A stretch of DNA of 64,000 nt, from NCBI GenBank assembly GCA_028281575.1, contig JANQJP010000030.1, positions 67,401 through 131,400 on the forward strand. Reading direction: 5' to 3'. The notes beneath the pieces were generated by a model, which searched no databases, had not been told where the DNA came from, and saw nothing but the letters and a program-made list of their open reading frames with translations. Origin of the DNA: Cellvibrionaceae bacterium. GTDB lineage: Bacteria; Pseudomonadota; Gammaproteobacteria; Pseudomonadales; Cellvibrionaceae. Of the stretch, positions 1-64,000 are shown piece after piece (positions within the stretch are counted from its first letter, which is position 1; each line of letters begins with the position of its first letter). Position numbers and translations under genes: made by a program.

Positions 1-1151
1 AGCTTAGGGAACTTATCGACATCGATCAAAACCGTTTGAGCCAAATGCGGGACACATATGAGCAATGGTTGGCGTTGAGACAAACGGAGAGTGCAGACCC
101 GATTGCAGAAGAGACTCACAGCGCTGATGGTGATGTCGAAGATATATTGCGCGGTATATGGCAGAAATTGTTAGGCATTGTGCCGGAACGTAATGATAAC
201 TTTTTTGATATCGGTGGTCAGTCGCTCACGGCCGTGCAAATGCTCAACGAAATCGAGCATAAATTTAATAAAAAGCTTCCATTGAATGTATTGCTGAATA
301 CCGGAACTGTTGCTCAACTGGCCAAACTAATTCGGGAAGCCGAACATACACAGCTATGGCCTTTGCTGGTAGATATACGCATAAACGAATTGACGACAGG
401 ATCTCCCGTTTTTGGTGTGCATGGGATTGGCGGAGGCTCGTTATTTTACAAGCAGATTGCTGAGCACATTGATGAGGATGTCCCATTTTACGGTTTACAG
501 TCGTTGGGGATGGATGGTATCCAGCAGCCCTTGGAGCGGGTTGAGGATATGGCGCTGCTCTATCTGGATGAAATACGAAAAGTTCAACCGCAGGGGCCTT
601 ACCGTATTGTCGGTTATTCTTTTGGTGGATTTATTGCGCTTGAAATTGCTCAAATGCTGGTCGCACAAGGACAGCGAGTCAGTTTTCTTGGCATGCTCGA
701 TGTCCCTTCTCCCGCGATTGCGCAACGAAAACCCAATATTTTGGAGGTGCTCTCAGCGCACGTCGTAAATTTATGGAACGAGCCTTTGGCGACAAAATAT
801 GAATATATTGCCAAGAGACTGGCCTGGCTTAAGGTGAAAAAACAACTCCAGGACAAAGAGTACGAAGCAGAGTTAAAGCGTAAAAATCCTGAGTTGCGCA
901 TGTACCAGGTCTTGTCTCCCAACTATAAAGCTGCAGATCGATACAAGGCCCTGGCATATAATGGGCACGTCACCGTGTTTCGCGCGAGAACCCAGTTGTC
1001 CCGATGTGCGCGTTTCCCAAGCCTGGGTTGGGATCGCGTGGCGAGCTCCGTTGACGTACATACCGTTCCCGGTGATCACTACACGATGATTGAATCGCCG
1101 AATGTGCAAAGTGTCGCTGAGAAGTTAAATCAGTGCTTGCGTGACTCGTAA
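1..1151 (+). CDS. NRPS/PKS C-terminal peptidyl carrier protein – thioesterase module; 5' end lies outside the window.
   Basis: The reading frame is open to nt 1. The GGxS phosphopantetheine-attachment motif (DIGGQSLTAV) is followed by an alpha/beta-hydrolase thioesterase with GYSFGG (GxSxG) and a C-terminal HY catalytic His. Confidence 0.8.
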   Translation, partial: LRELIDIDQNRLSQMRDTYEQWLALRQTESADPIAEETHSADGDVEDILRGIWQKLLGIVPERNDNFFDIGGQSLTAVQMLNEIEHKFNKKLPLNVLLNTGTVAQLAKLIREAEHTQLWPLLVDIRINELTTGSPVFGVHGIGGGSLFYKQIAEHIDEDVPFYGLQSLGMDGIQQPLERVEDMALLYLDEIRKVQPQGPYRIVGYSFGGFIALEIAQMLVAQGQRVSFLGMLDVPSPAIAQRKPNILEVLSAHVVNLWNEPLATKYEYIAKRLAWLKVKKQLQDKEYEAELKRKNPELRMYQVLSPNYKAADRYKALAYNGHVTVFRARTQLSRCARFPSLGWDRVASSVDVHTVPGDHYTMIESPNVQSVAEKLNQCLRDS

Positions 1152-1214
1152 TCCATTTAAACCTTCTCCAATGTATTTGACGTTTCATCGCATTGGGCTA
1201 TATCTACATAGTGT

Positions 1215-2015
1215 TTGCTGATGCAAATAAAATTATCGGAAGAGTCTGTGGAATCTCATTTTAGGTATTTGGCGCGAAATCACTTTTGTATCGTGTTTTT
1301 ATACGCGCTGCTCGTTATAGCGCTTAGTTTTTCCAAAGTGGAAGCCTCCGAATTTTCTAAGGCCTACTATCTGAAAAAGACACCCATCATTGATGGTGTT
1401 ATTGATGCTGCGTGGTCGCAGCTACCCAGTCACCCAATGAAGTATCGCATTATCGGCGAGCCAGCGGATGCGCATGATTTTTCCGGTAGCTTTAAATTGG
1501 GGTGGCGTGAAGACGGTCTATACCTGTTGGCGGAGATCGTCGATGACATGTTGATCGATCGCTATGCCAATCCTCTTAATCGCTATTGGGATGATGATGC
1601 ATTGGAGATTTTTGTCGACGCCGACGCATCTGGTGGTGAACATACAACAAATTATAATGCCTTTGCTTATCATGTTTTATTGGATGGGCAGAGTGTTGAT
1701 ATCGATTCAGAAGGAAAACCTCGTCTTTTCAACGAACATGTAGAAAATAAATGGCTGCGCAACAAAGACAATATAGTCTGGGAAGCCAAGGTAAACGTTT
1801 TCCCTGATAGTTTTGATCATCGCGTATCGAATAATCGACCATTAACGTTGCGTGAAGGAAAGGCGCTGGGCTTTATGCTCGCCTACTGCGATAACGATGG
1901 TTCAGCAACACGGGAACATTTTTACGGTTCCACCCTTATACATCGCCAAGATAAAAACGTTGGCTGGAAGGACGCTGATGTTTTTTCCAAAATTATTTTG
2001 ATTAAAAAGAAATAA
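1215..2015 (+). CDS. Secreted CBM9-like / DOMON-like carbohydrate-binding domain protein.
   Basis: N-terminal hydrophobic signal. The motif pattern IDG..D..W...DD.LEIF.D. with Asp-rich sites resembles family 9 carbohydrate-binding modules. Confidence 0.5.
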   Translation: MLMQIKLSEESVESHFRYLARNHFCIVFLYALLVIALSFSKVEASEFSKAYYLKKTPIIDGVIDAAWSQLPSHPMKYRIIGEPADAHDFSGSFKLGWREDGLYLLAEIVDDMLIDRYANPLNRYWDDDALEIFVDADASGGEHTTNYNAFAYHVLLDGQSVDIDSEGKPRLFNEHVENKWLRNKDNIVWEAKVNVFPDSFDHRVSNNRPLTLREGKALGFMLAYCDNDGSATREHFYGSTLIHRQDKNVGWKDADVFSKIILIKKK

Positions 2016-2227
2016 TTTTCATCTGCCAAAAATATCGCTGGTTTATTTCAATAACCAGTGTTTTCTTTTCTCGATAAGCAAAGTACCAGAAAATTCCTTT
2101 AATATTTAATATTGATACTACTTAAGTATTGGTGAATACGTATGCACAAAAAAGTCGGTTCTCATCGAATCTCAGCAGTGGTTGAATAGCGCGCGGTTAA
2201 ATAAAAATAAATTTTTTACTTCTCAAG

Positions 2228-5200
2228 GTGACTTTAATGAATTGTCTCCGCGCACGCTGCTGCCTGTCGTTTAAGCAAGTTATATTTTTCTCGCTAATTA
2301 TTTTCCTCGTATCATGTAAAGATCGTGCTCCGGAAGATGAGGTGGTTTACTTTGTTATGCCCGATCGTTTTGAAAACGGCCGGGAGAGAAATGATACCGG
2401 TGGGATTGACGGTGACCGCACAGTGCACGGTTTTGACGCGTCGGATGAGTCCTATTATCACGGTGGAGATATCAGGGGTTTGCATAAAAAGCTGCCCTAT
2501 CTACGCAAGCTCGGTGTGACCTCTCTATGGTTAACGCCGATATTTAAAAATAGTCCAGTTGCGATCGATGGTAACAGCGCGGCTTATCACGGTTACTGGA
2601 TTCAGGATTACACTCAAGTCGATCCTCATTTGGGCACAAATAGGGAGCTCAAGCGTTTTATTCGTTCGGCGCACCGGTACGGAATCAATGTTTATTTCGA
2701 TATCGTTGTGAATCACACGGCCGATATTATTCGTTACGAAGAGTGTCACAACCCGGACGGCTCTTTTCCTGACAGTGTTAGCGCATGTCCTTACCGCGAT
2801 ACATCTCAAACACCCTACAGTCCATTTGTGCCTTCGGGGCTGGAGGACATTAAACAGCCGGAATGGCTCAATGATTTTGCCAACTACCACAACCGGGGTG
2901 ACTCGAGTTTTTCGGGAGAGTCAGATGAACTCGGTGATTTTTTTGGCTTAGATGATATCAATACAGAAGATCCCGTTGTCGTTCAAGGTATGATCGATAT
3001 TTTTAAATACTGGATTAAAGAATTTGATATCGACGGTTTCAGACTCGACACCGCTAAACATGTAAATATTGAATTTTGGCAGGAGTGGACGCCTGCGATT
3101 AAGCATTTCGCCGCTGCTCAGGGCAAGGAAGATTTTTTAATTTTCGGGGAAATTTTTGATGGTAATCCAAAAAATGTCAGTCGTTATACGACAGAGGGCA
3201 CGCTGCCATCGGCGCTGGATTTTGGTTTGTATTTCGCGATGCGAGATGTATTTGCAACCAATGCCGCGCCGACGCGTATCGCGGATATGTTTGCCCAGGA
3301 TGATTATTATATTGATGCCGATAGCAACGCTTACAATTTGCTTTCGTTTGTCAGTAATCACGACATTGGCCGCCTGGGTCACCAAATTGTTAGCGCCAAT
3401 CCAAACGAATCAGATGAGCAGCATCTAGCGCGTCTACAGCAGGCTTATGCCCTGATGTATTTTGGCCGGGGTATTCCTGTTATTTATTATGGTGATGAAC
3501 AGGGTTTTGTCGGTGGCGATGGCGATAAAGCCAACCGCGAAGACATGATGCCAAGTTTGGTCGAAAGCCAGAATCAAAATAAATTAATGGGTACCGATGC
3601 TACTACTGCCGATGCAAATTTTGATAGACATCACCCGATGTACCAAACTCTGCGCAGCTACAAGAAAGTGTTGGATCTTCACCCAACGTTGCGACGCGGC
3701 AAACAATATGCGCGCTTCGCTAGCGACGCCCCCGGAATTTTGGCAATTTCGCGCGTGGACCCAGAATATCCAAATGATTATTTGGTTGTTTTGAATACCT
3801 CAACGCAGGAACAAAGCGCCCGTATTCCCGCGGCGGCCGACAGTTATATGAGCGTGCACCCCCATCGGTCTTTCGACAGGCTCGAAGCTGTTGGGGGAGA
3901 ACTTGAACTCACCCTGCCTCCGTTATCCACCGTTGTTTATAAGTCGCGCCAACTAGTCGACGGCGCGACGTTGGCGAATGTTGGATTTGGTTTGGCTCAG
4001 GGTTCAAAACGCAAAGGGCGTTTTGAAGTTCCGGCATTAATCACCCTAGTGGATGAAGACCATCCCTTGCCGCTTATTGACGTCGACTTTGAAGTCTCTG
4101 TCGATGATAGTGCCTATACATTTATCGGGACCGATTATAGTGATGATTTTCGTGTCTATTTCGATACTTTGGATTTGCAGGACGGAACAGCGTTACGCTT
4201 TCGCGCAACGGCGAAAGACCGCCACGGCAATGCAATAAGTGCTGAATCTGAAATTGTTGAAGTGGGTGTTCAGCCAGGTATGAACATTATTTTTAAGAAA
4301 CCCGCCACTTGGTCAGACAGCATTAATATTTATTATTGGGATGCGGAGCCCGCTCCCGGGGTTGATTGGCCGGGCGTTTCAATGACGGATATTGGCAATG
4401 GCTTTTTTCAATATCAGTTTCCAGATGATGTGGGTAGCGCCAATATTGTTTTTAATGATGGTGCCAATCAGACATCCGATCTTTATCGTGAGAGCGACGG
4501 TTGCTATATTGACAGCGCGTGGCAAGACAGTTGCGATAGTTCGGGCAGCGCCGGTGGTTTCGTTGTTTATTTCCAGCAGCCTGAGGATTGGTCTGAGTCG
4601 ATAAATATTTATTATTGGCAGGCCGCTCCGCTTCCGGACGCAACGTGGCCTGGCGTTCCGATGCAAGTGTTGGGCGACGGCTGGTTTCGCTACGCGTTTC
4701 CCGAGAGTGTTTCCTCAAGCAACGTAATTTTTAACGACGGTAGCAACCAAACGGCGGACTTGAGCCGCGATAGGGACGGTTGCTATATCGATGGAGCGTG
4801 GGTGGATGTCTGCGATGCGCCAATGTTAGGGCTCTTAGTCACCTTTGTGAAACCTCCTGAATGGGGGGATGCCATTAACGTCTATTACTGGAATGCCGCA
4901 GGGTCGGTTGCGGATGCGGCCTGGCCTGGATTTGCGATGGAAGAGGTCGCTAACGGCTGGTATCAATTCCGTTTGCCGCCCGGTGCAACCAGTGCAAATA
5001 TTATTTTTAACGATGGTCAAGGTAATCAAACAGTGGATTTATTTCGGGAAGGCGATGGCTGCTTTGGCGTCGAAGGTCAGACCTGGAGCGATAGCTGTGA
5101 TATTCCGGTCGACGTTCAGGTCTCAGGTTTTGGCGCGCACTGGTTGGATAGCAGTACAATCGCCTGGCAGCCACGTGCCAGCGATGCGGCGAGCTATCGA

Positions 5201-8200
5201 CTTTATGTCTCCGATGCCGCTGCGCTCGATGTCGATGGCAACCAAATCTTGGGCGCCAGTGGCGATTTTGAACTCAGCCCTGGTGCCAGTCTGAGCCAGG
5301 CTGTAGCCGAGAAATTCCGACACCTTGCAAACTTCCCCGCATTTTCCATTTCGCTCAGTGAGGCAGAGCTCACAGCCGCACTGAAATCTCAGCTCTACGT
5401 GGCAGCTTTTAATGGCAATGGGGTTTTGCGTGAGGTGACGCGGGTGCAGACGCCGGGTGTGATAGACGGACTCTACGCGACTGATGTGCCGCTTGGACTG
5501 CAGCTCAACGATGGTTCGCCGCGCTTGAGTCTATGGGCGCCGACCGCGCAGGAGGTTTTGTTAAACCTCTACGATGCCAACAAAAATCTCCTGGATACTG
5601 TGAATCCAAGCTCAATTGACAACGGGGTTTACAATTTTGACGGCAGCACTTCCTGGTTAGATCTGTTCTACAAGTTTGAGATCACCGTCTATCACCCTGA
5701 AACGGATGCGCTGGAGAGCTATGAGGTCACCGACCCCTACGCATTGAGCCTGAGCACAAACAGCGAATACAGCCAGATCGTCGATCTCGAAAATGATGCC
5801 GCATTGAAGCCCCCCGGTTGGGATGCCCTGGTCAAGTCACTACCGGAAAAGCGCAATATTTCGGTCTACGAAGGTCACGTGAGCGACTTCAGTGACAGCG
5901 ATGAGCTCGTCGCGCTCGAACATCGTGGCAAATATAAAGCCTTCACTTACAACGGTGAAAATGGCCGACCACTGTCACACGGAATGCAGCACCTTAAAGA
6001 CCTTGCAGCGGCCGGGCTGACACATTTTCACCTGCTGCCGGTTAACGATATCGCCACAGTCAATGAAGACCCGACGCGGCATGTGCGCCTCGATGAGCCT
6101 TATACTCGAGCGTGTGAACTTAGTTCTGATGCAGCCGTGCAGGACGGTTGCAGTGAATTTGCGGGTATGACGATTCGCGAAGCGTTTGAACAGTTGAGTG
6201 CAGCTGACCCTGTGAACGAACGGGTTCAAGCCATCGCCAATGCCCTGGCTAACGTCGACCCGGTTAACTGGGGTTACGACCCTTTCCACTTCCTGGCCAT
6301 CGAAGGCAGCTACGCGACAAACAGCGATGGTAAGCCGCGCATATTAGAGTTTCGGGAGATGGTCGCTGCGCTGGATGAGCTTGGCTTAAAGGTGGTCGTC
6401 GATGTGGTGTTCAATCACACCAATGATTCAGGCATTTCCGGCCGCTCTGTGCTCGATAAGGTTGTTCCGGGCTACTATCACCGTCGCAACCCGTTTAGCG
6501 GTTTTGTCGAAAACTCGACCTGTTGTGAGAACACCGCCGCCGAGCATGTGATGATGGAACGCCTGATGATCGACACGGTGGTGCTCTGGGCCGAGCAGTA
6601 CAAAATTGACGCATTCCGCTTTGATCTGATGGGGCACCACCCACGTTCGACAATGTTAAATATCCAGGCTGCGCTGGCCGATCTCAATATCAATGATCAC
6701 GGCGTGGAAGGTGAGAAAATCTACCTATACGGTGAGGGTTGGGATTTTGGTGAAGTAAGTGGTAACCAACGTTTCGATCAAGCCACGCAGTTTAATATGG
6801 GTGGCACCGAAATAGGTACCTTTAATGACCGTTTACGCAGTGCTGTGCGCGGTGGGAATTTCACCGATACCGGCCGTTCGCAGGGCTTCGGTAATGGCAA
6901 TGGCACCTACTGGAACGGGGTCGCCAATGGCGCAGGGTCTGCACAGGACCAGGCCGATCGCATTCGCATCGGTTTAGCGGGTAATTTGCGCGACTATGCG
7001 TTTATTGATAACGCCGGCAATGTTAACTCTGGCGCAGGTTACGTGGGTGTCGGCTATGGCCTGAGCCCACTCGACAACGTGGTTTATGTCGACAAGCACG
7101 ACAACGAAACACTTTGGGATAATACGCAAGCGAAACTACCCGATGGTCTTGGTACAGCAGAACGTGTGCGCATCCACGTGCAGAACCAGTCCTTTGTAAA
7201 CTTTGCGCAGGGTATTCCGTTCCACCAAATGGGCACAGATATTCTGCGTTCCAAGTCAATGGATCGAAACTCCTTCGATTCAGGGCCCTGGGCCAACCGC
7301 GTTGATTTTAGTCTTGCCACATCAAATTGGGCCTCAGGTTTGCCACGTGCATCGGAAAACAGTTCGCGTTGGGACACGATGCGTCAGATTATGAGCAACC
7401 CGAATATCGATCCTCGAACGCCGGAAATCGCACTGGCCAGTGCGCTATTTCAAGAACAGCTGGCAGTTCGCTACTCAAGCGAGTTGTTCCGCCTCGGCAG
7501 CGCTGAGGCGGTCAAACAACGCGTTGCGTTTTGGAATACCGGACCGGCGCAGACCTTGGGTGTGATTGCGATGAGTATTAGCGATGGCAGTTGTGCGGGC
7601 GCCGACTTAGACCCTGAGCTGAATGGGGCAATGCTCATTTTCAACGCCGATGACGATGCGCACACCATAAGTATCCCCGAGTTTGCCGGCGTTGAATTTG
7701 CGTTGCACCCTGTGCAGCAAGCGAGCGCAGATGCAATCGCGAGTAGCTCCAGCTACGCCGCCGCAAATGCTAGCTTCAGTGTTCCGGCACACACCACTGC
7801 GGTATTTGTCAGCCCTCAGTTGGGCGCCCAGGGCGATTTTCCATGCAACCCGCACAATGGCACTTTTGTTGAACCGGGTTTTACAGTGTATTTCCAAAAG
7901 CCGTCGGATTGGAACGAGTTGCGCGTGTACTACTGGAATACCCATCCTGCGACGTCAGACCTCGTGTGGCCCGGTCTTGAAATGCAGCCTTTGGGTGGTG
8001 AGTGGTATAGCTTTACTCTGCCGGATGGTGTGGCCAGTGCGAACCTGATTTTTAATAACAATAATAACGGGCAGCAGACAGCAGATCTTTTCCGGGAAGG
8101 TGATGGGTGTTTCGATATTTCCAGCGGGACATGGTCGGACAACTGTGCGGTTCCAGGTATTGCGCTCAGCTTTGAAAAGCCCGCGGGCTGGGGCGACGAT

Positions 8201-8422
8201 ATGCACCTTTACTTCTGGAATGCCCCGGTGCCTAATCCAGACTGGCCTGGAACTCCAATGACGGATTTAGGCAATGGTTTGTTTTTATTCCAGCTACCCG
8301 ATGGTGTGCGTGCGTCGAACGTTATTTTTAATGATAACGCGGGTAATCAAACCGCAGATTTATATCGGGATGCAGATGGCTGTTATACCTTGGATGGTGG
8401 CTGGGATAGTTGTACACAATAG
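2228..8422 (+). CDS. Multidomain amylopullulanase lipoprotein: GH13 alpha-amylase, 3 CBM-like modules, GH13 pullulanase (with N-terminal CBM41/48-like region), 2 CBM-like modules.
   Basis: Lipobox LVSC. GH13 region I–IV motifs are present twice: amylase (VVNHTAD; GFRLDTAKH; FGEIFD; FVSNHD) and pullulanase (VVFNHTNDS; RFDLMGHHP; YGEGWDFGE; YVDKHDN). There are five ~90-aa tandem modules (YYW..P...WPG..M...G.W....P.......IFN.G..QT.DL.R..DGC). Confidence 0.9.
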   Translation: MTLMNCLRARCCLSFKQVIFFSLIIFLVSCKDRAPEDEVVYFVMPDRFENGRERNDTGGIDGDRTVHGFDASDESYYHGGDIRGLHKKLPYLRKLGVTSLWLTPIFKNSPVAIDGNSAAYHGYWIQDYTQVDPHLGTNRELKRFIRSAHRYGINVYFDIVVNHTADIIRYEECHNPDGSFPDSVSACPYRDTSQTPYSPFVPSGLEDIKQPEWLNDFANYHNRGDSSFSGESDELGDFFGLDDINTEDPVVVQGMIDIFKYWIKEFDIDGFRLDTAKHVNIEFWQEWTPAIKHFAAAQGKEDFLIFGEIFDGNPKNVSRYTTEGTLPSALDFGLYFAMRDVFATNAAPTRIADMFAQDDYYIDADSNAYNLLSFVSNHDIGRLGHQIVSANPNESDEQHLARLQQAYALMYFGRGIPVIYYGDEQGFVGGDGDKANREDMMPSLVESQNQNKLMGTDATTADANFDRHHPMYQTLRSYKKVLDLHPTLRRGKQYARFASDAPGILAISRVDPEYPNDYLVVLNTSTQEQSARIPAAADSYMSVHPHRSFDRLEAVGGELELTLPPLSTVVYKSRQLVDGATLANVGFGLAQGSKRKGRFEVPALITLVDEDHPLPLIDVDFEVSVDDSAYTFIGTDYSDDFRVYFDTLDLQDGTALRFRATAKDRHGNAISAESEIVEVGVQPGMNIIFKKPATWSDSINIYYWDAEPAPGVDWPGVSMTDIGNGFFQYQFPDDVGSANIVFNDGANQTSDLYRESDGCYIDSAWQDSCDSSGSAGGFVVYFQQPEDWSESINIYYWQAAPLPDATWPGVPMQVLGDGWFRYAFPESVSSSNVIFNDGSNQTADLSRDRDGCYIDGAWVDVCDAPMLGLLVTFVKPPEWGDAINVYYWNAAGSVADAAWPGFAMEEVANGWYQFRLPPGATSANIIFNDGQGNQTVDLFREGDGCFGVEGQTWSDSCDIPVDVQVSGFGAHWLDSSTIAWQPRASDAASYRLYVSDAAALDVDGNQILGASGDFELSPGASLSQAVAEKFRHLANFPAFSISLSEAELTAALKSQLYVAAFNGNGVLREVTRVQTPGVIDGLYATDVPLGLQLNDGSPRLSLWAPTAQEVLLNLYDANKNLLDTVNPSSIDNGVYNFDGSTSWLDLFYKFEITVYHPETDALESYEVTDPYALSLSTNSEYSQIVDLENDAALKPPGWDALVKSLPEKRNISVYEGHVSDFSDSDELVALEHRGKYKAFTYNGENGRPLSHGMQHLKDLAAAGLTHFHLLPVNDIATVNEDPTRHVRLDEPYTRACELSSDAAVQDGCSEFAGMTIREAFEQLSAADPVNERVQAIANALANVDPVNWGYDPFHFLAIEGSYATNSDGKPRILEFREMVAALDELGLKVVVDVVFNHTNDSGISGRSVLDKVVPGYYHRRNPFSGFVENSTCCENTAAEHVMMERLMIDTVVLWAEQYKIDAFRFDLMGHHPRSTMLNIQAALADLNINDHGVEGEKIYLYGEGWDFGEVSGNQRFDQATQFNMGGTEIGTFNDRLRSAVRGGNFTDTGRSQGFGNGNGTYWNGVANGAGSAQDQADRIRIGLAGNLRDYAFIDNAGNVNSGAGYVGVGYGLSPLDNVVYVDKHDNETLWDNTQAKLPDGLGTAERVRIHVQNQSFVNFAQGIPFHQMGTDILRSKSMDRNSFDSGPWANRVDFSLATSNWASGLPRASENSSRWDTMRQIMSNPNIDPRTPEIALASALFQEQLAVRYSSELFRLGSAEAVKQRVAFWNTGPAQTLGVIAMSISDGSCAGADLDPELNGAMLIFNADDDAHTISIPEFAGVEFALHPVQQASADAIASSSSYAAANASFSVPAHTTAVFVSPQLGAQGDFPCNPHNGTFVEPGFTVYFQKPSDWNELRVYYWNTHPATSDLVWPGLEMQPLGGEWYSFTLPDGVASANLIFNNNNNGQQTADLFREGDGCFDISSGTWSDNCAVPGIALSFEKPAGWGDDMHLYFWNAPVPNPDWPGTPMTDLGNGLFLFQLPDGVRASNVIFNDNAGNQTADLYRDADGCYTLDGGWDSCTQ

Positions 8423-8671
8423 TTTCCCCCTAAGCTCGTCGCGTTAATACAGGCAGCGGGCGCCTAAAATGCGATGCTTCGATTGTGTTATAGCGGATAG
8501 CCCTGTTTGCCTGGGCTGCGCCAGCCAAAGTGAATCCTTACTCTTAGCCCGCCATTCAGACCTCAAAATCTTGACTATAATTCCTACGATAAGCCATTGA
8601 TTTGCCAGCTGGTTTAATGGGGTTGCTTTGGGCTCTGCCGCTAAAGTCGATGCGATGTAAGTGCTTAATTC

Positions 8672-9571
8672 TTGGAGTTATTTATGCTTTTGGTTTCACA
8701 TGTTCGCAGCCGCAAGACATCTCGTCTGGTTGCGATTCTTACAATGCTTGTATTGTTTGTGTCGCCGCAGTTTTCCCATGCGGCGAAGGTTATTACACAT
8801 GCTTTGGTAGATAATGAAAACGAGGAGTATTCGCTCGGTTTATTAAAGATTGCTCTGAGCTATTATCCGGGCAAGTACAAATTGAGCTCGACGGATGAAG
8901 TCTATAGCCAGGCCAAACAATTGATTGAACTCGAGTCTGGTGGTTTAAGCGTCATTTGGGCAGGTACAACCCGTGAAATGGAAGATTCTCTGCGACCTAT
9001 TCGTATACCGCTATTTAAAGGGCTTTTGGGGCATAGAATTTTTATCATTCGGCGTGACAAGCAGGGTTTGTTTAATTCGGTCAATACCATTGATGATCTG
9101 CGGAGAATTCCGTTAGGGCAGGGCACAACCTGGGGTGATACGCAACTTTTGCGTGGCGCGGGCATGGAAGTTGTAACGACACACAAATATGAAAATTTAT
9201 TTCCAATGCTCGAAGGTGGACGTTTTGATGCTTTTCCAAGAGGCGTACATGAGCCTTGGGCAGAAATTATTAGATATAAGGATCTCGATTTAACCGTGGA
9301 AACGGAGTTAATGGTCGTTTATCCGTTTGCGCTTTATTTTTTCGTCAGCCGGGATAACCCCAGCCTGGGTAGAGATATTGAAAACGGTTTGGAAAAAGCC
9401 ATTGCCGACGGTACATTTGATAAGCATTTTTACGGAAGTACATTGGTTCAAAATGTTATTAAAAATGCGGGCATGGAAAATCGTAAAGTGTTTAGAATTG
9501 GTAACCCTACGATGCATCCGGACACACCGCTCGATCGAAAAGAGCTTTGGTACGATAGTAAGGGGACATAA
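8672..9571 (+). CDS. Periplasmic solute-binding-protein family 3-like protein (orphan substrate-binding protein).
   Basis: Signal peptide (LVAILTMLVLFVSPQFSHA) and a two-lobed SBP_bac_3-like composition. No adjacent permease or ATPase. Confidence 0.4.
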   Translation: MELFMLLVSHVRSRKTSRLVAILTMLVLFVSPQFSHAAKVITHALVDNENEEYSLGLLKIALSYYPGKYKLSSTDEVYSQAKQLIELESGGLSVIWAGTTREMEDSLRPIRIPLFKGLLGHRIFIIRRDKQGLFNSVNTIDDLRRIPLGQGTTWGDTQLLRGAGMEVVTTHKYENLFPMLEGGRFDAFPRGVHEPWAEIIRYKDLDLTVETELMVVYPFALYFFVSRDNPSLGRDIENGLEKAIADGTFDKHFYGSTLVQNVIKNAGMENRKVFRIGNPTMHPDTPLDRKELWYDSKGT

Positions 9572-9769
9572 AAAGTTGTAGTGGGCTGCTAAATGCCCAC
9601 CCAGCTATAACGGTAAAACACTCCAAGATTAATTTCTCTGACTACAATATGGCAAGCTTACTATTTTTTCTGAACCCAATTTTCTATTCTAATCCCTTTA
9701 ACTTTTTCAAATTCTCTTACTGTAGTTGCCACTTGTACTGTCCGTGAAGTTTTTAGGTCAACACAAAAT

Positions 9770-10237
9770 TTACTTAACTGCCAGGTTGTTTTTATCTGCA
9801 CGATCTAGTATCGAAGAATAAAGCTCTTCGTGTGCAGAGTGAAATATACTTAGATTTCTGAAAATCGTATTCTGATTCATATCTGCTACGACACTATCCA
9901 TCGTCAAAACAATTCGTTCTCCATCTATACCAATAGACACATAATTGTATATGGCATTGTACTCAAGTATTTCTCTATAGAATTTTTTGACGTTTTTGCC
10001 AACTATATCAGGAATTAATTCTGCGCCGAAACTGACTGTATCACCATGATCTATGACAGTTAAAGTATATTGGGACTCGTTGTGGGCAAGATCGATTTGC
10101 CAGTGCTTTTCATTTATTTTTCTGATATCTATAGGGTTTCTCAACCAATTCGCAATCTCTGTAGCCTTTTTTTTAACTTCAATATCTTGGGAGGACACAT
10201 CTTCACCTCTACTTGCGTCTAGTAAACATAAGGCCAA
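9770..10237 (-). CDS. Hypothetical protein (YbjN/sensory-transduction-regulator-like fold suspected).
   Basis: 155-aa ORF in the AT-rich island with no recognisable catalytic motif. The fold call is weak. Confidence 0.3.
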   Translation of the reverse strand: MALCLLDASRGEDVSSQDIEVKKKATEIANWLRNPIDIRKINEKHWQIDLAHNESQYTLTVIDHGDTVSFGAELIPDIVGKNVKKFYREILEYNAIYNYVSIGIDGERIVLTMDSVVADMNQNTIFRNLSIFHSAHEELYSSILDRADKNNLAVK

Positions 10238-10246
10238 CTTCCGTCA

Positions 10247-10522
10247 TTACCTTCTGCTCTTAAGCCTGTTCATTATCGCCTGGTTTTTTGGGTTATTTGG
10301 AAGCGTTCTATATTTAGGGTCTAGATCAACCTTATTTTTATAGAGAGTTGGGTATTTTCGGGTATATAAAATAGGTGTCACTTCCAGGTCATTTCGCTTG
10401 TATGTTAAAAGACCAACATTTTTGCGAATGATCTTAGAAAGCTTTGATCTAATATTATGGCCTGTTTTTTTAATTTCTGGTCCTTGTTCACTTTTATCAA
10501 AAAAATCGGAAAATTCTGACAT
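10247..10522 (-). CDS. Hypothetical small basic protein.
   Basis: 91-aa ORF co-oriented with its neighbours. Lys/Arg-rich. Confidence 0.25.
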   Translation of the reverse strand: MSEFSDFFDKSEQGPEIKKTGHNIRSKLSKIIRKNVGLLTYKRNDLEVTPILYTRKYPTLYKNKVDLDPKYRTLPNNPKNQAIMNRLKSRR

Positions 10523-10542
10523 CTTTGTAGTTACCTCTTAGT

Positions 10543-10947
10543 TTATGAATCTACAAATTTTCGGGCTTCAACTTTAATCGAGGGTATTTCAGGTTCGCGT
10601 TTTTGCGCAAATACACTTGGAGCCTCCCCTTCTGAGTCAAAACGTTCCGATATTTTCATATCTCCACTATCAGTACCAGAGCTCCCTTGCCTTATTAAAT
10701 CTTTTGTTATTTCAAGGTGTCCAGCCATTGATTGGTCGAGTATAGGTATAAACTTTTCGTTTAATAAGTTTATTTTCTCGTCCATACTTTTTAGGTTTTC
10801 AGCACTTCTGAGCGAGAAAAATACCCCCACAATCGCAAAAATCAGTGAAATGGTTATGCTTAGTATTGAAAGTGTTACTCCATCACCCATCTCTCTTCCT
10901 CCAGTATTTGGCGTTTTGTTCTTCAATGTCGTGTAGAAAATAGTCAC
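10543..10947 (-). CDS. Hypothetical small membrane protein.
   Basis: One predicted TM helix (LSILSITISLIFAIVGVFFSL). The true start is probably the internal Met near 10888. Confidence 0.3.
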   Translation of the reverse strand: MTIFYTTLKNKTPNTGGREMGDGVTLSILSITISLIFAIVGVFFSLRSAENLKSMDEKINLLNEKFIPILDQSMAGHLEITKDLIRQGSSGTDSGDMKISERFDSEGEAPSVFAQKREPEIPSIKVEARKFVDS

Positions 10948-11760
10948 TTACTTAGATATTCTAGCCATGTACTTTGCTCTTTTTTGGCCGCTTGGCAATA
11001 GTACTTGCTTCACATTCTGAACAATAATGGTAATTAAAGAGCCAAACGCGATTTTAGAGAAATCATATATTAAAGCAGCAAGATACAATTAACCAGACAT
11101 AATATGGACGCTCCCGTTCTGTCAAACAAAGAGATACAAAAAAGCCAATGAAATAGAAATGGCCTTGCTGATAGTACTTTTTCCTCTCTGGTAAACCGTT
11201 CTTTTTTTAAATGAATGGCGGTAACGCTGATATATATCCGGCGTTACCGCCATCTATTTTATAGAAAAAGACGGTTAATCATGGTAGGACGGTGCCAAGT
11301 TTAAAGATCCATACTATGAATTGGGACTTAAGGGACCCTATTCATATTCAATTTCCAATATCTTCATTATTCGAGATAATTTCGCGTTCTGAAGTTTCTA
11401 GATTCAAGCGCCGTACGATTCCATTACCTAAGGTGGAAATAGGTAGAGAGGATGAATATCTATATTCGAACGCCTGACCCTGTCCACTTTCCCATCACTA
11501 ATACTTATTGAAATCGTGCAGAACCGAGGTCAGAAATTTTTGATTATATCGAAGTGTTTTATAATTGTGCTCGCCGGCATCAACATATTAGGAAATGTTA
11601 GTTCAGAGACGTTTGAAGCGACTGCCAAGATGTAGGAACAGTATCCTCAATAGTGTGGAAAGTCCACAATATTCAATTAAAGCAGTACCCGGTCTTGCTT
11701 TTAAGTTAGTGTCTAAAGCTAAGCACTGGACTTGGTACCGCTTTATTTAGTTAAACTTTT

Positions 11761-13763
11761 TTATTGCACTTCTAACGTCAGCGTACCTGTTTTAGCTGGT
11801 TCGCCTTCGGCATTGTAGGCATATTCGAAAGTTATTGTATTAGTGCTTGCGTTAGTGTGGTCGAACATAAACTCGCCTAGGTATTGAGCGTAATAAAAAC
11901 CTTCATCGAGCGAGGTACCACGAAAGTTTGTCGAGTCACCCAAAATAGTTTCGTTTTGGGCAGTAGCGATAAACTGATATTTTTGTGACCACACACTGCC
12001 ATTTTCGACAATTCTGTATAAGTCATCTTCCAGCTCTAGGAAACCGCCACGAGCAACTGACAATTTTCTAATTGTGAAATTTTCAAGAGTTTCTATAGAT
12101 GTTGGCAGAATCAAATAGACTGAATCGTTCCTATTGACCGCCAATGAAGCTTCGCCAGCGGTATTTGTTGGTAATATAGCCTCACCGTTATTGGTAAAAT
12201 TGTCATTGTCCAATACCACGGCGTTTATATCGAAAGCACTGTTAGCGCGAATCCCAAATCTCGACGAGTTATCGTTAAGATCTACGACTGCATCATTCAG
12301 TACATCTGTAATTCCACCAATTTCATAGTGATAGTAATAATTTGGAATAAGGTTCGGTGTTAAATCCACGGACAATAATGTGTCGTTTAGAGAAAGTTGC
12401 GTGGATACGGGAAATCTAAGGTCTGTTCGTTGAATAGATGTTGTTCCAGGCAAAACAATATCGTCTGGAGAGTCATTGCCTTGCGTGACCTGATAGGCGT
12501 CTTCCCTCACCAGGACTACCGTATTTTCCGGTACAGAGACCGCGCGCGAATAGAAGACTCTGTAGCTCGTGTTTTCCGTCGGCAGAGAGGATCTATACAC
12601 CACTTCAAGATCGGTAGAAACAAAATCAATGTGAGGGTCTACAACGATATCAATAACTTCTTGTGTCGCGGGCACGCTATAAGACCAGTTGCTTTGATTG
12701 ACATTGCTGAGTTGGACAAATATTTCTTGATCAGCGCCAGAAAAGTTCGAGCTTAAAAATAACGTAATGGTAGAGCTAGAATAATTTATGCCATCGACAA
12801 CAAATGCGGGAATCATAACTTCGACAGAGCGGTCTATTTGCACGTCTAAAACATATTGCGATGTGGATGCATCAAATGTGGCTAAGCGTGGTCCGGATAT
12901 TATGTCGTCGTGGGAGATGGATAAACCTTCGACTATATTAGCTAAATTATCTAAGACAGTGATTCTCACTTCAGGGAAGATGTTCGCTGGTTTAACTACA
13001 GGTGCTAGAGAAATCACGTTTGAGCCAGCTAAACTATCTACATTTACCCAGAACGCTGTACTACCTACACTTCCGACATTTGGGTCATCAAAATCAGCTT
13101 CGCCGTCGGCGTTATTATCGATCTCCGTAGAAAGACGCACGTTTAAGCCCTGCGGTAATTCCATCGAGTAGGTTTCAGTTTCACTATTGTAGGTGTAGAG
13201 AAGTGCCTTCTCGCTGCTGCTGCTGAGCCTTCACCCAGATGGGATTCGGCACTAAATTGCAGGTTGCCAATGGCTTCCAGCGTGTCTCTATTTACAACGC
13301 TAAAAGTCAGCATTTGTGAGGGGAACAATGAGATTCGCCCTGCATCTTGTACGGCAATGCCGTTAGGCGTATTCACGGTCTGACCGTAAAACGCGCGCCC
13401 TATATAACCGTCAGGGCCTTCAAAGAAAAGCTCGAAATCAGAATTCGAGGGTACTTCGGGGATTTCAAAAAAGCCGTTTTCAATATTGACGGGGTTTCTC
13501 GCGGTTAAACCGATGGTAAGCGTTGCTGTACCGCCATTTATCGGCGCATTTGTAAGTCCGTCTTCGACAAAACCATAAAGCGTAACCGGCGCCGGATCTG
13601 GCTCGGCATCCGCAGTGATAACGTCCAATTGCTCACGAAGAATTTGGTTTTGCTCTTCAAGCGCAGCTAACTCCTCGTCATTCCCATTATCTTCAACTTC
13701 AACACATGCACTTAGCGTGATGACGAAAAACCCGAAAAACAGTAATTTAATAACACGGCTCAT
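11761..13763 (-). pseudogene. Large secreted lipoprotein (~670 aa) interrupted by a frameshift near 13150–13225.
   Basis: ORFs 13143..13763 and 11761..13164 are contiguous parts of one protein. Lipobox LSAC at the N-terminus. The downstream frame opens directly after an in-frame TGA beside a (CAG)4 tract, and the upstream frame ends about 80 nt later. Confidence 0.6.
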
Positions 13764-14189
13764 TGCTTTAATACCTTAATTGAGACAAATAAACTTTCCC
13801 TAACACCCTTATTCACTTGAGCAAGGAGCAAAAAATCTAATCAACTCACGCGGATTCTTTTTCGGCGTGCAGAAGACATAAATAGTCGCGGTGACTTCGA
13901 CATACTTGGAAAACAGAAAATTGATTTGCGCAGATGCGCCGCGAGTATTTTCGAGGTCCATTTACGTCATCTAAATCCGTTTAAGTAGAATGCCTTGCAA
14001 GTAGTGGAGGATTTGTCGCCCAAAACACTATCAATACTAAACCTTAAACACAAGCACAGTTTTATTAAATTTTTACTAAAAATACCTCATGTTTGAACCA
14101 ATACCGATGTCGAATATCTTTGCACCTTATTTGCTATGAAAAATATGCTCACTCGAGTAAGCAGGATATCGTGCAATATCTCTTGGAAA

Positions 14190-14401
14190 GGCTTCTAACG
14201 TGGGTGTCTCGGTTATTGAAACTGAGTTGATGTCGTTTTACGGGTATACGCATGTCGATCAGGCCCAAAAAGATATCGCGCGCTATATCCATAGCTACAA
14301 TTATGACGAGGGCACAGTTACAACAATTATCTTGCTCCTGCTATCGCAGAGGTGGCTTAATATCGCGTAATTTTTGGTGCGAAGTTTTTAGGCCACTACA
14401 C
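14190..14401 (+). mobile_element. IS3-family remnant: 3' fragment of orfB transposase plus right terminal inverted repeat.
   Basis: Translation gives ...[26 protein letters not shown], matching the C-terminus of the intact IS orfB at 32878. The fragment ends in ...gcgaagtttttaggccactacac, which is ~85% identical to that IS terminus. Confidence 0.7.
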
Positions 14402-14446
14402 TCTCGTGTCGATGCTTACCGTTTTTCTCTATTCACCTCTCAATTC

Positions 14447-15358
14447 TTAATTGAAATAGCTGACTATTTCTTCAAAGTTTTCTTTCGCTTCATCAAAACC
14501 AATATTGTCTTCGTCATCCGCATAGGACATTGCCTCAACAAAATGCGCATATTCTCTTTGGTATTCGTCATCTTCGCCTAATGAAGTAATCGCTGATTTC
14601 ATCGAATCAACGAAGCTTCCTTTGGTATCACGTTTTCCTGTTTGCTGATCTTCTTCAAAGGAAGAAAATGCAGTTTCCAGAAAAAGCCCCTTATTTTCAT
14701 CCACAACTATTTTCAATGCGCACAGGTCATGGAGATGCCGGATCATTGCTGAATCATCGTTTTCATCACTACGATCACGCTTTAATATTCTCCAGGTCAA
14801 TGCACTTAACTTATCGGACGCAGTTTCAACAGGAGAAAGATAGAGTATTTTAGTTTCAGAAGAGCCATCAGTGAACTGTGATACAAATGATTGAATTTCT
14901 CGGATCTCCGGCTCAAGACGAGGCTGTGTAAAACTAAACTCGACCTGTAATCCCGCTCGAAGCGAAGCATGTTCAAACTGCTTTTTCTCGTAGGATAAAG
15001 GAAATTTTATGTAGTTACTGGCTTTGGCAATATCTGATTCATCAAGTGAAACAAAGTCACAACTATTTATCTTTTCAATTAGCTGGGTTCGGTATTCAGA
15101 TCTCATTTTTCGAAGTTGATTACCCGAAGTTTCAATTTCATATCGACAACGAAAATCTAAGTCTTCTGAAAACCTTTGGAGAATGCCAAACCCTTTTGAG
15201 AGACTCGTACCACCAGAGAAAATAGTGGTAATATCGGGAGAAGAAAAATCGGCAATCAACGACAGCGCTTGAACTGAATACCAATCTTTTTCGACAAAAG
15301 CTGGATCGACACCGAGCTCCGTCGCGATCTCTAGAACGACGTCTGGATCAAGAGACAT
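14447..15358 (-). CDS. AbiEii/AbiGii-family nucleotidyltransferase toxin (type IV TA).
   Basis: Motifs EKDWY...FSGGTSLSKGFG...RFSEDLDF are typical of the DUF1814/AbiEii nucleotidyltransferase. Confidence 0.8.
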   Translation of the reverse strand: MSLDPDVVLEIATELGVDPAFVEKDWYSVQALSLIADFSSPDITTIFSGGTSLSKGFGILQRFSEDLDFRCRYEIETSGNQLRKMRSEYRTQLIEKINSCDFVSLDESDIAKASNYIKFPLSYEKKQFEHASLRAGLQVEFSFTQPRLEPEIREIQSFVSQFTDGSSETKILYLSPVETASDKLSALTWRILKRDRSDENDDSAMIRHLHDLCALKIVVDENKGLFLETAFSSFEEDQQTGKRDTKGSFVDSMKSAITSLGEDDEYQREYAHFVEAMSYADDEDNIGFDEAKENFEEIVSYFN

Positions 15359-15761
15359 ACTGATACTTTATTGACTTGCCATCGAAGGCCATTTTACGGG
15401 ATACACGCCCCTTCACCGCAATAACACGCCCAGTTGGAACTTGAGTGGTACCGCCTTGGTTATAGCTTGTGGCATCTGTTGATACGACGACTTTCACCTT
15501 CAACTTATCGCTCAAGGCCTCTTTAGCCAGATCAGGTAAAGGCTTCACCGGTATCAACTTACCGGTAAGCTTCGAGCGCTTCGCCTTGGCATACAAACCA
15601 CGACCAAACTTCACTAAAGCGCCTTCGGTAACCAGCTGACGCAGCACCCGGCCCACCTGATCACGATCTGACAGGTCGAAAAAGTCCCCAGGGGTAAAGA
15701 CTGCTGCCTTACTCCTGTTGATTCGGTATTTTATCTTACTTTTCAAGGTCTTAAGGGCCAT
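15348..15761 (-). CDS. AbiEi-like antitoxin (DUF6088-type) partnered with the AbiEii toxin.
   Basis: 137-aa protein directly upstream of, and overlapping, the nucleotidyltransferase gene in the same orientation. Confidence 0.55.
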   Translation of the reverse strand: MALKTLKSKIKYRINRSKAAVFTPGDFFDLSDRDQVGRVLRQLVTEGALVKFGRGLYAKAKRSKLTGKLIPVKPLPDLAKEALSDKLKVKVVVSTDATSYNQGGTTQVPTGRVIAVKGRVSRKMAFDGKSIKYQYVS

Positions 15762-15947
15762 ATCAATCTACAAATATACGACATTACATACTGCAATTAT
15801 ACGACATGTAGAGCATTCCAACAAAATACATATATCTATATAAATCATAGACTTATAACTCCTTCTAAAATCACCTCCAAATTAGTATGCTATACACCTC
15901 GAGACAGGTATTTAGCAGCCCACACCCAAATACAAACTTAAAGCAGC

Positions 15948-16001
15948 GTGTAGTGGCCTAAAAACTTCGTACCAAAAGTTACGTGATAAAGTGAACATAA
16001 C
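15948..16001 (+). mobile_element. Solo left end (IRL plus ~15 bp) of the IS3-family element.
   Basis: 54 nt (gtgtagtggcctaaaaacttcgtaccaaaagttacgtgataaagtgaacataac) are identical to the left end of the intact IS at 33980–34033. Confidence 0.75.
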
Positions 16002-16045
16002 CGGCGCGGGTGGTGAGCTGGTAGCACAAATCTATACCTATGTGA

Positions 16046-16372
16046 GTGTGGAAAATTTACGAGAAATTCATCGGGCAACTTATCCGGCGAAAGCCAGGGC
16101 GGCACAAAGCGAGGAAAGTTGATATGCTTGTAGGCCATTATGTGATCGATAGCGATAGGCTAATCATGAAACAGTCTGACATTGACAGTATGAGCGTCGG
16201 CGAAAAGCTTCAAGCAATAGAGGCTCTTTGGGAGGCGCTGGAAGACAGCGATGTAGAGCCCCCGGCGTGGCATGACGATGTATTAAAAGAACGTGTTGAA
16301 TTGCTCAATAACGGTAAAGCCAAATGGGTTAGCTTGGAAGAGTTGAAACAGCGTAAATTTAATGGGCAGTGA
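16046..16372 (+). CDS. Putative addiction-module antitoxin component (TIGR02574-like).
   Basis: 108 aa (...MSVGEKLQAIEALWEAL...WHDDVLKERVELLNNGKAKWVSLEELK) immediately upstream of a RelE/ParE-like ORF. Confidence 0.55.
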   Translation: MWKIYEKFIGQLIRRKPGRHKARKVDMLVGHYVIDSDRLIMKQSDIDSMSVGEKLQAIEALWEALEDSDVEPPAWHDDVLKERVELLNNGKAKWVSLEELKQRKFNGQ

Positions 16373-16672
16373 TGAAATTGTACTTCTGCAAGAGGCTTCC
16401 CAGGATCTTGATGTTGGTGAAGCGTTTTACGATAGCTGTCAAACAGGCTTAGGCCAATACTTTTTACATTGTCTTATCTCTGATCTGGAATCCTTAAAGG
16501 TTTATCCGGGGTTCATAGCAAGACGCATAATGAGCTTTACTACATGAGAGCAAAACGCTTTCCTTACATGATTTATTACCGTGTTGTGGAGGGTATAGCG
16601 TATGTTGTGGCGATATTGCCGACAAGGCGCAAACCCTCATGGATAATCCGATCTCTAAAGGCAAGGCCATAG
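16362..16672 (+). pseudogene. ParE/RelE-family toxin, frameshifted.
   Basis: The N-terminal 61-aa ORF ends at 16547. The downstream +1 frame encodes ...KRFPYMIYYRVVEGIAYVVAILPTRRKP, the classic ParE/RelE C-terminus. Confidence 0.55.
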
Positions 16673-16780
16673 AATAGAGGCTTAATCCTTTACCCGCCTA
16701 TCACATGCCTTGCTAGAAAAAGCAGCAAGGCAAAGTACCAGGCTCGCATTTTTTGCACATTCAATTCGGCTTGCATAGTA

Positions 16781-17368
16781 TTGCGCGCCATGAATGCGCT
16801 TGTCCTCTACATCGCTTCTTTTGTGCACGCCTACCTCCGTATTATCAAGCCCGGCGGCGTTAAAGCCCTGGCTGCAGAAAATGCCGCGTTAAGGCATCAA
16901 CTGGCCATTATCATACGTGGCAGAAAGCGAGCCCCGAACCTTGAGCTAAGGGATCGCATTCTCTTAGGTCTCATGATCGATCTCATCAAAGATAAGCGAT
17001 TAAACAAGGTTGCCGTATTATTAAAACCTAAAACGCTGCTACGGTGGCAAGCCAGCTTACGTTTGCTTGAGATTGCAGAAATAAAATCGATTCCAGGTAC
17101 GCCAATATCACATCCCTTTATTGAACGATTGATTGGTACTGTACGACGAGAATATTTAGATAATGTGCTTTTTGGGAATGCAACTGACTTGCAGAAAAAG
17201 CTGGACCGTTTCAAACGTTACTACAACACTCATCGAACACACTATTCCCTTAAACATCACACGCCTCAATGTATGATGGAAAATAAAGCGGTGAAACCGT
17301 TAGATATTCACAATTATTCCTGGAAACCTGCTTGTCGAGGTTTGTTTCAAATTTCCATCGCAGCTTAA
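16781..17368 (+). pseudogene. Decayed transposase (integrase-core, DDE-type) remnant of a second IS family.
   Basis: N-terminal ENAALRHQLA coiled-coil typical of IS3/IS481 transposases is joined directly to a C-terminal rve-like segment (PISHPFIERLIGTVRREYLD). The catalytic core is missing. Confidence 0.55.
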
Positions 17369-17560
17369 ATTTAACAATTCGAGCGCTACACTTCCTAATA
17401 CAAATACTCAACCATTGCTCTCGTAATTAATAGCTTAATTGTTGAGGAGCCGTCGGATGCCCGTTTCAATAAAGCATCTGCCTCGTCTAAAGACGAGTAT
17501 TGAGCGAGCTTTTCCTGCTGAGAGATTGCCTTAATGCTAAGAAATATGCTTTTAATCCAA

Positions 17561-20254
17561 TCATTGCGTAATCAATATTTGTAGGAATCCGCCGATAGCC
17601 AATTTAGGACGCCCTTCCGCGTCGATAAACGATGTCGCAGAATTTCTAGGGAAAAGCCAAGCTGCATTAGTTAAAACTTGTCGTTTCCATATCGTCTGCC
17701 CCCAATATACGTTGAAATAGGCAAAAATCTTCGGATTCTGATCTGTAGAACAATCGCGGGCGTTAATATACACATTACCTCCAGGAGAGTTATTCCGAGA
17801 AATAGAAGTAATAATTGTATCGACTAACTCATTTTGACGTTCGACCTGTAATTCCTCATCCATAATATAAATTACAGTATGAACTGAACCACTCGGGCCG
17901 CATAGAACATCACTCTGCTGTTGAAAAATAGCTACAACTTCGAACTGATTGTCATTGTCTACATCTTCAACAAACAGATCGGAGAAACCAAGGGGTAACC
18001 CAATAGGAACACCAAAGAAATGCTCGAGAACTAGCTCATTATTTTCCAACTGAAAGACAAAAAGTCTATCTTTTGTTGCTTCATTAAAACGAGTGCCAGC
18101 CAAAATCAATTCAACATTTGAATCTTTGTCCAAATCAGTAACAACCAAAGCATGCCCAGAACTCAAATCAAAGTCTTCTTCAGTAAGATTCAGTAAAAGT
18201 TCAGGTTGAGACGCCCCTGGCGTATAAGAATAAATACCGCCAGCAGCATCTGAGCCATCTGCTAAAAACAAGCGCATTGTTAACAGAAAAACAAACTCTT
18301 TGTTACCATCCCCGTCAATATCAACGAAGTGTATATCGCGAATCTCACCTTCACCGATTGAAGACTGCCTGCTCAAAAATATCTGTTCGTCCAATAGAAC
18401 TGATTCGTTTTCCATATCGTAGACAATAAGATTTCGGCCGCGATTGGATGAGTCATCAAACCCATATCTTCTAATCGCGACTAAATCTTTAACCTGATCC
18501 GAATTCCAATCCACATAATTTAAAACGCGAGTGCTTTCTTCGTTAGATGGCAGGGTCAATGAAAAATTCGGATCATCTTCAATTATTGTGCGAAAATCAT
18601 TCGTAGATTTACTGTACTTAATAACCTCTGTACCTGAGTTTTGACGAAAGAAAACAATATCCCCAGCCGTATTCTCTGGTTCCAAATCCACAGCGCCGTA
18701 AAATGTACGTGGCAGTAAAGGTAATTCTGACTCAATCGGGTCCACATAATTCTCAAAAGTCAATGTGCTAGAAAAGCTCTGATATACCGATCTATCGTTT
18801 GTTATTGATAAACCAAAATTGAGGTCAAGTGTATTACTAACACGAGGAATATATGAGCCATCCCAAGTCAAAACACCGCTACCATCTGCAGATGTCCCCG
18901 AAGGGCCAAACGCAACGGCATAATCAAAAGGACCATCTTCTGGATTGTTTTCCAAAGCAGAGACAGAAAATTGGACACCTTCTTCAATAGATTCTGGGGG
19001 AGACACAAGTTGAACGTCCGGCAAATCACGTTGAAAGAAGACTTGTACTTCTACTAACTCGCTATTTAGGCTATTAGAAACCTCTGCGCCGACTAACAAT
19101 GTTCCTGAACACTCAAGTGCTAACGTAATTTGCAGTAGCCCATCGACAGTAAAATCTGGTTGGCAATCACCATCTTCAAGCGTTACCGACCAGTCGACTG
19201 CAAAAAAGTCACTACCACTCTCAACATCTAAGGTGAGAGTAGTAGGCGTTCCATTCTCGGTTGCAGTATCTCCCAAAACATCAATAATTAGTGTAGAGTT
19301 TTGATCAGTTGAAAAACTCAATAACTGCTGAACTGATAAAGTAATTTCCTGGTCTGCAATGCTATTTCCATCAGAATTCAGCGCGATAGCATAATCTGTT
19401 ACAGAAAAACCACTAACCTCTGATCTGTAATTTCCGGGAGTAAACTGCGCGTCTAGACTTGAGCCATTGCCACTCAATGCGAGAATAGAATCAGAAGTAT
19501 CAATATCAAGTTGCACCAAACCGAAAACAGAGTGGAGAATTTGGCCACTAATTCGATAATTATCCCAGGACAACCCTGTTCTAACCAGGTCTCGCGCATA
19601 GACTTGAATTCCGCTACTCATATGCTCGATGATGAGGCTTCCAGACCAAGTAATCGAATTAAAAAAAGAGGCAGGACTTATTAAAGATTGCTCAATTTCT
19701 CCATTTATCACTACATCCAAGTTATCGGCGGAACTAATCAACCGCAACCCATCGATATTCATATTTATATCAACAAGATTATCTTGTGTTGAAAGCTCAA
19801 TTGCTATTACGCCGTCGATGAAATCAGCCCCAAGAAAACAATCATTAAAAGTGATAGAAATAACACCAACACCATCTGAGTTCGTATTATCTTCAGTGGA
19901 AGCGTCTCCTGACTGGCAAACAGTATCTTGTCCAATAGGTTCTCCATCTAACACTTCATCTTCAGGAAGGCCTAGATATATACGATCAAAAATATCTCCA
20001 AGAGAAATAAAAACAAACTGTTCGATCAAATCTACGACTTCTATGGTGGACAAAAGCATATGGTTTGCGTTCGTCGGACTCACAACGGCTCGTAATCTAT
20101 TCCCTTCAAAAAGACTATCTATTGAGGAATTTTGAAGATTACCACTGCTACCTCCACGCCCATCTCTACCATCATTCTCACTACCGCCACCGCAGGAAGA
20201 AAGGATAAGAACATAAGCAACAATAAGTATTAAAGTATTCTTGTATGGAAACAC
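17561..20254 (-). CDS. Large secreted lipoprotein (897 aa) with FG-GAP/VCBS-like repeats.
   Basis: Lipobox ILSSCGGG. Motifs DIDGDGNKEFV and VTDLDKDSNVELILAG match FG-GAP-type calcium-binding repeats. Confidence 0.55.
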   Translation of the reverse strand: MFPYKNTLILIVAYVLILSSCGGGSENDGRDGRGGSSGNLQNSSIDSLFEGNRLRAVVSPTNANHMLLSTIEVVDLIEQFVFISLGDIFDRIYLGLPEDEVLDGEPIGQDTVCQSGDASTEDNTNSDGVGVISITFNDCFLGADFIDGVIAIELSTQDNLVDINMNIDGLRLISSADNLDVVINGEIEQSLISPASFFNSITWSGSLIIEHMSSGIQVYARDLVRTGLSWDNYRISGQILHSVFGLVQLDIDTSDSILALSGNGSSLDAQFTPGNYRSEVSGFSVTDYAIALNSDGNSIADQEITLSVQQLLSFSTDQNSTLIIDVLGDTATENGTPTTLTLDVESGSDFFAVDWSVTLEDGDCQPDFTVDGLLQITLALECSGTLLVGAEVSNSLNSELVEVQVFFQRDLPDVQLVSPPESIEEGVQFSVSALENNPEDGPFDYAVAFGPSGTSADGSGVLTWDGSYIPRVSNTLDLNFGLSITNDRSVYQSFSSTLTFENYVDPIESELPLLPRTFYGAVDLEPENTAGDIVFFRQNSGTEVIKYSKSTNDFRTIIEDDPNFSLTLPSNEESTRVLNYVDWNSDQVKDLVAIRRYGFDDSSNRGRNLIVYDMENESVLLDEQIFLSRQSSIGEGEIRDIHFVDIDGDGNKEFVFLLTMRLFLADGSDAAGGIYSYTPGASQPELLLNLTEEDFDLSSGHALVVTDLDKDSNVELILAGTRFNEATKDRLFVFQLENNELVLEHFFGVPIGLPLGFSDLFVEDVDNDNQFEVVAIFQQQSDVLCGPSGSVHTVIYIMDEELQVERQNELVDTIITSISRNNSPGGNVYINARDCSTDQNPKIFAYFNVYWGQTIWKRQVLTNAAWLFPRNSATSFIDAEGRPKLAIGGFLQILITQ

Positions 20255-20452
20255 GTGTTGTCCTCAAATCAATATCTTTTTCAAACAAAATAGTAACGAA
20301 TGCAAATTAACAATTCAAATCAACTTCATCGGCTACGTAAAAAACCGACACCCATGTAACACCTTACATAGGTCAGACCAGACGATCAGAAAAACTTCAC
20401 TTGGGCAGTGCACGTTAAGAGCGCAGCGCAATATTATTATAATTTGTACAAA

Positions 20453-21481
20453 TTATTGTTTTATTTCGAATATAAATCGATTGCGAACACCGGGAACCTC
20501 AACTCTTTCTCCGTCTACTTCCTTGGGTTTGTACACGAACTTGGCAGCGGTCTTCAAACTTGTCTCAATAAATATTTCATTACTGCACTCAACCACTTTT
20601 AAATCAGTAGTTTTTCCATTCGTCAGTACCGTATACTCGACAGTGCAAAAGCCTTGAATATTATCTAATATCGCCTGCTTAGGATAACTGGGTGCGACCT
20701 TCACAATTGGAAGATAGTCGCCGTTAGGCTTTTCTAGCTCAGCTATTTTTTCTTCAACAACGGCTTTCATACCTCCCATATCAACCTTGTTCAAAATATC
20801 TAGCTTTAACTGATAAAGCTCCTTTGAATTCAAAGGCTTTCCTGATTTTGAAATGCTGATATCAACTAATTTCAAAGCTTCATCATATTTTTCTTCATAG
20901 TGCAGCACCACCGCTCTTAAACTTGTGAGCTCCTGATACCGTTTTGGGGATAGCGCCTTTATTTTTTCCAAATACGGCTTAACTTCTTGTGGTCGCCCTA
21001 GGCGATATTCAATCGCTGCGGAAAGGACTAAAGCGTTAAGCTCAGTAGCCACAGGTATTTTTGGAGAAAAGGTCACCACCCTGTCATTCATATCTTTTGA
21101 AACTTGTAGATCACCTTCTTGATAAAAGATATAAGCGTAGTAAAGGTAGATATGTGACTTTTCGTACTCATTACAGCTCGTTTCACAAAAAAGCTCCATA
21201 TCTTTTAATTTGGCCTTGGCCAGCACATAATCTGGCTCAACATAGCCAAGCGTTGCATAATCTGGAGAAAGTAAATCTGATACTTCCTTCATTTTTTTGA
21301 AGAACGATTCGCTAATGCCTTGAATTGGTCTTCGGTGCGATGTTGCATTAGACTTGCTGTTCATCTGAGGGTCAGTGTGAGTTTTTGTCGGTGCGCACGC
21401 AACCAGATAAGTAGTCAAGACCACTAGAAAAGATCTAGAAATCAGAAAGGAAAGAAAATGTTTTTTATTCAACAAATACAT
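20453..21481 (-). CDS. TPR-containing lipoprotein with a TonB C-terminal domain.
   Basis: Lipobox LVACAP. The C-terminal ~90 aa (YPKQAILDNIQGFCTVEYTV...VECSNEIF...AAKFVYKP) match the TonB_C fold. Confidence 0.6.
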   Translation of the reverse strand: MYLLNKKHFLSFLISRSFLVVLTTYLVACAPTKTHTDPQMNSKSNATSHRRPIQGISESFFKKMKEVSDLLSPDYATLGYVEPDYVLAKAKLKDMELFCETSCNEYEKSHIYLYYAYIFYQEGDLQVSKDMNDRVVTFSPKIPVATELNALVLSAAIEYRLGRPQEVKPYLEKIKALSPKRYQELTSLRAVVLHYEEKYDEALKLVDISISKSGKPLNSKELYQLKLDILNKVDMGGMKAVVEEKIAELEKPNGDYLPIVKVAPSYPKQAILDNIQGFCTVEYTVLTNGKTTDLKVVECSNEIFIETSLKTAAKFVYKPKEVDGERVEVPGVRNRFIFEIKQ

Positions 21482-21939
21482 ATGTCACTGCCCAAAAGTT
21501 AATACGGTAGCTCCAGTTATCCACTTAATCTATTCTATTTTTCACAAGCATTTCGGTTAATTCGTAAGGGTATATAGTCTCTCTTCCTGGATATGAGCTT
21601 TTCACCCAAGGAGTAAAGCCGTACAGTTTTAAGAGGTTATTTCAGGTATTTTTATAGAATCAAAAAGTGATAATTTAATTATCGCTATAGTAACTATCGG
21701 TTTTATCTAGCTGACTATAAGGTTGATCAATACATGACTTCGTTGGTTTTAGAGGCACAGATTTTATGATTCCGTGCAGTGTTTTGAAAGTAATTCTATC
21801 GCAAGTTTCTTTAGAGGTAGGTATAAGATGTTGAGCCTGAACCTCATTGTTAAACGTACTTCGTGACGCCCAGGCCTGATCACCTTGCAAATCATCTAAT
21901 CTACCTCCTAAAGCAGTTCCATTCCCACTAACATTTACA

Positions 21940-22629
21940 CTATCCACAACTAATGACTCCTTGGCCAGGTTTTCTCGCAACTTCAGAATATGTTTGAATT
22001 CCAGAAACATTTTCACTTCGCAGCAGGGACAATAATTCTTCGTTAAAATAAACTATGTTTCTTTGTCCCCAAATTCGCCACAGCGGTATCTTCGCCAATT
22101 CATTTTTCAAAAAATCATTATTTTGAATTGCTGACAACATCTTTCTTTCCTTCGGACTTACATCGTAAGATTTTCTAGGAGCAAAAAAATTCTCATCGTA
22201 ATGGTCAAAGCTTAAGAATTTCCTAACGTTTAGGCGGAAGTACTGTTGCTCATTCAATACAGCACCTTTTTTATCTGTAAAGTCGCTCTCTACAAACTGA
22301 TGTTCAAAGCTATCAAGTTCCAGAATTATTTTTTTAACTTTCGACGAAACAGCAACAAACGAACCTGAAGTTCGCACATCAGGAAGATCCACCCCTTTCT
22401 TAAGGCTTATCATCGTATCGATTGAAGCCCATTTTTCATCAACGCAAGGCGCACGATAGACTTTCACATTATAATTTGAAAGGTCGGAATCTAATTCATC
22501 AAAACACCACTCAAACTCTTGAGGCGGAACATCATGACCCGCCATAACTCTAGGAGACCGCCCCACAGATTTGTGGAATTTAATTTTTGTGCCGCCATAA
22601 ACCGTTAAAAATCTATAAAATGTCGCCAT
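21940..22629 (-). CDS. Hypothetical protein (possible immunity-protein-like).
   Basis: 229-aa ORF in the AT-rich island with no known catalytic motif. Confidence 0.3.
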   Translation of the reverse strand: MATFYRFLTVYGGTKIKFHKSVGRSPRVMAGHDVPPQEFEWCFDELDSDLSNYNVKVYRAPCVDEKWASIDTMISLKKGVDLPDVRTSGSFVAVSSKVKKIILELDSFEHQFVESDFTDKKGAVLNEQQYFRLNVRKFLSFDHYDENFFAPRKSYDVSPKERKMLSAIQNNDFLKNELAKIPLWRIWGQRNIVYFNEELLSLLRSENVSGIQTYSEVARKPGQGVISCG

Positions 22630-22636
22630 AATGTAT

Positions 22637-22972
22637 TTATTCGTTGTTATGAGATAAACGTAGGAACGCAGGATAATTATTTGATGCCGTAATATTTTTT
22701 ACAGTAAATTTCGAACCATAATTTGTTGTAATATTCTCATTGTCTTTTAATGCAGCTCCACTACAAACGATATACGCAGCCGTATTAAAAGCGTGTTCCG
22801 AAATTTTCGCTGGTGTTAAATCACACGAAGAAACTTCAATCTCAAACCCCAAAAACGGCGCAATACCCTTTGTTACAACACCAACCTTTGAGTTATTTTC
22901 AGGCTGAAAAAAGTGAATACTGGCCCAATAAGTAACAGGCAGTTGAAACGCTGCGGTTGGGTCGTTATTCAA
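22637..22972 (-). CDS. Hypothetical protein.
   Basis: 111-aa ORF co-oriented with its neighbours. Confidence 0.25.
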   Translation of the reverse strand: MNNDPTAAFQLPVTYWASIHFFQPENNSKVGVVTKGIAPFLGFEIEVSSCDLTPAKISEHAFNTAAYIVCSGAALKDNENITTNYGSKFTVKNITASNNYPAFLRLSHNNE

Positions 22973-23324
22973 TAGGAACTAAGCTATTTCCCGAGTTGAC
23001 CTCAGATAAATCAAACGAATAAACTACCGCTCCAATCTGTACGGAATATTGAATATACCCACCTTCTCCTAAGGCACTGGACATATCACTAATTGTTTGA
23101 GATCTTGAAAAATTTATATCAGTCTCGATTGAACTTAACAGTGATTCATCAAAAACTCCACCATTATCAGCTATTAGTTGCTCAAGTGGATGAAAGTAAA
23201 TTGACTTAGTCCAATGGTAAGTAAGCTCTACATCAGGATGAAAAGGGCTAAACTCTCCAAAAGCTTCAATCTCATATTCCTCTCCAGCTCTAACAGTAAA
23301 GTCATTTGGTAGCTCAACAGACAC
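22965..23324 (-). CDS. Hypothetical protein.
   Basis: 119-aa ORF overlapping the start of the downstream ORF by 8 nt, suggesting an operon. Confidence 0.25.
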   Translation of the reverse strand: MSVELPNDFTVRAGEEYEIEAFGEFSPFHPDVELTYHWTKSIYFHPLEQLIADNGGVFDESLLSSIETDINFSRSQTISDMSSALGEGGYIQYSVQIGAVVYSFDLSEVNSGNSLVPIE

Positions 23325-23384
23325 CGAAATGCTTTCAGATCTTGCAATTTACTCTGACACCCACTGTACCACTTGCCCGCCCTT

Positions 23385-23470
23385 TCACCCCAGATTTTGA
23401 GGCTTCTAACATGGGTGTCTAGGTAAGCATCTACGAAGGCTTTGTACCATTAGATACCCACACGAATGCC
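23385..23470 (+). mobile_element. IS3-family transposase fragment (third remnant).
   Basis: gaggcttctaacatgggtgtct matches the remnant at 14190 in 20 of 21 nt, and is followed by a stop-interrupted transposase-like segment. Confidence 0.5.
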
Positions 23471-23822
23471 TTCCACCAGGCACGCTTTCTGGCGATAACC
23501 TTAGTACTACTTACAGCGTATAAAGAGTTAAAAACTGTTGGATGCTATGGAAACACTGAATTAAAAATGTCAATTTAGATAGAAAATGACACAAATTACA
23601 CGAGCGGAATACGTCCGCCTAAATCAGGGCTCCAGTTACTTGCGCCTGAACCAGGAGGAGCAAAAATCGCCATAGATCTGATCGCAGCAACGGTAGCTCT
23701 TGCGGCAAGAATTCCAACTATCGAAGTAGCCCTTAGAGCGCCACCAAGAGAAACAAAGTTCCCTTTATTGATTTATATAGACAACCTCTCCATACGCATC
23801 CACTAACTATCACACTTGGCTA

Positions 23823-23913
23823 AACTTCTCAAAAATCTAAAATATTGAGAAGATAGCTGTTAAACTTCTCAAATTTCGCTATTATTGAGAATTAAAGACC
23901 AAAACTTCTCAAA
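23823..23913 (+). promoter_or_regulatory. Repeated operator-like sites upstream of fic.
   Basis: Three direct copies of aacttctcaaa, two of them within cttctcaa-N12-ttgagaag palindromes, lie within 110 bp of the fic start. Confidence 0.45.
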
Positions 23914-23932
23914 AAACCGGGTATTTTGAAGC

Positions 23933-24991
23933 ATGAGCAGCGTCAAATTGAATAAATTACCACCAACTCAAGAACTGGAAACACCAGCTATTCTGAGAGC
24001 ACTGGTTGACGCACATAGGCACTTGGCTGAACTCAAAGGTGTCGCCAAAACTATCCCGAACGAAGGCATTTTAATATCGACGCTTTCACTTCAGGAAGCT
24101 CAAAGCAGCTCTGAAATTGAAAATATTATCACCACTCAAGATGCGCTTTATAAACAAGAGCTGCAGACGAGCGTATCTGATCCCGTGGCGAAAGAAGTTG
24201 CCTATTACGCTGCCGCATTACGATCAGGCTTCGACAAAGTGAAGCAACAAGACGCGCTTACTTTAAATACCATCATGGAAGTTCAGCAAACGCTTGAAGG
24301 AAACAGAGCAGGCTTCAGAAAAATACCCGGCACTGTGCTTAAAAATGACCGAACAGGCGAAGTTGTATTTGAACCTCCTTCACCCGAGTTAGTGCCTCAA
24401 TATATGTCAGACCTCGAGTCGTTTATTAACGCGGAGCAAAACCTCGACCCGTTAGTTTGCATGGCACTTATACATCATCAGTTTGAAACTATTCATCCTT
24501 TTTACGATGGCAATGGTCGCTCTGGCCGTATCGTTAATATCCTTTACTTACTGCTGAAAGGTCTCTTAGACACACCGATCCTATATTTGAGCCGGTACAT
24601 CAACCAAACCAAAGATGAGTACTACACAGAACTTCAAAACGTTCGTGACACAAATGAGTGGGAAGCTTGGCTTCTCTATATGCTTAGAGGTGTGAGCTCA
24701 ACAGCGATACACACCATCGATCTAGTTCAAAAGATCCAGAAGCTGTTACTCGAAATAAAGCAAGAAATCCGTGACAAACACAAATTTTACAGCCAAGACC
24801 TCATAAATAATTTATTTCGCCACCCATACACTAAAGTCGCTTTTCTAGAAAAAGACCTTGGCGTATCTCGTGCAACAGCCACTCGATACTTAGATGCTCT
24901 CTCAGATGATGGAACTCTCCAAAAGCATAAGCTCGGTAGAGAAAGCTTCTATATGAATCAAAGGCTCATCGGTGTGCTGTTTAATATGTAA
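23933..24991 (+). CDS. Fic/DOC family protein (class II, with internal inhibitory motif).
   Basis: Canonical HPFYDGNGRSGR (HPFx[D/E]GNGR). N-terminal SSEIEN matches the SxxxE[G/N] inhibitory helix. C-terminal winged-helix region. Confidence 0.85.
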   Translation: MSSVKLNKLPPTQELETPAILRALVDAHRHLAELKGVAKTIPNEGILISTLSLQEAQSSSEIENIITTQDALYKQELQTSVSDPVAKEVAYYAAALRSGFDKVKQQDALTLNTIMEVQQTLEGNRAGFRKIPGTVLKNDRTGEVVFEPPSPELVPQYMSDLESFINAEQNLDPLVCMALIHHQFETIHPFYDGNGRSGRIVNILYLLLKGLLDTPILYLSRYINQTKDEYYTELQNVRDTNEWEAWLLYMLRGVSSTAIHTIDLVQKIQKLLLEIKQEIRDKHKFYSQDLINNLFRHPYTKVAFLEKDLGVSRATATRYLDALSDDGTLQKHKLGRESFYMNQRLIGVLFNM

Positions 24992-25287
24992 GCACAAGAC
25001 TCCCAACAGGTATTTGAGATGCACGGATCTTTGAGCCTAACGGTACCTAATATAAGCCTCTCATAAGAAATCGCTTGACTTTAATACCTCGACTCATACA
25101 ATCCGCGCAAACTTAATTTGAGGTTGTAATGACTTTACTACGTTCGAAGCACGGCAGTTTTTATATCTGGACGCCCGGGATGATATGTAATCCACAGGAG
25201 GATCTCGCACGTCCACACGTTGCCTGCTAGACGAAGATTCTGGTAGGCAATACGCCTTCCAGCTTTAGTTTAAGTATTCAAACAATA

Positions 25288-25329
25288 AACCCGGAAGGCG
25301 AAATACGCTTTTCGGGTTTTTTTTCGCCT
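25288..25329 (+). terminator. Rho-independent terminator-like hairpin.
   Basis: aaacccg...cgggttt stem followed by a T8 run. Confidence 0.5.
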
Positions 25330-25354
25330 GAAGGAAATGAAAATTTAAAAATAT

Positions 25355-25429
25355 GGGCCGTTAGTTCAACGGTTAGAACCCTGGCCTCATAAGCCAGTTA
25401 CGAGAGTTCGACTCTCTCACGGCCCACCA
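25355..25429 (+). tRNA. tRNA-Met or Ile2 (anticodon CAT).
   Basis: Acceptor gggccgt/acggccc, anticodon arm ctggc-ctcataa-gccag, T-loop gttcgac, encoded CCA. Confidence 0.75.
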
Positions 25430-25789
25430 AATTTAGGAAATCAACAGGAAAAAGAGATTTATTTTAATTGAGGCTTAGAACATTTTTTTATAGATGAATA
25501 GTGTGATTTAACCGGTAGGGAAATTTTGAATTTTAATCAATTTTTCTCCGATGTCCCCTTCCCGAAATTTTGCCATATGCTGCAATAGGGAATTGCTCAC
25601 CCTAAAGAAAAATAACGCTATATAATATTCGGGAATACACCCAAAAAATCACCAAAAATTAAATTTGAAAAGAAAAAAAACAGCGCGTATCGTTTAAAAC
25701 AGATTCGCAACACGAACAAAAAACAGTAAGTAAAAAATTATGAAATTTAACTATCAGCAACATAGCAAGCATTTTTATTTATTGGGCTG

Positions 25790-25950
25790 GCCCACACCAT
25801 CCATAGATACAAATGTACTCCGTAGTGGGCTAGAACGTCCCTGCGTAACTTTTGGTGATAGCAAACTAATGTAAGCAGCTTTCGATAACGGAAGGCTGTG
25901 CCTTCCGGTGAATTAGAGAAACCCCGGTTGGCAACAATCGGGGTTTTTTT
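25790..25950 (+). ncRNA. Candidate small RNA with intrinsic terminator.
   Basis: Several stable hairpins (gcccac/gtgggc, ggaagg/ccttcc) end in ccccg-N-cgggg plus T7. No ORF. Confidence 0.3.
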
Positions 25951-26289
25951 ATGCCCACGGATGGGCGGTATAACGCAAGAGCCATGGATGGCGTTAGCGT
26001 ACGTTTTAGGAAGAACGAATTCGCGAAAGCTGGATGCTAAGTAGCGGAATTTTATGGAGTAGTACTCGCACGGATTGCGATTTTTGTTTCTAGCAATCGG
26101 AATTGCTAAACGCGCAATGGATGTGCGGAAACAATTTTATTTAGGTGTGATACCCACCGACACGGTATCGGTTTTTTAACAATGTGGTCGCTTTTTTTGG
26201 CAGGTAGCTGCTTTCCCCTTTTAATAAGGGCAAAGCCCTCGGCGTCTAACTGATTAGACATAGGTGCCTTTCCTATTCTGCCAACCAAT

Positions 26290-26364
26290 GTCCCTATGGT
26301 CTAGTGGTGAGGACTCCTGACTTTCTATCAGGCAGCGCCGGTTCGAGTCCGGCTAGGGATACCA
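26290..26364 (+). tRNA. tRNA-Glu (TTC).
   Basis: Anticodon arm cctga-ctttcta-tcagg, T-arm gccggttcgagtccggc, CCA. Confidence 0.7.
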
Positions 26365-26371
26365 AATTTTT

Positions 26372-26596
26372 GGGCATGCAGGCGAGAATGGAGAACCACT
26401 ACCAAAAACGATTAGGTTAAGGGTAGCCGGGTAAAACCGGAGGTTACTGAAATAAGCTATTACGCATGGTTGAGGATGCAGGCTCGATGCTCTACGGCGG
26501 GTGTCAGCTGGCGCGCGTTTTCCAAGTAATTAGCTTGGCTGAGAGTAATGCCTCAGTTGTTTCCTTTCGCGGGTTCGAATCCCGCCATGTCCACCA
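26372..26596 (+). ncRNA. Interrupted tRNA-like gene: canonical T-arm/acceptor/CCA with the cognate 5' acceptor strand 215 nt upstream.
   Basis: 3' end is gcgggttcgaatcccgc-catgtcc-a-cca. The only complementary 5' strand is gggcatg at 26372 (one G-U pair). About 150 nt of extra structured sequence lies between them. Confidence 0.4.
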
Positions 26597-26602
26597 ATTG
26601 TT

Positions 26603-26677
26603 ACGTCGATAGCTTAATGGAAAAGCGTTGGTCTCCAAAACCAGAAGATGTGGGTTCAAATCCTACTCGGTGTGCCA
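26603..26677 (+). tRNA. tRNA-Trp (CCA).
   Basis: Anticodon loop ctccaaa, T-arm gtgggttcaaatcctac, acceptor with two G-U pairs, CCA. Confidence 0.65.
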
Positions 26678-26728
26678 AATAAAAGCGGGATAGTGAAGCA
26701 GAAAGGAGGGGCTCCCGCAACCAAATTT

Positions 26729-26804
26729 GTAGAGATAGCTCAAATGGCGAGAGCGCCTGATTGAAGCCCAGGAGATCCCGGTTCAATTCCGGTTCTCTAC
26801 ACCA
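26729..26804 (+). tRNA. tRNA-Phe (GAA).
   Basis: Acceptor gtagaga/tctctac, anticodon loop ttgaagc (A31·C39 mismatch), CCA. Confidence 0.6.
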
Positions 26805-26810
26805 ATTTAC

Positions 26811-26886
26811 TGCTACATAGCTTAACTGGTAAAGCGCCCGGCTGTTAACCGGGAGGATGCAGGTTCGAAGCCAGCTGTAGCAGCCA
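26811..26886 (+). tRNA. tRNA-Asn (GTT).
   Basis: Anticodon arm cccgg-ctgttaa-ccggg, CCA. Confidence 0.7.
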
Positions 26887-26891
26887 AATTA

Positions 26892-26975
26892 GGGGAAGTA
26901 CCCAAGTGGCAAAGGGATCGCACTGTAAATGCGAAATATGTTGAGACGTAGGTTCGAGTCCTACCTTCCCCACCA
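26892..26975 (+). tRNA. tRNA-Tyr (GTA), class II.
   Basis: 84 nt. Anticodon arm tcgca-ctgtaaa-tgcga, long variable arm, T-arm gtaggttcgagtcctac, CCA. Confidence 0.75.
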
Positions 26976-26982
26976 AAAACCA

Positions 26983-27073
26983 GGAAGTGTGGCCGAGCGG
27001 TGAAGGCACCGGTTTGCTAAACCGGCAAGTGACGAAAGTTGCTTCAAGAGTTCGAATCTCTTCGCTTCCGCCA
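26983..27073 (+). tRNA. tRNA-Ser (GCT), class II.
   Basis: 91 nt. ggaagtgtggccgagcgg... is Ser-like. Anticodon arm ccggt-ttgctaa-accgg, CCA. Confidence 0.8.
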
Positions 27074-27085
27074 ATTTGATTACTT

Positions 27086-27175
27086 GGAAGGTGCGGTCCA
27101 TTGGCGGACAACCGGTCTTGAAAACCGGCGAGTTGTAGAGATACGGCTGGGGTTCAACTCCTCCACCTTCTTCCA
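27086..27175 (+). tRNA. tRNA-Ser (TGA), class II, with non-canonical D- and T-stems.
   Basis: Anticodon arm ccggt-cttgaaa-accgg is identical to E. coli Ser-TGA. Discriminator U, CCA. Confidence 0.55.
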
Positions 27176-27188
27176 ACTTTTTAATAAT

Positions 27189-27265
27189 GTGCCGGTGGTG
27201 GAACTGGAATACACAACAGGTTTAAGCCCTGTTCGCTGAGGGTTCGAGTCCCTCTCGGCACACCA
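27189..27265 (+). tRNA. tRNA-Leu-like (TAA) with short variable arm.
   Basis: Anticodon arm acagg-tttaagc-cctgt. 77 nt with a 5-nt variable loop, A73, CCA. Confidence 0.5.
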
Positions 27266-27270
27266 ATAAT

Positions 27271-27347
27271 GGCCAGCTGATGGAATTGGCATACATGCGT
27301 GCCTTAGAAGCACGATTTTCCGAGTTCGAATCTCGGGCTGGCTACCA
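27271..27347 (+). tRNA. tRNA-Leu-like (TAG) with short variable arm.
   Basis: Leu-type D-arm (tggaattggcatacatgcg), anticodon arm cgtgc-cttagaa-gcacg, 77 nt, A73, CCA. Confidence 0.5.
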
Positions 27348-27353
27348 ATTTAA

Positions 27354-27430
27354 GCAGGTGTGGCGCAATAGGCAGACGCGCTGGATTCAAATCCCAGATG
27401 TTGTGAGTTCGACTCTCACCACCTGCACCA
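27354..27430 (+). tRNA. tRNA-Leu-like (CAA) with short variable arm.
   Basis: D-arm gtggcgcaataggcagacgcg is nearly identical to the bacterial Leu D-arm. Anticodon loop ttcaaat, variable loop only 5 nt, A73, CCA. Confidence 0.55.
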
Positions 27431-27435
27431 AAACT

Positions 27436-27634
27436 CGTGGAGTAGTTTAATCGTTTGCAGTTTTTTGCTCCTGCAAAAACTGCATTTCCACCATCCTTGG
27501 TGGTCAATGCGATTTTCATAAAATTGGTGTTGGTGGTTCACAAATTTTTCAGGAAAAAATTTGGGCGTCTGTATAGACGGTTGCGAAGCAACTGACTACA
27601 TGGATGTAGTCATCAACCCCACCCTCCACGACCA
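27436..27634 (+). tRNA. tRNA(CAT)-like gene carrying a D-region insertion and a T-arm insertion (199 nt).
   Basis: Acceptor cgtggag/ctccacg + A + CCA. Anticodon arm cgatt-ttcataa-aattg. T-stem ggtgg/ccacc and T-loop ttcacaa are followed by a ~75-nt insert. A ~70-nt insert lies between the acceptor and the anticodon arm. Confidence 0.45.
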
Positions 27635-27643
27635 ATTAAAAAT

Positions 27644-27718
27644 AGCAGTGTGGTGTAACTGGCAACACACGTGACTTTGACTCACGTATTTCAGGTTCGA
27701 ATCCTGGCGCTGCTGCCA
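27644..27718 (+). tRNA. tRNA-Gln (TTG).
   Basis: Anticodon arm cgtga-ctttgac-tcacg, G73, CCA. Confidence 0.7.
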
Positions 27719-27730
27719 AATAAAAACTAT

Positions 27731-27881
27731 GCACGAGTGGCAGAGAGGGTATGCGCGGGATTGCAAACCCCGTATTACGCCGGTTAGACAAAATTGTAGG
27801 AACAATTTTGGGATGCGCTTTGCACAGGTTGCGAAGCAACTTAACACACGGATGTGTTAACCAATCCGGCCTCGTGCTCCA
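27731..27881 (+). tRNA. tRNA-Cys (GCA) with an ~80-nt insertion after the T-loop (151 nt).
   Basis: Acceptor gcacgag/ctcgtgc + U73 (Cys identity) + CCA. Anticodon loop ttgcaaa. T-stem gccgg/ccggc is split by the structured insert. Confidence 0.55.
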
Positions 27882-27886
27882 ATTTC

Positions 27887-27962
27887 GGGGGCCCATGTAC
27901 CAAGGGGGCGACGATGCTTTGCAAGCATTGTGTGGTCGGTTCGATTCCGACGGTCTCCACCA
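27887..27962 (+). tRNA. tRNA-Ala (TGC).
   Basis: G3·U70 identity pair is present. Anticodon loop tttgcaa, T-arm gtcggttcgattccgac, A73, CCA. The D-arm is non-canonical. Confidence 0.6.
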
Positions 27963-28419
27963 GAACTAAACCTTTTAGGTTTATTGGGTATGGCCAAGAT
28001 AGCACGGTGTAAATCGTGTAAAGGGGGGACGCCTGCGTAACTCCGCCAGAGCAATCTGGTCAATCCATGCAAGCCGAGCCTGCAGAGGCTTCATCACAAG
28101 ATGGAGATATCAGCAATGATGTAGAGCGTCTGAATGAGTTTAAGCACCTTTGAGTAAAAAACTTGGAGGAAATGCAAGCTCATAAATCAGCAAGTGGTGT
28201 TGGATCACGCTCAAACCAATACATTTACCTGAGACAGGCAAAGGGTAGCGCAAAGGTGCGATCCGCAAGAGAGTGCATTTGTGCAGTTGATAAGTGTCGG
28301 AAGAAAAACCGTCGCTTTGAAAACCGTTAAGTAAGCGGTAGCTGAAAGACATGTGGCGAGTGGCATTTTGTCGATCAAAAGTCGATAAAACCACAGGACG
28401 TGCTCGCTGCAGCAGGTTG

Positions 28420-28492
28420 TTGAAATTAGCTCAACTGGTAGAGCAATTGACTCGTAATCAATAGGCTGCTGGTTCAATCCCAGCATTTCAAA
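28420..28492 (+). tRNA. tRNA-Thr (CGT).
   Basis: Acceptor ttgaaat/atttcaa (all A/T), D-arm tagctcaactggtagagc, anticodon arm attga-ctcgtaa-tcaat. No encoded CCA. Confidence 0.65.
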
Positions 28493-28846
28493 CCCAAACA
28501 GAAAAATGCAAAGACACGTCCGGTGTTTTGTGAAAATGGCTTAATGCCTTGCTACGCAAGTAGAACAAGGCTGATTAACCGGCCGCAAGCTGGAAGATCA
28601 TCTGTCACAACGTGCACGTTGGTCGCAAACCTTTAGAGCTCGCAAGGCTCGCGGTAACGAAAGGGCAGAAAAACAAAACACGACAAGTGAATCGCCACAC
28701 TTTTAAAAAAAGGCAGCCATGTCGAATTACATCCTTGTCCCCTGCGGGAAATGATGTGGATACGAAATTAACTTGTGGTCGCAAGCCACAAGGTAAGGTT
28801 TCAAAAGGTTCGACGCAAACGCTGTAGTCTCAAGCGTTTAATTTTC

Positions 28847-28925
28847 GGTTCGTTAGCTTAGCCTGATTTAAAGCACTCGGTAGTCAGCCGAGGGATCACG
28901 GGTTTAAATCCCGTACGAACCGCCA
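28847..28925 (+). tRNA. tRNA-Asp (GTC).
   Basis: Acceptor ggttcgt/acgaacc, anticodon arm ctcgg-tagtcag-ccgag (A33 is unusual), G73, CCA. Confidence 0.6.
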
Positions 28926-28926
28926 A

Positions 28927-29000
28927 GCGGCATTGACCGAATGGCGAGGTACCTGCCTTCCAAGCAGAGGAACAGGGTTCGATTCCCTGATGCCGCTCCA
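28927..29000 (+). tRNA. tRNA-Gly (TCC).
   Basis: Acceptor gcggcat/atgccgc, anticodon loop cttccaa, U73, CCA. Confidence 0.7.
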
Positions 29001-29031
29001 ATTTATTTTTCATCTATTAAAAATTTTCTTT

Positions 29032-29109
29032 CCGGGTTTAGCTCAGTTTGCGAAGAGCGCTTGCTTTGGGAGCAAGAGGCCCTAGGTTCGAATCCTAGTA
29101 CCCGGACCA
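29032..29109 (+). tRNA. tRNA-Pro (TGG).
   Basis: D-arm tagctcagtt..., anticodon arm cttgc-tttggga-gcaag, A73, CCA. Confidence 0.7.
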
Positions 29110-29116
29110 AATTAAT

Positions 29117-29330
29117 GGACGTGTAGCTCAATGCCCTCGGGTGCAACTGGGTGGCAAATTTTTGCTCCTGCAAAGTTTTCATTTCCGCCATCCATGGCGG
29201 TCAGCACCTGTTTTACACACAGGATACGGTGGTTCACAACTTTGCAGGAGTAAGAGTTGGACGCCCAAACGGGCGGTCGCGAAGCGATTATTTACAGGGA
29301 TGTAAATAACAATTCCATTCACGTCTACCA
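29117..29330 (+). tRNA. tRNA-Val(TAC)-like gene with D-region and T-arm insertions (214 nt).
   Basis: Acceptor ggacgtg/cacgtct + A + CCA. Anticodon arm cctgt-tttacac-acagg. T-loop ttcacaa is followed by a ~75-nt insert. A D-region insert shares ttttgctcctgcaaa and a covarying hairpin with the gene at 27436. Confidence 0.45.
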
Positions 29331-29349
29331 CTTCAAATTTTAAAAAAAT

Positions 29350-29502
29350 GCTCACGTCGCTTAACGGCAAAGCACTTCCCTTGTAAGGAAGATGATGACG
29401 GTTCAAATAATTTGACAGGATCAAATTAAGGCGTCCTTTAGGGCGGTTACGAAGTAACTGTTTTACATGGATGTAAAACATCAATCCAGTCCGTGAGCTC
29501 CA
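29350..29502 (+). tRNA. tRNA-Thr(TGT)-like with an ~80-nt insertion after the T-loop (153 nt).
   Basis: Acceptor gctcacg/cgtgagc + U + CCA. D-stem gctt/aagc. Anticodon arm cttcc-cttgtaa-ggaag. T-loop ttcaaat, then the insert. Confidence 0.5.
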
Positions 29503-29506
29503 ATTT

Positions 29507-29582
29507 GCTCGATTAGTTTAATTGAAGAAAACGCTGGCGTGCGAAGCCGGTAATGCAGGTTTGAATCCTGCATCGAGCGCCA
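29507..29582 (+). tRNA. tRNA-Arg (GCG; unusual anticodon).
   Basis: Acceptor gctcgat/atcgagc, anticodon arm ctggc-gtgcgaa-gccgg, G73, CCA. Confidence 0.55.
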
Positions 29583-29594
29583 ATTTATTTTTTT

Positions 29595-29669
29595 CCGCTC
29601 GTGGCGTAATGGTAGCGCATCGGCCTTTTAAGCCGACAGGTGTAGGTTCAAGTCCTACCGGGCGGACCA
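29595..29669 (+). tRNA. tRNA-Lys (TTT).
   Basis: Anticodon arm tcggc-cttttaa-gccga, A73, CCA. Confidence 0.75.
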
Positions 29670-29676
29670 ATTCTTT

Positions 29677-29752
29677 GCTCCCGTAGCTCAATGAATAGAG
29701 CACTTGTCTTCGAAACAAGTTGATGCTGGTTTGAATCCAGCCGGGAGTGCCA
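29677..29752 (+). tRNA. tRNA-Arg (TCG).
   Basis: D-arm tagctcaatgaatagagc, anticodon arm cttgt-cttcgaa-acaag, G73, CCA. Confidence 0.65.
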
Positions 29753-29776
29753 ATTAACGATAAGAGAATACTTAGG

Positions 29777-29849
29777 GGTGGCTATAGCATAGTGCCAATG
29801 CCCCTGGTTGTGATCCAGGTTGACATGGGTTCGAATCCCATTAGTCACC
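29777..29849 (+). tRNA. tRNA-His (GTG) with G-1:C73, embedded in a 13-bp inverted-repeat extension.
   Basis: Extra 5' G pairs with C73 (His identity). Anticodon arm cctgg-ttgtgat-ccagg. Flanks gagaatacttagg / cctaagtattctc are perfect inverted repeats. No CCA. Confidence 0.7.
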
Positions 29850-29886
29850 CCTAAGTATTCTCAATTACTCAATCAAGGAGAGCATC

Positions 29887-30180
29887 ATGCGCATAGCACT
29901 AAGTAAACGCGAGTGTTATCACGCAGATATTTATTGCAGTGATAGCAACTCCGCGAAAAAAATACTAAGAGAAAATCCGATTTCCATATTAGCCGTGGAT
30001 TTTTATTTGTATGGCCGTGAAAACGGTACTCATGTCTTAGCATGGGCTAGGACAAAAAAACTACTTCCACATTATGTAGTGGTAACAGAAAGCGACCGCA
30101 ATAAACGTGTTCTATTAGCTGAAGAGCTCACGAAAGGAGGTTACAACTCTGCTGATGGAACAACATTTATAAAACATTAA
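29887..30180 (+). CDS. Hypothetical small protein inside the tRNA array.
   Basis: Strong SD (aaggaga) 8 nt upstream of ATG. 97 aa. Fold unknown; weak resemblance to receiver-like domains. Confidence 0.45.
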   Translation: MRIALSKRECYHADIYCSDSNSAKKILRENPISILAVDFYLYGRENGTHVLAWARTKKLLPHYVVVTESDRNKRVLLAEELTKGGYNSADGTTFIKH

Positions 30181-30181
30181 T

Positions 30182-30258
30182 GTCCTCGTGGCTCAACTGG
30201 AGAGCGCAACGGATTTCTACTCCGTAGGTTGTGGGTTCGAATCCTACCGGGGACGCCA
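30182..30258 (+). tRNA. tRNA-Arg (TCT).
   Basis: D-arm tggctcaactggagagc, anticodon arm acgga-tttctac-tccgt, G73, CCA. Confidence 0.65.
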
Positions 30259-30284
30259 GTATAGCAACCAGTAGGAGCAACGAG

Positions 30285-30842
30285 ATGGGCAGAGTATTGC
30301 GCTTAGATATTTCCGGAACGCCAACTTCTTGGCTTTCGCGGAAAGAAGCGGCCGTTTTATATGTTAAAAATTTAGTGCAGTGGGAACTTGGAGATAAAAG
30401 TTTAGTTATCTTCGGAGGAACAAACCGATTAACCGGAAAACAATCTTCGTTGGAAATCAGCCCAGTTATTGCAACTCGAGGTGATACTCATCGAAGAAAA
30501 TTGGTTTCCGGATTTAATAATCGAATGCTATTCCGTCGAGACAATTATCACTGCATGTACTGTGGTGGAAAATTTAGTCACGTAGAATTGACACGAGATC
30601 ACGTAGTACCGCGTGCACAAGGAGGATTAGATATTTGGGAAAATGTTGTGGCAGCCTGTGGAAGGTGCAATCACTTTAAAGCGGACCGCACACCTGAACA
30701 AGCGGGTATGAAGTTATTAGCCATACCTTTTAGACCAAATATATTTGAATCCATGTACTTAGCACAACACAAAGTACTAGCAGATCAAATGGAATACTTG
30801 GAAAAACAATTTTCAGGTAAAAGAACTTGGAAAGCGGCGTAA
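30285..30842 (+). CDS. HNH endonuclease.
   Basis: DHVVPRAQGG...WENVVAACGRCNHFK HNH/ββα-Me motif with a Cys zinc knuckle (CMYCGG). SD aggag upstream of the ATG at 30285. The longer ORF annotated from 30231 would overlap the tRNA. Confidence 0.8.
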   Translation: MGRVLRLDISGTPTSWLSRKEAAVLYVKNLVQWELGDKSLVIFGGTNRLTGKQSSLEISPVIATRGDTHRRKLVSGFNNRMLFRRDNYHCMYCGGKFSHVELTRDHVVPRAQGGLDIWENVVAACGRCNHFKADRTPEQAGMKLLAIPFRPNIFESMYLAQHKVLADQMEYLEKQFSGKRTWKAA

Positions 30843-30975
30843 ATTACTTACGTCGTATTCCATACAGAAGTTTATATCTTCGCCGAGAGTTAGCGGAACT
30901 GGTTCTGTACGCCAGTCTGGCACAAGCGTTGTTAACGTGCTGTGTACCAATTCGAAAGCGGGAATAAATTGGATG

Positions 30976-31052
30976 GTTTTTGTAGCTCATTCGGGTAGAG
31001 CAATAGACTCATAATCTATCGGTAGCGGGTTCGATTCCCGTCAAAAACACCA
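30976..31052 (+). tRNA. tRNA-Met or Ile2 (CAT), second copy.
   Basis: Acceptor gtttttg/caaaaac, D-arm tagctcattcgggtagagc, anticodon arm ataga-ctcataa-tctat, A73, CCA. Confidence 0.65.
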
Positions 31053-31421
31053 CGTCGTCTCCAAAACGACTCTATGGGAAGGCCGAGAGGCTTGAGGTTC
31101 GAGTCCTCACAAGACTTTCACTCTTGTTTAAAATCTACGAGAGGTCCATGATCTTGAATTGGGTAGGTCAGTAGCGAAAGCCATTGGCTGATCACAATTC
31201 AGGGTGCCGACAATATAGCCGGGTTAGATGGGTCGAATTGGCACGATGACATTCTATGAATGTGATGCGTTTATACACCACCTCAATATAAAAGGATGAT
31301 TGTTGGGTGAGTGATAAATAAATCCACTCCTCTAGAATGAACTCCTGCCGATTCCAAATGTGATCCCCCTGTATTCGAGGGTGGGCCTCGCCATTAATTT
31401 TTTAAGGCAAAAGGAAATACG

Positions 31422-32579
31422 ATGTTCTTTTTAAAAACAGTTGATATTGCCGATAACGAACGAGCGTTGCTCTTTGATCGAGATCGGCTACAAAAAGTAC
31501 TTGGCCCAGGGCGACACCGCTTGTCTACTTTTGGGCGAAAGTTAACAGTAGAAAAGTTTGACATTACTTCAGTGCGCTTTGAGCACCCAAAGCTCAAGTT
31601 TTTGGTGCGTCAGTACCAAGCGCTTCTTGAAGACTATGTAGATGTGTTTGAGCTAAATGATAGTGAGGTCGGTGTTATCTACCGCGATCAAAAAATCTCG
31701 GATATTCTACCTCCAAGTAATTTATTGGTTACTTGGAAAGGTGCTGAGGACGTTCGAGTAGATATCGTCGATATCACTAAAAACTATGAAATCAAAGATG
31801 AACTAGTTGCACTTTTAGGTCGAGGCGTAAAAATCGGTACAAGCCGACAAGTTGTGAATGCCATTAGCTATGCAGAGGTACCAGATGAACATGTGGGGCT
31901 TCTACAAGTTAACGGTAAGTTAGAGCGTGTACTTGAGACCGGCGCTTACGCCTTCTGGAAATACAACCGGTCAATTGTAGTAAAGCTGCTTGATTTACGT
32001 GTACAGACCATTGATGTAAGCGGCCAAGAAATCTTGACTAAAGATCGTGTGAGCTTGCGTATTAACTTGTCAGCGAGCTACAACATTGTCGATCCAGAAA
32101 GCGTTGCACTAAAACTGAAAGATTACGCGAACTTTCTGTACTTAGAGCTTCAATTGCGATTGCGAGAAGCCGTGGGCACAAAACTATTAGATGAATTACT
32201 TGAAGATAAGGATGCCCTCAACTCAGTGATCGCGAATGGCGTTAGTGAGAAACTAGCCGAGTTTGGTATAAAGTTGCGAAGTGTGGGTGTAAAAGACATT
32301 ATTCTACCCGGTGATATGAAAGTGATCCTAAATCAAGTTGTCGAAGCTCAAAAAGAAGCCGAAGCTAACGTGATTAAACGACGAGAAGAAACTCAAGCAA
32401 TGCGATCACTACATAACACCGCAAAAGTAATGGAAAACAACCCAGTGCTATTGCGATTGAAGGAGCTTGAAGCGCTAGAACGAATCACTGCAAAAATCGA
32501 TAAGATTTCTGTATATGGTGGTTTAGATAGTGTACTCAATGACATGGTCAAACTAGCTCCTTCCAAACCGGCTCAATAA
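31422..32579 (+). CDS. SPFH/band-7 (stomatin/prohibitin/flotillin/HflK-C-like) domain protein.
   Basis: Central SPFH-like region followed by a long coiled-coil Ala/Glu-rich segment. SD aaggaaa upstream. Confidence 0.75.
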   Translation: MFFLKTVDIADNERALLFDRDRLQKVLGPGRHRLSTFGRKLTVEKFDITSVRFEHPKLKFLVRQYQALLEDYVDVFELNDSEVGVIYRDQKISDILPPSNLLVTWKGAEDVRVDIVDITKNYEIKDELVALLGRGVKIGTSRQVVNAISYAEVPDEHVGLLQVNGKLERVLETGAYAFWKYNRSIVVKLLDLRVQTIDVSGQEILTKDRVSLRINLSASYNIVDPESVALKLKDYANFLYLELQLRLREAVGTKLLDELLEDKDALNSVIANGVSEKLAEFGIKLRSVGVKDIILPGDMKVILNQVVEAQKEAEANVIKRREETQAMRSLHNTAKVMENNPVLLRLKELEALERITAKIDKISVYGGLDSVLNDMVKLAPSKPAQ

Positions 32580-32785
32580 CACCTCCCACTCGTAAGAGTG
32601 GGAGTTTTGAGGAAAGAACAATTAAGACAATTACTTTGTATCGGCCAACAGGCCCGGAAGAGCTAAAACTCGTAGAGGAAAGTGGTTTTAAAAAGTGGCC
32701 TCCTCGGTTACCCGAACAGCCAATTTTTTATCCCGTAACAACCAGTGCTTACGCGGAGAAAATCGCAAGGGACTGGAACGTTAAG

Positions 32786-34033
<1,248 letters not shown>

Positions 34034-34307
34034 AACTAACTGGACGCTTATAACCAGATTCTCTGGGTGAAGCATCGAAGACGTGACATTTTGTTAATGA
34101 TACTGTCTGCGTAGCTCCGTTTTACGGGAAAGGGTTGCATGTCAAAGTAGCAAATACACACGTTTGATATGCCTGCTGGGAGTGGGGGAGCGCAGCATTA
34201 TGATGTGACAAGGCCTGAATCCCTTTACTGCCAATGCCATTTCACAATGGCCATTGTATCAGGAGGGATTCAGGCTTTTTTATGTCAGTTATGTTTTATC
34301 TGTTTTG

Positions 34308-36428
34308 CTAGGGCAGAGCGATAAGGCTGGTTTTTTTGTCGCCGGCCAGGTTGTCGACGGTTACTCTTAATTTACGCTGTTCTTCATGTGTGAACTTGGT
34401 TTTTTCGATGTAAGCAGAATAGGGTTCTGTGTAATCGTGGGCGGCTACCTGCCATTCGCCATTCTCATCGAGATATTCGGTAGTCACTTTTCTCAGCGCT
34501 ATGGGTAAAGCACTTTCGATACTGTATTGGACGTGCCATAAGTGCTCTGCATCTTTGCCTGTCTCTACCTTTTTCAATTGTATGTCTGTGCTCGATGCAG
34601 CGAGTGCTTGTTCGGCTTTAAACACAGCGAAACTAAGACCGGCTAATTCGACTTTTACATTTCCACTCTCGATGTTTATATCAGCATCGCCATAAATATT
34701 TTTATAGGTATCGGCGCTTGCCTTGAGTTCAACGCTTTGCGTCTGAGTGTCAGAATTAAATACCACAAGATATTCCGTTCGCTCTTCAATATCTACGCGC
34801 GAGAAAGCGAACGCCTTGGTGTGAGTATCAAAAAACCTGTTGATCTGGATGCCGCGTCTCAAGGTTGGATGATCGAAGCGAAGTTGGGCAAACTCTTTGA
34901 GTGCACGGTAAATAGGGTGCTCGCTGTTAAAATTATCCTCTGCCGTTGTTTGGGTGCTGCCGAGAAGAATATTATCGTTGTAACTTGCTACTTGTGACGC
35001 GAACATATTTTCGCGTGCGTCTACATCATTTCCATCGCCGGTAAAGCCCTGCTCGTCTCCGTAGTAAACGACAGGAATGCCTCTCGTCATATACATTAAT
35101 GCGTGCGATAAAATGCTGCGCTGGAGTTTCTCTTCACTCGAAGCATCCACAACACCCTGGTTAATAAAATAACCTGTTCTTCCCATATCGTGGTTGCCCA
35201 GGAAAGTGAGTAATAAATCGGCCTGGCTGTCGGCGTCGTTGTAATAATCGTCGTTGTCGATAAGTGTTTTCATCACTTCCGGATTTTGATCCTGATAAAA
35301 GATTTTTGCGGCTGCATCCTGAAAACCAAAATCTAATACCGCAGGCAGTTTTCCGATTGTCGTAAAGCGACTAAGGCTTGCCGGGCTCGGGTCGTATACT
35401 TCACCAAAAATATGGAAATTTGGAATGCCCTCTTTTTTTGCGTGATCCATGATTGCCGGTCCGAATTCCTGCCAGAAGGGGAGTTGTACATGGCGCACAG
35501 TATCGATTCTAAAACCGTCCGGTTTAAATTCACTGATAATGTTTTGGTAAATTTCGATCATGCCTTCGACGACTCGGGGATGCTCTGTGTTGATATCATC
35601 CAAGCCAAAAAAGTCTCCGTAAAGCGAGTTTTCGCCTTCGAAGGTGGTATCTCCCTGATTGTGATAATACTGAGGGTCGTTTAACCATTCGGGGAATTTT
35701 TGGCCTTGTTCTTTCTCTGGGACAAACGGTGTGTAGGTGTCTCCGGCTGCAATTTGCGCGAGGCTCTTATACTCACACCGGTCCAGGCCTTCTTTGAATT
35801 TGCCAGTCTCATCGTGGCACTCCCGATATTTAATTACGTCAGCGGTATGGTTGGTAATAATGTCAAAAAAGATTTTTATACCTTTGGCGTGGGCTGCATT
35901 AATGAGACTTTTTAAATCATCGTTAGTGCCGAAGTGAGAATCTATTTCGGTAAAGTCGACAATCCAGTAACCGTGATGGGCAAAGCCGTCTTTTTGCACG
36001 GCTTTGTTGCGCAATATCGGCGTCATCCATATCGCTGTTATGCCCATGTCTTTTAAATAATCCAGCTTTTCCTCAATGCCCTGCATGTCGCCGCCGTGGA
36101 AGGCCCATTTTGAGCTTCGATCCAAACCGCCACTGGAAATCGCAATTTCCTTTGAGCCATTGTCATTATCTGGGTTCGCATTATTAAACCTGTCGGGCAT
36201 AACAAAATAAAAAACATCGTCCCGCACATCACGATTTAGATAGTCATCGTAAATTGAAGCGGGGCTGGCTTCCGGGCCAGGTGTATTTGCCGGAGTATCT
36301 TCTTTAGAAGCGTCATTCGATTTAGAACAGGCTGTGCCGATGAGGATGGCGCATGCAATAGCGAAAAAAGTACGTATTTTTATAGAGCTCTTCATTACCT
36401 CGGTCTCCTTAATATTCAAATGTGGCAA
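34308..36428 (-). CDS. Secreted GH13 alpha-amylase lipoprotein (paralogue of the amylase domain at 2228).
   Basis: Lipobox IGTACS. GH13 motifs DIITNHTAD, GFRIDTVRHV, FGEVYD, FLGNHD. The first ~500 aa are collinear with the 2228 gene. Confidence 0.85.
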   Translation of the reverse strand: MPHLNIKETEVMKSSIKIRTFFAIACAILIGTACSKSNDASKEDTPANTPGPEASPASIYDDYLNRDVRDDVFYFVMPDRFNNANPDNDNGSKEIAISSGGLDRSSKWAFHGGDMQGIEEKLDYLKDMGITAIWMTPILRNKAVQKDGFAHHGYWIVDFTEIDSHFGTNDDLKSLINAAHAKGIKIFFDIITNHTADVIKYRECHDETGKFKEGLDRCEYKSLAQIAAGDTYTPFVPEKEQGQKFPEWLNDPQYYHNQGDTTFEGENSLYGDFFGLDDINTEHPRVVEGMIEIYQNIISEFKPDGFRIDTVRHVQLPFWQEFGPAIMDHAKKEGIPNFHIFGEVYDPSPASLSRFTTIGKLPAVLDFGFQDAAAKIFYQDQNPEVMKTLIDNDDYYNDADSQADLLLTFLGNHDMGRTGYFINQGVVDASSEEKLQRSILSHALMYMTRGIPVVYYGDEQGFTGDGNDVDARENMFASQVASYNDNILLGSTQTTAEDNFNSEHPIYRALKEFAQLRFDHPTLRRGIQINRFFDTHTKAFAFSRVDIEERTEYLVVFNSDTQTQSVELKASADTYKNIYGDADINIESGNVKVELAGLSFAVFKAEQALAASSTDIQLKKVETGKDAEHLWHVQYSIESALPIALRKVTTEYLDENGEWQVAAHDYTEPYSAYIEKTKFTHEEQRKLRVTVDNLAGDKKTSLIALP

Positions 36429-36798
36429 GTTGTTGTGCCAGTCTTTCGTCTTCTGCCTCGCTGAGTCCGCTTATGCCAACGGCACCAATTACGCGATCGC
36501 TCTTATAAATTGGCACGCCACCGGCAATTCCGGTAATTCTCGCGTCGGTCCAATAACTCATATCCTTGCCTGTCGCTTGTGCCCAGCTGCCGAGCTGGCC
36601 AGAGTTTTGACGGTCTCGAGCGGCCGTATAAGCTTTATTTTGCGCAAGCACCTTTGCCTGCGGGCTCACTTCATCGGTGCGCGCAAAACAAACAAGTTCT
36701 CCGTGCGCATCGGTAACAGCAATAGCTATTTGAAGATCCTTATCTTCTGCGTTTTTAAGCGCATGTGTAACAATAGATTGAGCGGACTTTAAATGCAT
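36409..36798 (-). CDS. GlcG/HbpS-like (DUF336) haem-binding/degrading-domain protein.
   Basis: Central GGVPI...GAVGISG motif typical of the GlcG family. Confidence 0.65.
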   Translation of the reverse strand: MHLKSAQSIVTHALKNAEDKDLQIAIAVTDAHGELVCFARTDEVSPQAKVLAQNKAYTAARDRQNSGQLGSWAQATGKDMSYWTDARITGIAGGVPIYKSDRVIGAVGISGLSEAEDERLAQQLATFEY

Positions 36799-36864
36799 CG
36801 TTGTGTCCCTCCTTTTCAGTATTTATACGTATGTCAGTGTGTGCTTTGTGTTTGCCTGTTGACG

Positions 36865-37836
36865 TTAAGGCAGTGATTCGCCGCGTGCCAGTTGGTAAAG
36901 CTCGTACCATTCACCGCGTGTCAAAGTAATTTCTGTTGCTTTTGAGCACGCCGTTATGCGCGTTGGAGAACTTGTACCGATAATCGGCTGTACCTTTATC
37001 GGGTGGCGCATTAGCCAGGCAAGCACGATGGCTTCGCGGCTGGTGGTGTATGTTTCGGCGAGTTCGGCAACGCGGTTTGCTGTAGCGATGATGGCTTCGG
37101 ATTGGCCGGTCAGGTCGCGCCCGGAAAACAGCCCCTGGCATAAGCTTCCCCAGGACTGAATCTGAATGTGCTGTCTGGTGCAGTATTGCAACGTTCCAGG
37201 GGTGAAATTGATCGCACGGCTGCTGGAATTGCCAACCAAAACGCCTTCGTCGAGCCACGCGAGTCTCTGCAAGCTAATCTCAATTTGGTTTGCGACCAGC
37301 GGCATACTTAATACGCTTTGGAGGTGGGCCAGTTGATGCAGGTGCATATTGGACGCCCCGAAAAATCTTACCTTACCGGCACTTTTAAGTTGGCAGAAGG
37401 CGTCGGCGATTTCTTCGACTTCCATTAATGGGTCGGGTCGATGCAATAACAATACGTCGAGGTAGTCGGTATTCAGGCGCGTTAAGATGTTATCAACTGA
37501 GCCCAATAGCCATTCTTTAGAAAAGTCGTAACGCTTCGGTCCGTTGGCGTCTTCAAAGCGAATGCCGCATTTGGATTGGATAAAGATTTCCTCACGCAAG
37601 TTGGGACGTTCGGCCAGTACCTTGCCGAATGCCTGTTCAGCTTTGCCAAACGTGTAGATATCTGCGTGATCAAAAAAATTGATGCCGCCCTCGAGTGCGG
37701 CGTCCACTGCTTCGCGAAGCAGCCTAAGGTCTTCAGCTGCGAGCGGTGTATTGTCCCAGCCGCCACCAAAACTCATGCAGCCAAGTGAGATTCGGCTTAT
37801 GCCAGGCAGATGTTTATGCAAGGGATGATCTGTCAT
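36865..37836 (-). CDS. Aldo/keto reductase (NADP-dependent oxidoreductase).
   Basis: AKR (beta/alpha)8 signatures: IDTADIY-like DHADIYTFGKAE and LGTSSP C-terminal region. Confidence 0.8.
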   Translation of the reverse strand: MTDHPLHKHLPGISRISLGCMSFGGGWDNTPLAAEDLRLLREAVDAALEGGINFFDHADIYTFGKAEQAFGKVLAERPNLREEIFIQSKCGIRFEDANGPKRYDFSKEWLLGSVDNILTRLNTDYLDVLLLHRPDPLMEVEEIADAFCQLKSAGKVRFFGASNMHLHQLAHLQSVLSMPLVANQIEISLQRLAWLDEGVLVGNSSSRAINFTPGTLQYCTRQHIQIQSWGSLCQGLFSGRDLTGQSEAIIATANRVAELAETYTTSREAIVLAWLMRHPIKVQPIIGTSSPTRITACSKATEITLTRGEWYELYQLARGESLP

Positions 37837-37976
37837 ATAGGTCGCTCTTGGTAGGCCAATCGAGCGTCAATTTTAAGTAGCTGGCGAGGCAAAAGAAGTG
37901 TACATTCGAGAAATCATTGTTCGTTATATAAAATAATCAGATTTAAAGTTTGTTATAGCGTTTTGTTGGAGTAAGG

Positions 37977-38858
37977 GTGAATCGGGAACATAAGAAATTT
38001 GAACGGCTGATATTGTTTAGCGAAGTCGCGCGTTTGCTTAGCTTTACCAGCGCAGCAGAAAACCTGGGTATATCCCGAGGCTACTTGTCAGATCAGGTCA
38101 AACAACTGGAAACCGAGCTGGGAACTGCACTGCTGGTGCGCTCGACCCGCAGCGTGAAACTCACCAAGGCTGGAGAGAATCTGTTGCAGGGCGCGCAAGG
38201 CTTGCGGCGCTCTCTGTTGTCGTTAGAGCGAAACCTGCAACAAGATAGGGATGCTGTGGAAGGCGAGCTTAAAATTACCTCGCCGACACTGTTTTTGCAG
38301 CGCTTTCTTGCCGACATATGCGCGGCGTTTCGTCGGCAGCACCCGGATATTTGTTTTAACATCGATGCGAGTTATACAAGCCATGACTTGATGGCGAGCA
38401 ACTTCGACATCGCTTTTCGTTCGACCAGCGCACCGCCGCAAAATATGGTTGCTAAACCGGTTTTGCGTTATCGGCACCTCTGCTGCGCTGCGCCTGCCTA
38501 TATTGAAAAATTCGGTAAACCTGAAACGCCTGCCGATATAAGCGCTCATCAGTGTTTGACTGCGAGTCAACAGGAAGTGTGGCGATTCTCGCGGGAAACA
38601 GTTGTTGCCGATGGCTGGGTTGTGCTGAATGACAGCCGCTTACTGCGCGAATATGCCTTGGCGGGCGAAGGAATCGTGCGTTTGCCGGAATATGCCCTGG
38701 ACGCCGATATGCGCAGCGGTGAGTTGATTGCCGTGTTGAGCGATGTGCCGACTGACGAACATAGCATTTACATGATTTATCCCCAACTGGTTTATCCGCC
38801 GGTCCGTATAAAGGCGTTTATCGACTTTGTACAGGCGCAGTTTCGCGGATCAAATTAG
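37977..38858 (+). CDS. LysR-family transcriptional regulator, divergent from the aldo/keto reductase gene.
   Basis: N-terminal wHTH (FSEVARLLSFTSAAENLGISRGYLSDQVKQLE) plus a LysR substrate-binding domain. Confidence 0.85.
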   Translation: MNREHKKFERLILFSEVARLLSFTSAAENLGISRGYLSDQVKQLETELGTALLVRSTRSVKLTKAGENLLQGAQGLRRSLLSLERNLQQDRDAVEGELKITSPTLFLQRFLADICAAFRRQHPDICFNIDASYTSHDLMASNFDIAFRSTSAPPQNMVAKPVLRYRHLCCAAPAYIEKFGKPETPADISAHQCLTASQQEVWRFSRETVVADGWVVLNDSRLLREYALAGEGIVRLPEYALDADMRSGELIAVLSDVPTDEHSIYMIYPQLVYPPVRIKAFIDFVQAQFRGSN

Positions 38859-38971
38859 CGGCCATGCCTTGTCTATGGTACTAAGTGCTATTAAATTAGC
38901 CTTAGGCCCCAGGTTAAACGCGAAAATGATTCAGCGACTTGGGTGAAGCTTACGCAGAGGTAAAAATAACA

Positions 38972-40441
38972 ATGAAGCAACCAAAGTTGTCGTTTTGGCA
39001 GGTGTGGAACGTAAGTTTCGGTTTTCTTGGTGTTCAGTTCGGTTTTGCCTTACAAAACGCCAACGTCAGTAGAATTTTGTCGGACTTGGGCGCCGACCTC
39101 CATGCCTTATCCCTTTTTTGGTTAGCTGCGCCGGTGATGGGGCTTATTGTTCAGCCCATTGTTGGCTCTGCATCTGATCGCACCTGGAACCGCCTCGGCC
39201 GACGCAACCCGTTTATTTTAGCTGGTGCTTTTGCCGCAGCGATTGGTATGTTCCTAATGCCAAATGCGCCGCTATTTGTCGCGATTATGGCGCCGATGAT
39301 TTTTGGTGGTCTGATGCTGGCCTTAATGGACGGCGCATTTAATGTAACCATGCAACCGTTTCGCGCCTTGGTTTCGGATATGGTGCCTGAAGAACAGCGC
39401 ACACTTGGATACTCGGTTCAGTCATTTTTAATTAACATCGGTGCGCTTGTCGGTTCCATTTTACCTTTTGTGCTCACCAACGTTATCGGTTTGGACAATG
39501 TGGCAAAGGCGGGGGAAGTCGCGCCGTCGGTCACCTGGGCATTTTATATCGGTGCCTCCGCGCTGCTCGGCGCGGTTTTATGGACGGTGATTCGCACCAA
39601 AGAATATCCGCCCGAACAATATAATGCGTTTAAAGGCCTGGATGCCGCCGAGCTTGAAAAAGAGCGCCGTGAGAAAAAAAGTTTTGGTGAAAAAATGGGT
39701 GGCTTTTTTTCACTATTGGTAAATATGCCCACGACGATGAAACAACTCGCTTTCGTGCAGTTTTTTTCCTGGTTTTCTCTTTACCTTATGTGGGTCTATA
39801 CCATGCCAGCCATCACGCAAAATTCCTGGCAGGTGGAAACTAAGTGGTTTGATTCCGACTATTTGCATTCGCTGGAAAAAATTCCAGAAGCGGTTGGAGT
39901 AGCTAAAGGTACTGCGGGTGATTGGGTGGGTATTTTATTTGCTGCTTACTCACTGTTCGGTGCGTTATTCTCGATCGTATTAACAAAGCTTGCGCAATCT
40001 ATTGGCCGTAAGCTGACGTATTCGCTGTCTTTGCTTGCCGGTGGTATCGGCTTTATTTGCTTCCAGTTATTTCAGGACCCGACATTGGTAAATGTCGATT
40101 TGTTTATTACTCAAATTGTTATCCCAAAGGGCGCATTAGGCCTGGTAATTCCTATGATTGGTGTTGGTATCGCCTGGGCGGCAATTTTGGCCATGCCCTA
40201 CGCCATTCTGGCGGGCTCGCTGCCGGCAAATAAGACCGGTGTTTATATGGGGATATTTAATTTTACCATTGCTGTACCGCAAATTATTGCGGGTCTCGTC
40301 GGCGGACAAATTTTGCGATTTGTTTTTGATAACCATGCCATTCATATATTGACGATGGCGGGTGTATCGATGGTGCTCGGTGCTCTAGCCGTCTACTTTG
40401 TTAAAGAGAACACCGAATCTGAAGCGGCAGGCTCCAGCTAA
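38972..40441 (+). CDS. MFS-type sugar:cation symporter (GPH/SLC45-like; probably maltodextrin or another glycoside).
   Basis: 12 predicted TM segments, R-RRNPF-like loop motif. Lies between the amylase and the LacI/PTS genes. Confidence 0.7.
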   Translation: MKQPKLSFWQVWNVSFGFLGVQFGFALQNANVSRILSDLGADLHALSLFWLAAPVMGLIVQPIVGSASDRTWNRLGRRNPFILAGAFAAAIGMFLMPNAPLFVAIMAPMIFGGLMLALMDGAFNVTMQPFRALVSDMVPEEQRTLGYSVQSFLINIGALVGSILPFVLTNVIGLDNVAKAGEVAPSVTWAFYIGASALLGAVLWTVIRTKEYPPEQYNAFKGLDAAELEKERREKKSFGEKMGGFFSLLVNMPTTMKQLAFVQFFSWFSLYLMWVYTMPAITQNSWQVETKWFDSDYLHSLEKIPEAVGVAKGTAGDWVGILFAAYSLFGALFSIVLTKLAQSIGRKLTYSLSLLAGGIGFICFQLFQDPTLVNVDLFITQIVIPKGALGLVIPMIGVGIAWAAILAMPYAILAGSLPANKTGVYMGIFNFTIAVPQIIAGLVGGQILRFVFDNHAIHILTMAGVSMVLGALAVYFVKENTESEAAGSS

Positions 40442-40462
40442 TTAAACTGAAGCTGCTTTTTT

Positions 40463-42562
40463 TTACTCGTTTTCAGTGTGTTGAGTCACGATAGACGCAG
40501 CTGCGGTAACAGTAGAGAATGGCGGAATATCGGCATCGACTACAGCGTTCGGGCCGATCACGCTATAGCGTCCAACGCGGATTCTGCCGACAATGACCGC
40601 ACCGGTGCCCACGTTTACGCCCTGTTCCAAGGTAGGTTTTCCCTCTAAGTCACTTAAATCCCGAATGCCGAGCGTCGTGTTTTGACGCAGCGTTACGTCA
40701 TCTCCAATTTCTGTAGCGCCGATAATCATGCCGCCAAAGTGTTCTAACTTTACACGCCTGCCCAGTTTTACGGTGTAATCAAGTTTAATTCCGCAAAATA
40801 TTTGCACGCATTTTTTGTGAGCGAAATATAGTAGTGTCAGTGGCGCACGCAAGATTTTGGCGCTAACACTCATGCGCCAGTTGCCAAAACGATGATTAAA
40901 GATGGCCCAAAACCCCTGACTGAAAAAGTCGCGCTCGTGGGTAATAAAATCTTCTTTTATCAGAGACCAAAAGCTGAGGTCAGTAGGGTTTTCGTTGTCG
41001 GCACCTTTTACTCGTTCTCGTCGGCCTGACTTGTCGGAAATATTTTTATCAGCTGTCTTTTCCAATTGCGCTAATTCGGCAATGCTTAAACTGCGAAAAT
41101 TATTGGGAATGTAGCCAGCACGTTTTTCGATTTCGATACTGATACTGACAACCGAAATGGAATCCAGTCCCAGGGATTCTACGCTGTCTTCTGCGCTTAC
41201 CTTTTTTGTCGGGCCACTTTTTTTACGGAAAAGTGTCAGTAGTGTTGCCAGGGGATCGCCAGAGGTATTTTCGCTGTCTGGTTTGTGTAAATTTACTTTT
41301 TCGTTCGTACTTTTTTGAAACATGGAGACGAGCGCTTTGCGTTGCACTTTTCCCGTGTCCGTTACTGGCAGGGATGCTAAGTTCATCATTAATACTGCAC
41401 TGCTCGCGTCGACGCCATGTCGCGATAGTACTTCGTTGACAAATTCTTCCAATGCCTGATCGCTCACGTCCAATGCGGATGTTTTTGCGACAAGCACGCC
41501 CTCGCCATAGTCGGTATTTGGTACGCGCGATGCAGCTACGCCGCCAGAGAGGCCGAAATGTGCAAAAATTTCTTTTTCAATGGTTTCTGCTGCAATTTTT
41601 TGACCGCCACAGTTAATCATATTGTCTGCGCGACCTTCAAAAAATAGAAACCCGTTTTCCAATCGGCCGAGATCGCTCGTTTCAAACCACCCATCGCTAT
41701 TCGTGAGTGGGTGAATCTCTCCATCAATCAATAGACCGCTGGCGAGGTGGGAACCCCGAATGCGGATACGACCCGTATCACTGATAGTCATTTCCGTGTC
41801 GCCGTAAGCTTTGCCAACACTTTCGAGTTCTGCTGGTTTTGCGCCGTCAATGCGCAATAGACTTGTGCGCGAAGCCTCTGTGAGTCCGTAGTGTTGCACA
41901 ATACACGCTTCGGGAAATACATCGCGCAATGCTGATTTTTCGTCACCACTCATTGGCTGGCTGCCAATTTCAATCCAGCGGAGAGCGTGGCGTTCGTCTC
42001 CAAACACATCTTTGTGTTCGAGTAACACACGCAATAAACTTGGCACAGCGGATAAAGAATTTATCGATTGCTCGCGCAGCATTTGTGCGATTTCGCTGGG
42101 GTTAAAACCCTTGGGTGGGATGTAGGCCTGACCGCCAACGGTACCTAATAAACGGCAGCGGCCATAGCCAAAGGAATGGTAAACCGGAACGCCGATATAT
42201 TCACGTGCGCTCGCGTCAATACCAGAGATGGCGATGAGCCTTTCGATAACGTTGTGGAGGGCCTTGTGGCTCAGAATAACGCCTTTGGGTGTTCCCTCCG
42301 TGCCAGATGTAAAGGAAATTTGTGCCGCTGTTGCGATTGTCTGGGGGTTAAACCGGGGTGAAAACCAGCCTGTTTTGGCGTTGGGTGTAATGAGTTCTTT
42401 CAGGCCAGTCGCATTAATTCGCGCTTCGTCTTCGGCAGTGCGCAACGGCACAACAATTCGGCCGGATGCGAGTGCGTCGAAGATAGATTCGATATAGGTG
42501 GGAGAGTTTGAGGCCACCAGACCCAGCAATTTTTTGTTGTCCAATTCGATGTCGCTCGACAC
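40463..42562 (-). CDS. Tri-domain fusion: acyl/aryl-AMP ligase, acyl carrier (phosphopantetheine) domain, hexapeptide-repeat acyltransferase.
   Basis: AMP-binding motifs SGTEGTPKGV and YGLTE. Carrier motif LGLDSISV. C-terminal left-handed beta-helix repeats similar to serine O-acetyltransferase (GATEIGDDVTLRQNTTLG). Confidence 0.7.
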   Translation of the reverse strand: MSSDIELDNKKLLGLVASNSPTYIESIFDALASGRIVVPLRTAEDEARINATGLKELITPNAKTGWFSPRFNPQTIATAAQISFTSGTEGTPKGVILSHKALHNVIERLIAISGIDASAREYIGVPVYHSFGYGRCRLLGTVGGQAYIPPKGFNPSEIAQMLREQSINSLSAVPSLLRVLLEHKDVFGDERHALRWIEIGSQPMSGDEKSALRDVFPEACIVQHYGLTEASRTSLLRIDGAKPAELESVGKAYGDTEMTISDTGRIRIRGSHLASGLLIDGEIHPLTNSDGWFETSDLGRLENGFLFFEGRADNMINCGGQKIAAETIEKEIFAHFGLSGGVAASRVPNTDYGEGVLVAKTSALDVSDQALEEFVNEVLSRHGVDASSAVLMMNLASLPVTDTGKVQRKALVSMFQKSTNEKVNLHKPDSENTSGDPLATLLTLFRKKSGPTKKVSAEDSVESLGLDSISVVSISIEIEKRAGYIPNNFRSLSIAELAQLEKTADKNISDKSGRRERVKGADNENPTDLSFWSLIKEDFITHERDFFSQGFWAIFNHRFGNWRMSVSAKILRAPLTLLYFAHKKCVQIFCGIKLDYTVKLGRRVKLEHFGGMIIGATEIGDDVTLRQNTTLGIRDLSDLEGKPTLEQGVNVGTGAVIVGRIRVGRYSVIGPNAVVDADIPPFSTVTAAASIVTQHTENE

Positions 42563-42695
42563 GCATGACCCTCAATCAGTATTAACCCGCTCTTGGATTA
42601 TAGAAGTCGCTGAGCCTGCGCGAAAGCGTTAACGGAGAAAATTGCAGAGCAGAGAAATACGAGCAACGCTTTTTTTTGTTGCGTATTTCTTTTCA

Positions 42696-43691
42696 TTATT
42701 TAGGTCGATAGCGTGCCGTGCTCTCGCGCACAATAAATTGGGTTGGCAATACGGAATGATTATTATCGCGGGTCTCGTTAGTCAATAAATCGCATAAATA
42801 ATTCATCGCTGTTCTTCCCAGGTCCTCCATCGGTTGGGATATTGTTGTCAGCGGTGGTTCGCAGTATTTCGCAAATTCGATATCGTCGAACCCTATAACT
42901 GACATATCCTGAGGAACTAAAAGGCCTGCGTTGGTAATGCCGCGAATAAGGCCGATGGCCATTTCGTCGTTCATACAAAAAGTGGCGGAAGGCGATTCTT
43001 CTAACTGCAATAATTTCGATGCCGCGTGAAAGCCGGAATTCATCGAAAAGTCACCCGCAACAATAAGGTCCGGATCAAATTCAATATTGGCGTTGGCAAG
43101 TGCGAGTTCATAGCCCTTAAGGCGGTCATGTGTGAGCGGGCTGGTTTCCGGTCCAAGTATACAGGCGATACGTCTGTGCCCCATATCGATAAAGTGTTCA
43201 GTGGCTTTTTGCGCAGCGGCGATATTGTCGACTTTGACTGTCGGGTATTTATTGCTCTCGATACATTCGCACGCCTGCACAAACCTTCCGAGGAGGGAAT
43301 CCAAATCGCGGGGAACGTTGTAGCTTAGCTGAATGATACCGTCGGCCTGGCGTGTACTCACTAAATTAATGTATGCACGTTCCCGTTCTTCAGAATAGCG
43401 CGTATTTCCCAGTAATACGGAATAACCTTTTTGTTGTCCAGCATCTTCCATACCGCGAATAATTCTGGAAAAAAACGGGTTGGCAATATCGGGAACCAGC
43501 ACCAGCACAGAATAGGATCGCGACTTATTGAAGTTTCTGGCGAGCAGGTTCGGAGTGTAATTCAACGACTCAATGGCATTGCGAACTTTTTCTGCACTTT
43601 TAGGGGAGAGTTTTGCCGGGTTGCTAAAATAACGCGACACCGTGGCTGTGGATACACCAGCTTGTTTGGCGACGTCTCTTATGTTTGACAT
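42696..43691 (-). CDS. LacI-family transcriptional regulator.
   Basis: N-terminal HTH IRDVAKQAGVSTATVSRY plus a periplasmic-binding-protein-like sugar-binding core. Confidence 0.85.
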   Translation of the reverse strand: MSNIRDVAKQAGVSTATVSRYFSNPAKLSPKSAEKVRNAIESLNYTPNLLARNFNKSRSYSVLVLVPDIANPFFSRIIRGMEDAGQQKGYSVLLGNTRYSEERERAYINLVSTRQADGIIQLSYNVPRDLDSLLGRFVQACECIESNKYPTVKVDNIAAAQKATEHFIDMGHRRIACILGPETSPLTHDRLKGYELALANANIEFDPDLIVAGDFSMNSGFHAASKLLQLEESPSATFCMNDEMAIGLIRGITNAGLLVPQDMSVIGFDDIEFAKYCEPPLTTISQPMEDLGRTAMNYLCDLLTNETRDNNHSVLPTQFIVRESTARYRPK

Positions 43692-43921
43692 TGATGTAGC
43701 TTCTTGCTGCGCAATTATTATTAGAATTCTTATTTAGCGAGCGCGTGTGCTTGCTAGCGCGTTAAATGTAACGTCTGAGCGGACAAGAGACAAATTAAAT
43801 TTTTGTTGATGTAGATAAAAGAGGGTTTTTGGCAGTGACATTGTCAAAACTGCAGGCACCCACAACTGCTTTTGCTGTTGTGGGAATCATATGCTGGAAA
43901 GTCGTTTTACACGGGTTCCGT

Positions 43922-45697
43922 TTAGTTCTCTAATTCCACTGTGAGGAATTTGGCGTAGCCCGGTGCATTTGGGCCGACTATCAGGTGAACCACACCTCCA
44001 GCGAGTTTCATTAACCCCGATACACCGGCCGATTCAAGCGCCGCTTCATTGACTTTTTCTGCATCCCTGAGTTCCATGCGGACCCTGGTGTTTGCAAAAT
44101 CGTCTACGCGGAGAACGTTGGCGGGGCCCCCGACGGCCTTAAGCATGCTATGCATTTTGCCGAGCTCTTCCTGATTCAGCGCTTTTGTTTCCTCGATGTT
44201 GGTCGGGGCTGATGTGCTTTGATTTGTCGGCGCTTCGATCAATTCAGCTTCGTCGCCTGCGCTTTGCAGATAGATTTCCATATCTGTTTTGAGGTTTTCC
44301 GATGCGGGACCAAAAATCGCCTGTAAATTGTTGCCGACAACGACAACACCGCTTGCACCGAGTGTTTTTAGTTGATCCTGATTGACCTGGGCGATGTTCG
44401 CAACAGAAACGCGCAAGCGTGTTATGCACGCGTCCAGGTTTTCGATATTGCTGCGACCACCGAAGGCGAGCACAAGTTGATGGGCCATTAAACCCTCTAC
44501 TTGATTTGTTTCCACTTCGGCACTTGAATCCTCTCGGCCAGGTGTTAAAAGGTTAAAGGTCTGGATCGCAAATCGGAAAATTACGTAGTACATCAATGCC
44601 CAACAAGGACCGATAACCAAAAGCCACCATGCGTTTTTGGCCTGTGGCATAAGTGTGAGGTAGTCGATTAAACCGTGTGAAAATGTGGTTCCATGACGTA
44701 TGCCGAACTCTGCGCAAAAGGCGAATGCAGCGGAGGCGAGTACTGCATGAATGACATAAAGTACTGGCGCAACAAACATAAATGCGAATTCAATGGGCTC
44801 GGTAATACCAGTAAGAAATGATGTGATTGCGCCGGATATCATAATGCCACCGACTTTGGCGCGATTTTCGGGTTTTGCTGTATGCCAGATGGCAATGGCC
44901 GCCGCGGGGAGTCCCCACATTTTGAACAGATAGCCGCCCGCTAGATAGCCTGCCGTTGGATCGCCTGCTGGAAAGCGTTGTAGCTCGCCGCGAAAAACCT
45001 CCCCAGTACTGGGGTCCGTGTAGCTTCCCACTTCAAAAAAGAAGGGTGTATTCCATACGTGATGCAGCCCAAATGGGATGAGCAAACGTTCCACAAAGCC
45101 GTAGATACTAAACGCGAGCAAGGGGTTTTCGTAAGCGGCCCAATCGGAAAAAACCTCGATGCGCTCGCCGATGGGCGGCCAAATAAAACTCATCAAAATA
45201 CCGACGAAAATCGCCACTAATGCGGATACGATAGGCACAAAGCGCTTGCCGGCGAAAAAGCCGAGATAGGTTGGCAGCTGAATGCGGTAGTACTTGTTAA
45301 ATAGTGCGGCGCCGCAGATGCCACTGATGATACCGCCGAAAACACCGGTTTCGAGGGTTTTAATACCGAGGATGACTTTGGTCTCTATGCCTCTGGCGTC
45401 GGCGCAAATGCCCATGGTCGCCAGCAATACGCCGTAAAATACAACGGCGGCAAGTGCTGATACACCGTCATTTTTGGTAAAGCCCAATGCAACGCCAATG
45501 GCAAAAATGATAGGCAGGTTGGCGAAAACAGCGTTGCCGGCCGCTTTCATCAATTGCGAGACAATCATTGGCAGGATATCGAATTCCGCCGAGCCGACCG
45601 CGAGTAAAATACCCGCGGCTGGCAGCACGGCAACAGGCAGCATCAGCGATTTCCCCACCTGCTGTAAGATGCCAAATGTTGAGTGAAAAAGTTTCAT
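43922..45697 (-). CDS. PTS glucose/N-acetylglucosamine-family EIICB component (with an extra degenerate EIIB-like C-terminal domain).
   Basis: EIIC membrane domain and an EIIB active-site Cys in [11 protein letters not shown]. The C-terminal ~80 aa repeat the EIIB fold without the Cys. Confidence 0.8.
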
Positions 45698-45725
45698 GAA
45701 TCGCTCCTATAGCGCTTCTTATTGT

Positions 45726-48260
45726 TTAAATGAGGTCTGGATAATGCTGTGCGACCAGCGCGCGGACATCGCTTGCGGTGCCGGCGAGCAGGGCTTGTTC
45801 AGCGATCTCTTTACAGCGGTCTAACTCACAGCTGCGCACAGTCGCTTTAATCTCGGGAATACTCGGCACGCTGACACTGAGTTCATCGACGCCGAGCCCC
45901 AGGAGAATGGGCACGGCGACCGCATCGCTGGCGATGCCACCGCAGATGCCGACCCAGGCTTTGTGTTTGTGCGCGCCTTTTACTGTATTGGCGATAAGTG
46001 CGAGTACGCCGGGGTTGAGTCCGTCGGCCTGTGCGGCGAGTGCCGGGTGACCGCGATCAATGGCCAGGGTATATTGTGTAAGATCATTGGTTCCTATGGA
46101 GAAGAAGTCCACTTCCTCTGCGAATTGGTCAGACATAATCGCCGTGGTAGGCACCTCGACCATGATACCGACTGGAATCTCTGCCGCGGCCAATTTTTTG
46201 CGTTCTTCCTCGAGCATCCGTTTCGCTTGCCTGAGGTCCTCCAGTGTCGTCACCATCGGAAACATCACCATGATATTGGCGCCATTGCTGCGGCTACTTT
46301 CAGCCGCCCGCAAAATGGCGCGCAATTGCGTTCTAAAAATAGACGGGCGTTGCAAACATACGCGAATCCCCCTCAGGCCGAGAAAAGGGTTCTCCTCTTC
46401 TTCGATTGGCAAGTAGGGCAGCGGTTTGTCGCCACCTACATCCAAGGTGCGAATGATAAGTGGTTGGCCGGGTGCGAGCCTATTCGCCATGGCACTATAG
46501 ATCGCAAACTGTTCGTCCTCATTTGGCGCGTTGGCACGGTTCATAAATAAAAACTCTGAACGGCATAGGCCCGCGCCTTCGCCGCCCTTCGACACCGTAG
46601 CAGCCGCGTCTTCTTCACCTGCGATGTTGGCGACGACCTCGACGTGGTGGCCGTCTATGGTGGTTGCAGCGAATTTAGCATTGGCGAGATCTTCCTCCCG
46701 CTTTTTTTCGAGCGCCGCACGCGCCCGCTCAATTTTTTCAATGGCGTCATCACTCGGATTCAGCGTCAACCTGGCATGGCTGGCGTCGAGAATCACGCGG
46801 CTGCCGTTGGCAATATCCAGGGCGCGGTGTTCTATCCCCGCTATTGCCGGCAAGTTCAGTGAGCGCGCCAGGATAGCGACATGGGAAGAGGCGCCGCCTG
46901 TAACGGTGCAAAATCCAAGCACTTTAGTTCGATCAATGTTTGCGGTGTCTGACGGTGTGAGATCTTCAGCAATTAAAATGGAGCCTGCTGGAACTTCGTC
47001 CTCGCTCGGGTCGAGGCCGAGGATAAGCTGCAGGACTCTGCGGCCCACATCCCGCAGGTCATTTGCGCGTGCAGCAAGCAGTTCATTTTTGAGTTTTGAC
47101 AGGGCATTTGACTGCGCCATATAAGCATTGCGCCAGGCAAACGCGGCGGTCTTGCCATCGGCAATTTGTTCGCGGCTGCTGTCCAAAAGCTCGGGGTCTT
47201 GCAGTAGCGCCTGATGGGCTGCGAAGATCGCAGCTTTATCTTTATCTTCGATTTTTGCCTGCAAGCTGTCGAGTTGTCTGTGAGCGTTTATCAGCGCATC
47301 GTCTAACTTCTTGAGTTCAACTGCGTCATTTTTTGCCAGTTCTGGAACGTCGAGCTCTTCACGTTTCAACTGAAAAACCTGCCCAATCGCCAAGCCCGGT
47401 GAGGCGGTTACACCTAAAACGATATTTGGGTCGGATGATCGCGGCGCTTCCTCCTCAATCTCTTCGTGGGCAACAGCGTCAACGGTTGAGCAGTCTTCGC
47501 CCAAACCACTGCGCACCGCGGCTTCGAGTGCTGCGACAGCCTGTTCAGCGTCGTCTCCTGTGGCGACAATACTGACTTCGTCACCACAATTGACTTCGAG
47601 GCCCATAATGGAGACAAGGCTCTTGGCATTGGCTTGTTCGCCGCCTTTGTACAGATGAATCACGGATGTGAACTTTTTAGCCTCGTTGACCAGCATTGCC
47701 GTCGGGCGGGCGTGTAACCCGGTAGGGTTCGGAATGGCAATCGGAGACGAGGTGATGTGTTTACCGCCTGCCGCTGAACGCACAGATTCTGCCGCTTTTG
47801 CCTCCAGGCGCAAAATGACGTGGGTTCCAGCCTCTGCGCTGCCTGACCCATAATCGAAACTGGCGACACGATCACTGTTTGTAACTATGATTTGTGTCAA
47901 TAAGCTCTTGGCTTTTGTTGCGATAAAGTCCGCGTCGAACCGAATCAGTGCATCGCCTTGATTAACGTTGTCGCCGAGCTTGACTTGAGGCAGGAAACCC
48001 ACGCCTTTTAAGCCGACGGTGTCGATACCAATATGCATCATGATTTCGAGGCCGCTGTCGGTTTCCAGTGTAACCGCGTGATTGGCTCGGTGAAGCTGGA
48101 CAATCTTGCCGTCGCAGGGTGCAAACAGCGTCTCATTAATTGGATCGATACTGATGCCGTCACCGACCATTTTTTGCGAAAAAACGGGATCGGGGACATC
48201 TTCAAGGGCGACTATGGGGCCGGATAGGGGCGCTTTTAGCTCAAGCGTCACATCTGTCAT
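45726..48260 (-). CDS. PTS multiphosphoryl-transfer protein EIIA(Glc)–HPr–Enzyme I.
   Basis: EIIA-Glc N-terminus (GDGISIDP...HIGIDTV), HPr His region (GLHARPTAMLV) and a PEP-utilising Enzyme I C-terminus. Confidence 0.85.
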   Translation of the reverse strand: MTDVTLELKAPLSGPIVALEDVPDPVFSQKMVGDGISIDPINETLFAPCDGKIVQLHRANHAVTLETDSGLEIMMHIGIDTVGLKGVGFLPQVKLGDNVNQGDALIRFDADFIATKAKSLLTQIIVTNSDRVASFDYGSGSAEAGTHVILRLEAKAAESVRSAAGGKHITSSPIAIPNPTGLHARPTAMLVNEAKKFTSVIHLYKGGEQANAKSLVSIMGLEVNCGDEVSIVATGDDAEQAVAALEAAVRSGLGEDCSTVDAVAHEEIEEEAPRSSDPNIVLGVTASPGLAIGQVFQLKREELDVPELAKNDAVELKKLDDALINAHRQLDSLQAKIEDKDKAAIFAAHQALLQDPELLDSSREQIADGKTAAFAWRNAYMAQSNALSKLKNELLAARANDLRDVGRRVLQLILGLDPSEDEVPAGSILIAEDLTPSDTANIDRTKVLGFCTVTGGASSHVAILARSLNLPAIAGIEHRALDIANGSRVILDASHARLTLNPSDDAIEKIERARAALEKKREEDLANAKFAATTIDGHHVEVVANIAGEEDAAATVSKGGEGAGLCRSEFLFMNRANAPNEDEQFAIYSAMANRLAPGQPLIIRTLDVGGDKPLPYLPIEEEENPFLGLRGIRVCLQRPSIFRTQLRAILRAAESSRSNGANIMVMFPMVTTLEDLRQAKRMLEEERKKLAAAEIPVGIMVEVPTTAIMSDQFAEEVDFFSIGTNDLTQYTLAIDRGHPALAAQADGLNPGVLALIANTVKGAHKHKAWVGICGGIASDAVAVPILLGLGVDELSVSVPSIPEIKATVRSCELDRCKEIAEQALLAGTASDVRALVAQHYPDLI

Positions 48261-48514
48261 TCGTTTCTCACTAATTATTGTTATATCTCAGTGGGCCTAC
48301 TATCAGGCTGCAACATTACCCCGAAGGGCGTTTTTGGACAAGCCTTTGCGTCTTGCTTTGACTGGTAGTAGGTTCGCCTGTGGGATTTTTGGTTGAGCCT
48401 TTATTTCGCTGTGGGCCCTCTATAGAATTCGCAACGCTATCGGTATAACTGGTCAAAAAGCTTCCCTTAAAGCTGAGTGAGAGATATTGCTTTCAATAAT
48501 GTGATGAACGAATA

Positions 48515-50938
48515 ATGGGTTTAATAAAAAAGATAGTAGTTGTATTGGCCCTAGTGGTGTTTGCTCTGTGGTCCCTTGTTTGGGTCGCATCACCTGCGGT
48601 TGCACGGTATTTTATCGGTGAGGCATTAGCTCCACAAAATATAAGCGTAGTAAATAAAAGTTCCTTCAGGCTCAATTTATTTCGTTCAAAAATTGTTGTG
48701 GACAACCTGGTCTTAATAAAGGATAACGAGCAGGTTTTACAGCTTGAGCGTTTGGAGTTGCGCTATAGTCTGGCTCGCTTTTTTTTTAGAGAAATCTATA
48801 TATCCAGTTTGAAAGTTGATGGCGTTGATATATCTGCAAGCCGTAAAGATGGTTTGATTAGTGTTGCAGGTTTTGATGCAGCAGATCAGCAGGCTTCAGA
48901 AAAACCACCTGCCGATGAAGAAAATAAAAAAGTTTTTTCTATCCCGATAAACGTTCAACTTGTTAAATTTGAAAACATCAAACTTGGTTTAATAGATGGT
49001 GAGCACAAGCACCGTGTTGTTATTAAAAATCTCACCTTAAAAAAAACAGCATTCGTGCATGATAAATTCAATACGATTATTGATGTCGCGTTAGATGCTA
49101 ACGGTGCTGATCTAAACTTAAATGGTGAGTTTCAATATAACGCCGGAAATGCCTCAACCAGATTGAATCTGGGGATTGCCGGGTTCGATCCGGGCCCATA
49201 TGCATATTTGCTTCCGTCGACGGTAGCGGCGGTTTCAGCAGACGTTACTTTAAAAATGAATACGTATGCTCGTTTGGAGGCGGGAACCTTAGCTATTTCT
49301 GATACGCTACTAGATTTAAATATCGCAGCACTGGATTATCAGGGAACTGCTGAGCATATCAGCGTGTCATCACTCGATATTAATCTCGATAATAGTGCAG
49401 CAACTATCGCAGGAGGTAAAGCGACGTTTGTCAGCGGTATGTCGGCGGCGTTAGAAGGCTTGGCCATCGACTATGTTAACCCGAAGGGCGAGAGAGAAGG
49501 TTCGCTGCTGGCAATGGACAGGTTCAGCTTTGATGACGCTACATTTGGTCTGAGCGGAGAACATCTTCAATTTTCGAGTGATCATTTGGGGCTCGATGGT
49601 ATTGCTTTTTCAACACGTGCAGGTGTCGAAGCGTCGGATGAGCGGCCTTCGCTGGTCCGCATTTCTTCTATGACAATAGATAACGTTGTGGCTTCTAATG
49701 ATGCTGTCAGTATTGGTGAAATCACACTGGGTAAAGTTCTGTCTCACGTGGTTGTTTCCAGTGATGGTCGATTGATGACGTTGGTGGCCGAAGGGCAAAA
49801 CGCGAATGCCAGCGGTGAACAGGGGTACTCCGACGCACGGGTTTCCCAGAATGCCTCCACGTCTGCGCATACCGTGTCTGATTCAACAGGTAGTTCGGAG
49901 TCTGAGCCTGCATTTAATATTGCCTTAGGTGCGTTTCAGCTTGATCAAGCTGCTGAAATACATATTCTCGATCATAGTGTTACCCCAAAATTTGAGCATC
50001 GCTTTTTTGTCGAACGTTTAACGTTGAAAAACGTTGATAGTAAAAATAAAAAACAGCGGGCCAAGTTTGCGCTTGATATAAATGACGGGGCGTATTTTTC
50101 CATGCAAAGTTCCGGTTCGATAAGGCCCTTTACGGCGCTTATGAATATGGAGGTAAATGCAAAAATTAAGGAATTTTCGTTGCATGAAATCTCACCTTAT
50201 GTCGAGCAAAGTCTCGCGTTCCAGGTAAAGTCTGGGCAACTCGATATGGATTTTGACGGCGTCGTTACAGATTCAATATTGGATGGTAAGGCGCAGGTCA
50301 CAATTCGTGGTTCCAAATTTTCTGCCGCTGATAAACAGGACGAACTCAATGTTATAGGCCAAACGGCAATACCGTTAAACGTTGCCTTAAATATGCTCAA
50401 AGACGGCGACGGAAATATTCATTTGACTGTTCCTGTCGATGGTGATGTCAATGATCCCAGTTTTGGCCTGCATTACCTGCTCGGCCTGGTTGTAAAAAAG
50501 GCCGTTATGAGCCAGACCAAAAAACACTTAGTGAATACATTTGTACCCTACGGCCAGGTGCTTAGCGTTGCCTTGTCGGCAGGCTCATTTGCACTTAAGG
50601 TTCGGTTTGAGGATTTGGACTACGAACTGCGTCAAACTGAGTTACGTGAAGCTCAACACATTTTCGCACAGCAATTTATTGCATTGATGAACAAGAAGGA
50701 GGACCTGCAGGTACGTCTGTGTCCTGTAGCCACATCTGCAGAAATTGGTTTAACTGCTGATCTGGTTTTGAGTAGTGAGCAGCTGAACGAACTGAATGCA
50801 ATCGCGCAGCAGCGGTCCGCGAATTTTAAGCGGTATGTGGTTGAGCACGGTGGTATTGAGTCATCCCGCTTGTTGATTTGCGCTCCTGAAATTGAGCGCA
50901 AACCGGATGCAGCACCGCGTTTAAAACTTGCGATATAA
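48515..50938 (+). CDS. AsmA-like / DUF748-family large envelope protein.
   Basis: Single N-terminal TM anchor followed by ~780 aa of beta-rich repetitive sequence. The call is by architecture only. Confidence 0.4.
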   Translation: MGLIKKIVVVLALVVFALWSLVWVASPAVARYFIGEALAPQNISVVNKSSFRLNLFRSKIVVDNLVLIKDNEQVLQLERLELRYSLARFFFREIYISSLKVDGVDISASRKDGLISVAGFDAADQQASEKPPADEENKKVFSIPINVQLVKFENIKLGLIDGEHKHRVVIKNLTLKKTAFVHDKFNTIIDVALDANGADLNLNGEFQYNAGNASTRLNLGIAGFDPGPYAYLLPSTVAAVSADVTLKMNTYARLEAGTLAISDTLLDLNIAALDYQGTAEHISVSSLDINLDNSAATIAGGKATFVSGMSAALEGLAIDYVNPKGEREGSLLAMDRFSFDDATFGLSGEHLQFSSDHLGLDGIAFSTRAGVEASDERPSLVRISSMTIDNVVASNDAVSIGEITLGKVLSHVVVSSDGRLMTLVAEGQNANASGEQGYSDARVSQNASTSAHTVSDSTGSSESEPAFNIALGAFQLDQAAEIHILDHSVTPKFEHRFFVERLTLKNVDSKNKKQRAKFALDINDGAYFSMQSSGSIRPFTALMNMEVNAKIKEFSLHEISPYVEQSLAFQVKSGQLDMDFDGVVTDSILDGKAQVTIRGSKFSAADKQDELNVIGQTAIPLNVALNMLKDGDGNIHLTVPVDGDVNDPSFGLHYLLGLVVKKAVMSQTKKHLVNTFVPYGQVLSVALSAGSFALKVRFEDLDYELRQTELREAQHIFAQQFIALMNKKEDLQVRLCPVATSAEIGLTADLVLSSEQLNELNAIAQQRSANFKRYVVEHGGIESSRLLICAPEIERKPDAAPRLKLAI

Positions 50939-51031
50939 ATACAGGCCCTAAATATAAAGGTGAACCAAACTCGTTCCGCTATTGACCGCGAGCCGCAATT
51001 GTCGAAGCAACGAGCATCAGTTTTAGTTCGC

Positions 51032-52540
51032 TTAATGTGGTGCAGTTAATTCTTCTAAAAGCTCGTTGTGGGGTTTGAAATTAGCCGAACAGCGCTTGAT
51101 AAAGTCGTCGATGTCCGCAAGGTTAAATCGTTTAACATCAGCTGTTGCAGCCTGTAATTGCTGACCCTCGGGGTAAATGCCATAACCTGAAAACAGACAG
51201 TACCAGGAGACAGCGGTATAAGACGTGGGAATTTTTTGTTTTTCGATCTCTTGACCCAGGTTCAAGCCACTGTACCAACAATGCAATATGGCTTTGAGCG
51301 ATTCTGAAATATTTTTGTTTTCGCCATTTGCACGCCAGTAATCGGTGTCGCTGCGGGAATTTAATATGTAGTGAGCGACAATGTAGTCCCGGATAGTTTC
51401 AAAACCTGAGTTGACGCGTTGATTGAATGCCGCCTGGTGCTTGTTACTAAATTCTCCAGCTTCATATGAATGAATAAAATCGTCTATCGTGTTGGCAACG
51501 AGGTTCAGTGCCGTTGCTTCGAGCGGTTCGATAAACCCCTGGGACAGCCCTATGGCGACACAGTTGCGATACCAGTGGTGCGCTACCCGGCCAACCTTCA
51601 AGCGTAAATGGCGCGCTTCTTCCTCGCTGTCGAGTAGACCTAAGTGGGTTCTTAACTCCTTTTCGGCCTGATCTTTATCGCAAAAAGATGAACTGTAGAC
51701 ATAGCCATTTCCGGTGCGGTTTTGCAGTGGAATATTCCACGCCCAGCCGGCTTTTAATGCCGTTGAAAGGGTTTGCGAGTTCAATTGTTCTTGCGCGGGC
51801 GTCGGCAGTACCACTGCCGCGTCATTAAAGAGATTATTGTCGAAGCTGATAAAGGGAACTTTCAGCGTGTTTTGAATGAGTTCGCCACGAAAGCCGCTAC
51901 AATCAACAAAAAAGTCGCCATTAACATACGCTGAGGTTTCCAGTTCCAAGCCCGCGATATCACCATTTTCGTGCTGTTTCACTTGTGTTACACGCGCATC
52001 AATATGTCTGACTCCGCGTTTTATTGCAGCCTCTCGCAGAAAGTTTCCTAAAAGGTGCGAGTCAAAGTGATAGCCGTAGTCGACTTCGAAAGGAAAGTTG
52101 TAGTCGGGAATAGGGCCGAGTTTTTTTTCGGAAAGATAGGCTGTCAAAAAATACCTGTTGGGATGGGCGTGAACATCAAAACCCTTCCGTCGGGCAAAGC
52201 TATTATAAAAAAATGCGGATTGTGTCTTTCTGTCGGTATATGAGATAAACGGATGGAAATAGCTTTCAAACCCAGGTTTATGCGACCAGTCGATGAATGA
52301 GATACCGTTTTTATAGCTGGCATTGCAGCGTGGCATCCACTCAGACTCTGCGATGCCCAGCGTATCAAAAAACTGTTTCAAGCGAGGCGTAGAACCTTCT
52401 CCCACGCCGATGATCCCTATTTCTGAGGATTCTATTAGCGTAATGTCAATCTTTTCTTTCGACCATTTGCTCGCCATAGCGTTTGCCGCCATCCATCCGG
52501 CTGTGCCCCCGCCAAAAATGACTACTTGTTGTTTTTTCAT
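51032..52540 (-). CDS. Tryptophan-halogenase-family FAD-dependent protein.
   Basis: N-terminal GGGTAGW dinucleotide-binding motif, IGVGEGSTP, and the WxWxIP-like region (GWAWNIPL). Confidence 0.8.
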   Translation of the reverse strand: MKKQQVVIFGGGTAGWMAANAMASKWSKEKIDITLIESSEIGIIGVGEGSTPRLKQFFDTLGIAESEWMPRCNASYKNGISFIDWSHKPGFESYFHPFISYTDRKTQSAFFYNSFARRKGFDVHAHPNRYFLTAYLSEKKLGPIPDYNFPFEVDYGYHFDSHLLGNFLREAAIKRGVRHIDARVTQVKQHENGDIAGLELETSAYVNGDFFVDCSGFRGELIQNTLKVPFISFDNNLFNDAAVVLPTPAQEQLNSQTLSTALKAGWAWNIPLQNRTGNGYVYSSSFCDKDQAEKELRTHLGLLDSEEEARHLRLKVGRVAHHWYRNCVAIGLSQGFIEPLEATALNLVANTIDDFIHSYEAGEFSNKHQAAFNQRVNSGFETIRDYIVAHYILNSRSDTDYWRANGENKNISESLKAILHCWYSGLNLGQEIEKQKIPTSYTAVSWYCLFSGYGIYPEGQQLQAATADVKRFNLADIDDFIKRCSANFKPHNELLEELTAPH

Positions 52541-52731
52541 CTGAGTTTTTACTTCCAGTATTGGAATTACGGTGCTCGAAAAGTTTCTTTTGTGTATCTG
52601 CTATTTGTTGGCTGAACGATAGAGAATATACACCTGGTTCGGTAAAAGCTAGATTTGGGTATGTTGTGCAGGCTTGTTAGTAATAGGGTGTATAGGATTT
52701 AGTTTTTTTGTTATGTGAAGCCATAAGGGGC

Positions 52732-53122
52732 TGCATACGTATGCATTTTGTCTGCCTTTCTAAAAGGCGCGTTCGATTTCTCTTTTTTGGTGATATTATG
52801 GAAATCGTTTTCACGTGTTTCTATTTTGCAGATTTGCTTAAACTTTTGCTCAATTAACTCAGTTAGAGCGTTCCTTTTTTATTCGTAAAAGCTTTCAAAG
52901 CTGCCTCCATACTTTCGTATATTTTGATGAATACGTATTCAAGTTTGTGATAATTTTTTTAGCCTGCTACTTTTTATTTCCCGTGTTTTATTTGTTTTTT
53001 TATTTTTCGTTAAGTTTTTGTTTTTATTGAAAAAAAACAAATAAGTCGGTATTTTTTTAAAATAAAAAAATATGGAAAATTTTCTCTACAAAAAATGTCT
53101 CGCGTAAATGCATACGTATGCA
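52732..53122. promoter_or_regulatory. Two copies of the 14-bp perfect palindrome tgcatacgtatgca in the AT-rich region upstream of the TonB-dependent receptor gene.
   Basis: Copies at 52732–52745 and 53109–53122 in a 790-bp intergenic region. Confidence 0.5.
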
Positions 53123-53332
53123 CTTTGTATTATTTTTTTGTCTTCCTGGTTTTTGTTGTTTTTGCGATGAAACTGCATTAAAAATACGCTTGCACGTGCA
53201 GGCAAATTAATAATAGAGTGCCGCACCTGGTGGCGGGCTCGGCCGACGTAGTATTAAAAAATTAAATAAAAGTTTTTTTCTTAAGAACGAATTATTCACA
53301 ATAATCTAAATAAGTACGATGGGAGCACATTC

Positions 53333-56257
53333 ATGAAAAAATCTTACTTGTCGCAATGCGTGGCAGCGATCACTGCAGTGACTGCAACTTCGCTGGCAGC
53401 GACTACTGTTCAAGCGCAGGAAACTGAGGTCGATCCGAACGAAGAAGTCATGGTTGTTGCTGGCTTTCGTAGTTCGATACTTAATTCAATTGATGTTAAG
53501 CGCAATGCAGACACGATTGTTGAAGCTGTCGATGCGGGTGATATGGCTTCGCTGCCAGATGCATCAATTGCTGATTCACTTGGTCGTCTGCCAGGCGTAA
53601 CAACTGTCCGTGATTCGGGGCAATCGTCACAGTTAAACATCCGGGGTATGAACGGTGACTTTATTCAAACGACGCTAAACGGTCGTGAACAGGCGACAAC
53701 ATCAGCGGAAACAGAAAGCAGCCGCTGGATGGCCTTTGATCAATATCCCGCGGAGCTCATTACTCAAGCTGCGGTTTATAAATCGCCAAAAGCTTCGTTA
53801 ATCGAAGGTGGCGTTGCCGGTTCGGTTGAACTCAAGACGATTAACCCGCTTGAACAGGAAAAAGAACACACTTTTACCATTAATACGCGTTATTCCTATA
53901 ACGACCGCGCTGCAGATGTCGGCGCAGATGAAAACGGCAATCGTTTTACTGCGTCATACTCAGGCAAGTTTTTAGAAGATACGCTCGGTTTTAGCATCGG
54001 TTATTCTCACCTTGAGCAACCCAACAGTTTTATTCGTGGTCGCGCATCTGCAGATGACCAGCTTGGCTACGCAGCAGTAAATGTTGGCAGTGAAACCATA
54101 CAGGTACCTCGGGCCTACCAATTCCAAGCGGGTTCGGGTAAAGACACACGCGATAGTTTAGCCTCGACAATTGTTTGGGAACCCAGCGACAGCTTGTCAA
54201 TTAAAGCGGATTACTTTGCCACTGAATTTGAATCTGAAGATATTCGCCACGGTGTTGTCATAGGTAGTCTTACTACTGCTCCGGCGGGGTTTGACGTAGA
54301 CCCTGCAAATATCGGTTCCGATGGCGTATTTCAGGAATTTGGATTTACGATTAATGACCCTCATTTTGATAGCAAACAAGCGCCCTGGATTGAATCGCGC
54401 ACTGAAGACCAATCGACTCAGGCGGATTCTACCGCGTTCGGTTTGAATGTTGAGTGGGCAATTAATGACGCTGCGACATTAACCTTCGATTACTCCGACA
54501 GCACCGGTGAAAAAACGCGTAGAGACCGTTTGGCCACCATGCACGCTTATGATAATTACAATGAAGGTGACCCAACATGGAGCGAGCGCGCTAACCAGGG
54601 CTTTAACTTTGTTGGCAATGGCGACGAAATTCCAACCGTAACGTTGACGAACGGTTTGGATTTAGCTGATTTTGAGCAAATGCGTCTCGGTCGCTATGAG
54701 GAATATCCGCATCTTTATACTGATGACGTAACAAGTTTCCGTGTCGACTTTAAATATGAGTTGGACGCACCGGTTATCTCATCTATTGAAGTAGGTATCC
54801 GCCAATCCGAGCGTATTTTTGATTCCGAGCGCGGTACTTTCCTTTGGGGAAGCCGGGACGGTGTCTTTAATAACGCTTCCGGTGAGTGGTGTGATGACAA
54901 CGTATCGGGCGGTGGTGATGAAACCAGCCCGAATTACGTTGAATGTTCGCCAGTTCGCATAGACGATTTTGCCTCCGTAGGCTCTACCGAAGGCGCGCCT
55001 GATCACTTAGTGGTTGATATCAACGGTTTGGCCGATTCAATCTTTGGTCCCGGTAATTACGACGGTGTTAAGCTTTGGAGCCGCGATTGGACTTTTGTTG
55101 AGTCAGGTGAACTCGAAGAAGAGACATTTGCCTATTACTTGATGGCCAATATCTCGACAGAGATTGGCAATATTCCTGTCACTGGTAACGTCGGTGTGCG
55201 TGTTGTTGAGAGCGATGTAAAAGCGCGCGGTGTAGCGTTTGTCGGTAATAACGCAGGTGACGTAATCACCGATGGCGTTGGGGTGACCAACGACAACTAC
55301 GCTTTCCTTGAAATTGGTCCTGAATTCACCGATACCTTGCCGTCATTAAACCTGAGCTTCGAACTAACCGAAAACGATTATTTACGTTTTGCAGCAGCGA
55401 AGGTGATGGCGCGTCCTCCTGTGGGTCAGATGAAAGGCGGTGCCGGCGGTTGGTTTGATAACACCGGCGATCTCAATGGTGATGGTGATACGGATGACGA
55501 AGGCGAAGGCTTACCTCGCTACAATGTTTGGACCAAAGGTACGCCATTCCTCGATCCTTTCCGCGCCGATCAGATCGATATCTCGTACGAACATTATTTT
55601 GAAGACGAAGGTGCTTTCTCAATCGCGTTGTTCTACAAAGATATTGAAACCTTGGTGCAAGCGAAAAATTATGCGCCTGGCGAAGTTGATTTTACGACTT
55701 TGGGTTTCCAAATTCCCGAATCGGCGCCTGCTGACACTGTGACGGGTGCATTCAATACTTTCGAAAACTCTGAAGGTGGTTATATTCAGGGTATTGAAAT
55801 CGCAGGTACGAAAACCTTTACTAATCTGCCGGGTATTTTCGGTGGTTTGGGTGCGAGCGCGAGTTACTCTTACACGGAAAGTCAAACTGGAGTTACGGGT
55901 GGAGTCTTTGCAGATGAAGGAGAAGATTTGAGTTTGCCGGGCCTCTCTGAAAATGTGTGGAGTGCCACAGGTTTCTGGGACATCGGCAACTTTAGTACCC
56001 ACTTGAATGTGCGTTCGCGCGACGAGTATGTGTTGAATCTGGCTATTCCGGGAAGCACAACGCCGGTACTTGCAAAAGAATACACCACGGTTGATTGGCA
56101 GATGTCCTATTCATTCGATATGGGTATCGAACTCGTACTCCAGGCGAACAATTTAACGGACGAAGCCAATAAGCAGGACTATGGTGTGAGCTCTGCGCTG
56201 GGTGAATTCAACCAGTACGGTCGTCAGTTCTACGTCGGTTTGAATTACACGTTCTAA
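53333..56257 (+). CDS. TonB-dependent outer-membrane receptor.
   Basis: Signal peptide, plug domain (DASIADSLGRLPGV), 22-strand barrel region and a terminal aromatic residue (...YTF). Confidence 0.9.
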   Translation: MKKSYLSQCVAAITAVTATSLAATTVQAQETEVDPNEEVMVVAGFRSSILNSIDVKRNADTIVEAVDAGDMASLPDASIADSLGRLPGVTTVRDSGQSSQLNIRGMNGDFIQTTLNGREQATTSAETESSRWMAFDQYPAELITQAAVYKSPKASLIEGGVAGSVELKTINPLEQEKEHTFTINTRYSYNDRAADVGADENGNRFTASYSGKFLEDTLGFSIGYSHLEQPNSFIRGRASADDQLGYAAVNVGSETIQVPRAYQFQAGSGKDTRDSLASTIVWEPSDSLSIKADYFATEFESEDIRHGVVIGSLTTAPAGFDVDPANIGSDGVFQEFGFTINDPHFDSKQAPWIESRTEDQSTQADSTAFGLNVEWAINDAATLTFDYSDSTGEKTRRDRLATMHAYDNYNEGDPTWSERANQGFNFVGNGDEIPTVTLTNGLDLADFEQMRLGRYEEYPHLYTDDVTSFRVDFKYELDAPVISSIEVGIRQSERIFDSERGTFLWGSRDGVFNNASGEWCDDNVSGGGDETSPNYVECSPVRIDDFASVGSTEGAPDHLVVDINGLADSIFGPGNYDGVKLWSRDWTFVESGELEEETFAYYLMANISTEIGNIPVTGNVGVRVVESDVKARGVAFVGNNAGDVITDGVGVTNDNYAFLEIGPEFTDTLPSLNLSFELTENDYLRFAAAKVMARPPVGQMKGGAGGWFDNTGDLNGDGDTDDEGEGLPRYNVWTKGTPFLDPFRADQIDISYEHYFEDEGAFSIALFYKDIETLVQAKNYAPGEVDFTTLGFQIPESAPADTVTGAFNTFENSEGGYIQGIEIAGTKTFTNLPGIFGGLGASASYSYTESQTGVTGGVFADEGEDLSLPGLSENVWSATGFWDIGNFSTHLNVRSRDEYVLNLAIPGSTTPVLAKEYTTVDWQMSYSFDMGIELVLQANNLTDEANKQDYGVSSALGEFNQYGRQFYVGLNYTF

Positions 56258-56382
56258 GCACAAATTCCTAGGCTTGTTTCTGGGAATATCCTTGACACCG
56301 CCCGCGCACCTGTGAGTTGCGGGCGGTTTTTTTTTAAATGTATTGGTGTAATATTCCAACAAAATAAACTGAGAGATGTCGT

Positions 56383-57897
56383 ATGAGCAGTGGCAATAAA
56401 CGAGTCGTAATTTTGGGCGGCGGCACTGCTGGCTGGATTGCGGCGAACCTAATGGCGAAACACTGGGAGCAAGCAGGTTTCGATATTACCTTGGTCGAAT
56501 CTCCAAATATCGGCATCATTGGTGTTGGTGAAGGCTCGACGCCTCCGCTAAAAGAGTTTATGGATGTTATCGATGTTAAGGAAGAAGAGTGGATGCACGA
56601 GTGCAATGCCACTTACAAGGTGGGCATTCGTTTTAACGACTGGTCGGTAAAACCAGGATTTAATACGTATTTTCATCCGTTTTATTCCAAGTGTGACGAC
56701 CACACCATCCCCGCTTTTTTTCACAACAGTTTTTTAATTCGTAAAGGTGTTGATCTCGAAGGTCTTCCCGATCATTTCTTTTTAGGCGCGCAGCTCGCAG
56801 AAAAAAAACTGGCGCCGTTGCCTCCGGAAAATTTTCCGTTTGAAACCAGTTATGGCTATCACTTCGATTCTGGTTTACTCGGCAAATTTTTGGCGAAAGT
56901 TGCAGCGAGACGTGGCGTTAAATACGTGCAAGCGACGGTTAATCAGGTTTTGCTTGATGACGTCGGCAACGTTGATTGTTTAAAAACGGAAGAGGGCGAA
57001 ACAATCAAAGCCGATTTGTATGTCGATTCTACTGGTTTTAAAGGCCAGATAATGCAGCAGACCTTAAAGGTGCCATTTTTGGATTTCGGTCAAAGTCTTT
57101 TTAACGACGCTGCCGTCGTGTTACCAACGCCTCAGGGAGATAACCCTCGCTGTCAGACAACATCCACGGCGATGAAATATGGTTGGCGCTGGGATATTCC
57201 TCTCACGCATAGGGTCGGTAACGGCTACGTATACAGCTCGCGTTTTTGCGATGCTGATAAAGCGGAAACTGAACTGAGGGAAACCTTGGGTTTGCTCGAT
57301 TCAGATGTTGAAGCCCGGCATTTGAAATTTAAAGTTGGCCGCGTTGAAAATCATTGGGTGAAGAATTGTCTTGCCGTTGGGCTTTCGCAGGGATTTATTG
57401 AACCTCTCGAAGCAACGGCACTCGACATGGTGCAAGAGACCGTTGTGCGTTTTATCGAAGCGTACAATAAAGGGGACTATAGCCAAGCGGATCGCGATGC
57501 CTTTAACGAAAGAATCAGTGGTCGCTTTGATGCGGTGAGAGATTATATTGTTGCTCACTTTAGAATTGTCTCGCGTACCGATACAGATTATTGGCGCGCT
57601 TGCGGCAGCAATGAAAAAATTTCTGATTCGCTTAGGCAAATTTTAACTTCTTGGGTGCAGGGCAGGAATATTACGCAGGAATTGGAAAGCCAAAAACTCG
57701 ACGTGTATTTCCCCAATATTTCCTGGAACTGTTTGCTTACAGGCAAGGGTATTTATCCCGAAAAATCTCAATTGCGCCCCGGCAATGAAAAAGCACATAA
57801 ATATAAGATGGCGGATATCAAGAAGTTTATTCACGGTTGCAGCTTAAATTATCCATCGCACAAAGCCCGATTAGCTGAATTGGCGAAAGCTTCGTAA
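56383..57897 (+). CDS. Tryptophan-halogenase-family FAD-dependent protein (second paralogue).
   Basis: GGGTAGW, IGVGEGSTP and GWRWDIPL motifs. About 45% identical to the protein at 51032. Confidence 0.8.
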   Translation: MSSGNKRVVILGGGTAGWIAANLMAKHWEQAGFDITLVESPNIGIIGVGEGSTPPLKEFMDVIDVKEEEWMHECNATYKVGIRFNDWSVKPGFNTYFHPFYSKCDDHTIPAFFHNSFLIRKGVDLEGLPDHFFLGAQLAEKKLAPLPPENFPFETSYGYHFDSGLLGKFLAKVAARRGVKYVQATVNQVLLDDVGNVDCLKTEEGETIKADLYVDSTGFKGQIMQQTLKVPFLDFGQSLFNDAAVVLPTPQGDNPRCQTTSTAMKYGWRWDIPLTHRVGNGYVYSSRFCDADKAETELRETLGLLDSDVEARHLKFKVGRVENHWVKNCLAVGLSQGFIEPLEATALDMVQETVVRFIEAYNKGDYSQADRDAFNERISGRFDAVRDYIVAHFRIVSRTDTDYWRACGSNEKISDSLRQILTSWVQGRNITQELESQKLDVYFPNISWNCLLTGKGIYPEKSQLRPGNEKAHKYKMADIKKFIHGCSLNYPSHKARLAELAKAS

Positions 57898-57912
57898 AAG
57901 CCAACGTCAACT

Positions 57913-58581
57913 TTAGTCGATTGCCAGAGAAGCGATTACGCGATCTATCACCGGTTCGAGGTCACTCAATGATTTTCCACCGCGCGTTAATGCCGCTGTT
58001 CCGTGCAAGAATGTGACAATAAATAGTGCAAGTTCGCCTGGACTCTGTTTGCGATCAATGTGCTGAAGCGCGATCTCGTTCTTGAAAAAATCACGCAGAT
58101 AGTATTCCGAAAAATCGCGGGCTTCTTCAATTACTGACATGGCTTTTGAAGGTATTGTTTCGCCAGCCGATTCCGATACGCATAGCGAGATGTAGCAGCC
58201 TCGCGGTTGCTCCGGTGCACACTGCACGGCGAGTACCGACATCAAATAATTCTTGAGCCGTTGTTGCAGTGGTACGCCCTGTTCGTGTAAATGACGGATA
58301 TGGGCTTGCGCGTAATTGTGCAGATAATATTCCGTCGCTTGAATAAACAGCTGCTCTTTGTTGCCAAAGGTCGCATACATGCTCGGTTTGTTAATGCCCA
58401 TGGCGTCCGTTAGCTCCGAGAGCGCCGCGCCGACGTAGCCTTTTTTCCAAAAGACCCGCATGGCGGCGTCAAGTGCTTCGCGTTTGTCAAATTCGCGCTG
58501 TCGGCCACCGGCCATAGTTGCTCCAAAAAAACTGGCAGAAGTAATTGACAGAATTGTACCTGTCGGTACAATATACCGCAA
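57913..58581 (-). CDS. TetR/AcrR-family transcriptional regulator.
   Basis: N-terminal TetR HTH (ALDAAMRVFWKKGYVGAALSELTDAMGINKPSMYATFGNKEQLF). Confidence 0.8.
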   Translation of the reverse strand: MRYIVPTGTILSITSASFFGATMAGGRQREFDKREALDAAMRVFWKKGYVGAALSELTDAMGINKPSMYATFGNKEQLFIQATEYYLHNYAQAHIRHLHEQGVPLQQRLKNYLMSVLAVQCAPEQPRGCYISLCVSESAGETIPSKAMSVIEEARDFSEYYLRDFFKNEIALQHIDRKQSPGELALFIVTFLHGTAALTRGGKSLSDLEPVIDRVIASLAID

Positions 58582-58639
58582 ATGTACCGATCGGTATAGA
58601 CTTTAACCCCCCATCCCTAATCCCGATAAGGAGAGCAGT

Positions 58640-59383
58640 ATGAGTGTTGATGTAAGTAACAAAGTCACCTTGGTTACCGGTGCAAACCGCGGTATTGGCA
58701 AGGCCATCGTAGAGTCATTTATTGAACATGGCGCCAAAAAGGTGTATCTCGCAGTGAGAAACCCCGAATCCACCACAGCATTGGCTGAAAAATATGGTGA
58801 CAAAGTCGTTACGCTACAGGCAGATGTATCTGATAAGGCTTCAATTGATGCGTTAGCAGCGAGTGCGGCGGATGTTCAAATTGTTGTTAATAATGCAGGG
58901 GTACTCGAGGCCGCAGATCCGTTAAGTGAGCATGTGGAAGAGGCCTTTAATCGAGAACTAAATGTAAATACCTTCGGCCTTATTCGAATGGCGCAGGCGT
59001 TTACGCCAATATTAGAGGCAAATCGTGATGGTGCTTTTGTTCAGCTCAACTCAGTTGCTTCCATTAAAAGTTTTTCTGCTTTTGCGACTTACTCTGCTTC
59101 TAAGGCCGCTTCTTATTCAATTACTCAGGCCTTAAGAGAATTACTTTTACCAAAAGGTATTCATGTGCTCAGTGTCCATCCCGGACCCATTGCTACTGAT
59201 ATGGCGGACAGTGCTGGCTTGCAGGAAATGGCGGAACCGACGACGCTGGTTTCTGAAGGAATTGTGTCCGCACTCAAAGCCGCACAGTTCCATCTATTTC
59301 CTGATACGATGGCGAAACAATTTGAAGAAGCTTACAAGCACTATGCCGAGAGCTTCGTTGAGGCCGACTTAATGGAGGCATAG
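58640..59383 (+). CDS. Short-chain dehydrogenase/reductase (SDR).
   Basis: TGANRGIGKA cofactor-binding motif and YSASK catalytic motif. Divergent from the TetR gene. Confidence 0.8.
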   Translation: MSVDVSNKVTLVTGANRGIGKAIVESFIEHGAKKVYLAVRNPESTTALAEKYGDKVVTLQADVSDKASIDALAASAADVQIVVNNAGVLEAADPLSEHVEEAFNRELNVNTFGLIRMAQAFTPILEANRDGAFVQLNSVASIKSFSAFATYSASKAASYSITQALRELLLPKGIHVLSVHPGPIATDMADSAGLQEMAEPTTLVSEGIVSALKAAQFHLFPDTMAKQFEEAYKHYAESFVEADLMEA

Positions 59384-59432
59384 CGTCGCCAGACTTTTGT
59401 TGAGGTTTAAGGGTATCGACCGATACCCTTTT

Positions 59433-61271
59433 TTATTCGTTTTCAGATTCCGCTTCTACGTTGTTGACAACGTAAACTTTGTTACGGCCACCGGTTTTAG
59501 CCAAATAAAGCGCTTTGTCGGCGTGCAATAAAACTGAGGTTGGACTCAATTTTTCGGTATTGTGTTCAGCCTTTAAGGTATAGAGGCCACAGCTAAGCGT
59601 AATAAAATCTGCGACATCGGAATAGTGATGTTCCAGTTGTTCGCCGCGTATTTTTTCTAAAGCATGATCTGCGATGGCGAGCGCTTCGTCACTATTGGCG
59701 TTATTGATAATTGCGACAAATTCCTCTCCGCCATAGCGCGCGACGAAGTCTGATTTTCGCGTAAACACATGTTTTAGTATTTTTGCTACACGTTGTAGGC
59801 ATTCATCTCCTGCAATATGTCCATAGTTATCGTTGTAATTTTTAAAGAAATCCACGTCGAACATGGCGAGCGAAAGTGTTTCTGCATTACTTCGCGCGTC
59901 TTTTAGAAGTTTTATTAGTGCTGTATCAAAATACCGGCGGTTGTAGACTTTGGTCAGAGAATCTTCAAACGCGATTTTCTTCATCTGAAGGGCGGTTTCG
60001 GAGAGTTCCTCGGTGCGCTCCGCGACGGCACGTTCAAATGATTCGCGAAAATTTTCGGAAGAGAATGCTTCAATGTTTTCCCCGTCTGTATTACATAGTA
60101 TGCAGACAAAGTGATCGCCGTCGCGCCGGCGGTCTCGGTTAACTGTCACCTGTAAGGGTAGAATTTTTCCGTCTTTGTGTTGGAAGTGAAACGACTGAAT
60201 GATACCTTGACTTTTTTTGTCAAAATAATTTTTGATGTTGAAATCAACATTGAGTTTTCCTTTATATAATTGTTGATCCGGCATAATGTAATCGAAATCA
60301 TTTCCGATGAGCTCCTGTAGGGTATAGCCCAGAATTTTTTCGGTATTTTTATCTGCGAAGTCGATCATGCCATTTTCTCTCAGCATAATTTTTCCACGAG
60401 AATCTTTGTTCGGCGTACATGAACCGCGCACAACTAATTTAACGCCTAGGCGTAAAGATTTTGTTTTGCCGTGGACGATGACGTTTGCGAGTCTTCCGAC
60501 GAGTTCGCGCGCACCAAAGTTCACATCTTGAGTCACTGTCGTGAGTTGTGGCTCGCAAAGCCGGGCGATGGTTTGGTCGTCAAAGCCTATGACCGAAACA
60601 TCGTCTGGAACTGATAGGCCGAGACCGCCGAGGATATCGATCGCGTCTACAGCAACGACGTCATCAGGTGCAAAAATCGCGTCGAAATCGACGTTTGCTT
60701 CGATTAATTGATGGTTTATCGCAGCAAATGTTGGATGGTGTTGTTCTTTTTGAGGCTTTAATATCAATTTGTCATTGACCGCAATTTCATATTCAGCTAG
60801 GGCTTTGCTATAGCCCTGATAGCGTTCGAGTAATTCGGGGTGGTCAACATGGCGATAGCCTAAAAAAACAATGCGGCGGCGTCCAAGTTCCAGTAGATGG
60901 CGCGTGGCGATATAACCTCCGCGGAAATTATCACTGCCAACGACATAATGCGCGTTTGATCGAGACGTGCCACCCCAGACCACAAACGGCGCCCGATTGC
61001 GTTCTAACATTCCAATGCTCTCAGCGAAGTGCCCTTCACCCAAGACAAGTATTCCTTCAGCACGGCCAGAGTCTATATAACGGGCTTTCCAGTCGTGTAC
61101 ACCCGGAGGGAAGCTGCCGATAAGCAATTCACAACCTGCTTGCGCAACGACGTCTCCAATCTGGCCGATAAGAACGAGTAGGAATGGGTCGGATGTCGCA
61201 ATCCCTGGTTTTTTGTGTGTGGGGCACACCAGTGCAATCGTCTTGCCTCGTAACTTCTCTAAGGCGTTCAT
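59433..61271 (-). CDS. Diguanylate cyclase (GGDEF) with an N-terminal periplasmic-binding-protein-like (LacI-type sugar-binding) sensor domain and a PAS region.
   Basis: RYGGEEF active site. The first ~280 aa show the Peripla_BP fold with no signal peptide or HTH. PAS-like segment (ILGYTLQELIGNDFDYIMP). Confidence 0.75.
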   Translation of the reverse strand: MNALEKLRGKTIALVCPTHKKPGIATSDPFLLVLIGQIGDVVAQAGCELLIGSFPPGVHDWKARYIDSGRAEGILVLGEGHFAESIGMLERNRAPFVVWGGTSRSNAHYVVGSDNFRGGYIATRHLLELGRRRIVFLGYRHVDHPELLERYQGYSKALAEYEIAVNDKLILKPQKEQHHPTFAAINHQLIEANVDFDAIFAPDDVVAVDAIDILGGLGLSVPDDVSVIGFDDQTIARLCEPQLTTVTQDVNFGARELVGRLANVIVHGKTKSLRLGVKLVVRGSCTPNKDSRGKIMLRENGMIDFADKNTEKILGYTLQELIGNDFDYIMPDQQLYKGKLNVDFNIKNYFDKKSQGIIQSFHFQHKDGKILPLQVTVNRDRRRDGDHFVCILCNTDGENIEAFSSENFRESFERAVAERTEELSETALQMKKIAFEDSLTKVYNRRYFDTALIKLLKDARSNAETLSLAMFDVDFFKNYNDNYGHIAGDECLQRVAKILKHVFTRKSDFVARYGGEEFVAIINNANSDEALAIADHALEKIRGEQLEHHYSDVADFITLSCGLYTLKAEHNTEKLSPTSVLLHADKALYLAKTGGRNKVYVVNNVEAESENE

Positions 61272-61319
61272 TGTGATTTGCGTCCTTTCGCGCAGTTGTG
61301 GTGCAAGTATCGCTTATTA

Positions 61320-61585
61320 GGGCCTGTTAACACTAATTGAATTGTCACTGTTGTGTCTGAAAACGCGCTAGTTTAGGCGCGAGGAGAGTAGTTTGGTGAA
61401 CCTTACCGTTTCCTGCTCTCGCCCCTTGCCCACATCCGTGTGGCCAACGACGGATAGCGTGTTTTCAGACACAACCCGAATTCCTACATGGATGTAGGTT
61501 ATTAGAGCGACGCAGGATGCCAAAGCCGAGCTGGACAAAAAAATAGCCTCCAGCAGTGATGATTCAATTAGTGTTAACAGGCCCT
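61320..61585. mobile_element. MITE-like element bounded by 23-bp perfect terminal inverted repeats.
   Basis: gggcctgttaacactaattgaat ... attcaattagtgttaacaggccc, with nested internal inverted repeats (gtgtctgaaaacgc / gcgtgttttcagacac). No ORF. Confidence 0.6.
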
Positions 61586-61726
61586 AGATTAAGTTTAGTC
61601 GTTGCAATAAAAATTGCGTGTGCATTTAAGGTATGTAAGGTGCGTACTTTTTCAATTAACGCCTGGAGTTTTTTATCGTATAGGGCAGCGTCTAATAAAT
61701 GATTACTAGGATTAACGCGCGAGATA

Positions 61727-62272
61727 TTAATTCGGTCTGAGGACCATTAAAAAGAAAATCGCTATTAGGCAGCCAACGACCGGGCAGCCGAGGAAAAACC
61801 AATTGCTAAATTGGCGAAAGTAACGCTCGGGAAGCTCTGATTCACTTTTAACGCATTGAGCGAGAATCTTTTCTATCCGAATCTGGATGCGCACTGTACG
61901 GACCCAGAAAATGACTGCTGCAATATAGAGGATATAGCTCATTGCGAGCCAGAGGTCTTTCCAGTTGTAGTTTGCATTCCACAATAGCCATAGCCCACTT
62001 GCTGGCTGAGCAATGATGGCGGGTAATATTAATATAAAACTGGCGAGCACGGCGGTGCGCGCGGCGTAGTATTTTTCCGGGATGGTGCCGCTAAAATGTG
62101 CGCGAAGCATGGAAAAAGCAGTACCGATACCTGCTCCGAATAAAATGGCTGAGCTGAGAATGTGCGCCGCTTTCATCAGTAAGTAGGTATTCATAAGACC
62201 TGCCTTACGTCCCGCTTTAAGGACTCGCGCTGTATGTAACATAAATTCGCAATAAGCGAACTGTGTATACAC
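61727..62272 (-). CDS. Integral membrane protein (DUF2269-like; four TM helices).
   Basis: Hydrophobic segments. The probable start is the internal Met (MNTYLL...). Confidence 0.35.
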   Translation of the reverse strand: MYTQFAYCEFMLHTARVLKAGRKAGLMNTYLLMKAAHILSSAILFGAGIGTAFSMLRAHFSGTIPEKYYAARTAVLASFILILPAIIAQPASGLWLLWNANYNWKDLWLAMSYILYIAAVIFWVRTVRIQIRIEKILAQCVKSESELPERYFRQFSNWFFLGCPVVGCLIAIFFLMVLRPN

Positions 62273-62565
62273 TGTGGCCAGTTAATGACGTCGCTAATAA
62301 GAGGGAGTTGTTGTTGCATTTTTTAACTATTATCGTTGTTTTCCCCGCCTGGTCATATAATAAGGCGTATCGTGAAAAGGTCCACCGTCAATGTGACTTT
62401 ATTCAACATGATGAATCAGATGCCAGTCAGTTTCAAGTAGATCAACCCCTCTTACGTAATAAATCTGATATTGTCTCGCGAATAGGGACGCTTTCAGTAT
62501 GCAGTGCTAGTCGTGGCGGATCGTTTCAATACGGTTTGACCATCGATAAGCGCTTTAGTGCGGAT

Positions 62566-63954
62566 TTATTGCTTACTCAGTACCATTGCCTTTAGTTGCA
62601 AAAAAGTCTGATTGGTGGGGTCTTTGTCGAGAACTGCGTCGATGATGCCAAGCGCCCGTTTGGGCTTACCCAGTGCGTCGAGCGTGAGGCTATACGCGTA
62701 TTGGTACTGCAGGTTATCGGGAACCGCCTGAGCTGCTCGGTTTAGGTGGTGTTCTGCACTGTCCAGGTCTTCGAGGCGCACGTATAAAAGCCCCAGAGAG
62801 TAGTGGACTGTTGCGTTTTCCGGAGATGCCCTTAGCGCTTTTTTTAGCAATGCCTCGCTTAGATAATCGCGTTCTGACATTCGGTACAGATCGGCTAAAT
62901 TTAACATCCCGAGAACCAGTCTATCGTCGATTTTTAACGCCGTTTTAAGTGATTCTTCTGCTTTATCAAATTCGCCAAGTTCAAGGTAAAAGTTACTTAG
63001 ATTTACATGATTTTCAGCGATATCGCTGTTTGCCATTAACAGCGCGATATAATCTCGTTGCGCATGGTCGATTTCCGATTGCTGCTCTGGCGTTAAGCCG
63101 GATACAGGCATTCCTGCCAGTATCCGGCCTGCCTCGCTGCGAACGCGAATAGATTTATTCGTGAGAAGTGGGCGTGCGAATGGATAGCGTGCTTTGACGG
63201 GCAGCGTTTGTAGAACAGCCAATGCGGCGATTCTGATGTCAATTGAGGGGGCGTTGAGGTTTTTAATGGCGCTATTCAGAGCTTCCTGGCTCGGAAAATC
63301 CTGCAGTAATTTAAATGCTGCAACGCGCGCAATCTCGGGTTCGGCCTTGGACTCTGCCAATACGATCAACTGTTCCAGCGCGTCGGCTTTTCTACTTTGC
63401 CCAGCGGAGATCGCATGGCCAAAATGGGGTTTCCTCAATGTCGAGTTCGGGTACCAGTTGAGCACCGCGGTATTTGCCCACTGCGGGTCTTTGTCTTTAT
63501 GGCACTGCGTGCAAGCATTTGGCACACCGAGCTCTAATGTTAAGTCAGGGCGCGGAATGCGTATGCTGTGGTCTCTGCGGTCATCTACCACCATGTAGGT
63601 GGTGGCCGGCATATGGCAGTTCGCGCACATGGCACCAGTACTGTTATGCGGGTGTTTATGGTGTTTGCTTGTGTCAAAGGTTTCGGGTTTATGGCACTGT
63701 GCGCATACCTGATTTTCTGGAAAGCGTAACTTCAGACTGTGGGGTTCATGACAATTACTGCACTCGACACCATGTTGGTACATTTTGCTTTGTAAAAAAG
63801 AACCGTACACGTAGTTCTCTTCTAAAATCTGCCCATCTGCGTGGTAGATGCCTTCATCGAGTGACTGCAGCGCGTGGGTTTCCGCAAAAGGTCGAGCAAA
63901 AGAATCTTCATCGATTTTCATGCGGCGACTGTGGCAACTTGCACAGGTATCCAT
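62566..63954 (-). CDS. Penta-haem c-type cytochrome with C-terminal TPR repeats (the N-terminus may extend beyond the window).
   Basis: Five CxxCH motifs (CASCH, CSNCH, CAQCH, CANCH, CTQCH) followed by a TPR-like Ala/Leu-rich helical repeat region. Confidence 0.7.
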   Translation of the reverse strand: MDTCASCHSRRMKIDEDSFARPFAETHALQSLDEGIYHADGQILEENYVYGSFLQSKMYQHGVECSNCHEPHSLKLRFPENQVCAQCHKPETFDTSKHHKHPHNSTGAMCANCHMPATTYMVVDDRRDHSIRIPRPDLTLELGVPNACTQCHKDKDPQWANTAVLNWYPNSTLRKPHFGHAISAGQSRKADALEQLIVLAESKAEPEIARVAAFKLLQDFPSQEALNSAIKNLNAPSIDIRIAALAVLQTLPVKARYPFARPLLTNKSIRVRSEAGRILAGMPVSGLTPEQQSEIDHAQRDYIALLMANSDIAENHVNLSNFYLELGEFDKAEESLKTALKIDDRLVLGMLNLADLYRMSERDYLSEALLKKALRASPENATVHYSLGLLYVRLEDLDSAEHHLNRAAQAVPDNLQYQYAYSLTLDALGKPKRALGIIDAVLDKDPTNQTFLQLKAMVLSKQ

Positions 63955-64000
63955 TTGTTTAAGGTTCGTATTGCCATAGCTATGCGTATTTTGGGAAGTT

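Follow-up and report, generated by a model that had tools for sequence, protein, structure and literature searches.

The window, by which we mean the whole 64-kb stretch of DNA analysed here, holds a dense tRNA array that we read as an accessory, horizontally spread backup tRNA operon of the L-array type, gated by a ribosome-sensing attenuator whose leader peptide contains every amino acid. Judging from the sequence, we give this reading a probability of roughly 0.6. The 33-codon leader would probably switch the cluster on when translation stalls, and the attenuator that gates the array would probably report a shortage of any tRNA. We infer that the array's tRNAs are spares, supernumerary to the genome's own set.

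Composition of the tRNA array

ARAGORN, applied to the full 64 kb, predicted valid cloverleafs for 23 canonical tRNA genes, all on the plus strand and all within positions 25355-31052, and found no tRNA gene in the rest of the 64 kb; 21 of the 23 were above the gathering score in Rfam. Five genes missed by the predictor, namely four interrupted tRNAs and one 225-nt tRNA-Ala/tmRNA-like RNA, bring the total to 28, bearing out the initial annotation, which had described a dense plus-strand array of about 28 tRNA and tRNA-like genes. The promoter, leader, RNA and protein-coding features placed by coordinates below are likewise on the plus strand. An encoded CCA terminates 26 of the 28 genes and is followed by A and then A or T in 21 of these 26. 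The regular CCA-AAT(T) spacers described earlier are a real pattern, and the AU-rich RNase E-type trailer of a tight tRNA operon has the same look. Two other traits that had been noted did not hold up: the acceptor stems are not G-U-rich, with 0-2 G-U pairs each, and the "non-canonical D-arms" are actually discrete inserts.

The array begins with tRNA(CAU) number 1 (25355-25429), directly 3' of the attenuator, and continues with tRNA-Glu(UUC) (26290-26364), tRNA-Trp(CCA) (26603-26677), eight intact tRNAs for Phe, Asn, Tyr, Ser(GCU), Ser(UGA), Leu(UAA), Leu(UAG) and Leu(CAA) (26729-27430), tRNA-Gln(UUG) (27644-27718), tRNA-Asp, tRNA-Gly and tRNA-Pro (28847-29109), and tRNA-Arg(GCG), Lys, Arg(UCG) and His (29507-29851; His without an encoded CCA), all from ARAGORN and Rfam. 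ARAGORN also called tRNA-Ala(UGC) (27888-27962), tRNA-Arg(UCU) (30182-30258), which sits between a 97-aa ORF and an HNH gene, and the final gene of the array, a tRNA(CAU) (30976-31052) whose position after the HNH gene is kept in related loci L004, L006, L007, L095 and L097.

The array further contains a cREC-like ORF, the HNH gene, a GOLLD RNA of about 870 nt and two decayed tRNAs. One of the latter, a tRNA-Ile(GAU)-like gene (26198-26287), retains its acceptor stem and is changed in its D-loop and anticodon arm by comparison with L004, L097 and L095; the other is an internally deleted CAU tRNA remnant (26685-26723) whose intact counterpart lies at 6556-6629 of L004. The initial annotation had overlooked these two genes, the GOLLD RNA and the leader with its attenuator. 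Intact tRNA genes serve 17 amino acids. Because the only source in the array of Cys, Val and probably Ile (CAU) is an interrupted gene, and because tRNA-Ile(GAU) is decayed, the window's copy may no longer form a complete working tRNA set.

A leader peptide with all amino acids and a putative attenuator

The best promoter-like site across 24900-31500 is sigma-70-like (25075-25102; TTGACT, 16 nt, TACAAT; 10 of 12 consensus matches), and its position is kept in the leader alignment. The strongest terminator of the region lies just before the first tRNA. Together they bracket leader ORF 1 (25129-25230; 33 codons), which has a GAGG Shine-Dalgarno 5 nt upstream and encodes the peptide MTLLRSKHGSFYIWTPGMICNPQEDLARPHVAC, in which all 20 amino acids are present. 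Homologous leader ORFs of 29-41 codons were found in eleven loci; frame, length and stop position are retained, and the peptides drift in sequence, with more non-synonymous than synonymous changes in most comparisons. Of these leaders, which are homologous and so not independent samples, five contain the full 20 amino acids, three contain 19 and three (L006, L097 and L103) contain 16-18. Random 33-mers contain a mean of 15.4 amino acids, and the probability of 20 is 1e-4 to 5e-3 per leader; given a complete ancestor, L098 and L005 would have stayed complete with probabilities of 0.008 and 0.005, respectively. The 30-residue leader peptide of L007 is nearly unrelated in sequence, yet it too contains all 20. 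Completeness has been upheld across divergent lineages in a way that needs ongoing selection. Such an all-amino-acid leader appears to be undescribed.

Complementarity and RNAalifold delimit a putative attenuator of five segments (25220-25324): A (25220-25232), formed by the end of the leader ORF and its stop codon, B (25239-25250), C (25252-25262), D (25290-25300), and E with a U8 run (25306-25324). Two states are mutually exclusive, A:B with C:D and B:C with D:E, the latter being the terminator. Each of the four pairings is standard-paired in 90-96% of cells, against 27-66% with a slid partner, and B:C with D:E was independently predicted by RNAalifold; segments B to E hardly vary, which leaves covariation unable to prove the alternative pairings. 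When a ribosome footprint was masked, equilibrium folding reproduced the switch only in part: the terminator always forms in the full transcript and, in transcripts ending before segment E, C:D is usually still favoured with a ribosome at the stop codon, so that a kinetic argument is needed for the model.

In the proposed mechanism, transcription would start from the promoter at 25075 and meet a ribosome-mediated attenuator. During translation at normal speed, a ribosome at the leader stop codon would cover segment A, leaving B:C and D:E to form and the terminator to halt transcription ahead of the first tRNA. A ribosome delayed at any codon, whether by a missing, cleaved or uncharged tRNA or by inhibited elongation, would leave A free to pair with B; C would then capture D, and RNA polymerase would continue into the tRNAs, the GOLLD RNA and the repair-type genes. 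With every amino acid represented in the leader, the switch would sense a failing tRNA of any species. A candidate second leader (25740-25950) follows, with a 44-codon ORF (25740-25874) containing 19 of the 20 amino acids (Ala is absent), a CGGAAGGC/GCCTTCCG hairpin (25889-25907), a terminator (25919-25950) and a weak His_leader match (31.7 bits). As the first tRNA is separated from the remaining array by this second ORF, its terminator and a promoter-like site, the transcription unit may have more than one promoter and one attenuator.

The array could instead be a silent, decaying relic, out of use and kept off by the terminator, so that miniature mobile elements and deletions accumulate, its leader completeness a leftover. 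Damage in the window fits this (four genes interrupted, one internally deleted and one degenerate), as do the fused and degenerate genes of L095 and an IS3 element that has cut the region directly after the Band_7 gene. We consider it unlikely, as the exons of the interrupted genes retain all stems, identity with L004 is 90-100% over the array, the 225-nt RNA and the GOLLD region, and the completeness of the leader is upheld in divergent lineages.

Interrupted tRNA genes

The four predictor-missed tRNAs (CAU, Cys, Val and Thr(UGU)) each have a 7-bp acceptor stem, a discriminator base and CCA, and in each the T-loop carries a four-hairpin insert of 73-78 nt; two also have a D-loop insert. tRNA(CAU), for Ile2 or Met (27436-27634), has inserts in the D-loop (27454-27505) and T-loop (27539-27613), and its counterpart is uninterrupted in L004 and L097. 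In tRNA-Cys(GCA) (27731-27881; discriminator U73) and tRNA-Thr(UGU) (29350-29502) the T-loop is interrupted (27786-27861 and 29404-29481, respectively), and both genes are uninterrupted in L004, L097, L101 and L007. tRNA-Val(UAC) (29117-29330) occurs in three allelic states: no insert (L097, L101), a D-loop insert only (L004), and both a D-loop insert (29134-29202) and a T-loop insert (29235-29309) in the window. At L004, the 98%-related locus, the window's interrupted genes are otherwise uninterrupted, and tRNA-Ser(UGA) is interrupted instead, by a four-hairpin copy in its anticodon loop. L095 has a T-loop insert in its ortholog of tRNA(CAU) number 1, and L095 and L096 have a D-loop insert in tRNA-Arg(UCU).

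Two insert families can be distinguished: four-hairpin elements (eight copies, of which six are in T-loops and one each in an anticodon loop and a D-loop) and two-hairpin elements in D-loops (six copies); a single further insert occupies a variable arm. The interrupted genes are ordinary array tRNAs colonised by small structured elements, most likely miniature mobile elements. tRNA loop inserts of this kind appear not to have been described before.

We also weighed the possibility that the inserts are a new kind of bacterial tRNA intron, excised from the D-, anticodon-, variable- and T-loops of the transcript, with the exons rejoined by the linked RNA-repair enzymes (cREC, together with RtcB or an RNA ligase). 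All inserts seen sit in tRNA loops, with stems and spacers free of them, and their removal gives normal 7-nt loops matching the uninterrupted alleles; for the anticodon-loop copy in tRNA-Ser(UGA) of L004, removal would be required for decoding. All eight four-hairpin copies are in sense orientation, and strong covariation together with G-U pairing in their hairpins identifies the sense strand as the one that folds. The D-loop and T-loop inserts are mutually complementary, those of tRNA-Val over 21 contiguous bases (shuffled mean 8.6, maximum 13), and the module is linked to RNA-repair genes. However, unrelated metagenome contigs carry the four-hairpin element between genes, beside terminators and at times as tandem copies, and a weak intergenic copy lies at 61431-61504 of the window; REP- or MITE-like repeats behave in this way. 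By eye, the insert junctions show no bulge-helix-bulge motif or group I features, and the inserts matched no Rfam intron or ribozyme family. The left flanks read TTCA, TCGA, TTGA or ATGA, with no target duplication or terminal inverted repeat seen by eye at the junctions, as would fit single-strand "peel and paste" insertion. With no splicing endonuclease known from bacteria either, we regard RNA-level introns as doubtful.

GOLLD, other noncoding RNAs and protein genes

A GOLLD RNA of about 870 nt (27963-28836) was identified from Rfam RF02032, its fold and identity with L004. Its 3' domain (28351-28836) matches the full RF02032 model at 199.3 bits (gathering score 150), and the presumed 5' domain (27963-28350) has a fold z of -4.5 and about 97% identity with L004. 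tRNA-Thr(CGU) (28420-28494; ARAGORN and Rfam), without an encoded CCA, lies inside the GOLLD linker, where L004 has tRNA-Gln(CUG). The 225-nt tRNA-Ala/tmRNA-like RNA (26372-26596) has a 7-bp acceptor stem with G3:U70, a T arm and ACCA. The L004 copy is the same throughout (100% identity), L097 and L101 conserve the RNA, and no tag reading frame was found in it. Comparison with L004, L097 and L007 also revealed a conserved noncoding element of about 106 nt (30869-30973), which in those loci ends in a 7-bp terminal helix and ACCA; this end is mutated in the window.

The embedded HNH gene noted initially was confirmed at 30285-30842 (185 aa; PF14279 at 2e-14, PF01844); its family has 1426 homologs, mostly of about 185 aa and mainly from marine Gammaproteobacteria. 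Embedded small ORFs had also been claimed. The 97-aa ORF (29887-30180) stood, with a weak match to cREC_REC (PF20274; 20.7 bits, under the 27-bit cut-off), a predicted 2',3'-cyclic-phosphate phosphoesterase domain; in L004, L005, L095, L098, L101 and L103 the corresponding position is taken by an ORF of 96-102 aa. Another ORF, 28163-28330, is contained in the 5' domain of GOLLD and is probably noncoding. Downstream, a 385-aa SPFH/Band_7 protein (31422-32579) is a conserved neighbour, followed in L004 by two RlaP nucleotidyltransferase genes. Repair-type neighbours across the loci comprise cREC, RlaP, RtcR/RtcB/RtcA, RNA ligase and RtcB.

The array sits in a lower-GC stretch of about 24 kb flanked by two amylase genes. 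Its flanks are as first described, with SoFic, an AbiEii toxin and an integrase fragment on the left and, on the right, an IS3 element (about 32789-34037) with perfect terminal inverted repeats; there is no integrase directly beside the array in the window. The SoFic and AbiEii defence genes, together with the large serine recombinase and conflict-system genes that adjoin the array of L101, could point to a prophage or phage-derived tRNA and GOLLD island that serves phage codon usage or evades tRNA-cleaving defences, with the leader as the element's regulatory region. GOLLD has been described from phages and prophages, close to tRNA islands (PMC12286853), and phage tRNA clusters commonly hold HNH genes (PMC6582537). 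Against this origin, which we find quite unlikely, no phage structural or replication genes occur within 10 kb in any locus, relatives of the HNH protein are absent from 2.9 million viral contigs, and in the phage collection the array and GOLLD region had only generic matches at the tRNA level and the leader had none.

Related loci

Loci with the same leader and HNH gene hold very different numbers of tRNAs: 0 in L102, 1 in L006, 3 in L005, 20 in L007, 25 in L101 and 27 in L004. The flanking genes differ in each locus. These features and the GOLLD and HNH hallmarks support the earlier suggestion of a horizontally mobile array rather than a housekeeping operon, as do the serine recombinase beside the L101 array, the conjugative-plasmid array of Methylibium petroleiphilum PM1 described below and the lower-GC stretch around the window's array. 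If the cell instead drew its tRNAs mainly from this array, the ORF and terminator upstream of it would be incidental. Proteobacterial tRNA operons normally have encoded CCA ends, close spacing and AU-rich trailers, the tRNA gene order is syntenic among the window, L004, L097, L007 and L101, and the L004 array is located near the rpoD-dnaG-rpsU operon. That reading is nevertheless very improbable given loci with only 0-3 tRNAs, the variable flanks, the strong terminator immediately before the first tRNA, the deletions and insertions tolerated in several genes of the window and L095, and the joining of an internal GOLLD with HNH and repair-type genes, as in accessory arrays.

Under the preferred reading, a backup operon under attenuator control, a single accessory transcription unit would constitute a near-complete second set of tRNA genes. 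The module would travel with the GOLLD RNA, cREC-like phosphoesterase, HNH nuclease and Band_7 protein and, in relatives, additionally with RlaP, RtcB/RtcA or RNA ligase.

Comparison with known arrays

A precedent is the L-array of Anabaena: otherwise silent, it is switched on by translation inhibitors and helps survival, and HNH and RtcB genes are linked to it (PMC8421152). On the conjugative plasmid of Methylibium petroleiphilum PM1, a 27-tRNA array is followed by an HNH protein 43% identical to that of the window. The window's array is large and dense enough to count as a tRNA array unit, defined in the literature as 20 or more genes at 2 or more per kb (PMC4758250). The combination of array, GOLLD and HNH is already known: in the arrays that have spread horizontally among mycobacteria and cyanobacteria, the hallmarks are a GOLLD RNA with a tRNA inside it and an HNH gene (PMC6582537; PMC8421152), and the window's array bears both.

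A dense tRNA array containing a GOLLD RNA

We ran ARAGORN across the whole 64 kb and found 23 tRNA genes between 25355 and 31052 and none elsewhere in the window; all 23 lie on the plus strand, as the initial annotation had proposed, and 21 scored above the Rfam gathering score. Four gaps in the ARAGORN list are filled by plus-strand genes, each combining a normal anticodon arm with a perfect 7-bp acceptor stem, its discriminator base and CCA: a tRNA(CAU) (27436–27634), a tRNA-Cys(GCA) with discriminator U73 (27731–27881), a tRNA-Val(UAC) (29117–29330) and a tRNA-Thr(UGU) (29350–29502). The specificities absent from the intact genes are exactly those of these four. The genes previously called “tRNA-like” are interrupted tRNA genes, and the gaps are not spacers.

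An encoded CCA terminates 26 of the 28 tRNA-type genes, and the next bases are A followed by A or T in 21 of these 26, so the regular CCA-AAT(T) spacing noted earlier is real. In tightly packed tRNA operons, AU-rich trailers after CCA are normal sites of processing. Acceptor stems had also been described as G-U rich, which they are not, since each contains only 0–2 G-U pairs. The embedded protein-coding genes were found where expected, as an HNH nuclease ORF (30285–30842) and a small ORF of 97 amino acids (29887–30180). With 23 intact and four interrupted tRNA genes in 5.7 kb (4.0–4.7 per kb), the locus qualifies as a tRNA array unit under the definition of Tran et al. 2015 (PMC4758250), which asks for 20 or more tRNA genes and a density no lower than 2 per kb.

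The array also carries a GOLLD RNA that had been missed: a full-length Rfam match to RF02032 at 28351–28836 (199.3 bits against a gathering score of 150, model positions 1–416). We aligned the window with L004, an ENA metagenome contig that has the same array and an HNH protein 98% identical to that of the window, and whose GOLLD ortholog scores 198.1 bits. The 388 nt upstream of the match (27963–28350) have a folding z-score of −4.5 against shuffled sequences and approximately 97% identity to L004, and we therefore take 27963–28836 as one GOLLD RNA of approximately 870 nt. Another small ORF (28163–28330) falls inside this 5′ part and is probably non-coding. In the solved GOLLD structure, a 5′ domain (1–420) and a 3′ domain (421–833) are accompanied by a disordered linker (497–538) that can carry tRNAs (PMC12286853). 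A tRNA-Thr(CGU) lies inside the window's match at the linker position and scores as a full tRNA (70.8 bits). The linker tRNA is this Thr(CGU) at 28420–28494 in the window and Gln(CUG) at 8286–8361 in L004; between two loci with 98% identical HNH proteins, the linker tRNA thus differs within conserved surrounding GOLLD sequence. It is almost certain that the array and its GOLLD RNA are present as described here.

Other RNA-like elements occur in and beside the array. A 225-nt RNA on the plus strand (26372–26596) combines a tRNA-Ala-like acceptor (GGGCAUG/CAUGUCC, with G3:U70), a T arm (GCGGG-UUCGAAU-CCCGC) and a terminal ACCA, as in the tRNA-Ala-like domain of tmRNA; L004 has an identical copy, and the related loci L097 and L101 conserve it. 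We rejected its assignment as a tmRNA because ARAGORN made no tmRNA call, the Rfam tmRNA score was 25.3 bits against a threshold of 47, and the conserved core showed neither three-base periodicity nor a plausible tag frame. Nearby on the same strand are a degenerate tRNA-Ile(GAU) (26198–26287) and an internally deleted CAU tRNA (26685–26723). A noncoding element of approximately 106 nt (30869–30973) separates the HNH stop codon from the last tRNA and is highly conserved in L004, L097 and a further related locus, L007. In these three loci it ends in a 7-bp terminal helix followed by ACCA, an end that is mutated in the window; possibly the element is a further RNA that is tRNA-like or processed. 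The approximately 370 noncoding nucleotides at 31053–31421, upstream of an SPFH/Band_7 gene (31422–32579), are conserved in the same three loci with differences that preserve hairpins, and they include the T-arm-like GAGGTTCGAGTCCTC. Candidate identities for this stretch are a structured 5′ UTR, an additional RNA and a tRNA remnant.

A leader ORF conserved in amino-acid repertoire

Upstream of the first tRNA, the best promoter-like site of the region (25075–25102, 10 of 12 matches) and its strongest terminator (25287–25324, a 14-bp stem with a U run) bracket a 33-codon ORF (25129–25230) with a GAGG Shine-Dalgarno sequence. A short leader ORF, with predicted translation, between a promoter and an intrinsic terminator is the layout of an attenuator. 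The predicted peptide, MTLLRSKHGSFYIWTPGMICNPQEDLARPHVAC, contains all 20 amino acids.

Using nhmmer and blastn, we found a homologous leader upstream of the HNH module in the related loci L004, L095, L097, L098/L099, L005, L006, L007, L101, L102 and L103. The ORF is present in all 11 loci at 29–41 codons; its frame is kept, and the stop codon always falls within one and the same RNA segment. Most pairwise comparisons of leaders show more non-synonymous than synonymous changes, and the peptides of L007 and L101 are almost unrelated in sequence to that of the window. All 20 kinds of amino acid occur in five of the leaders, 19 in three, 18 in two and 16 in one. Random peptides of the same length, drawn at the window's amino-acid frequencies, have a mean of 14.7–16.5 kinds, and the probability of reaching 20 is 1 × 10−4 to 5 × 10−3 per leader. 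When we randomised only those positions of the window peptide that differ, completeness was kept with P = 0.008 in the comparison with L098 and P = 0.005 with L005. Searching for clustered regulatory codons, we found no codon runs in these leaders, which instead spread 16–20 different amino acids over 29–41 codons and in this respect depart from the known attenuators. Frame, length and repertoire are conserved while sequence is not, and this is the pattern expected of an ORF read for its codons, not for its peptide. No match to the leader was found in the phages or plasmids searched, and a full-text literature search of incomplete coverage returned no description of an all-amino-acid leader.

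A second conserved ORF, of 44 codons, occupies 25740–25950 together with a downstream CGGAAGGC/GCCTTCCG hairpin and terminator, between the first tRNA and the remaining array; in L006 it stands directly before the HNH gene. It uses 19 of the 20 amino acids (always without Ala) and is possibly a second gate.

A candidate ribosome-mediated attenuator

Five segments at the 3′ end of the leader could form a chain of alternative helices. Segment A (25220–25232) comprises the last codons and the stop codon, and is followed by B (25239–25250), C (25252–25262), D (25290–25300) and E (25306–25324), after which comes the U run. The possible pairings are A:B, B:C, C:D and D:E, the last being the terminator. 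Each of the four helices is 90–96% paired across the 11 sequences, against 27–66% when the partner is slid, with almost no covariation; because segments B–E are nearly invariant, covariation is unable to decide among the pairings. RNAalifold, run independently, predicted B:C together with D:E.

We propose that a ribosome reaching the stop codon would cover A, leaving B:C and D:E to form and transcription to stop. If the ribosome were delayed anywhere upstream, A would be free to take B, C would then take D, and the polymerase would read through. Leader and terminator together thus predict induction under impaired translation and silence otherwise. Equilibrium folding with a masked ribosome footprint, for the full leader or for a leader cut before E, did not cleanly reproduce this switch, so the model rests on co-transcriptional order, as in classical attenuators. 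An attenuator of some kind is probable at this site, and the chances that its logic is that of an all-tRNA sensor are evenly balanced.

Our most far-reaching interpretation, which we hold at a probability of about 0.5, is that the array and its HNH/cREC module, even where the module is tRNA-less, are under a new ribosome-mediated attenuator whose leader is selected for containing all 20 amino acids and not for its sequence. It would act as a general sensor of any failing tRNA and switch on a spare tRNA set. A second and less likely layer is that the small four-hairpin and two-hairpin elements in D-, anticodon, variable and T-loops of the tRNAs intervene at the RNA level and are substrates of the linked RNA-repair enzymes.

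Empty and filled alleles of interrupted tRNA genes

The alignment of the window with L004 revealed natural pairs of empty and filled sites. The L004 genes for CAU, Cys and Thr(UGU) are ordinary 76-nt tRNAs; each of their window counterparts carries a T-loop insert of 73–78 nt at or beside position 55/56, and the window CAU and Val genes have an extra D-loop insert of 52–69 nt. Three states exist for tRNA-Val, which is insert-free in L097 and L101, has only the D-loop insert in L004 and has both inserts in the window. The polymorphism is bidirectional between the window and L004: tRNA-Ser(UGA) is intact in the window, and its L004 copy holds a D-loop insert, a 73-nt post-anticodon insert and a variable-arm insert. 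An insert in the anticodon loop is incompatible with decoding, and the L004 Ser(UGA) gene is either spliced or dead. L095 has inserts in the T-loop of its first CAU tRNA, in the D-loop and T-loop of Arg(UCG) and in the D-loop of Arg(UCU). Every insert observed is located in a loop, with none in stems or spacers.

The T-loop insert is a module of four hairpins, H0, P1, P2 (often YRC-GAA-GYR) and P3 (loop NGGA). Six copies went into a covariance model, which then found 26 matches at E values up to 1, a few of them marginal. In the alignment of these 26, which is fitted to the model, pairing holds in 95% of cells, both sides have changed in 23 of the 25 pairs, and none of 500 shuffles was as good. 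Frequent G-U pairs indicate that the sense strand is the folding strand, and all eight tRNA-borne copies are in sense orientation. The D-loop insert belongs to a second family, with two hairpins and UCCU-type loops, which among the sequences compared was found only in tRNA D-loops. In sequence, these loops complement those of hairpins H0 and P3 in the four-hairpin element; between the two Val inserts, 21 contiguous bases are complementary, against a mean of 8.6 and a maximum of 13 in shuffled sequences. We rejected the idea that the D-loop insert is an inverted T-loop element, as its hairpins are complementary to H0 and P3 in the wrong order for an inversion. That the inserts are elbow extensions retained in the tRNA appears unlikely.

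Four-hairpin copies also occur between genes, beside terminators and sometimes in tandem, in unrelated metagenome contigs, which makes the module a member of a dispersed repeat family. In the metagenome contigs L087–L094 it makes up strings of hairpins between genes, beside terminators and a tRNA-Leu(CAG) gene. The window itself has a weak intergenic copy (20.6 bits) at 61431–61504, between two minus-strand ORFs, which shares with the element its CACA start and an identical CUACAUGGAUGUAG hairpin. Two viral-contig matches to the DNA pattern of hairpins P2 and P3 came without tRNA or Rfam content and were taken as chance.

We give roughly even odds to a miniature mobile element inserting where loops are exposed and single-stranded. 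The left flanks read TTCA, TCGA, TTGA or ATGA, and inspection by eye showed neither a target duplication nor a terminal inverted repeat, in few copies whose junctions are ambiguous by 1–2 nt. Miniature repeats of the REP/BIME type and those derived from IS200/IS605 are small, hairpin-rich and strand-specific, and they lie after genes and beside terminators; like the inserts, they have no terminal inverted repeats or target duplications. One insert hairpin contains a GCGAAGC motif, a known and very stable DNA mini-hairpin. Insertion into tRNA loops together with a complementary D-loop partner has, to our knowledge, not been described for REP/IS200-type repeats.

The other possibility is that the inserts are true RNA-level intervening sequences, cut out by the linked repair enzymes, which we regard as less likely even than elbow extensions. 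We know of no splicing endonuclease in bacteria. A group I intron would have a catalytic core of more than 200 nt in the anticodon loop; the inserts are 47–78 nt long and mostly in T- and D-loops, and no Rfam intron family matched at E values up to 1. Neither bulge-helix-bulge nor group I signatures were found by eye at the junctions, and no description of loop inserts in bacterial tRNA genes was found in a full-text literature search of incomplete coverage. The non-canonical tRNA introns of archaea and red algae (e.g. PMC3241643 and PMC9602550) resemble the inserts in being short intervening sequences at several loop positions, allele-variable and up to three per gene. Those introns have bulge-helix-bulge motifs in D-, anticodon and T-arms, whereas we recognised none by eye in the inserts, and the four-hairpin element also occurs outside tRNA genes.

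The module recurs in different genomic surroundings

In the related loci, the module runs in the order leader, 0–27 tRNAs, a small ORF at the cREC-like position, tRNA-Arg, HNH, tRNA(CAU) and usually Band_7, and it recurs in different genomic surroundings. L004 lies near an rpoD operon and has two RlaP genes downstream, L006 has one tRNA only and RtcR/RtcB/RtcA immediately upstream, and L005 (Zooshikella) has an RNA ligase immediately after HNH. RtcB lies approximately 7 kb downstream in L103 (Halioxenophilus), L102 (Thalassocella) consists of leader and HNH with no tRNAs, and in L101 a clean array of 25 tRNAs adjoins a large serine recombinase. cREC is a predicted 2′,3′-cyclic-phosphate phosphoesterase linked to RNA ligase (PMC7824862), and RlaP is a nucleotidyltransferase associated with RNA ligase (PMC12776372). 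The window's array contains HNH and the cREC-like ORF, with RNA-repair genes in its relatives, and RtcB is absent from within it.

A conjugative plasmid of Methylibium petroleiphilum PM1 carries a 43%-identical HNH directly after a 27-tRNA array, with HD, AlkB and NADAR genes among or near the tRNAs. A 60-codon ORF with 19 kinds of amino acid and a terminator precede that array (megaplasmid NC_008826, 3600–9552), which hints that leader-type control may extend to Betaproteobacteria. The HNH protein had no relative in viral contigs, and BLAST of the array and GOLLD region against a phage collection returned generic tRNA similarity only. A genome scan with the HNH alignment usefully contributed L007; the matches listed are distant homologs (at most 57% identity), almost none with an array or detectable leader. 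The crude scan upstream of these distant homologs for a leader-like ORF and terminator was insensitive, missing even the window's own terminator. We considered and dropped a role for the first tRNA(CAU) as a chromosomal integration target, because it lies in the conserved module, after the attenuator, in all array-bearing loci.

The flanks of the array are as the initial annotation described them, an AT-rich island with Fic on the left and an IS3 element on the right. The island (9770–24991) is of lower GC (0.38–0.44) and holds defence and conflict genes: an AbiEii toxin (14447–15358), an integrase fragment (16781–17368), Imm11-like and DUF4261 ORFs (21940–22972) and SoFic (23933–24991; PADLOC, 390 bits). 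To the right, the IS3-family element (approximately 32789–34037), with perfect terminal inverted repeats of approximately 40 bp, interrupts an ORF (32636–32791) just after Band_7; in L004 two RlaP genes come next to Band_7 on that side, and the window has neither. The whole stretch from 9.7 to 34 kb is bounded by a pullulanase/amylase gene and an alpha-amylase gene, which island and array together separate. Behind the same module stand between 0 and 27 tRNAs; its flanks differ from locus to locus, and recombinase and conjugative-plasmid contexts occur. The array is very probably accessory, and its earlier interpretation as horizontally mobile is supported.

Comparison with known systems

The combination of array, GOLLD and HNH is already known from mycobacteria (PMC6582537). 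The Mycobacterium arrays of Behra et al. 2019 (PMC6582537) and Morgado et al. 2020 (PMC7549688) likewise have approximately 30 tRNA genes, a GOLLD with an internal tRNA or pseudo-tRNA and an HNH gene, and are interpreted as horizontally acquired. Their hosts are Actinobacteria, whereas the window comes from marine Gammaproteobacteria, and neither a leader or attenuator nor loop inserts are reported for them. Compared with those arrays, the linker tRNA of the window's GOLLD is a full tRNA that differs between two 98%-related loci. The locus places GOLLD inside a predicted translation-stress operon, with a cargo tRNA that differs between near-identical loci. Beyond the initial annotation, the locus carries the GOLLD RNA, polymorphic structured tRNA-loop inserts and a probable ribosome-sensing attenuator that samples 20 amino acids. 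Because empty and filled alleles exist naturally, the loop inserts lend themselves to clean tests of whether bacteria can process tRNA intervening sequences, whether tRNAs can tolerate large elbow extensions and how miniature elements target folded genes.

Classical attenuators (trp, his, leu, thr, ilv and pheA) share with the window a promoter, a short ORF with a Shine-Dalgarno sequence, overlapping hairpins, an intrinsic terminator and genes directly downstream, and we found weak matches to the Rfam His_leader (27 and 32 bits). Their leaders contain runs of one or a few regulatory codons and control amino-acid biosynthesis, whereas the window's leader has approximately one codon for each of the 20 amino acids and would control tRNA genes. 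Given its five-segment chain, the predicted ribosome-free state is read-through, unlike the classical case. If true, an all-20-amino-acid attenuator would be a simple, testable sensor linking tRNA damage or depletion, possibly from anticodon nucleases, toxins, starvation or antibiotics, directly to replacement tRNAs and repair enzymes, and would extend the attenuation principle from “one amino acid, one pathway” to “any tRNA.”

By analogy, the nearest parallel in function is the trn operon of Anabaena sp. PCC 7120, a cyanobacterial L-array (Santamaria-Gomez et al. 2021, PMC8421152) and the only array for which a stress-induced spare tRNA set has been demonstrated. Each has over 20 tRNA genes in a long array on a single strand, supernumerary and horizontally spread in Anabaena and presumably so here, and both are linked to HNH and RtcB-type RNA-repair genes, the HNH likeness being one of gene type. 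The HNH gene is upstream of the array in most cyanobacteria and at the 3′ end in the window, and GOLLD, present in the window's array, is unmentioned for cyanobacterial L-arrays in PMC8421152. Control in Anabaena involves 9-nt direct repeats over the −10 box and transcription start (PMC8421152), whereas the conserved control element of the window is a leader ORF and terminator. In Anabaena the array stays silent until translation inhibitors induce it, and it aids survival (PMC8421152), and this pattern of silence and induction is what the window's leader would predict.

What the first reader, a model, noticed from the sequence alone, without database searches (positions are those of the whole stretch)
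26372..26596. tRNA-like gene with a canonical T-arm/acceptor/CCA but acceptor strands 215 nt apart
The 3' end (gcgggttcgaatcccgc-catgtcc-A-CCA) is a textbook T-arm plus acceptor. The only complementary 5' strand (gggcatg, one G-U pair) lies at 26372. About 150 nt of hairpin-rich sequence (ccgggtaaaaccgg, ccaagtaattagcttgg, ctgagagtaatgcctcag) separates them. This may be a third insertion type, for example a large anticodon-loop or variable-region intron, or a pseudo-tRNA or tmRNA-like fusion.
Basis: seen in the sequence. Interest (0 to 1): 0.6.

Follow-up and report, generated by a model that had tools for sequence, protein, structure and literature searches.

The report
Alanine-type tRNA mimic linked to RNA repair
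The 225-base stretch is a real gene for a conserved, highly folded RNA with transfer-RNA ends marked for alanine and a large extra domain in its middle; its relatives sit in bacterial RNA-repair operons, and it matches no RNA family in the databases searched.

Summary
Window 26372-26596 (+) has a 7-bp acceptor stem with G3·U70, then A73, an encoded CCA and a canonical T arm. No ordinary tRNA lies inside it.

It is not a chance pairing. I found nine distinct homologues of 221-235 nt in beta- and gammaproteobacteria. Together they support 62 base pairs, 32 of them with compensatory changes. 94% of cells pair, against 37-51% in slid controls.

The fold is a cloverleaf:
- an acceptor stem, a short D-like arm and a T arm;
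- a 5-bp stem in the anticodon position with a 16-20-nt loop and no anticodon;
- a domain of about 150 nt in place of the variable arm, where I recall the body of tmRNA emerging.

It fails the tests for tmRNA: no conserved tag reading frame, no pseudoknot, and 25 bits against a threshold of 47. It also fails the tests for tRNA and for YrlA Y RNA.

Outside this window, relatives lie 16 nt behind an RtcR-type sigma-54 promoter, ahead of rsr, YrlA, rtcB and rtcA, or directly beside rtcB. Here and in two related arrays it occupies a tRNA slot in a tRNA array next to an HNH / tRNA-like / Band-7 module.

Best reading: a new alanine-identity tRNA mimic of the RNA-damage response. Its function is inferred, not shown.

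The parts
26372..26596 (+). Whole RNA gene, 225 nt, G1 to the encoded CCA
   Evidence: Covariance model R1 scores it 215.6 bits end to end. Nine distinct homologues of 221-235 nt align over the full length. Rfam tmRNA matches the same ends exactly at 25.3 bits.
26372..26378 (+). Acceptor stem, 5' strand GGGCAUG (G3 at 26374)
   Evidence: All 7 pairs form in 9 of 9 sequences. G3·U70 is invariant, 5:68 has a compensatory change, and 6:67 occurs as U-A, U·G and C-G.
26586..26596 (+). Acceptor stem 3' strand CAUGUCC, discriminator A73, encoded CCA
   Evidence: ACCA is invariant in all members.
26381..26397 (+). D-like arm: 3-bp stem (GGC/GCC in most members; only 2 bp plus a C·A mismatch in this copy) with a GAAGGGAG-type loop holding the GG
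   Evidence: Helix 2 has one compensatory change (U-A in L188) and pairs in 92.6% of cells. The D arm of tRNA-Tyr aligns to it under model R1.
26399..26426 (+). H3: 5-bp stem in the anticodon-stem position (CUACC/GGUAG) with an 18-nt loop; the 5' part of the loop, RAAAAY, is conserved; no anticodon
   Evidence: 3 of 5 pairs have compensatory changes and 100% of cells pair. The anticodon arm of tRNA-Tyr aligns here. Loop length is 16-20 nt across members.
26427..26440 (+). H4 hairpin CCGG-GUAAAA-CCGG with a conserved A-rich loop
   Evidence: 2 of 4 pairs are compensatory and 100% of cells pair. The loop is GUAAAAC-like in all members.
26441..26447 (+). H5 long-range helix, 5' strand; it closes the inserted domain
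   Evidence: All 7 pairs show compensatory changes across the family. In this copy 5 of 7 pair, with two U·U.
26559..26565 (+). H5 long-range helix, 3' strand, 3 nt before the T arm
26453..26537 (+). H6 (26453-26463 with 26527-26537) enclosing the most conserved core, GCAWGGUUG..GAUGCAGGYU...CARCUGGCGCGCGUUUCCAA (H7-H9)
   Evidence: H6 has 9 of 11 pairs with compensatory changes, including U-A to A-U between the window and L153. The core is nearly invariant across members.
26538..26557 (+). H10 hairpin GCUGAG-AGUAAUGC-CUCAGU
   Evidence: 4 of 6 pairs are compensatory.
26569..26585 (+). T arm GCGGG-UUCGAAU-CCCGC
   Evidence: Invariant loop. The first pair occurs as G-C, G·U and A-U.
26290..26364 (+). 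Upstream neighbour tRNA-Glu(UUC), separated by a 7-nt spacer
   Evidence: The element follows tRNA-Glu in all three arrays: it lies between tRNA-Glu and tRNA-Trp in L189 and after tRNA-Glu in L153.
26603..26677 (+). Downstream neighbour tRNA-Trp(CCA), separated by a 6-nt spacer
25355..31052 (+). tRNA array that hosts the element: 23 tRNA genes, all on the + strand, those read ending in an encoded CCA, plus a GOLLD RNA at 28351-28836
30285..32579 (+). HNH endonuclease (30285-30842), tRNA-Met-like gene (30976-31052) and Band-7/SPFH protein (31422-32579): an RNA-repair-associated module at the end of the array
   Evidence: Pfam. The HNH and tRNA-Met-like genes recur together in L071 and L151-L154, and the Band-7 gene follows them in L151, L153, L154 and L189. 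L154 has rtcR-rtcB-rtcA directly upstream. The 'band 7-associated tRNA' concept is cited in bioRxiv 10.1101/312249.

Best explanation
This is a gene for a stable, non-coding RNA of about 225 nt: a heavily remodelled tRNA.

What it keeps from a tRNA:
- a 7-bp acceptor stem with the alanine identity pair G3·U70, A73 and an encoded CCA;
- a short D-like arm with the GG loop;
- a canonical T arm.

What has changed:
- the anticodon-position stem carries a 16-20-nt loop with no anticodon;
- the variable arm is replaced by a conserved multi-helix domain of about 150 nt.

It belongs to a sporadic family in beta- and gammaproteobacteria. Outside tRNA arrays, its members are part of the RtcR / sigma-54-controlled RNA-repair regulon. 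They are either the first transcribed element ahead of rsr, YrlA Y RNAs, rtcB and rtcA, or they lie directly beside rtcB. In this window a copy occupies one tRNA slot of a variable tRNA array attached to an HNH / tRNA-like / Band-7 RNA-repair module.

Proposed mechanism, with each step marked:
1. It is transcribed with its neighbours. This is inferred from the 6-7-nt spacers and the shared strand.
2. RNase P cuts at G1 and the 3' end is trimmed to the encoded CCA, as for a tRNA. This is inferred from the 7-bp acceptor stem, T arm and CCA.
3. AlaRS charges it with alanine. This is inferred from G3·U70 and A73.
4. It acts as a tRNA mimic when tRNAs or ribosomes are damaged. The most likely role is an alanine-charged acceptor that enters stalled ribosomes as the tRNA-like end of tmRNA does, but without encoding a tag. 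The alternative is a tRNA-shaped cofactor or scaffold for RtcB- and Rsr-based repair. This is inferred from genomic association only.

Shown here: the family, its fold, its genomic contexts and its failure to fit known families. Not shown here: expression, processing, charging and function.
For: Family and fold:
- There are nine distinct homologues, plus identical copies in L176, L184 and L189.
- They support 62 pairs, 32 with compensatory changes. 94.1% of cells pair, against 37-51% when partners are slid by 1-3 columns, and 0 of 500 shuffles reach any of the five measures.

tRNA likeness:
- Model R1, built from the family, hits ordinary tRNAs end to end at 10-30 bits. The best hits are long-variable-arm tRNAs (Ser 29.7, Tyr 24.5 bits).
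- The tRNA-Tyr D arm and anticodon arm align to helices 2 and 3.

Alanine identity: G3·U70, A73 and CCA are invariant, while 5:68 and 6:67 change in ways that keep pairing.

RNA-repair link:
- A TGGCAC-N5-TTGC sigma-54 consensus ends 16 nt before G1 in L164, L166, L169, L176 and L184, and 63 nt before G1 in Eleftheria terrae.
- rtcR lies divergently upstream. rsr follows the element in L164, L166, L169, L176 and L188, and YrlA-like RNAs, rtcB and rtcA also follow in L164.
- In L159, L173 and L177 the element abuts rtcB.
- Operons without the element have the same promoter directly before rsr.

Window context:
- It has tRNA-like spacing inside the array.
- The Band-7 gene recurs next to RlaP genes in L189 and the HNH-tRNA-Band-7 block next to rtcRBA in L154.

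Literature:
- tRNA-like RNAs (YrlA, b7a-tRNA) are already proposed cofactors of RtcB systems (10.1101/312249).
- tmRNA is the most frequent RtcB target in E. coli (PMC9650030).
Against: - There are no expression, processing or charging data for any member.
- The family is small: 9 distinct sequences, several of them closely related.
- No rtc or rsr gene lies in this 64-kb window (tblastn). Here the link to repair rests only on the HNH / tRNA / Band-7 module and on relatives elsewhere.
- G3·U70 is invariant, but so are four other acceptor pairs, so its conservation does not prove selection for AlaRS recognition.
- In the window copy the D-like stem has only 2 good pairs, and helix H5 has two U·U mismatches.
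- For the ribosome-rescue version, there is no conserved reading frame or stop codon to end translation, and nothing shows whether SmpB or EF-Tu binds.
- The element is absent from most rsr-rtcBA operons examined, so it is dispensable for the core system.
- I could not read Burroughs & Aravind 2016 (NAR 44:8525), so prior description there cannot be excluded.
Confidence: 0.6

Rival explanations
1. It is a genuine but miniaturised tmRNA (ssrA-type). It would be charged with alanine, bind SmpB, and carry a short tag reading frame used in trans-translation.
For: - Rfam tmRNA matches 26372-26596 end to end, E = 1.2e-8 in the local search.
- It has G3·U70, A73, CCA and a T arm like tmRNA.
- tRNA arrays in mycobacteria and phages are known to carry tmRNA genes (PMC5966550; L186).
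- In the window copy a frame GCU AUU ACG CAU GGU UGA exists.
Against: - The score is 25.3 bits against a gathering score of 47, and other members score 15-18 bits. ARAGORN calls no tmRNA here.
- No reading frame or stop position is conserved. The window's UGA is UGC in L164 and L169, and 1-2-nt indels in the core shift the frame between members.
- The one 'synonymous' change, GCU to GCA, is half of a compensatory pair in helix H6.
- No covarying pseudoknot was found.
- D-like and anticodon-position stems are present where tmRNA has none.
Confidence: 0.08
2. It is an uncharged Y-RNA-like scaffold. The inserted domain would bind the Ro60 orthologue Rsr, or another operon protein, and the tRNA-like part would recruit a partner, as proposed for YrlA.
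For: - It lies immediately upstream of rsr in five distinct loci, L164, L166, L169, L176 and L188 (L184 is an identical copy of the L164 locus).
- Y RNAs of such operons are tRNA mimics (PMC4201824).
- There is a weak Rfam YrlA alignment over the T arm (12.6 bits).
Against: - It has open ends with CCA, whereas YrlA has a closed acceptor loop with a Ro-binding stem formed by its own 5' and 3' ends (10.1101/312249).
- By eye, the GNCGAAN0-1G motif described for the Ro-binding module is not seen in the window or L164 copies. This was not searched formally.
- YrlA-like RNAs (below Rfam's threshold) are already present in the same operon.
- No rsr was found in the sequence held for L159, L173, L177, the window, L153 or L189.
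Confidence: 0.15
3. It is a decoy or sensor for anticodon nucleases. As a tRNA-shaped target it would be cut, and its fragments ending in a cyclic phosphate would feed RtcR activation, or it would soak up the toxin.
For: - It is placed directly behind the RtcR-dependent promoter.
- Two conserved A-rich loops (RAAAAY and GUAAAAC) might engage proteins or U-rich anticodon loops (my inference).
Against: - The loop in the anticodon position resembles no real anticodon loop: it is 16-20 nt and its 3' half is variable.
- A decoy would not need a conserved domain of about 150 nt.
Confidence: 0.1
4. It is a tRNA gene interrupted by an intron or mobile insertion, which is removed to give a normal decoding tRNA.
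For: - The outer parts align to tRNAs.
- The family neighbours RtcB, which is the tRNA-splicing ligase in archaea and animals (established knowledge; also stated in 10.1101/312249).
Against: - The only Rfam matches at E up to 10 are the five weak ones listed, none an intron family.
- The insert is the most conserved and most covarying part of the molecule.
- Removing it still leaves a 16-20-nt loop with no anticodon.
- Bacteria are not known to have the splicing endonuclease (my knowledge).
Confidence: 0.03
5. It is a decayed tRNA or tmRNA remnant, or a chance pairing with no function.
For: - The distal pairing alone could arise by chance in 10-20% of cases (my arithmetic).
- The MFE z-score of the window copy is only -1.67.
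Against: - There is full-length conservation with 32 compensatory pairs across beta- and gammaproteobacteria, with G+C of the element from 0.47 to 0.61.
- Its position relative to sigma-54 promoters is fixed.
Confidence: 0.01

Closest known systems
tmRNA (SsrA, Rfam RF00023)
   Same: Acceptor stem with G3·U70, A73, CCA and a canonical T arm. A large structured body leaves the tRNA-like part just 5' of the T arm; from my recollection of Bessho et al. 2007, this is where tmRNA helix 2 mimics a long variable arm. It can sit in tRNA arrays. It has a functional tie to RtcB (PMC9650030).
   Different: About 225 nt, against roughly 330-440 nt for the tmRNA-sized spans seen. It has D-like and anticodon-position stems. 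It has no pseudoknot and no conserved tag reading frame. It scores below the Rfam threshold and is not called by ARAGORN. It is an accessory gene under an RtcR / sigma-54 promoter or in a tRNA array, and in the sequence held it shows no smpB neighbour.
YrlA bacterial Y RNAs (Rfam RF02553)
   Same: tRNA-mimicking non-coding RNA encoded in rsr-rtcBA operons controlled by RtcR.
   Different: YrlA is about 100-145 nt and resembles a circularly permuted tRNA. Its acceptor stem is a closed loop and its own ends form the Ro60-binding stem. The present RNA has free acceptor ends with CCA and a different, larger internal domain, and it co-occurs with YrlA-like RNAs in the same operon.
[quoted passage not shown]
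   Same: A predicted tRNA-like RNA of RtcB-type RNA-repair gene neighbourhoods. A candidate lies in this same window, next to Band-7 (30976-31052).
   Different: b7a-tRNA is described as strongly resembling an authentic tRNA. The candidate here is 77 nt and is called tRNA-Met by ARAGORN and by Rfam (69.6 bits). The present RNA is 225 nt and is invisible to tRNA finders.
Class II (long-variable-arm) tRNAs
   Same: Order and spacing of the acceptor stem, 2 nt, D arm, 1 nt, a 5-bp stem, an extra arm and the T arm. These tRNAs give the best non-family hits of the family model.
   Different: The extra arm is about 150 nt instead of 13-21 nt. The anticodon loop is 16-20 nt with no anticodon. Position 8 is C rather than U in most members.

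Membership tests
tmRNA (RF00023) | tRNA-like domain: 7-bp acceptor stem with G3·U70, CCA end and T arm | tested here: met
tmRNA (RF00023) | Tag reading frame with a resume codon and an in-frame stop, conserved among relatives | tested here: not met
   No frame or stop column is shared. Only two stop triplets recur, both in hairpin loops and in different frames. Indels of 1-2 nt shift the frame in the core.
tmRNA (RF00023) | Pseudoknot(s), at least PK1 upstream of the resume codon | tested here: not met
   A scan of all column pairs found no covarying helix outside the nested structure.
tmRNA (RF00023) | D-loop analogue without a D stem or anticodon stem (SmpB takes their place) | tested here: not met
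   A 3-bp D-like stem (one compensatory change) and a 5-bp stem in the anticodon position (three compensatory pairs) are present. SmpB binding itself cannot be tested with these tools.
tmRNA (RF00023) | Score at or above the Rfam gathering threshold (47 bits), or an ARAGORN tmRNA call | tested here: not met
   25.3 bits in the window and 15-18 bits in other members. ARAGORN calls nothing here.
tRNA (RF00005) | Cloverleaf of 70-95 nt with a 7-nt anticodon loop, recognised by tRNA models | tested here: not met
   There is no ARAGORN or Rfam tRNA call. The RNA is 225 nt and the loop is 16-20 nt. The outer helices do align to tRNAs.
YrlA / bacterial Y RNA (RF02553) | The RNA's 5' and 3' ends form the Ro60-binding stem; the acceptor-equivalent stem is closed by a loop | tested here: not met
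   The ends form an open acceptor stem with ACCA.
YrlA / bacterial Y RNA (RF02553) | Rfam score at or above 69 bits | tested here: not met
   12.6 bits, over the T arm plus the next tRNA.
YrlA / bacterial Y RNA (RF02553) | Encoded next to rsr | tested here: inconclusive
   True for the five distinct loci L164, L166, L169, L176 and L188 (L184 is an identical copy of L164). No rsr was found in the sequence held for L159, L173, L177, the window, L153 or L189.
b7a-tRNA | Strongly resembles an authentic tRNA and lies next to a Band-7 gene | tested here: not met
   The element is 225 nt and lies 4.8 kb from Band-7. The tRNA-Met-like gene at 30976-31052 fits instead. The original definition could not be read.
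tRNA with a group I intron | Group I intron core detectable in the anticodon loop | tested here: not met
   The Rfam scan at E up to 10 over 26340-26620 listed only five weak matches (tmRNA, permuted tmRNA, YrlA, GOLLD and a plastid UTR element), none of them an intron family.
RtcR-regulon RNA (functional grouping, not a curated family) | Sigma-54 promoter consensus upstream and rtcR, rtcB or rtcA adjacent | tested here: inconclusive
   Both features are met in L164, L166, L169, L176, L177 and L184. L188 has rtcR and rsr adjacent but no exact promoter match. rtcB is adjacent in L159 and L173. Neither feature is met in the window itself, L153 or L189, where the element is in a tRNA array.

The most novel reading that the evidence does not exclude
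This is an alanine-charged, tag-less relative of tmRNA that still carries its own D and anticodon-type arms and so needs no SmpB. It would be switched on by RtcR when tRNAs are cut, and it would free stalled ribosomes while RtcB repairs the damage. That would be a second, independent RNA-based ribosome-rescue device, and a living example of the long-variable-arm-tRNA to tmRNA architecture.
Probability: 0.15. Interest if true: 0.9.

Novelty: new variant of a known kind. Interest (0 to 1): 0.72.

Why it matters
Three kinds of tRNA mimic are already connected with bacterial RNA damage and ribosome rescue: tmRNA, YrlA Y RNAs and the predicted b7a-tRNA. This RNA would be a fourth, and it is structurally distinct.

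- It combines the chargeable alanine-type ends of tmRNA with the genomic habitat of Y RNAs.
- It appears both in RtcR-controlled repair operons and in mobile tRNA arrays, which have been proposed as counter-measures against tRNA-targeting defence nucleases.
- That gives a concrete, testable link between RNA-repair operons, tRNA arrays and alanine-charged tRNA mimics.
- It gives experimenters two named, sequenced hosts to work with: Undibacterium pigrum and Eleftheria terrae.
- Current annotation tools (ARAGORN, and Rfam at its curated thresholds) miss it completely.

Tried and rejected
Searches that found nothing or little:
- INPHARED phages: no relative of the element or of the surrounding 20 kb.
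- IMG/VR exact or near-exact patterns for the 3' end, 5' end and core: no hits.
- A general tmRNA-type 3' end pattern in IMG/VR gave 69 loci. All were ordinary tmRNA-sized spans, short tRNA-sized spans or 3' ends with no 5' partner, and none was a family member.
- PLSDB plasmids: only Eleftheria terrae.

The HNH route:
- The HNH-based genome scan returned 80 loci, but only one carried a tRNA array (L071), and that array lacks the element.
- Looking up the contigs that encode the closest HNH proteins found the L153 and L189 copies.

Metagenome pattern scan: 15 of the 21 loci were ordinary tRNA-Ala-like genes with a chance upstream GGGCATG, and were discarded.

Ideas tested and dropped:
- The candidate tag AITHG*, and every other frame, was rejected.
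- The idea that a stop triplet in the large loop is a built-in terminator was dropped, because L169 and L188 lack it.
- A partner protein specific to the RNA was sought among the small ORFs beside it in L159 and L173. They are unrelated to each other.
- No extra pseudoknot was found.
- Oxalobacteraceae rsr operons in Janthinobacterium, Noviherbaspirillum, Collimonas, Duganella and U. seohonense lack the element.

One slip and two gaps:
- The Rsr query was translated one base out of frame, so I do not rely on its 33% match to L169. The Rsr identity of the genes rests on Pfam/NCBIfam for L164 and L188 and on the typical Ro60 N-terminus read in L169.
- Burroughs & Aravind 2016 could not be read.
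- The PLSDB gene table omits RNA genes, so 'no annotation' for the Eleftheria copy says nothing.
Full report
**1. The observation**

GGGCATG at the 5' end can pair with CATGTCC near the 3' end, with a single G·U at position 3:70. This is followed by A and CCA, and preceded by a textbook T arm (GCGGG-TTCGAAT-CCCGC).

The stretch lies on the + strand inside a run of 23 tRNA genes (25355-31052). It starts 7 nt after the CCA of tRNA-Glu and ends 6 nt before tRNA-Trp.

Rfam's tmRNA model aligns to exactly these ends (model 1-374 on 26372-26596). It aligns only the acceptor stem, the T arm and a few flanking bases, skips 172 nt, and scores 25.3 bits against a gathering score of 47.

In one sequence the long-range pairing is weak evidence. 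By my arithmetic a chance partner is expected in 10-20% of cases, and such partners do occur. The MFE z-score is only -1.67.

**2. It is a conserved RNA family**

The window resembles nothing in the phage collection. The genes flanking the array look bacterial: Fic, TonB, alpha-amylase, an IS3 transposase and SPFH.

Close and distant copies were found in three steps.

- Through the HNH endonuclease at the end of the array:
  - L153 carries a 96% identical copy in the same slot after tRNA-Glu.
  - L189 carries an identical copy, again between tRNA-Glu and tRNA-Trp, in an array with different flanks.
  - The related Cellvibrionaceae array L071 lacks it; there tRNA-Glu abuts tRNA-Trp.
- Through a gapped pattern scan of metagenomes. 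It gave six true homologues among 21 hits: L159, L164, L166, L169, L173 and L176.
- Through BLAST and the family covariance model:
  - the Eleftheria terrae plasmid NZ_CP106953.1, positions 52433-52663;
  - Undibacterium pigrum GCA_003201815.1;
  - an IMG/VR contig, L188.

The nine distinct sequences (221-235 nt, G+C 0.47-0.61) align over their whole length. RNAalifold predicts 62 pairs on a MAFFT alignment that was not fitted to any structure. The counts are as follows.

| Measure | Result |
|---|---|
| Pairs with at least one compensatory change | 32 of 62 |
| Cells forming a standard pair | 94.1% |
| Same measure with 3' partners slid by 1-3 columns | 37-51% |
| Column shuffles reaching the observed value, any of five measures | 0 of 500 |

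**3. Anatomy**

| Element | Window coordinates | Notes |
|---|---|---|
| Acceptor stem | 26372-78 with 26586-92 | G3·U70, A73 and CCA invariant; 5:68 occurs as A-U or G-C; 6:67 as U-A, U·G or C-G |
| D-like arm | 26381-97 | GGC/GCC stem, one compensatory U-A in L188; loop GAAGGGAG; weak in the window copy |
| H3, in the anticodon-stem position | 26399-403 with 26422-26 | 5 bp, 3 covarying pairs; loop 16-20 nt; only its 5' part RAAAAY is conserved; no anticodon |
| H4 hairpin | 26427-40 | conserved GUAAAAC-type loop |
| H5 long-range helix | 26441-47 with 26559-65 | 7 bp, all seven pairs covary; closes the inserted domain 3-5 nt before the T arm |
| H6 | 26453-63 with 26527-37 | inside H5; 9 of 11 pairs covary |
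| Core, H7-H9 | within 26464-26526 | almost invariant: GCAWGGUUG..GAUGCAGGYU...CARCUGGCGCGCGUUUCCAA |
| H10 hairpin | 26538-57 | 4 of 6 pairs covary |
| T arm | 26569-85 | invariant loop |

The order and spacing are those of a cloverleaf: 7 bp, 2 nt, D arm, 1 nt, a 5-bp stem, an extra arm, then the T arm. The family model R1 hits ordinary tRNAs end to end at 10-30 bits. Long-variable-arm tRNAs score best, and the tRNA-Tyr D and anticodon arms fall on helices 2 and 3.

So the extra 150 nt or so occupies the variable-arm position. From my recollection of Bessho et al. 2007, this is also where the body of tmRNA leaves its tRNA-like domain.

**4. What it is not**

- *A canonical tmRNA.*
  - No reading frame or stop column is conserved. 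The window's GCU-AUU-ACG-CAU-GGU-UGA frame loses its stop in L164 and L169.
  - The GCU to GCA change in L153 is half of a compensatory pair in H6.
  - Indels of 1-2 nt shift the frame in the conserved core.
  - No covarying pseudoknot exists.
  - Scores stay far below Rfam's threshold.
- *A tRNA with an intron.* None of the five weak matches in the permissive Rfam scan is an intron family. The insert is the most constrained part of the molecule.
- *A YrlA Y RNA.* YrlA has a closed acceptor loop and uses its own ends as the Ro60-binding stem. YrlA-like RNAs, at 51, 46.5 and 29.4 bits and so below Rfam's threshold of 69, lie further down the same operon in L164.
- *The predicted b7a-tRNA.* That description fits the 77-nt tRNA-Met-like gene next to Band-7 in this window instead.
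- *A pseudogene.* The conservation and covariation rule this out.

**5. Genomic context, the main clue to function**

The contexts fall into three groups.

- *Between rtcR and rsr.* In L164 (identical copies in L176 and L184, Undibacterium pigrum), L166, L169 and L188, rtcR is transcribed divergently and the element is followed by rsr.
  - In L164 the order is rtcR (reverse), then the element, then rsr (a Ro60 orthologue), then three YrlA-like RNAs, then rtcB, then rtcA.
  - A perfect sigma-54 consensus, TGGCAC-N5-TTGC, ends 16 nt before G1 in L164, L166, L169, L176 and L184.
  - So the RNA is the first thing transcribed from the RtcR-dependent promoter. L188 has no exact match to this consensus.
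- *Beside rtcB.*
  - In Eleftheria terrae the same consensus lies 63 nt upstream, and an RtcB gene starts 22 nt downstream.
  - In L159 and L173 the RNA lies just downstream of rtcB, among DIP1984-family and rtcA genes.
- *Inside a tRNA array.* This applies to the window, L153 and L189. No rtc or rsr gene lies in the window. The arrays nevertheless end in an RNA-repair-type module.
  - The module is a 97-aa ORF with a weak cREC_REC match, then HNH, a tRNA-Met-like gene and Band-7.
  - The HNH, tRNA-Met-like and Band-7 genes follow rtcR-rtcB-rtcA directly in L154.
  - The same module is followed by two RlaP genes in L189.
  - In the Zooshikella locus L155, HNH is followed by an RNA-ligase gene instead.
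  - These are all components that, from my recollection of Burroughs & Aravind 2016, are assigned to RNA-repair systems; the Band-7 / b7a-tRNA part is confirmed.

Rsr-rtcBA operons of Janthinobacterium, Noviherbaspirillum, Collimonas, Duganella and Undibacterium seohonense have the promoter directly before rsr and lack the RNA. It is therefore a sporadic accessory element.

**6. How it most likely works**

*Shown:* a conserved, structured RNA with tRNA-type ends, either placed in a tRNA slot or placed behind an RtcR-type promoter.

*Inferred from established tRNA biology:*
- A 7-bp acceptor stem, T arm and encoded CCA make it an RNase P substrate with a ready 3' end.
- G3·U70 with A73 is the alanine identity set, so AlaRS should charge it.

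*Inferred from association:*
- It acts during RNA damage. Literature links make this plausible:
  - RtcR responds to cut tRNAs (PMC7790460).
  - tmRNA is the most frequent RtcB target in E. coli (PMC9650030).
  - tRNA-like RNAs have been proposed as cofactors of RtcB (10.1101/312249).
- I favour an alanine-charged tRNA mimic that engages stalled or damaged ribosomes without templating a tag.
- The main alternative is a tRNA-shaped scaffold or cofactor for Rsr or RtcB.
- The two conserved A-rich loops and the GC-rich palindromic core (GGCGCGCG) look like sites for tertiary or protein contacts. I could not assign them.

**7. Novelty and verdict**

- No Rfam 15 family covers it.
- ARAGORN misses it.
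- Full-text searches found no description.
- The one paper most likely to mention it could not be read.

I classify it as a new variant of a known kind: tRNA mimics of the RNA-damage and ribosome-rescue world. It fails the membership tests for tmRNA, tRNA, YrlA and b7a-tRNA.

My confidence that it is a real, conserved, structured RNA is about 0.95. My confidence in the functional reading as a whole is about 0.6.

Noticed in passing
window 28351-28836: A GOLLD RNA (Rfam 199 bits) lies inside the tRNA array, with a tRNA-Thr(CGU) embedded at 28420-28494. This matches the published association of GOLLD with tRNA arrays and HNH genes (PMC6582537, PMC5966550).
   Followed up: partly
window 30976-31052 and 31422-32579: A tRNA-Met(CAU)-like gene sits between the HNH endonuclease and a Band-7/SPFH gene. 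The HNH and tRNA genes recur together in L071 and L151-L154, and Band-7 follows them in L151, L153, L154 and L189. It fits the predicted 'band 7-associated tRNA'. A near-consensus sigma-54 site (TGGCACAAGCGTTGT, 30918-30932) lies 44 nt upstream, but one-mismatch sites are expected by chance in this window.
   Followed up: partly
window 29887-30180: A 97-aa ORF just upstream of HNH has a weak match to the cyclic-phosphate-processing receiver domain (cREC_REC, E = 7e-4, below the cutoff). An ORF of 97-98 aa sits in the same place in L151, L152, L155 and L189; whether they are related was not tested.
   Followed up: no
window 27888-27962 and 27086-27175: ARAGORN calls tRNA-Ala(UGC) and tRNA-Ser(UGA) here, but Rfam's tRNA model does not reach its gathering score for either. 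The tRNA-Ala has G3·U70 and, by eye, an odd D region.
   Followed up: no
window 25430-26289, 27431-27643, 27963-28350, 29110-29506: These are long gaps inside the tRNA array with no called tRNA and no convincing ORF. They may hold further unrecognised RNAs.
   Followed up: no
L164 2021-2121: A long, near-perfect hairpin (GGACTTGCACAAAA...TTTTGTGCAAGTCC) lies between the element and the rsr start codon at 2136. It may be another Y-RNA-like transcript or an attenuator.
   Followed up: no
L164 4249-4353, 4934-5078, 5152-5297: Three YrlA-like RNAs lie between rsr and rtcB. All score below Rfam's gathering score (29, 51 and 46.5 bits against 69), so standard annotation would miss them.
   Followed up: partly
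L187 2422-2563 (IMG/VR UViG_3300024520_000049, a 190-kb contig): A different, 142-nt RNA with an alanine-type acceptor stem (GGGCAGG/CCUGUCC, G3·U70), ACCA and a T arm, but an unrelated interior. It scores 35 bits with model R1, and ARAGORN calls nothing there. It may be another unclassified tRNA or tmRNA mimic in a large phage.
   Followed up: no
L186 987-1411: A phage tRNA array of 23 tRNA genes, including a tRNA-SeC call, with a canonical full-size tmRNA occupying a slot between tRNA genes. This parallels the placement of the element in the window.
   Followed up: no
L189 8356-10025; L180 3299-4111: RlaP genes (PF10127) lie next to the Band-7 module in L189 and next to rtcR in L180. This reinforces the RNA-repair character of both contexts.
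   Followed up: no
window 32878-33657 and 23933-24991: An IS3-family transposase lies just downstream of the island and a Fic-domain gene just upstream. The flanks differ in L153 and L189, which suggests that the array is mobile or sits in a variable region.
   Followed up: no

What the first reader, a model, noticed from the sequence alone, without database searches (positions are those of the whole stretch)
27189..27430. Three consecutive Leu-type tRNAs (TAA, TAG, CAA) that have lost the class II long variable arm
The D-arms are clearly Leu-like (tggcgcaataggcagacgcg vs canonical tggcgaaattggtagacgc) and the anticodons are Leu. Each is only 77 nt with a 5-nt variable loop, which is unprecedented for bacterial tRNA-Leu. 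A73, the LeuRS identity element, is retained. These could be functional minimal Leu tRNAs or decoys.
Basis: partly seen in the sequence, partly recalled or inferred. Interest (0 to 1): 0.7.

Follow-up and report, generated by a model that had tools for sequence, protein, structure and literature searches.

The report
Armless phage-type leucine tRNAs
Three neighbouring leucine tRNA genes really do lack the long extra arm that textbook leucine tRNAs carry. This is the usual form of leucine tRNA in phage genomes and in mobile tRNA gene clusters, so it is a real but already documented kind of molecule.

Summary
Positions 27189-27265, 27271-27347 and 27354-27430 encode tRNA-Leu(UAA), (UAG) and (CAA). 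Each is 77 nt including an encoded CCA, with a 5-nt variable loop, A73 and a Leu-type D-arm.

"Unprecedented" does not hold.
- The genes sit in a 5.7-kb horizontally acquired tRNA array: 23 tRNAs, a GOLLD RNA and an HNH endonuclease gene, inside a bacterial chromosome.
- BLAST found similar genes in 261 phage records, including 164 T5-like phages.
- In these loci Ser and Tyr tRNAs keep their long arms.
- The GenBank note for the T5/BF23 homologue says an anticodon-CUA version is an effective amber suppressor in E. coli.
- Streptomyces coelicolor has a characterised short-armed tRNA-Leu.

All known E. coli LeuRS identity elements are present, and the arm is not one of them. Most likely these are working leucine tRNAs charged by the host LeuRS. 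Why the arm was lost is inference.

Seen in passing: four tRNA genes of the array carry structured insertions in the T-loop, two of them also in the D-loop. The D-loop insert is an undescribed 50-nt module found in at least 120 metagenome contigs.

The parts
27189..27265 (+). tRNA-Leu(UAA), short variable loop (TCGCT), A73, encoded CCA
   Evidence: ARAGORN. Rfam tRNA 53.9 bits with a 5-nt variable region. Nearest relatives are short-armed Leu tRNAs of viral contigs, 74-76% identical.
27271..27347 (+). tRNA-Leu(UAG), short variable loop (ATTTT), A73, encoded CCA; same subfamily as T5/BF23 tRNAL1
   Evidence: ARAGORN. Rfam 54.5 bits. The D-arm TGATGGAATTGGCATACAT, the anticodon loop CTTAGAA and the T loop are identical to the T5-like gene. 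Stems covary across 23 subfamily members.
27354..27430 (+). tRNA-Leu(CAA), short variable loop (ATGTT), A73, encoded CCA; A31.C39 mismatch
   Evidence: ARAGORN. Rfam 55.1 bits. It is 86% identical to the Leu(tag) gene of Proteus phage RP7 and differs mainly in the anticodon arm.
25355..31052 (+). tRNA array that contains the three genes: 23 tRNA genes called by ARAGORN, all on one strand, about 4 per kb
   Evidence: ARAGORN and Rfam. The flanking genes are ordinary bacterial chromosomal genes.
26892..27175 (+). tRNA-Tyr (84 nt), tRNA-Ser(gct) (91 nt) and tRNA-Ser(tga) (90 nt) directly upstream; these keep long variable arms and serve as an internal control
   Evidence: ARAGORN lengths. The Rfam alignment shows the long variable insertions for Tyr and Ser(gct).
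28351..28836 (+). GOLLD RNA with tRNA-Thr(cgt) embedded at 28420-28494; a marker of phage or prophage tRNA islands
   Evidence: Rfam RF02032, 199.3 bits against a gathering score of 150, E 1e-55. GOLLD is described as lying near tRNA islands, with tRNAs sometimes in its linker (bioRxiv 10.1101/2024.12.08.627333).
30231..30842 (+). HNH endonuclease ORF inside the array. The listed start overlaps tRNA-Arg(tct), so the true start is probably further downstream.
   Evidence: Pfam HNH_5 E 2.5e-14 and HNH E 9.5e-12. Homing endonucleases next to tRNA arrays are described in PMC8421152 and PMC13096335.

Best explanation
The three genes are working leucine tRNAs of the phage or mobile-array type (class I / type I tRNA-Leu). 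They belong to a horizontally acquired tRNA array, a tRNA island with GOLLD RNA and an HNH endonuclease gene, sitting in a bacterial chromosome.

The proposed mechanism has four steps.
1. The array is transcribed. The closely packed tRNAs (5-6 nt spacers, CCA encoded) are cut out by the host's normal tRNA-processing enzymes.
2. The host leucyl-tRNA synthetase charges them. Bacterial LeuRS of the E. coli type reads A73 and the shape of the D/T elbow (U8:A14, A15:U48, G18G19, A20a). It reads neither the anticodon nor the long arm, and all of the elements it does read are present.
3. With anticodons UAA, CAA and UAG, the three tRNAs can together read all six leucine codons.
4. The long arm was lost in the mobile or phage tRNA lineage. 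[quoted passage not shown]

Shown here: the structure, the identity elements, the array context, the wide distribution, and purifying selection on the armless cloverleaf. Taken from a GenBank record note: the T5/BF23 homologue works in E. coli translation. Inferred: charging by this host's LeuRS, use in translation in this organism, and the reason the arm was lost.
For: Structure and identity elements:
- Searches give the structure and the identity nucleotides of the three genes.
- The E. coli leucine identity set is A73, A15:U48, G18G19, A20a and the D/T tertiary pairs. The long arm is dispensable, and variants lacking the arm are still charged (review PMC9976931).

Selection on the fold:
- 23 members of the UAG subfamily were picked by loop sequence only.
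- 98.9% of stem cells pair and 17 of 20 pairs show compensatory changes. The observed cell-based and covariation measures were reached by 0 of 500 shuffles, and the count of pairs changed on both sides by 1 of 500.
- U8, A14, A15, G18, G19, A20a, U48, the anticodon loop positions 32-36 and 38 (position 37 is A in at least 90% of sequences) and A73 are invariant.

Function of a homologue:
- The BF23 tRNAL1 note reads 'replacement of the anticodon with CUA sequence converts this tRNA into effective amber suppressor'.
- That gene is 100% identical to the T5-like gene. It shares every loop with the window's Leu(UAG).

Distribution:
- 261 phage records match the three genes.
- 164 T5-like records carry the UAG type, 131 of them at 99% identity or more.
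- At least 120 genome contigs and at least 120 viral contigs carry such genes.

Specificity to Leu:
- Genome set: 212 of 247 Leu tRNAs have variable loops of 6 nt or less. All 79 Ser have 13 nt or more, and 40 of 42 Tyr have 11 nt or more.
- Viral set: 172 of 246 Leu are short. All 117 Ser have 14 nt or more, and 54 of 55 Tyr have 10 nt or more.
- Of 96 short-armed Leu tRNAs that the search pattern did not select, 85 have A73 and 94 have U48.

Age: the three window genes are only 61-68% identical to one another but 76-86% identical to short-armed Leu tRNAs elsewhere, so they are old lineages and not fresh duplicates.
Against: - There are no expression or charging data for this organism, and the organism and its LeuRS were not identified.
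- E. coli LeuRS could not charge the Streptomyces coelicolor type I tRNA-Leu(CAA) (PMC6614811). Absence of the arm is therefore not automatically tolerated.
- Leu(CAA) has an A31.C39 mismatch.
- Position 37 and its neighbours differ from what I recall of E. coli Leu tRNAs. This comparison is from memory and was not tested.
- The array duplicates the host's own tRNA set, and four neighbouring tRNA genes carry large insertions. Parts of the array may therefore be decaying.
- The amber-suppressor statement is a depositor's note. It does not say which amino acid is inserted.
Confidence: 0.8

Rival explanations
1. The tRNAs are decoys or sponges. They are made, but their role is to soak up or distract a host tRNA-directed toxin or defence nuclease (or LeuRS itself), not to deliver leucine to the ribosome.
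For: - tRNA arrays are discussed as possible anti-defence devices (PMC12803027).
- Over-expressed phage tRNA-Tyr partly protects host tRNA-Tyr from Septu (PMC13096335).
- The window carries toxin and defence-type genes close by: AbiEii, Fic and Imm11-like.
Against: - Everything needed for translation is conserved: anticodon loops, A73, the elbow, the encoded CCA and a full set of Leu anticodons.
- The BF23 homologue works as a suppressor, so it reaches the ribosome charged.
- A decoy for an arm-directed nuclease would need the arm.
Confidence: 0.08
2. The genes are relics. The array is redundant, horizontally acquired DNA that is decaying, and the short variable loop is a deletion in dead genes.
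For: - The array is redundant with a housekeeping tRNA set, which I assume exists.
- Four other tRNA genes in it carry 74-77-nt insertions.
- An IS-type integrase and transposase fragments flank the region.
Against: - The same armless architecture recurs in hundreds of independent phages and arrays, with compensatory stem changes and invariant tertiary nucleotides.
- All three window genes score 54-55 bits with intact stems.
- T5-like phages keep the gene at 99% identity or more in 131 records.
Confidence: 0.07
3. The tRNAs carry Leu anticodons but are charged with another amino acid, recoding leucine codons. Without the arm they might be taken by a different synthetase.
For: The anticodon alone does not fix identity for leucine. 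Natural cases exist of tRNAs with Leu anticodons charged with Ser, Thr or Ala (yeast examples in PMC7609411).
Against: - The tRNAs have no G3.U70 (alanine) and no long arm (serine).
- From general knowledge, synthetases whose tRNAs carry A73 mostly read the anticodon, which is a leucine one here.
- The complete E. coli Leu identity set is present.
Confidence: 0.03

Closest known systems
tRNA-Leu (tRNAL1, anticodon UAG) of phages T5/BF23 and other Tequintavirus/Demerecviridae members
   Same: - 74 nt plus CCA, a 5-nt variable loop ending in U48, and A73.
- The D-arm, anticodon loop and T loop are identical to the window's Leu(UAG).
- It lies in a tRNA region with an HNH endonuclease gene and stable RNAs of unknown function.
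- Proteus phage RP7 has two adjacent short-armed Leu genes. One is 86% identical to the window's Leu(CAA).
   Different: - The stems differ; overall identity is 75%.
- The window copy is in a bacterial chromosome, not a phage genome.
- The window has three isoacceptors in a row. Only one was seen in the 5-kb T5-like stretch examined.
Type I tRNA-Leu(CAA) of Streptomyces coelicolor (Fan et al., Nucleic Acids Res 2019, PMC6614811)
   Same: It is a bacterial tRNA-Leu with a short variable loop. It coexists with long-armed Leu tRNAs and is charged by the single cellular LeuRS. U8:A14 is shared as an identity element.
   Different: - It is described as a gene of the Streptomyces genome, not as part of a mobile array.
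- E. coli LeuRS cannot charge it, and a Streptomyces-specific LeuRS segment is needed.
- Sequence relatedness to the window genes was not tested.
tRNA array units / L-arrays of bacteria (Tran et al. 2016, PMC4758250; Santamaria-Gomez et al. 2021, PMC8421152)
   Same: - A dense, one-strand cluster of 20 or more tRNA genes that covers most amino acids.
- It is patchily distributed and horizontally transferred, with a homing endonuclease gene next to it.
- The 120 genome hits are mostly such arrays.
   Different: My term searches in those papers found no mention of the Leu tRNAs of arrays lacking the long arm. That general point comes from the counts made here.
Animal mitochondrial tRNA-Leu
   Same: It has a short variable loop, with A73 and A14 as identity elements (PMC9976931).
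   Different: From general knowledge, mitochondrial tRNAs have eroded D/T loops. They are charged by a dedicated mitochondrial LeuRS. The window tRNAs have a fully canonical elbow (G18G19, TTCGA T loop).
Engineered minimalist E. coli tRNA-Leu lacking the variable arm (Larkin et al. 2002, as summarised in PMC9976931)
   Same: It shows that E. coli LeuRS charges tRNA-Leu variants without the long arm, provided A73 and the D/T tertiary contacts are intact. Those are exactly the features the window genes retain.
   Different: These are laboratory constructs tested in vitro, not natural genes.

Membership tests
tRNA (Rfam RF00005) | Full-length match to the cloverleaf covariance model above the gathering score | tested here: met
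   53.9, 54.5 and 55.1 bits against a gathering score of 29, model positions 1-71 of 71.
Canonical bacterial (class II) tRNA-Leu | Leucine anticodon | tested here: met
   Anticodons taa, tag and caa, from ARAGORN and the covariance-model alignment.
Canonical bacterial (class II) tRNA-Leu | Discriminator A73 and the Leu-type hinge: U8:A14, A15:U48, G18G19, A20a, a 3-bp D stem and an 11-nt D loop | tested here: met
   Read from the sequences and from ARAGORN parses for Leu(taa) and Leu(tag); the identity set is listed in PMC9976931. A long-armed tRNA-Leu in metagenome locus L322 has the D-arm TGATGGAATTGGTAGACAT, 2 nt different from the window's Leu(UAG).
Canonical bacterial (class II) tRNA-Leu | Long variable arm (10 nt or more, stem-loop) | tested here: not met
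   The variable region is 5 nt in all three. At 74 nt there is no sequence available for an arm, and folding gives no alternative.
Phage/array short-armed tRNA-Leu (T5/BF23 tRNAL1 type) | Leu-type D-arm, Leu anticodon, a 4-6-nt variable loop ending in U, and A73 | tested here: met
   The pattern hits the window three times and hits at least 120 genome and at least 120 viral contigs.
Phage/array short-armed tRNA-Leu (T5/BF23 tRNAL1 type) | Sequence relatedness to known members, with stems changing by compensatory substitutions | tested here: met
   75% identity to BF23 and 86% to RP7. 17 of 20 pairs have compensatory changes.
Phage/array short-armed tRNA-Leu (T5/BF23 tRNAL1 type) | Charged with leucine and used by the ribosome | not testable with these tools
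   The only evidence is indirect: the depositor's note that a CUA derivative of BF23 tRNAL1 is an effective amber suppressor.
tRNA array unit (Tran et al. 2016: at least 20 tRNA genes at 2 or more per kb) | Number and density of tRNA genes | tested here: met
   23 genes in 5,698 bases, about 4 per kb. The definition is quoted.
Streptomyces type I tRNA-Leu(CAA) | Homology to the S. coelicolor gene and dependence on a Streptomyces-type LeuRS segment | not tested
Only the paper's description was read.
Animal mitochondrial tRNA-Leu | Organellar origin and a reduced D/T-loop interaction | tested here: not met
   G18G19 and the TTCGA T loop are canonical. The surrounding genes are bacterial.

The most novel reading that the evidence does not exclude
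Loss of the long arm is an adaptation of mobile tRNA sets, not drift. Because bacterial LeuRS does not need the arm, a phage or array can delete it.

That could make its tRNA-Leu invisible to host factors that recognise long-armed tRNAs. These would include defence nucleases that cut variable loops, as Septu and retron-Eco7 do to tRNA-Tyr. They would also include SerRS, which selects tRNAs by arm size.

The result would be a leucine tRNA that stays intact and correctly charged in many hosts and under attack. If so, 'armless Leu' would mark tRNA sets built to survive host defence. It would also predict an undiscovered class of nucleases that target the variable arm of host tRNA-Leu.
Probability: 0.25. 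Interest if true: 0.6.

Novelty: new member of a known kind. Interest (0 to 1): 0.35.

Why it matters
The three genes themselves are ordinary members of a widespread group. The group, however, contradicts a statement still made in a current review, that tRNA-Leu carries a long arm everywhere except animal mitochondria (PMC9976931).

The counts made here show a rule that the array and phage papers I searched do not mention. In mobile and phage tRNA sets the arm is commonly missing from Leu but retained in Ser and Tyr.

This has three uses:
- For annotation: some records label these genes 'tRNA-OTHER' or 'tRNA-Pseudo'.
- For recognising acquired tRNA arrays in genomes.
- For the open question of whether phage tRNAs are shaped by host tRNA-cutting defences.

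Tried and rejected
1. A long-arm alternative fold. The covariance alignment and free folding give none.

2. The window as a phage genome. Rejected: megablast finds no related phage, and the flanking genes are chromosomal. These include pullulanase, a PTS, TonB-dependent receptors and tryptophan halogenases.

3. Identifying the source organism and its housekeeping tRNA-Leu genes.
- Exact-protein look-ups returned only contigs of one sequencing run, SRR20820735. One contig breaks just after the Fic gene, at the edge of the array.

4. A synthetase gene in the window that might charge the tRNAs. None was seen among the 30 ORFs scanned.

5. A close relative of the whole array.
- The best match is a Gammaproteobacteria MAG (L030). 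It has a GOLLD homologue at 69% identity and a tag-taa-caa trio of short-armed Leu genes.
- No close relative was found among the viral loci.

6. Literature on armless Leu tRNAs in phages or arrays. Term searches and targeted reading found none. Subscription-journal papers on T5 tRNAs are not in the library.

7. Relatives of the T-loop insert. There were no pattern hits in viral or metagenome collections. A covariance model found no hits in 99 other array loci.

8. The 50-nt D-loop module as a known RNA family or published sequence. There was no Rfam hit and no paper.

Full report
**The observation**

ARAGORN finds 23 tRNA genes on the + strand between 25355 and 31052. Among them are tRNA-Leu(taa) at 27189-27265, tRNA-Leu(tag) at 27271-27347 and tRNA-Leu(caa) at 27354-27430, each 77 nt. 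The sequence shows that each ends in A-CCA, so the 77 nt include an encoded CCA.

The Rfam tRNA model matches all three end to end at 53.9-55.1 bits, against a gathering score of 29. [quoted passage not shown] The same model needs long insertions at that point for tRNA-Tyr and tRNA-Ser(gct) immediately upstream; tRNA-Ser(tga) is 90 nt by ARAGORN. Free-energy folding gives no alternative with a long arm.

I wrote a pattern from the Leu-type D-arm, a Leu anticodon and the spacing that forces a 5-nt variable loop. It hits the window exactly three times and never in 100 shuffles.

**Where the genes sit**

The window is not a phage genome. Pfam assigns the large ORFs as follows:
- a pullulanase/amylase and a PTS enzyme I/HPr/EIIA fusion with an EIICB
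- LacI-type regulators
- TonB and a TonB-dependent receptor
- two tryptophan halogenases
- a GGDEF protein

This is the gene content of a Gram-negative, polysaccharide-using bacterium. Assigning it to the Gammaproteobacteria is my inference; I could not identify the organism.

The tRNA cluster lies between a Fic gene (23933-24991) and an SPFH gene (31422-32579). It contains a GOLLD RNA (28351-28836, 199 bits) with tRNA-Thr embedded and an HNH endonuclease ORF. Nearby are an IS-type integrase, an AbiEii toxin gene and a transposase fragment.

GOLLD is known from phages and prophages, 'often near tRNA islands', sometimes with tRNAs in its linker. With 23 genes in 5.7 kb, the cluster meets the published definition of a tRNA array unit. 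It also fits the horizontally transferred 'L-arrays' that have neighbouring homing endonucleases.

The three Leu genes are therefore accessory, mobile-type genes, not the cell's housekeeping set.

**How unusual the missing arm is**

It is not unusual for this kind of DNA.

*Cultured phages.*
- BLAST of the three genes against GenBank phages hits 261 records.
- Annotated tRNA-Leu genes of 74-78 nt occur in Proteus phage RP7 (two adjacent), T5-like Salmonella phage S130 and Seunavirus PVP-SE1.
- The T5-like gene is present in 164 records, 131 of them at 99% identity or more. A few records annotate it as 'tRNA-OTHER' or 'tRNA-Pseudo'.
- Phage T4, by contrast, has an 87-nt long-armed tRNA-Leu. Phages therefore carry both kinds.

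- Nearly all hits are inside dense tRNA arrays, with up to 34 tRNAs in 8 kb. Several Leu isoacceptors are often all short.
- Across these loci, 212 of 247 Leu tRNAs have variable loops of 6 nt or less.
- All 79 Ser tRNAs have 13 nt or more, and 40 of 42 Tyr tRNAs have 11 nt or more.

*Viral contigs.* The same scan of IMG/VR also stopped at 120 contigs.
- 172 of 246 Leu tRNAs are short.
- All 117 Ser have 14 nt or more, and 54 of 55 Tyr have 10 nt or more.

*Intermediates.* Some Leu tRNAs have variable loops of 7-12 nt. This suggests repeated shortening rather than one ancient event, but that is inference.

*Caveats.* Each locus was found through one short-armed Leu gene, so the fractions are not population estimates. 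Both scans were also truncated. Even so, 96 short-armed Leu genes in the genome set and 41 in the viral set were not selected by the pattern.

*Literature.* Streptomyces coelicolor has a type I tRNA-Leu(CAA) charged by its single LeuRS (PMC6614811). 'Unprecedented for bacterial tRNA-Leu' is therefore wrong.

**Are they functional?**

The E. coli leucine identity set is A73, the A15:U48 pair, G18G19, A20a and the D/T-loop tertiary pairs. The anticodon and the long arm are not part of it, and variants without the arm are still charged (PMC9976931). All three window genes have U8, A14, A15, G18G19, A20a, U48 and A73.

Among 96 short-armed Leu tRNAs not selected by my pattern, 85 have A73, 94 have U48 and 79 have A14A15.

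I collected 23 distinct members of the UAG subfamily using loop sequence only: the window, BF23/S130, PVP-SE1, genome loci and viral loci.
- 98.9% of stem cells pair.
- 17 of 20 pairs show changes on both sides.
- No shuffle of 500 reaches the observed cell-based or covariation values; one reaches the count of pairs changed on both sides. Sliding the partners by 1-3 columns drops pairing to 35-46%.
- The tertiary nucleotides, most of the anticodon loop and A73 are invariant.

This is the signature of a constrained, working RNA.

The annotated BF23 tRNA region states that replacing the anticodon of tRNAL1 with CUA 'converts this tRNA into effective amber suppressor'. That gene is identical to the T5-like gene. 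It shares its D-arm, anticodon loop and T loop with the window's Leu(UAG).

The three window genes are 61-68% identical to one another and 76-86% identical to short-armed Leu tRNAs elsewhere. Leu(CAA) is 86% identical to RP7 Leu(tag), differing mainly in the anticodon arm. They are old lineages, and anticodons have been swapped between them.

UAA, CAA and UAG together can read all six Leu codons. The array as a whole uses mostly U34 anticodons in four-codon boxes, that is, a compact decoding set.

**Mechanism and its limits**

The most likely reading is that the host LeuRS charges these tRNAs and they serve in translation when the array is expressed.

Against easy generalisation, E. coli LeuRS could not charge the Streptomyces type I tRNA-Leu. 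Nothing is known about expression here, and Leu(CAA) has an A31.C39 mismatch.

Why the arm is missing is not shown. Leu is the class II tRNA whose synthetase does not need the arm. For Ser, arm size is the major identity element. That explains why only Leu can lose the arm, but not why it does.

One attractive but untested idea comes from recent work. [quoted passage not shown] An armless tRNA-Leu would be immune to any similar enzyme and could not be mistaken by SerRS. I give this 0.25.

**Other things in the array**

ARAGORN's list lacks Cys, Val and Ile. By eye I found four further genes with 7-bp acceptor stems, a discriminator and an encoded CCA:
- B, 27436-27634
- C, 27731-27881
- D, 29117-29330
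- E, 29350-29502

Each carries a 74-77-nt insertion between T-loop nucleotide 60 and T-stem nucleotide 61.

Deleting the insert in silico makes ARAGORN call C a canonical 76-nt tRNA-Cys(gca) with U73, and E a tRNA-Thr(tgt). B and D have anticodon arms reading CAT and TAC (Val); that reading is by eye. B and D also have a second insertion in the D loop.

The four T-loop inserts fold into four hairpins, and 11 of 26 pairs show compensatory changes. I found no relatives.

The D-loop insert is a 50-nt two-hairpin module (27457-27506 and 29154-29203). Its findings are:
- It occurs, at up to 98% identity among the best BLAST matches, in at least 120 metagenome contigs in unrelated contexts.
- The contexts include group II introns and hairpin loops. 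They also include the D loop of Leu-like tRNA 5' halves that lie upstream of normal long-armed tRNA-Leu genes.
- Its stems covary.
- It is not in Rfam, and I found no paper containing its sequence.
- Its UCCUG loop is complementary to the CAGGA loop of the first hairpin of the T-loop insert (and by eye).

Whether these inserts are spliced out, tolerated or inactivating is unknown. A further element at 26372-26596 has tRNA-like ends with G3.U70 and a sub-threshold tmRNA match (25.3 bits, E 3e-7). T4 and BF23 records also list stable or 'tRNA-like' RNAs of unknown function in their tRNA regions.

**Verdict**

The three genes are new members of a known, widespread, under-described group.

Noticed in passing
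window 27731-27881 and 29350-29502: Two tRNA genes that ARAGORN misses because of an insertion of 75 nt (27791-27865) or 77 nt (29409-29485) between T-loop nt 60 and T-stem nt 61. With the insert removed in silico they become a canonical 76-nt tRNA-Cys(gca) with U73+CCA and a tRNA-Thr(tgt). Whether the insert is spliced out or kept in the mature RNA is unknown.
   Followed up: partly
window 27436-27634 and 29117-29330: Two longer tRNA-like genes (199 and 214 nt) with an acceptor stem, A73, CCA and the same kind of T-loop insert (27544-27617, 29240-29314). They also carry a second insertion in the D loop. By eye their anticodon arms read CAT (Ile2/Met) and TAC (Val). Together with the Cys gene they would supply the amino acids missing from the array.
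   Followed up: partly
window 27544-27617, 27791-27865, 29240-29314, 29409-29485: The four T-loop inserts are one family of four hairpins (loops CAGGA-like, variable, GAA and GGA). 11 of 26 pairs are kept by compensatory changes. No copies were found in 99 other tRNA-array loci with a covariance model, nor in the viral or metagenome pattern scans. Homing endonucleases of tRNA arrays cut T-loop DNA (motif RAWTSGAAC, PMC13096335), so the inserts sit at a plausible homing site.
   Followed up: partly
window 27457-27506 and 29154-29203; loci L248-L367: The D-loop insert is a 50-nt module, consensus GGCAGnTTTTTGCTCCTGCAAAAnCTGC-ATTTCC-GCCATCCATGGCGG-TCA. Findings so far:
- It is found in at least 120 metagenome contigs, up to 98% identical among the best BLAST matches, in unrelated contexts.
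- The contexts include group II introns, hairpin loops and the D loop of Leu-like tRNA 5' halves.
- It forms two hairpins with covariation.
- It had 0 hits in IMG/VR, no Rfam family and no paper with the sequence.

Its identity and function are unknown.
   Followed up: partly
window 27466-27473 with 27549-27556; 29160-29174 with 29240-29254: The UCCUG loop of the D-loop module is complementary to the CAGGA loop of the first hairpin of the T-loop insert. In gene D the match is 11 nt and perfect (CTCCTGCAAAG / CTTTGCAGGAG). This suggests the two inserts dock on each other at the tRNA elbow (by eye).
   Followed up: no
window 26372-26596: A 225-nt element with tRNA-like ends (GGGCATG...CATGTCC-A-CCA, giving G3.U70) and a T arm GCGGG-TTCGAAT-CCCGC. 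It gives a sub-threshold Rfam tmRNA match of 25.3 bits, E 3e-7, against a gathering score of 47. ARAGORN does not call it a tmRNA.
   Followed up: no
window 28351-28836: GOLLD RNA (199 bits) with tRNA-Thr(cgt) embedded at 28420-28494. A homologue at 69% identity lies in a Gammaproteobacteria MAG array (L030), which also has three adjacent short-armed Leu genes.
   Followed up: partly
window 29887-30180 and 30231-30842: Two ORFs inside the array. One is an HNH endonuclease (Pfam HNH_5, E 2.5e-14). The other is a 97-aa ORF with a weak, sub-threshold hit to the cyclic-phosphate-processing receiver domain cREC_REC (E 7e-4).
   Followed up: no
window 13143-24991 and 32878-33657: The array lies in a variable region rich in conflict and mobile genes. 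These include an AbiEii toxin with a DUF6088 partner, an rve_3 transposase fragment, an Imm11-like ORF, a Fic protein and an IS-type integrase. GC content is 0.38-0.39 just upstream of the array and 0.46-0.49 inside it.
   Followed up: no
window 27221-27227, 27303-27309, 27386-27392 (anticodon loops): Position 37 is G in Leu(UAA) (loop TTTAAGC) and A in Leu(UAG) (CTTAGAA). In Leu(CAA) it is A followed by T38 (TTCAAAT). The CTTAGAA loop is invariant at every position except 37, which is A in over 90% of the UAG subfamily. From memory, these differ from the loops of E. coli Leu tRNAs. This would be relevant to modification or to anticodon nucleases, but was not tested.
   Followed up: no
L247 (BF23 tRNA region, NC_042564.1) and L245 (T4): The T5-like and T4 tRNA regions are annotated with several stable or 'tRNA-like' RNAs of unknown function. 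In BF23 these are rna1 (144 nt), rna2 (125 nt), RNA 2H (172 nt) and RNAX (784 nt); in T4 they are rnaC and rnaD. They are a loose precedent for the odd tRNA-like genes of this array.
   Followed up: no
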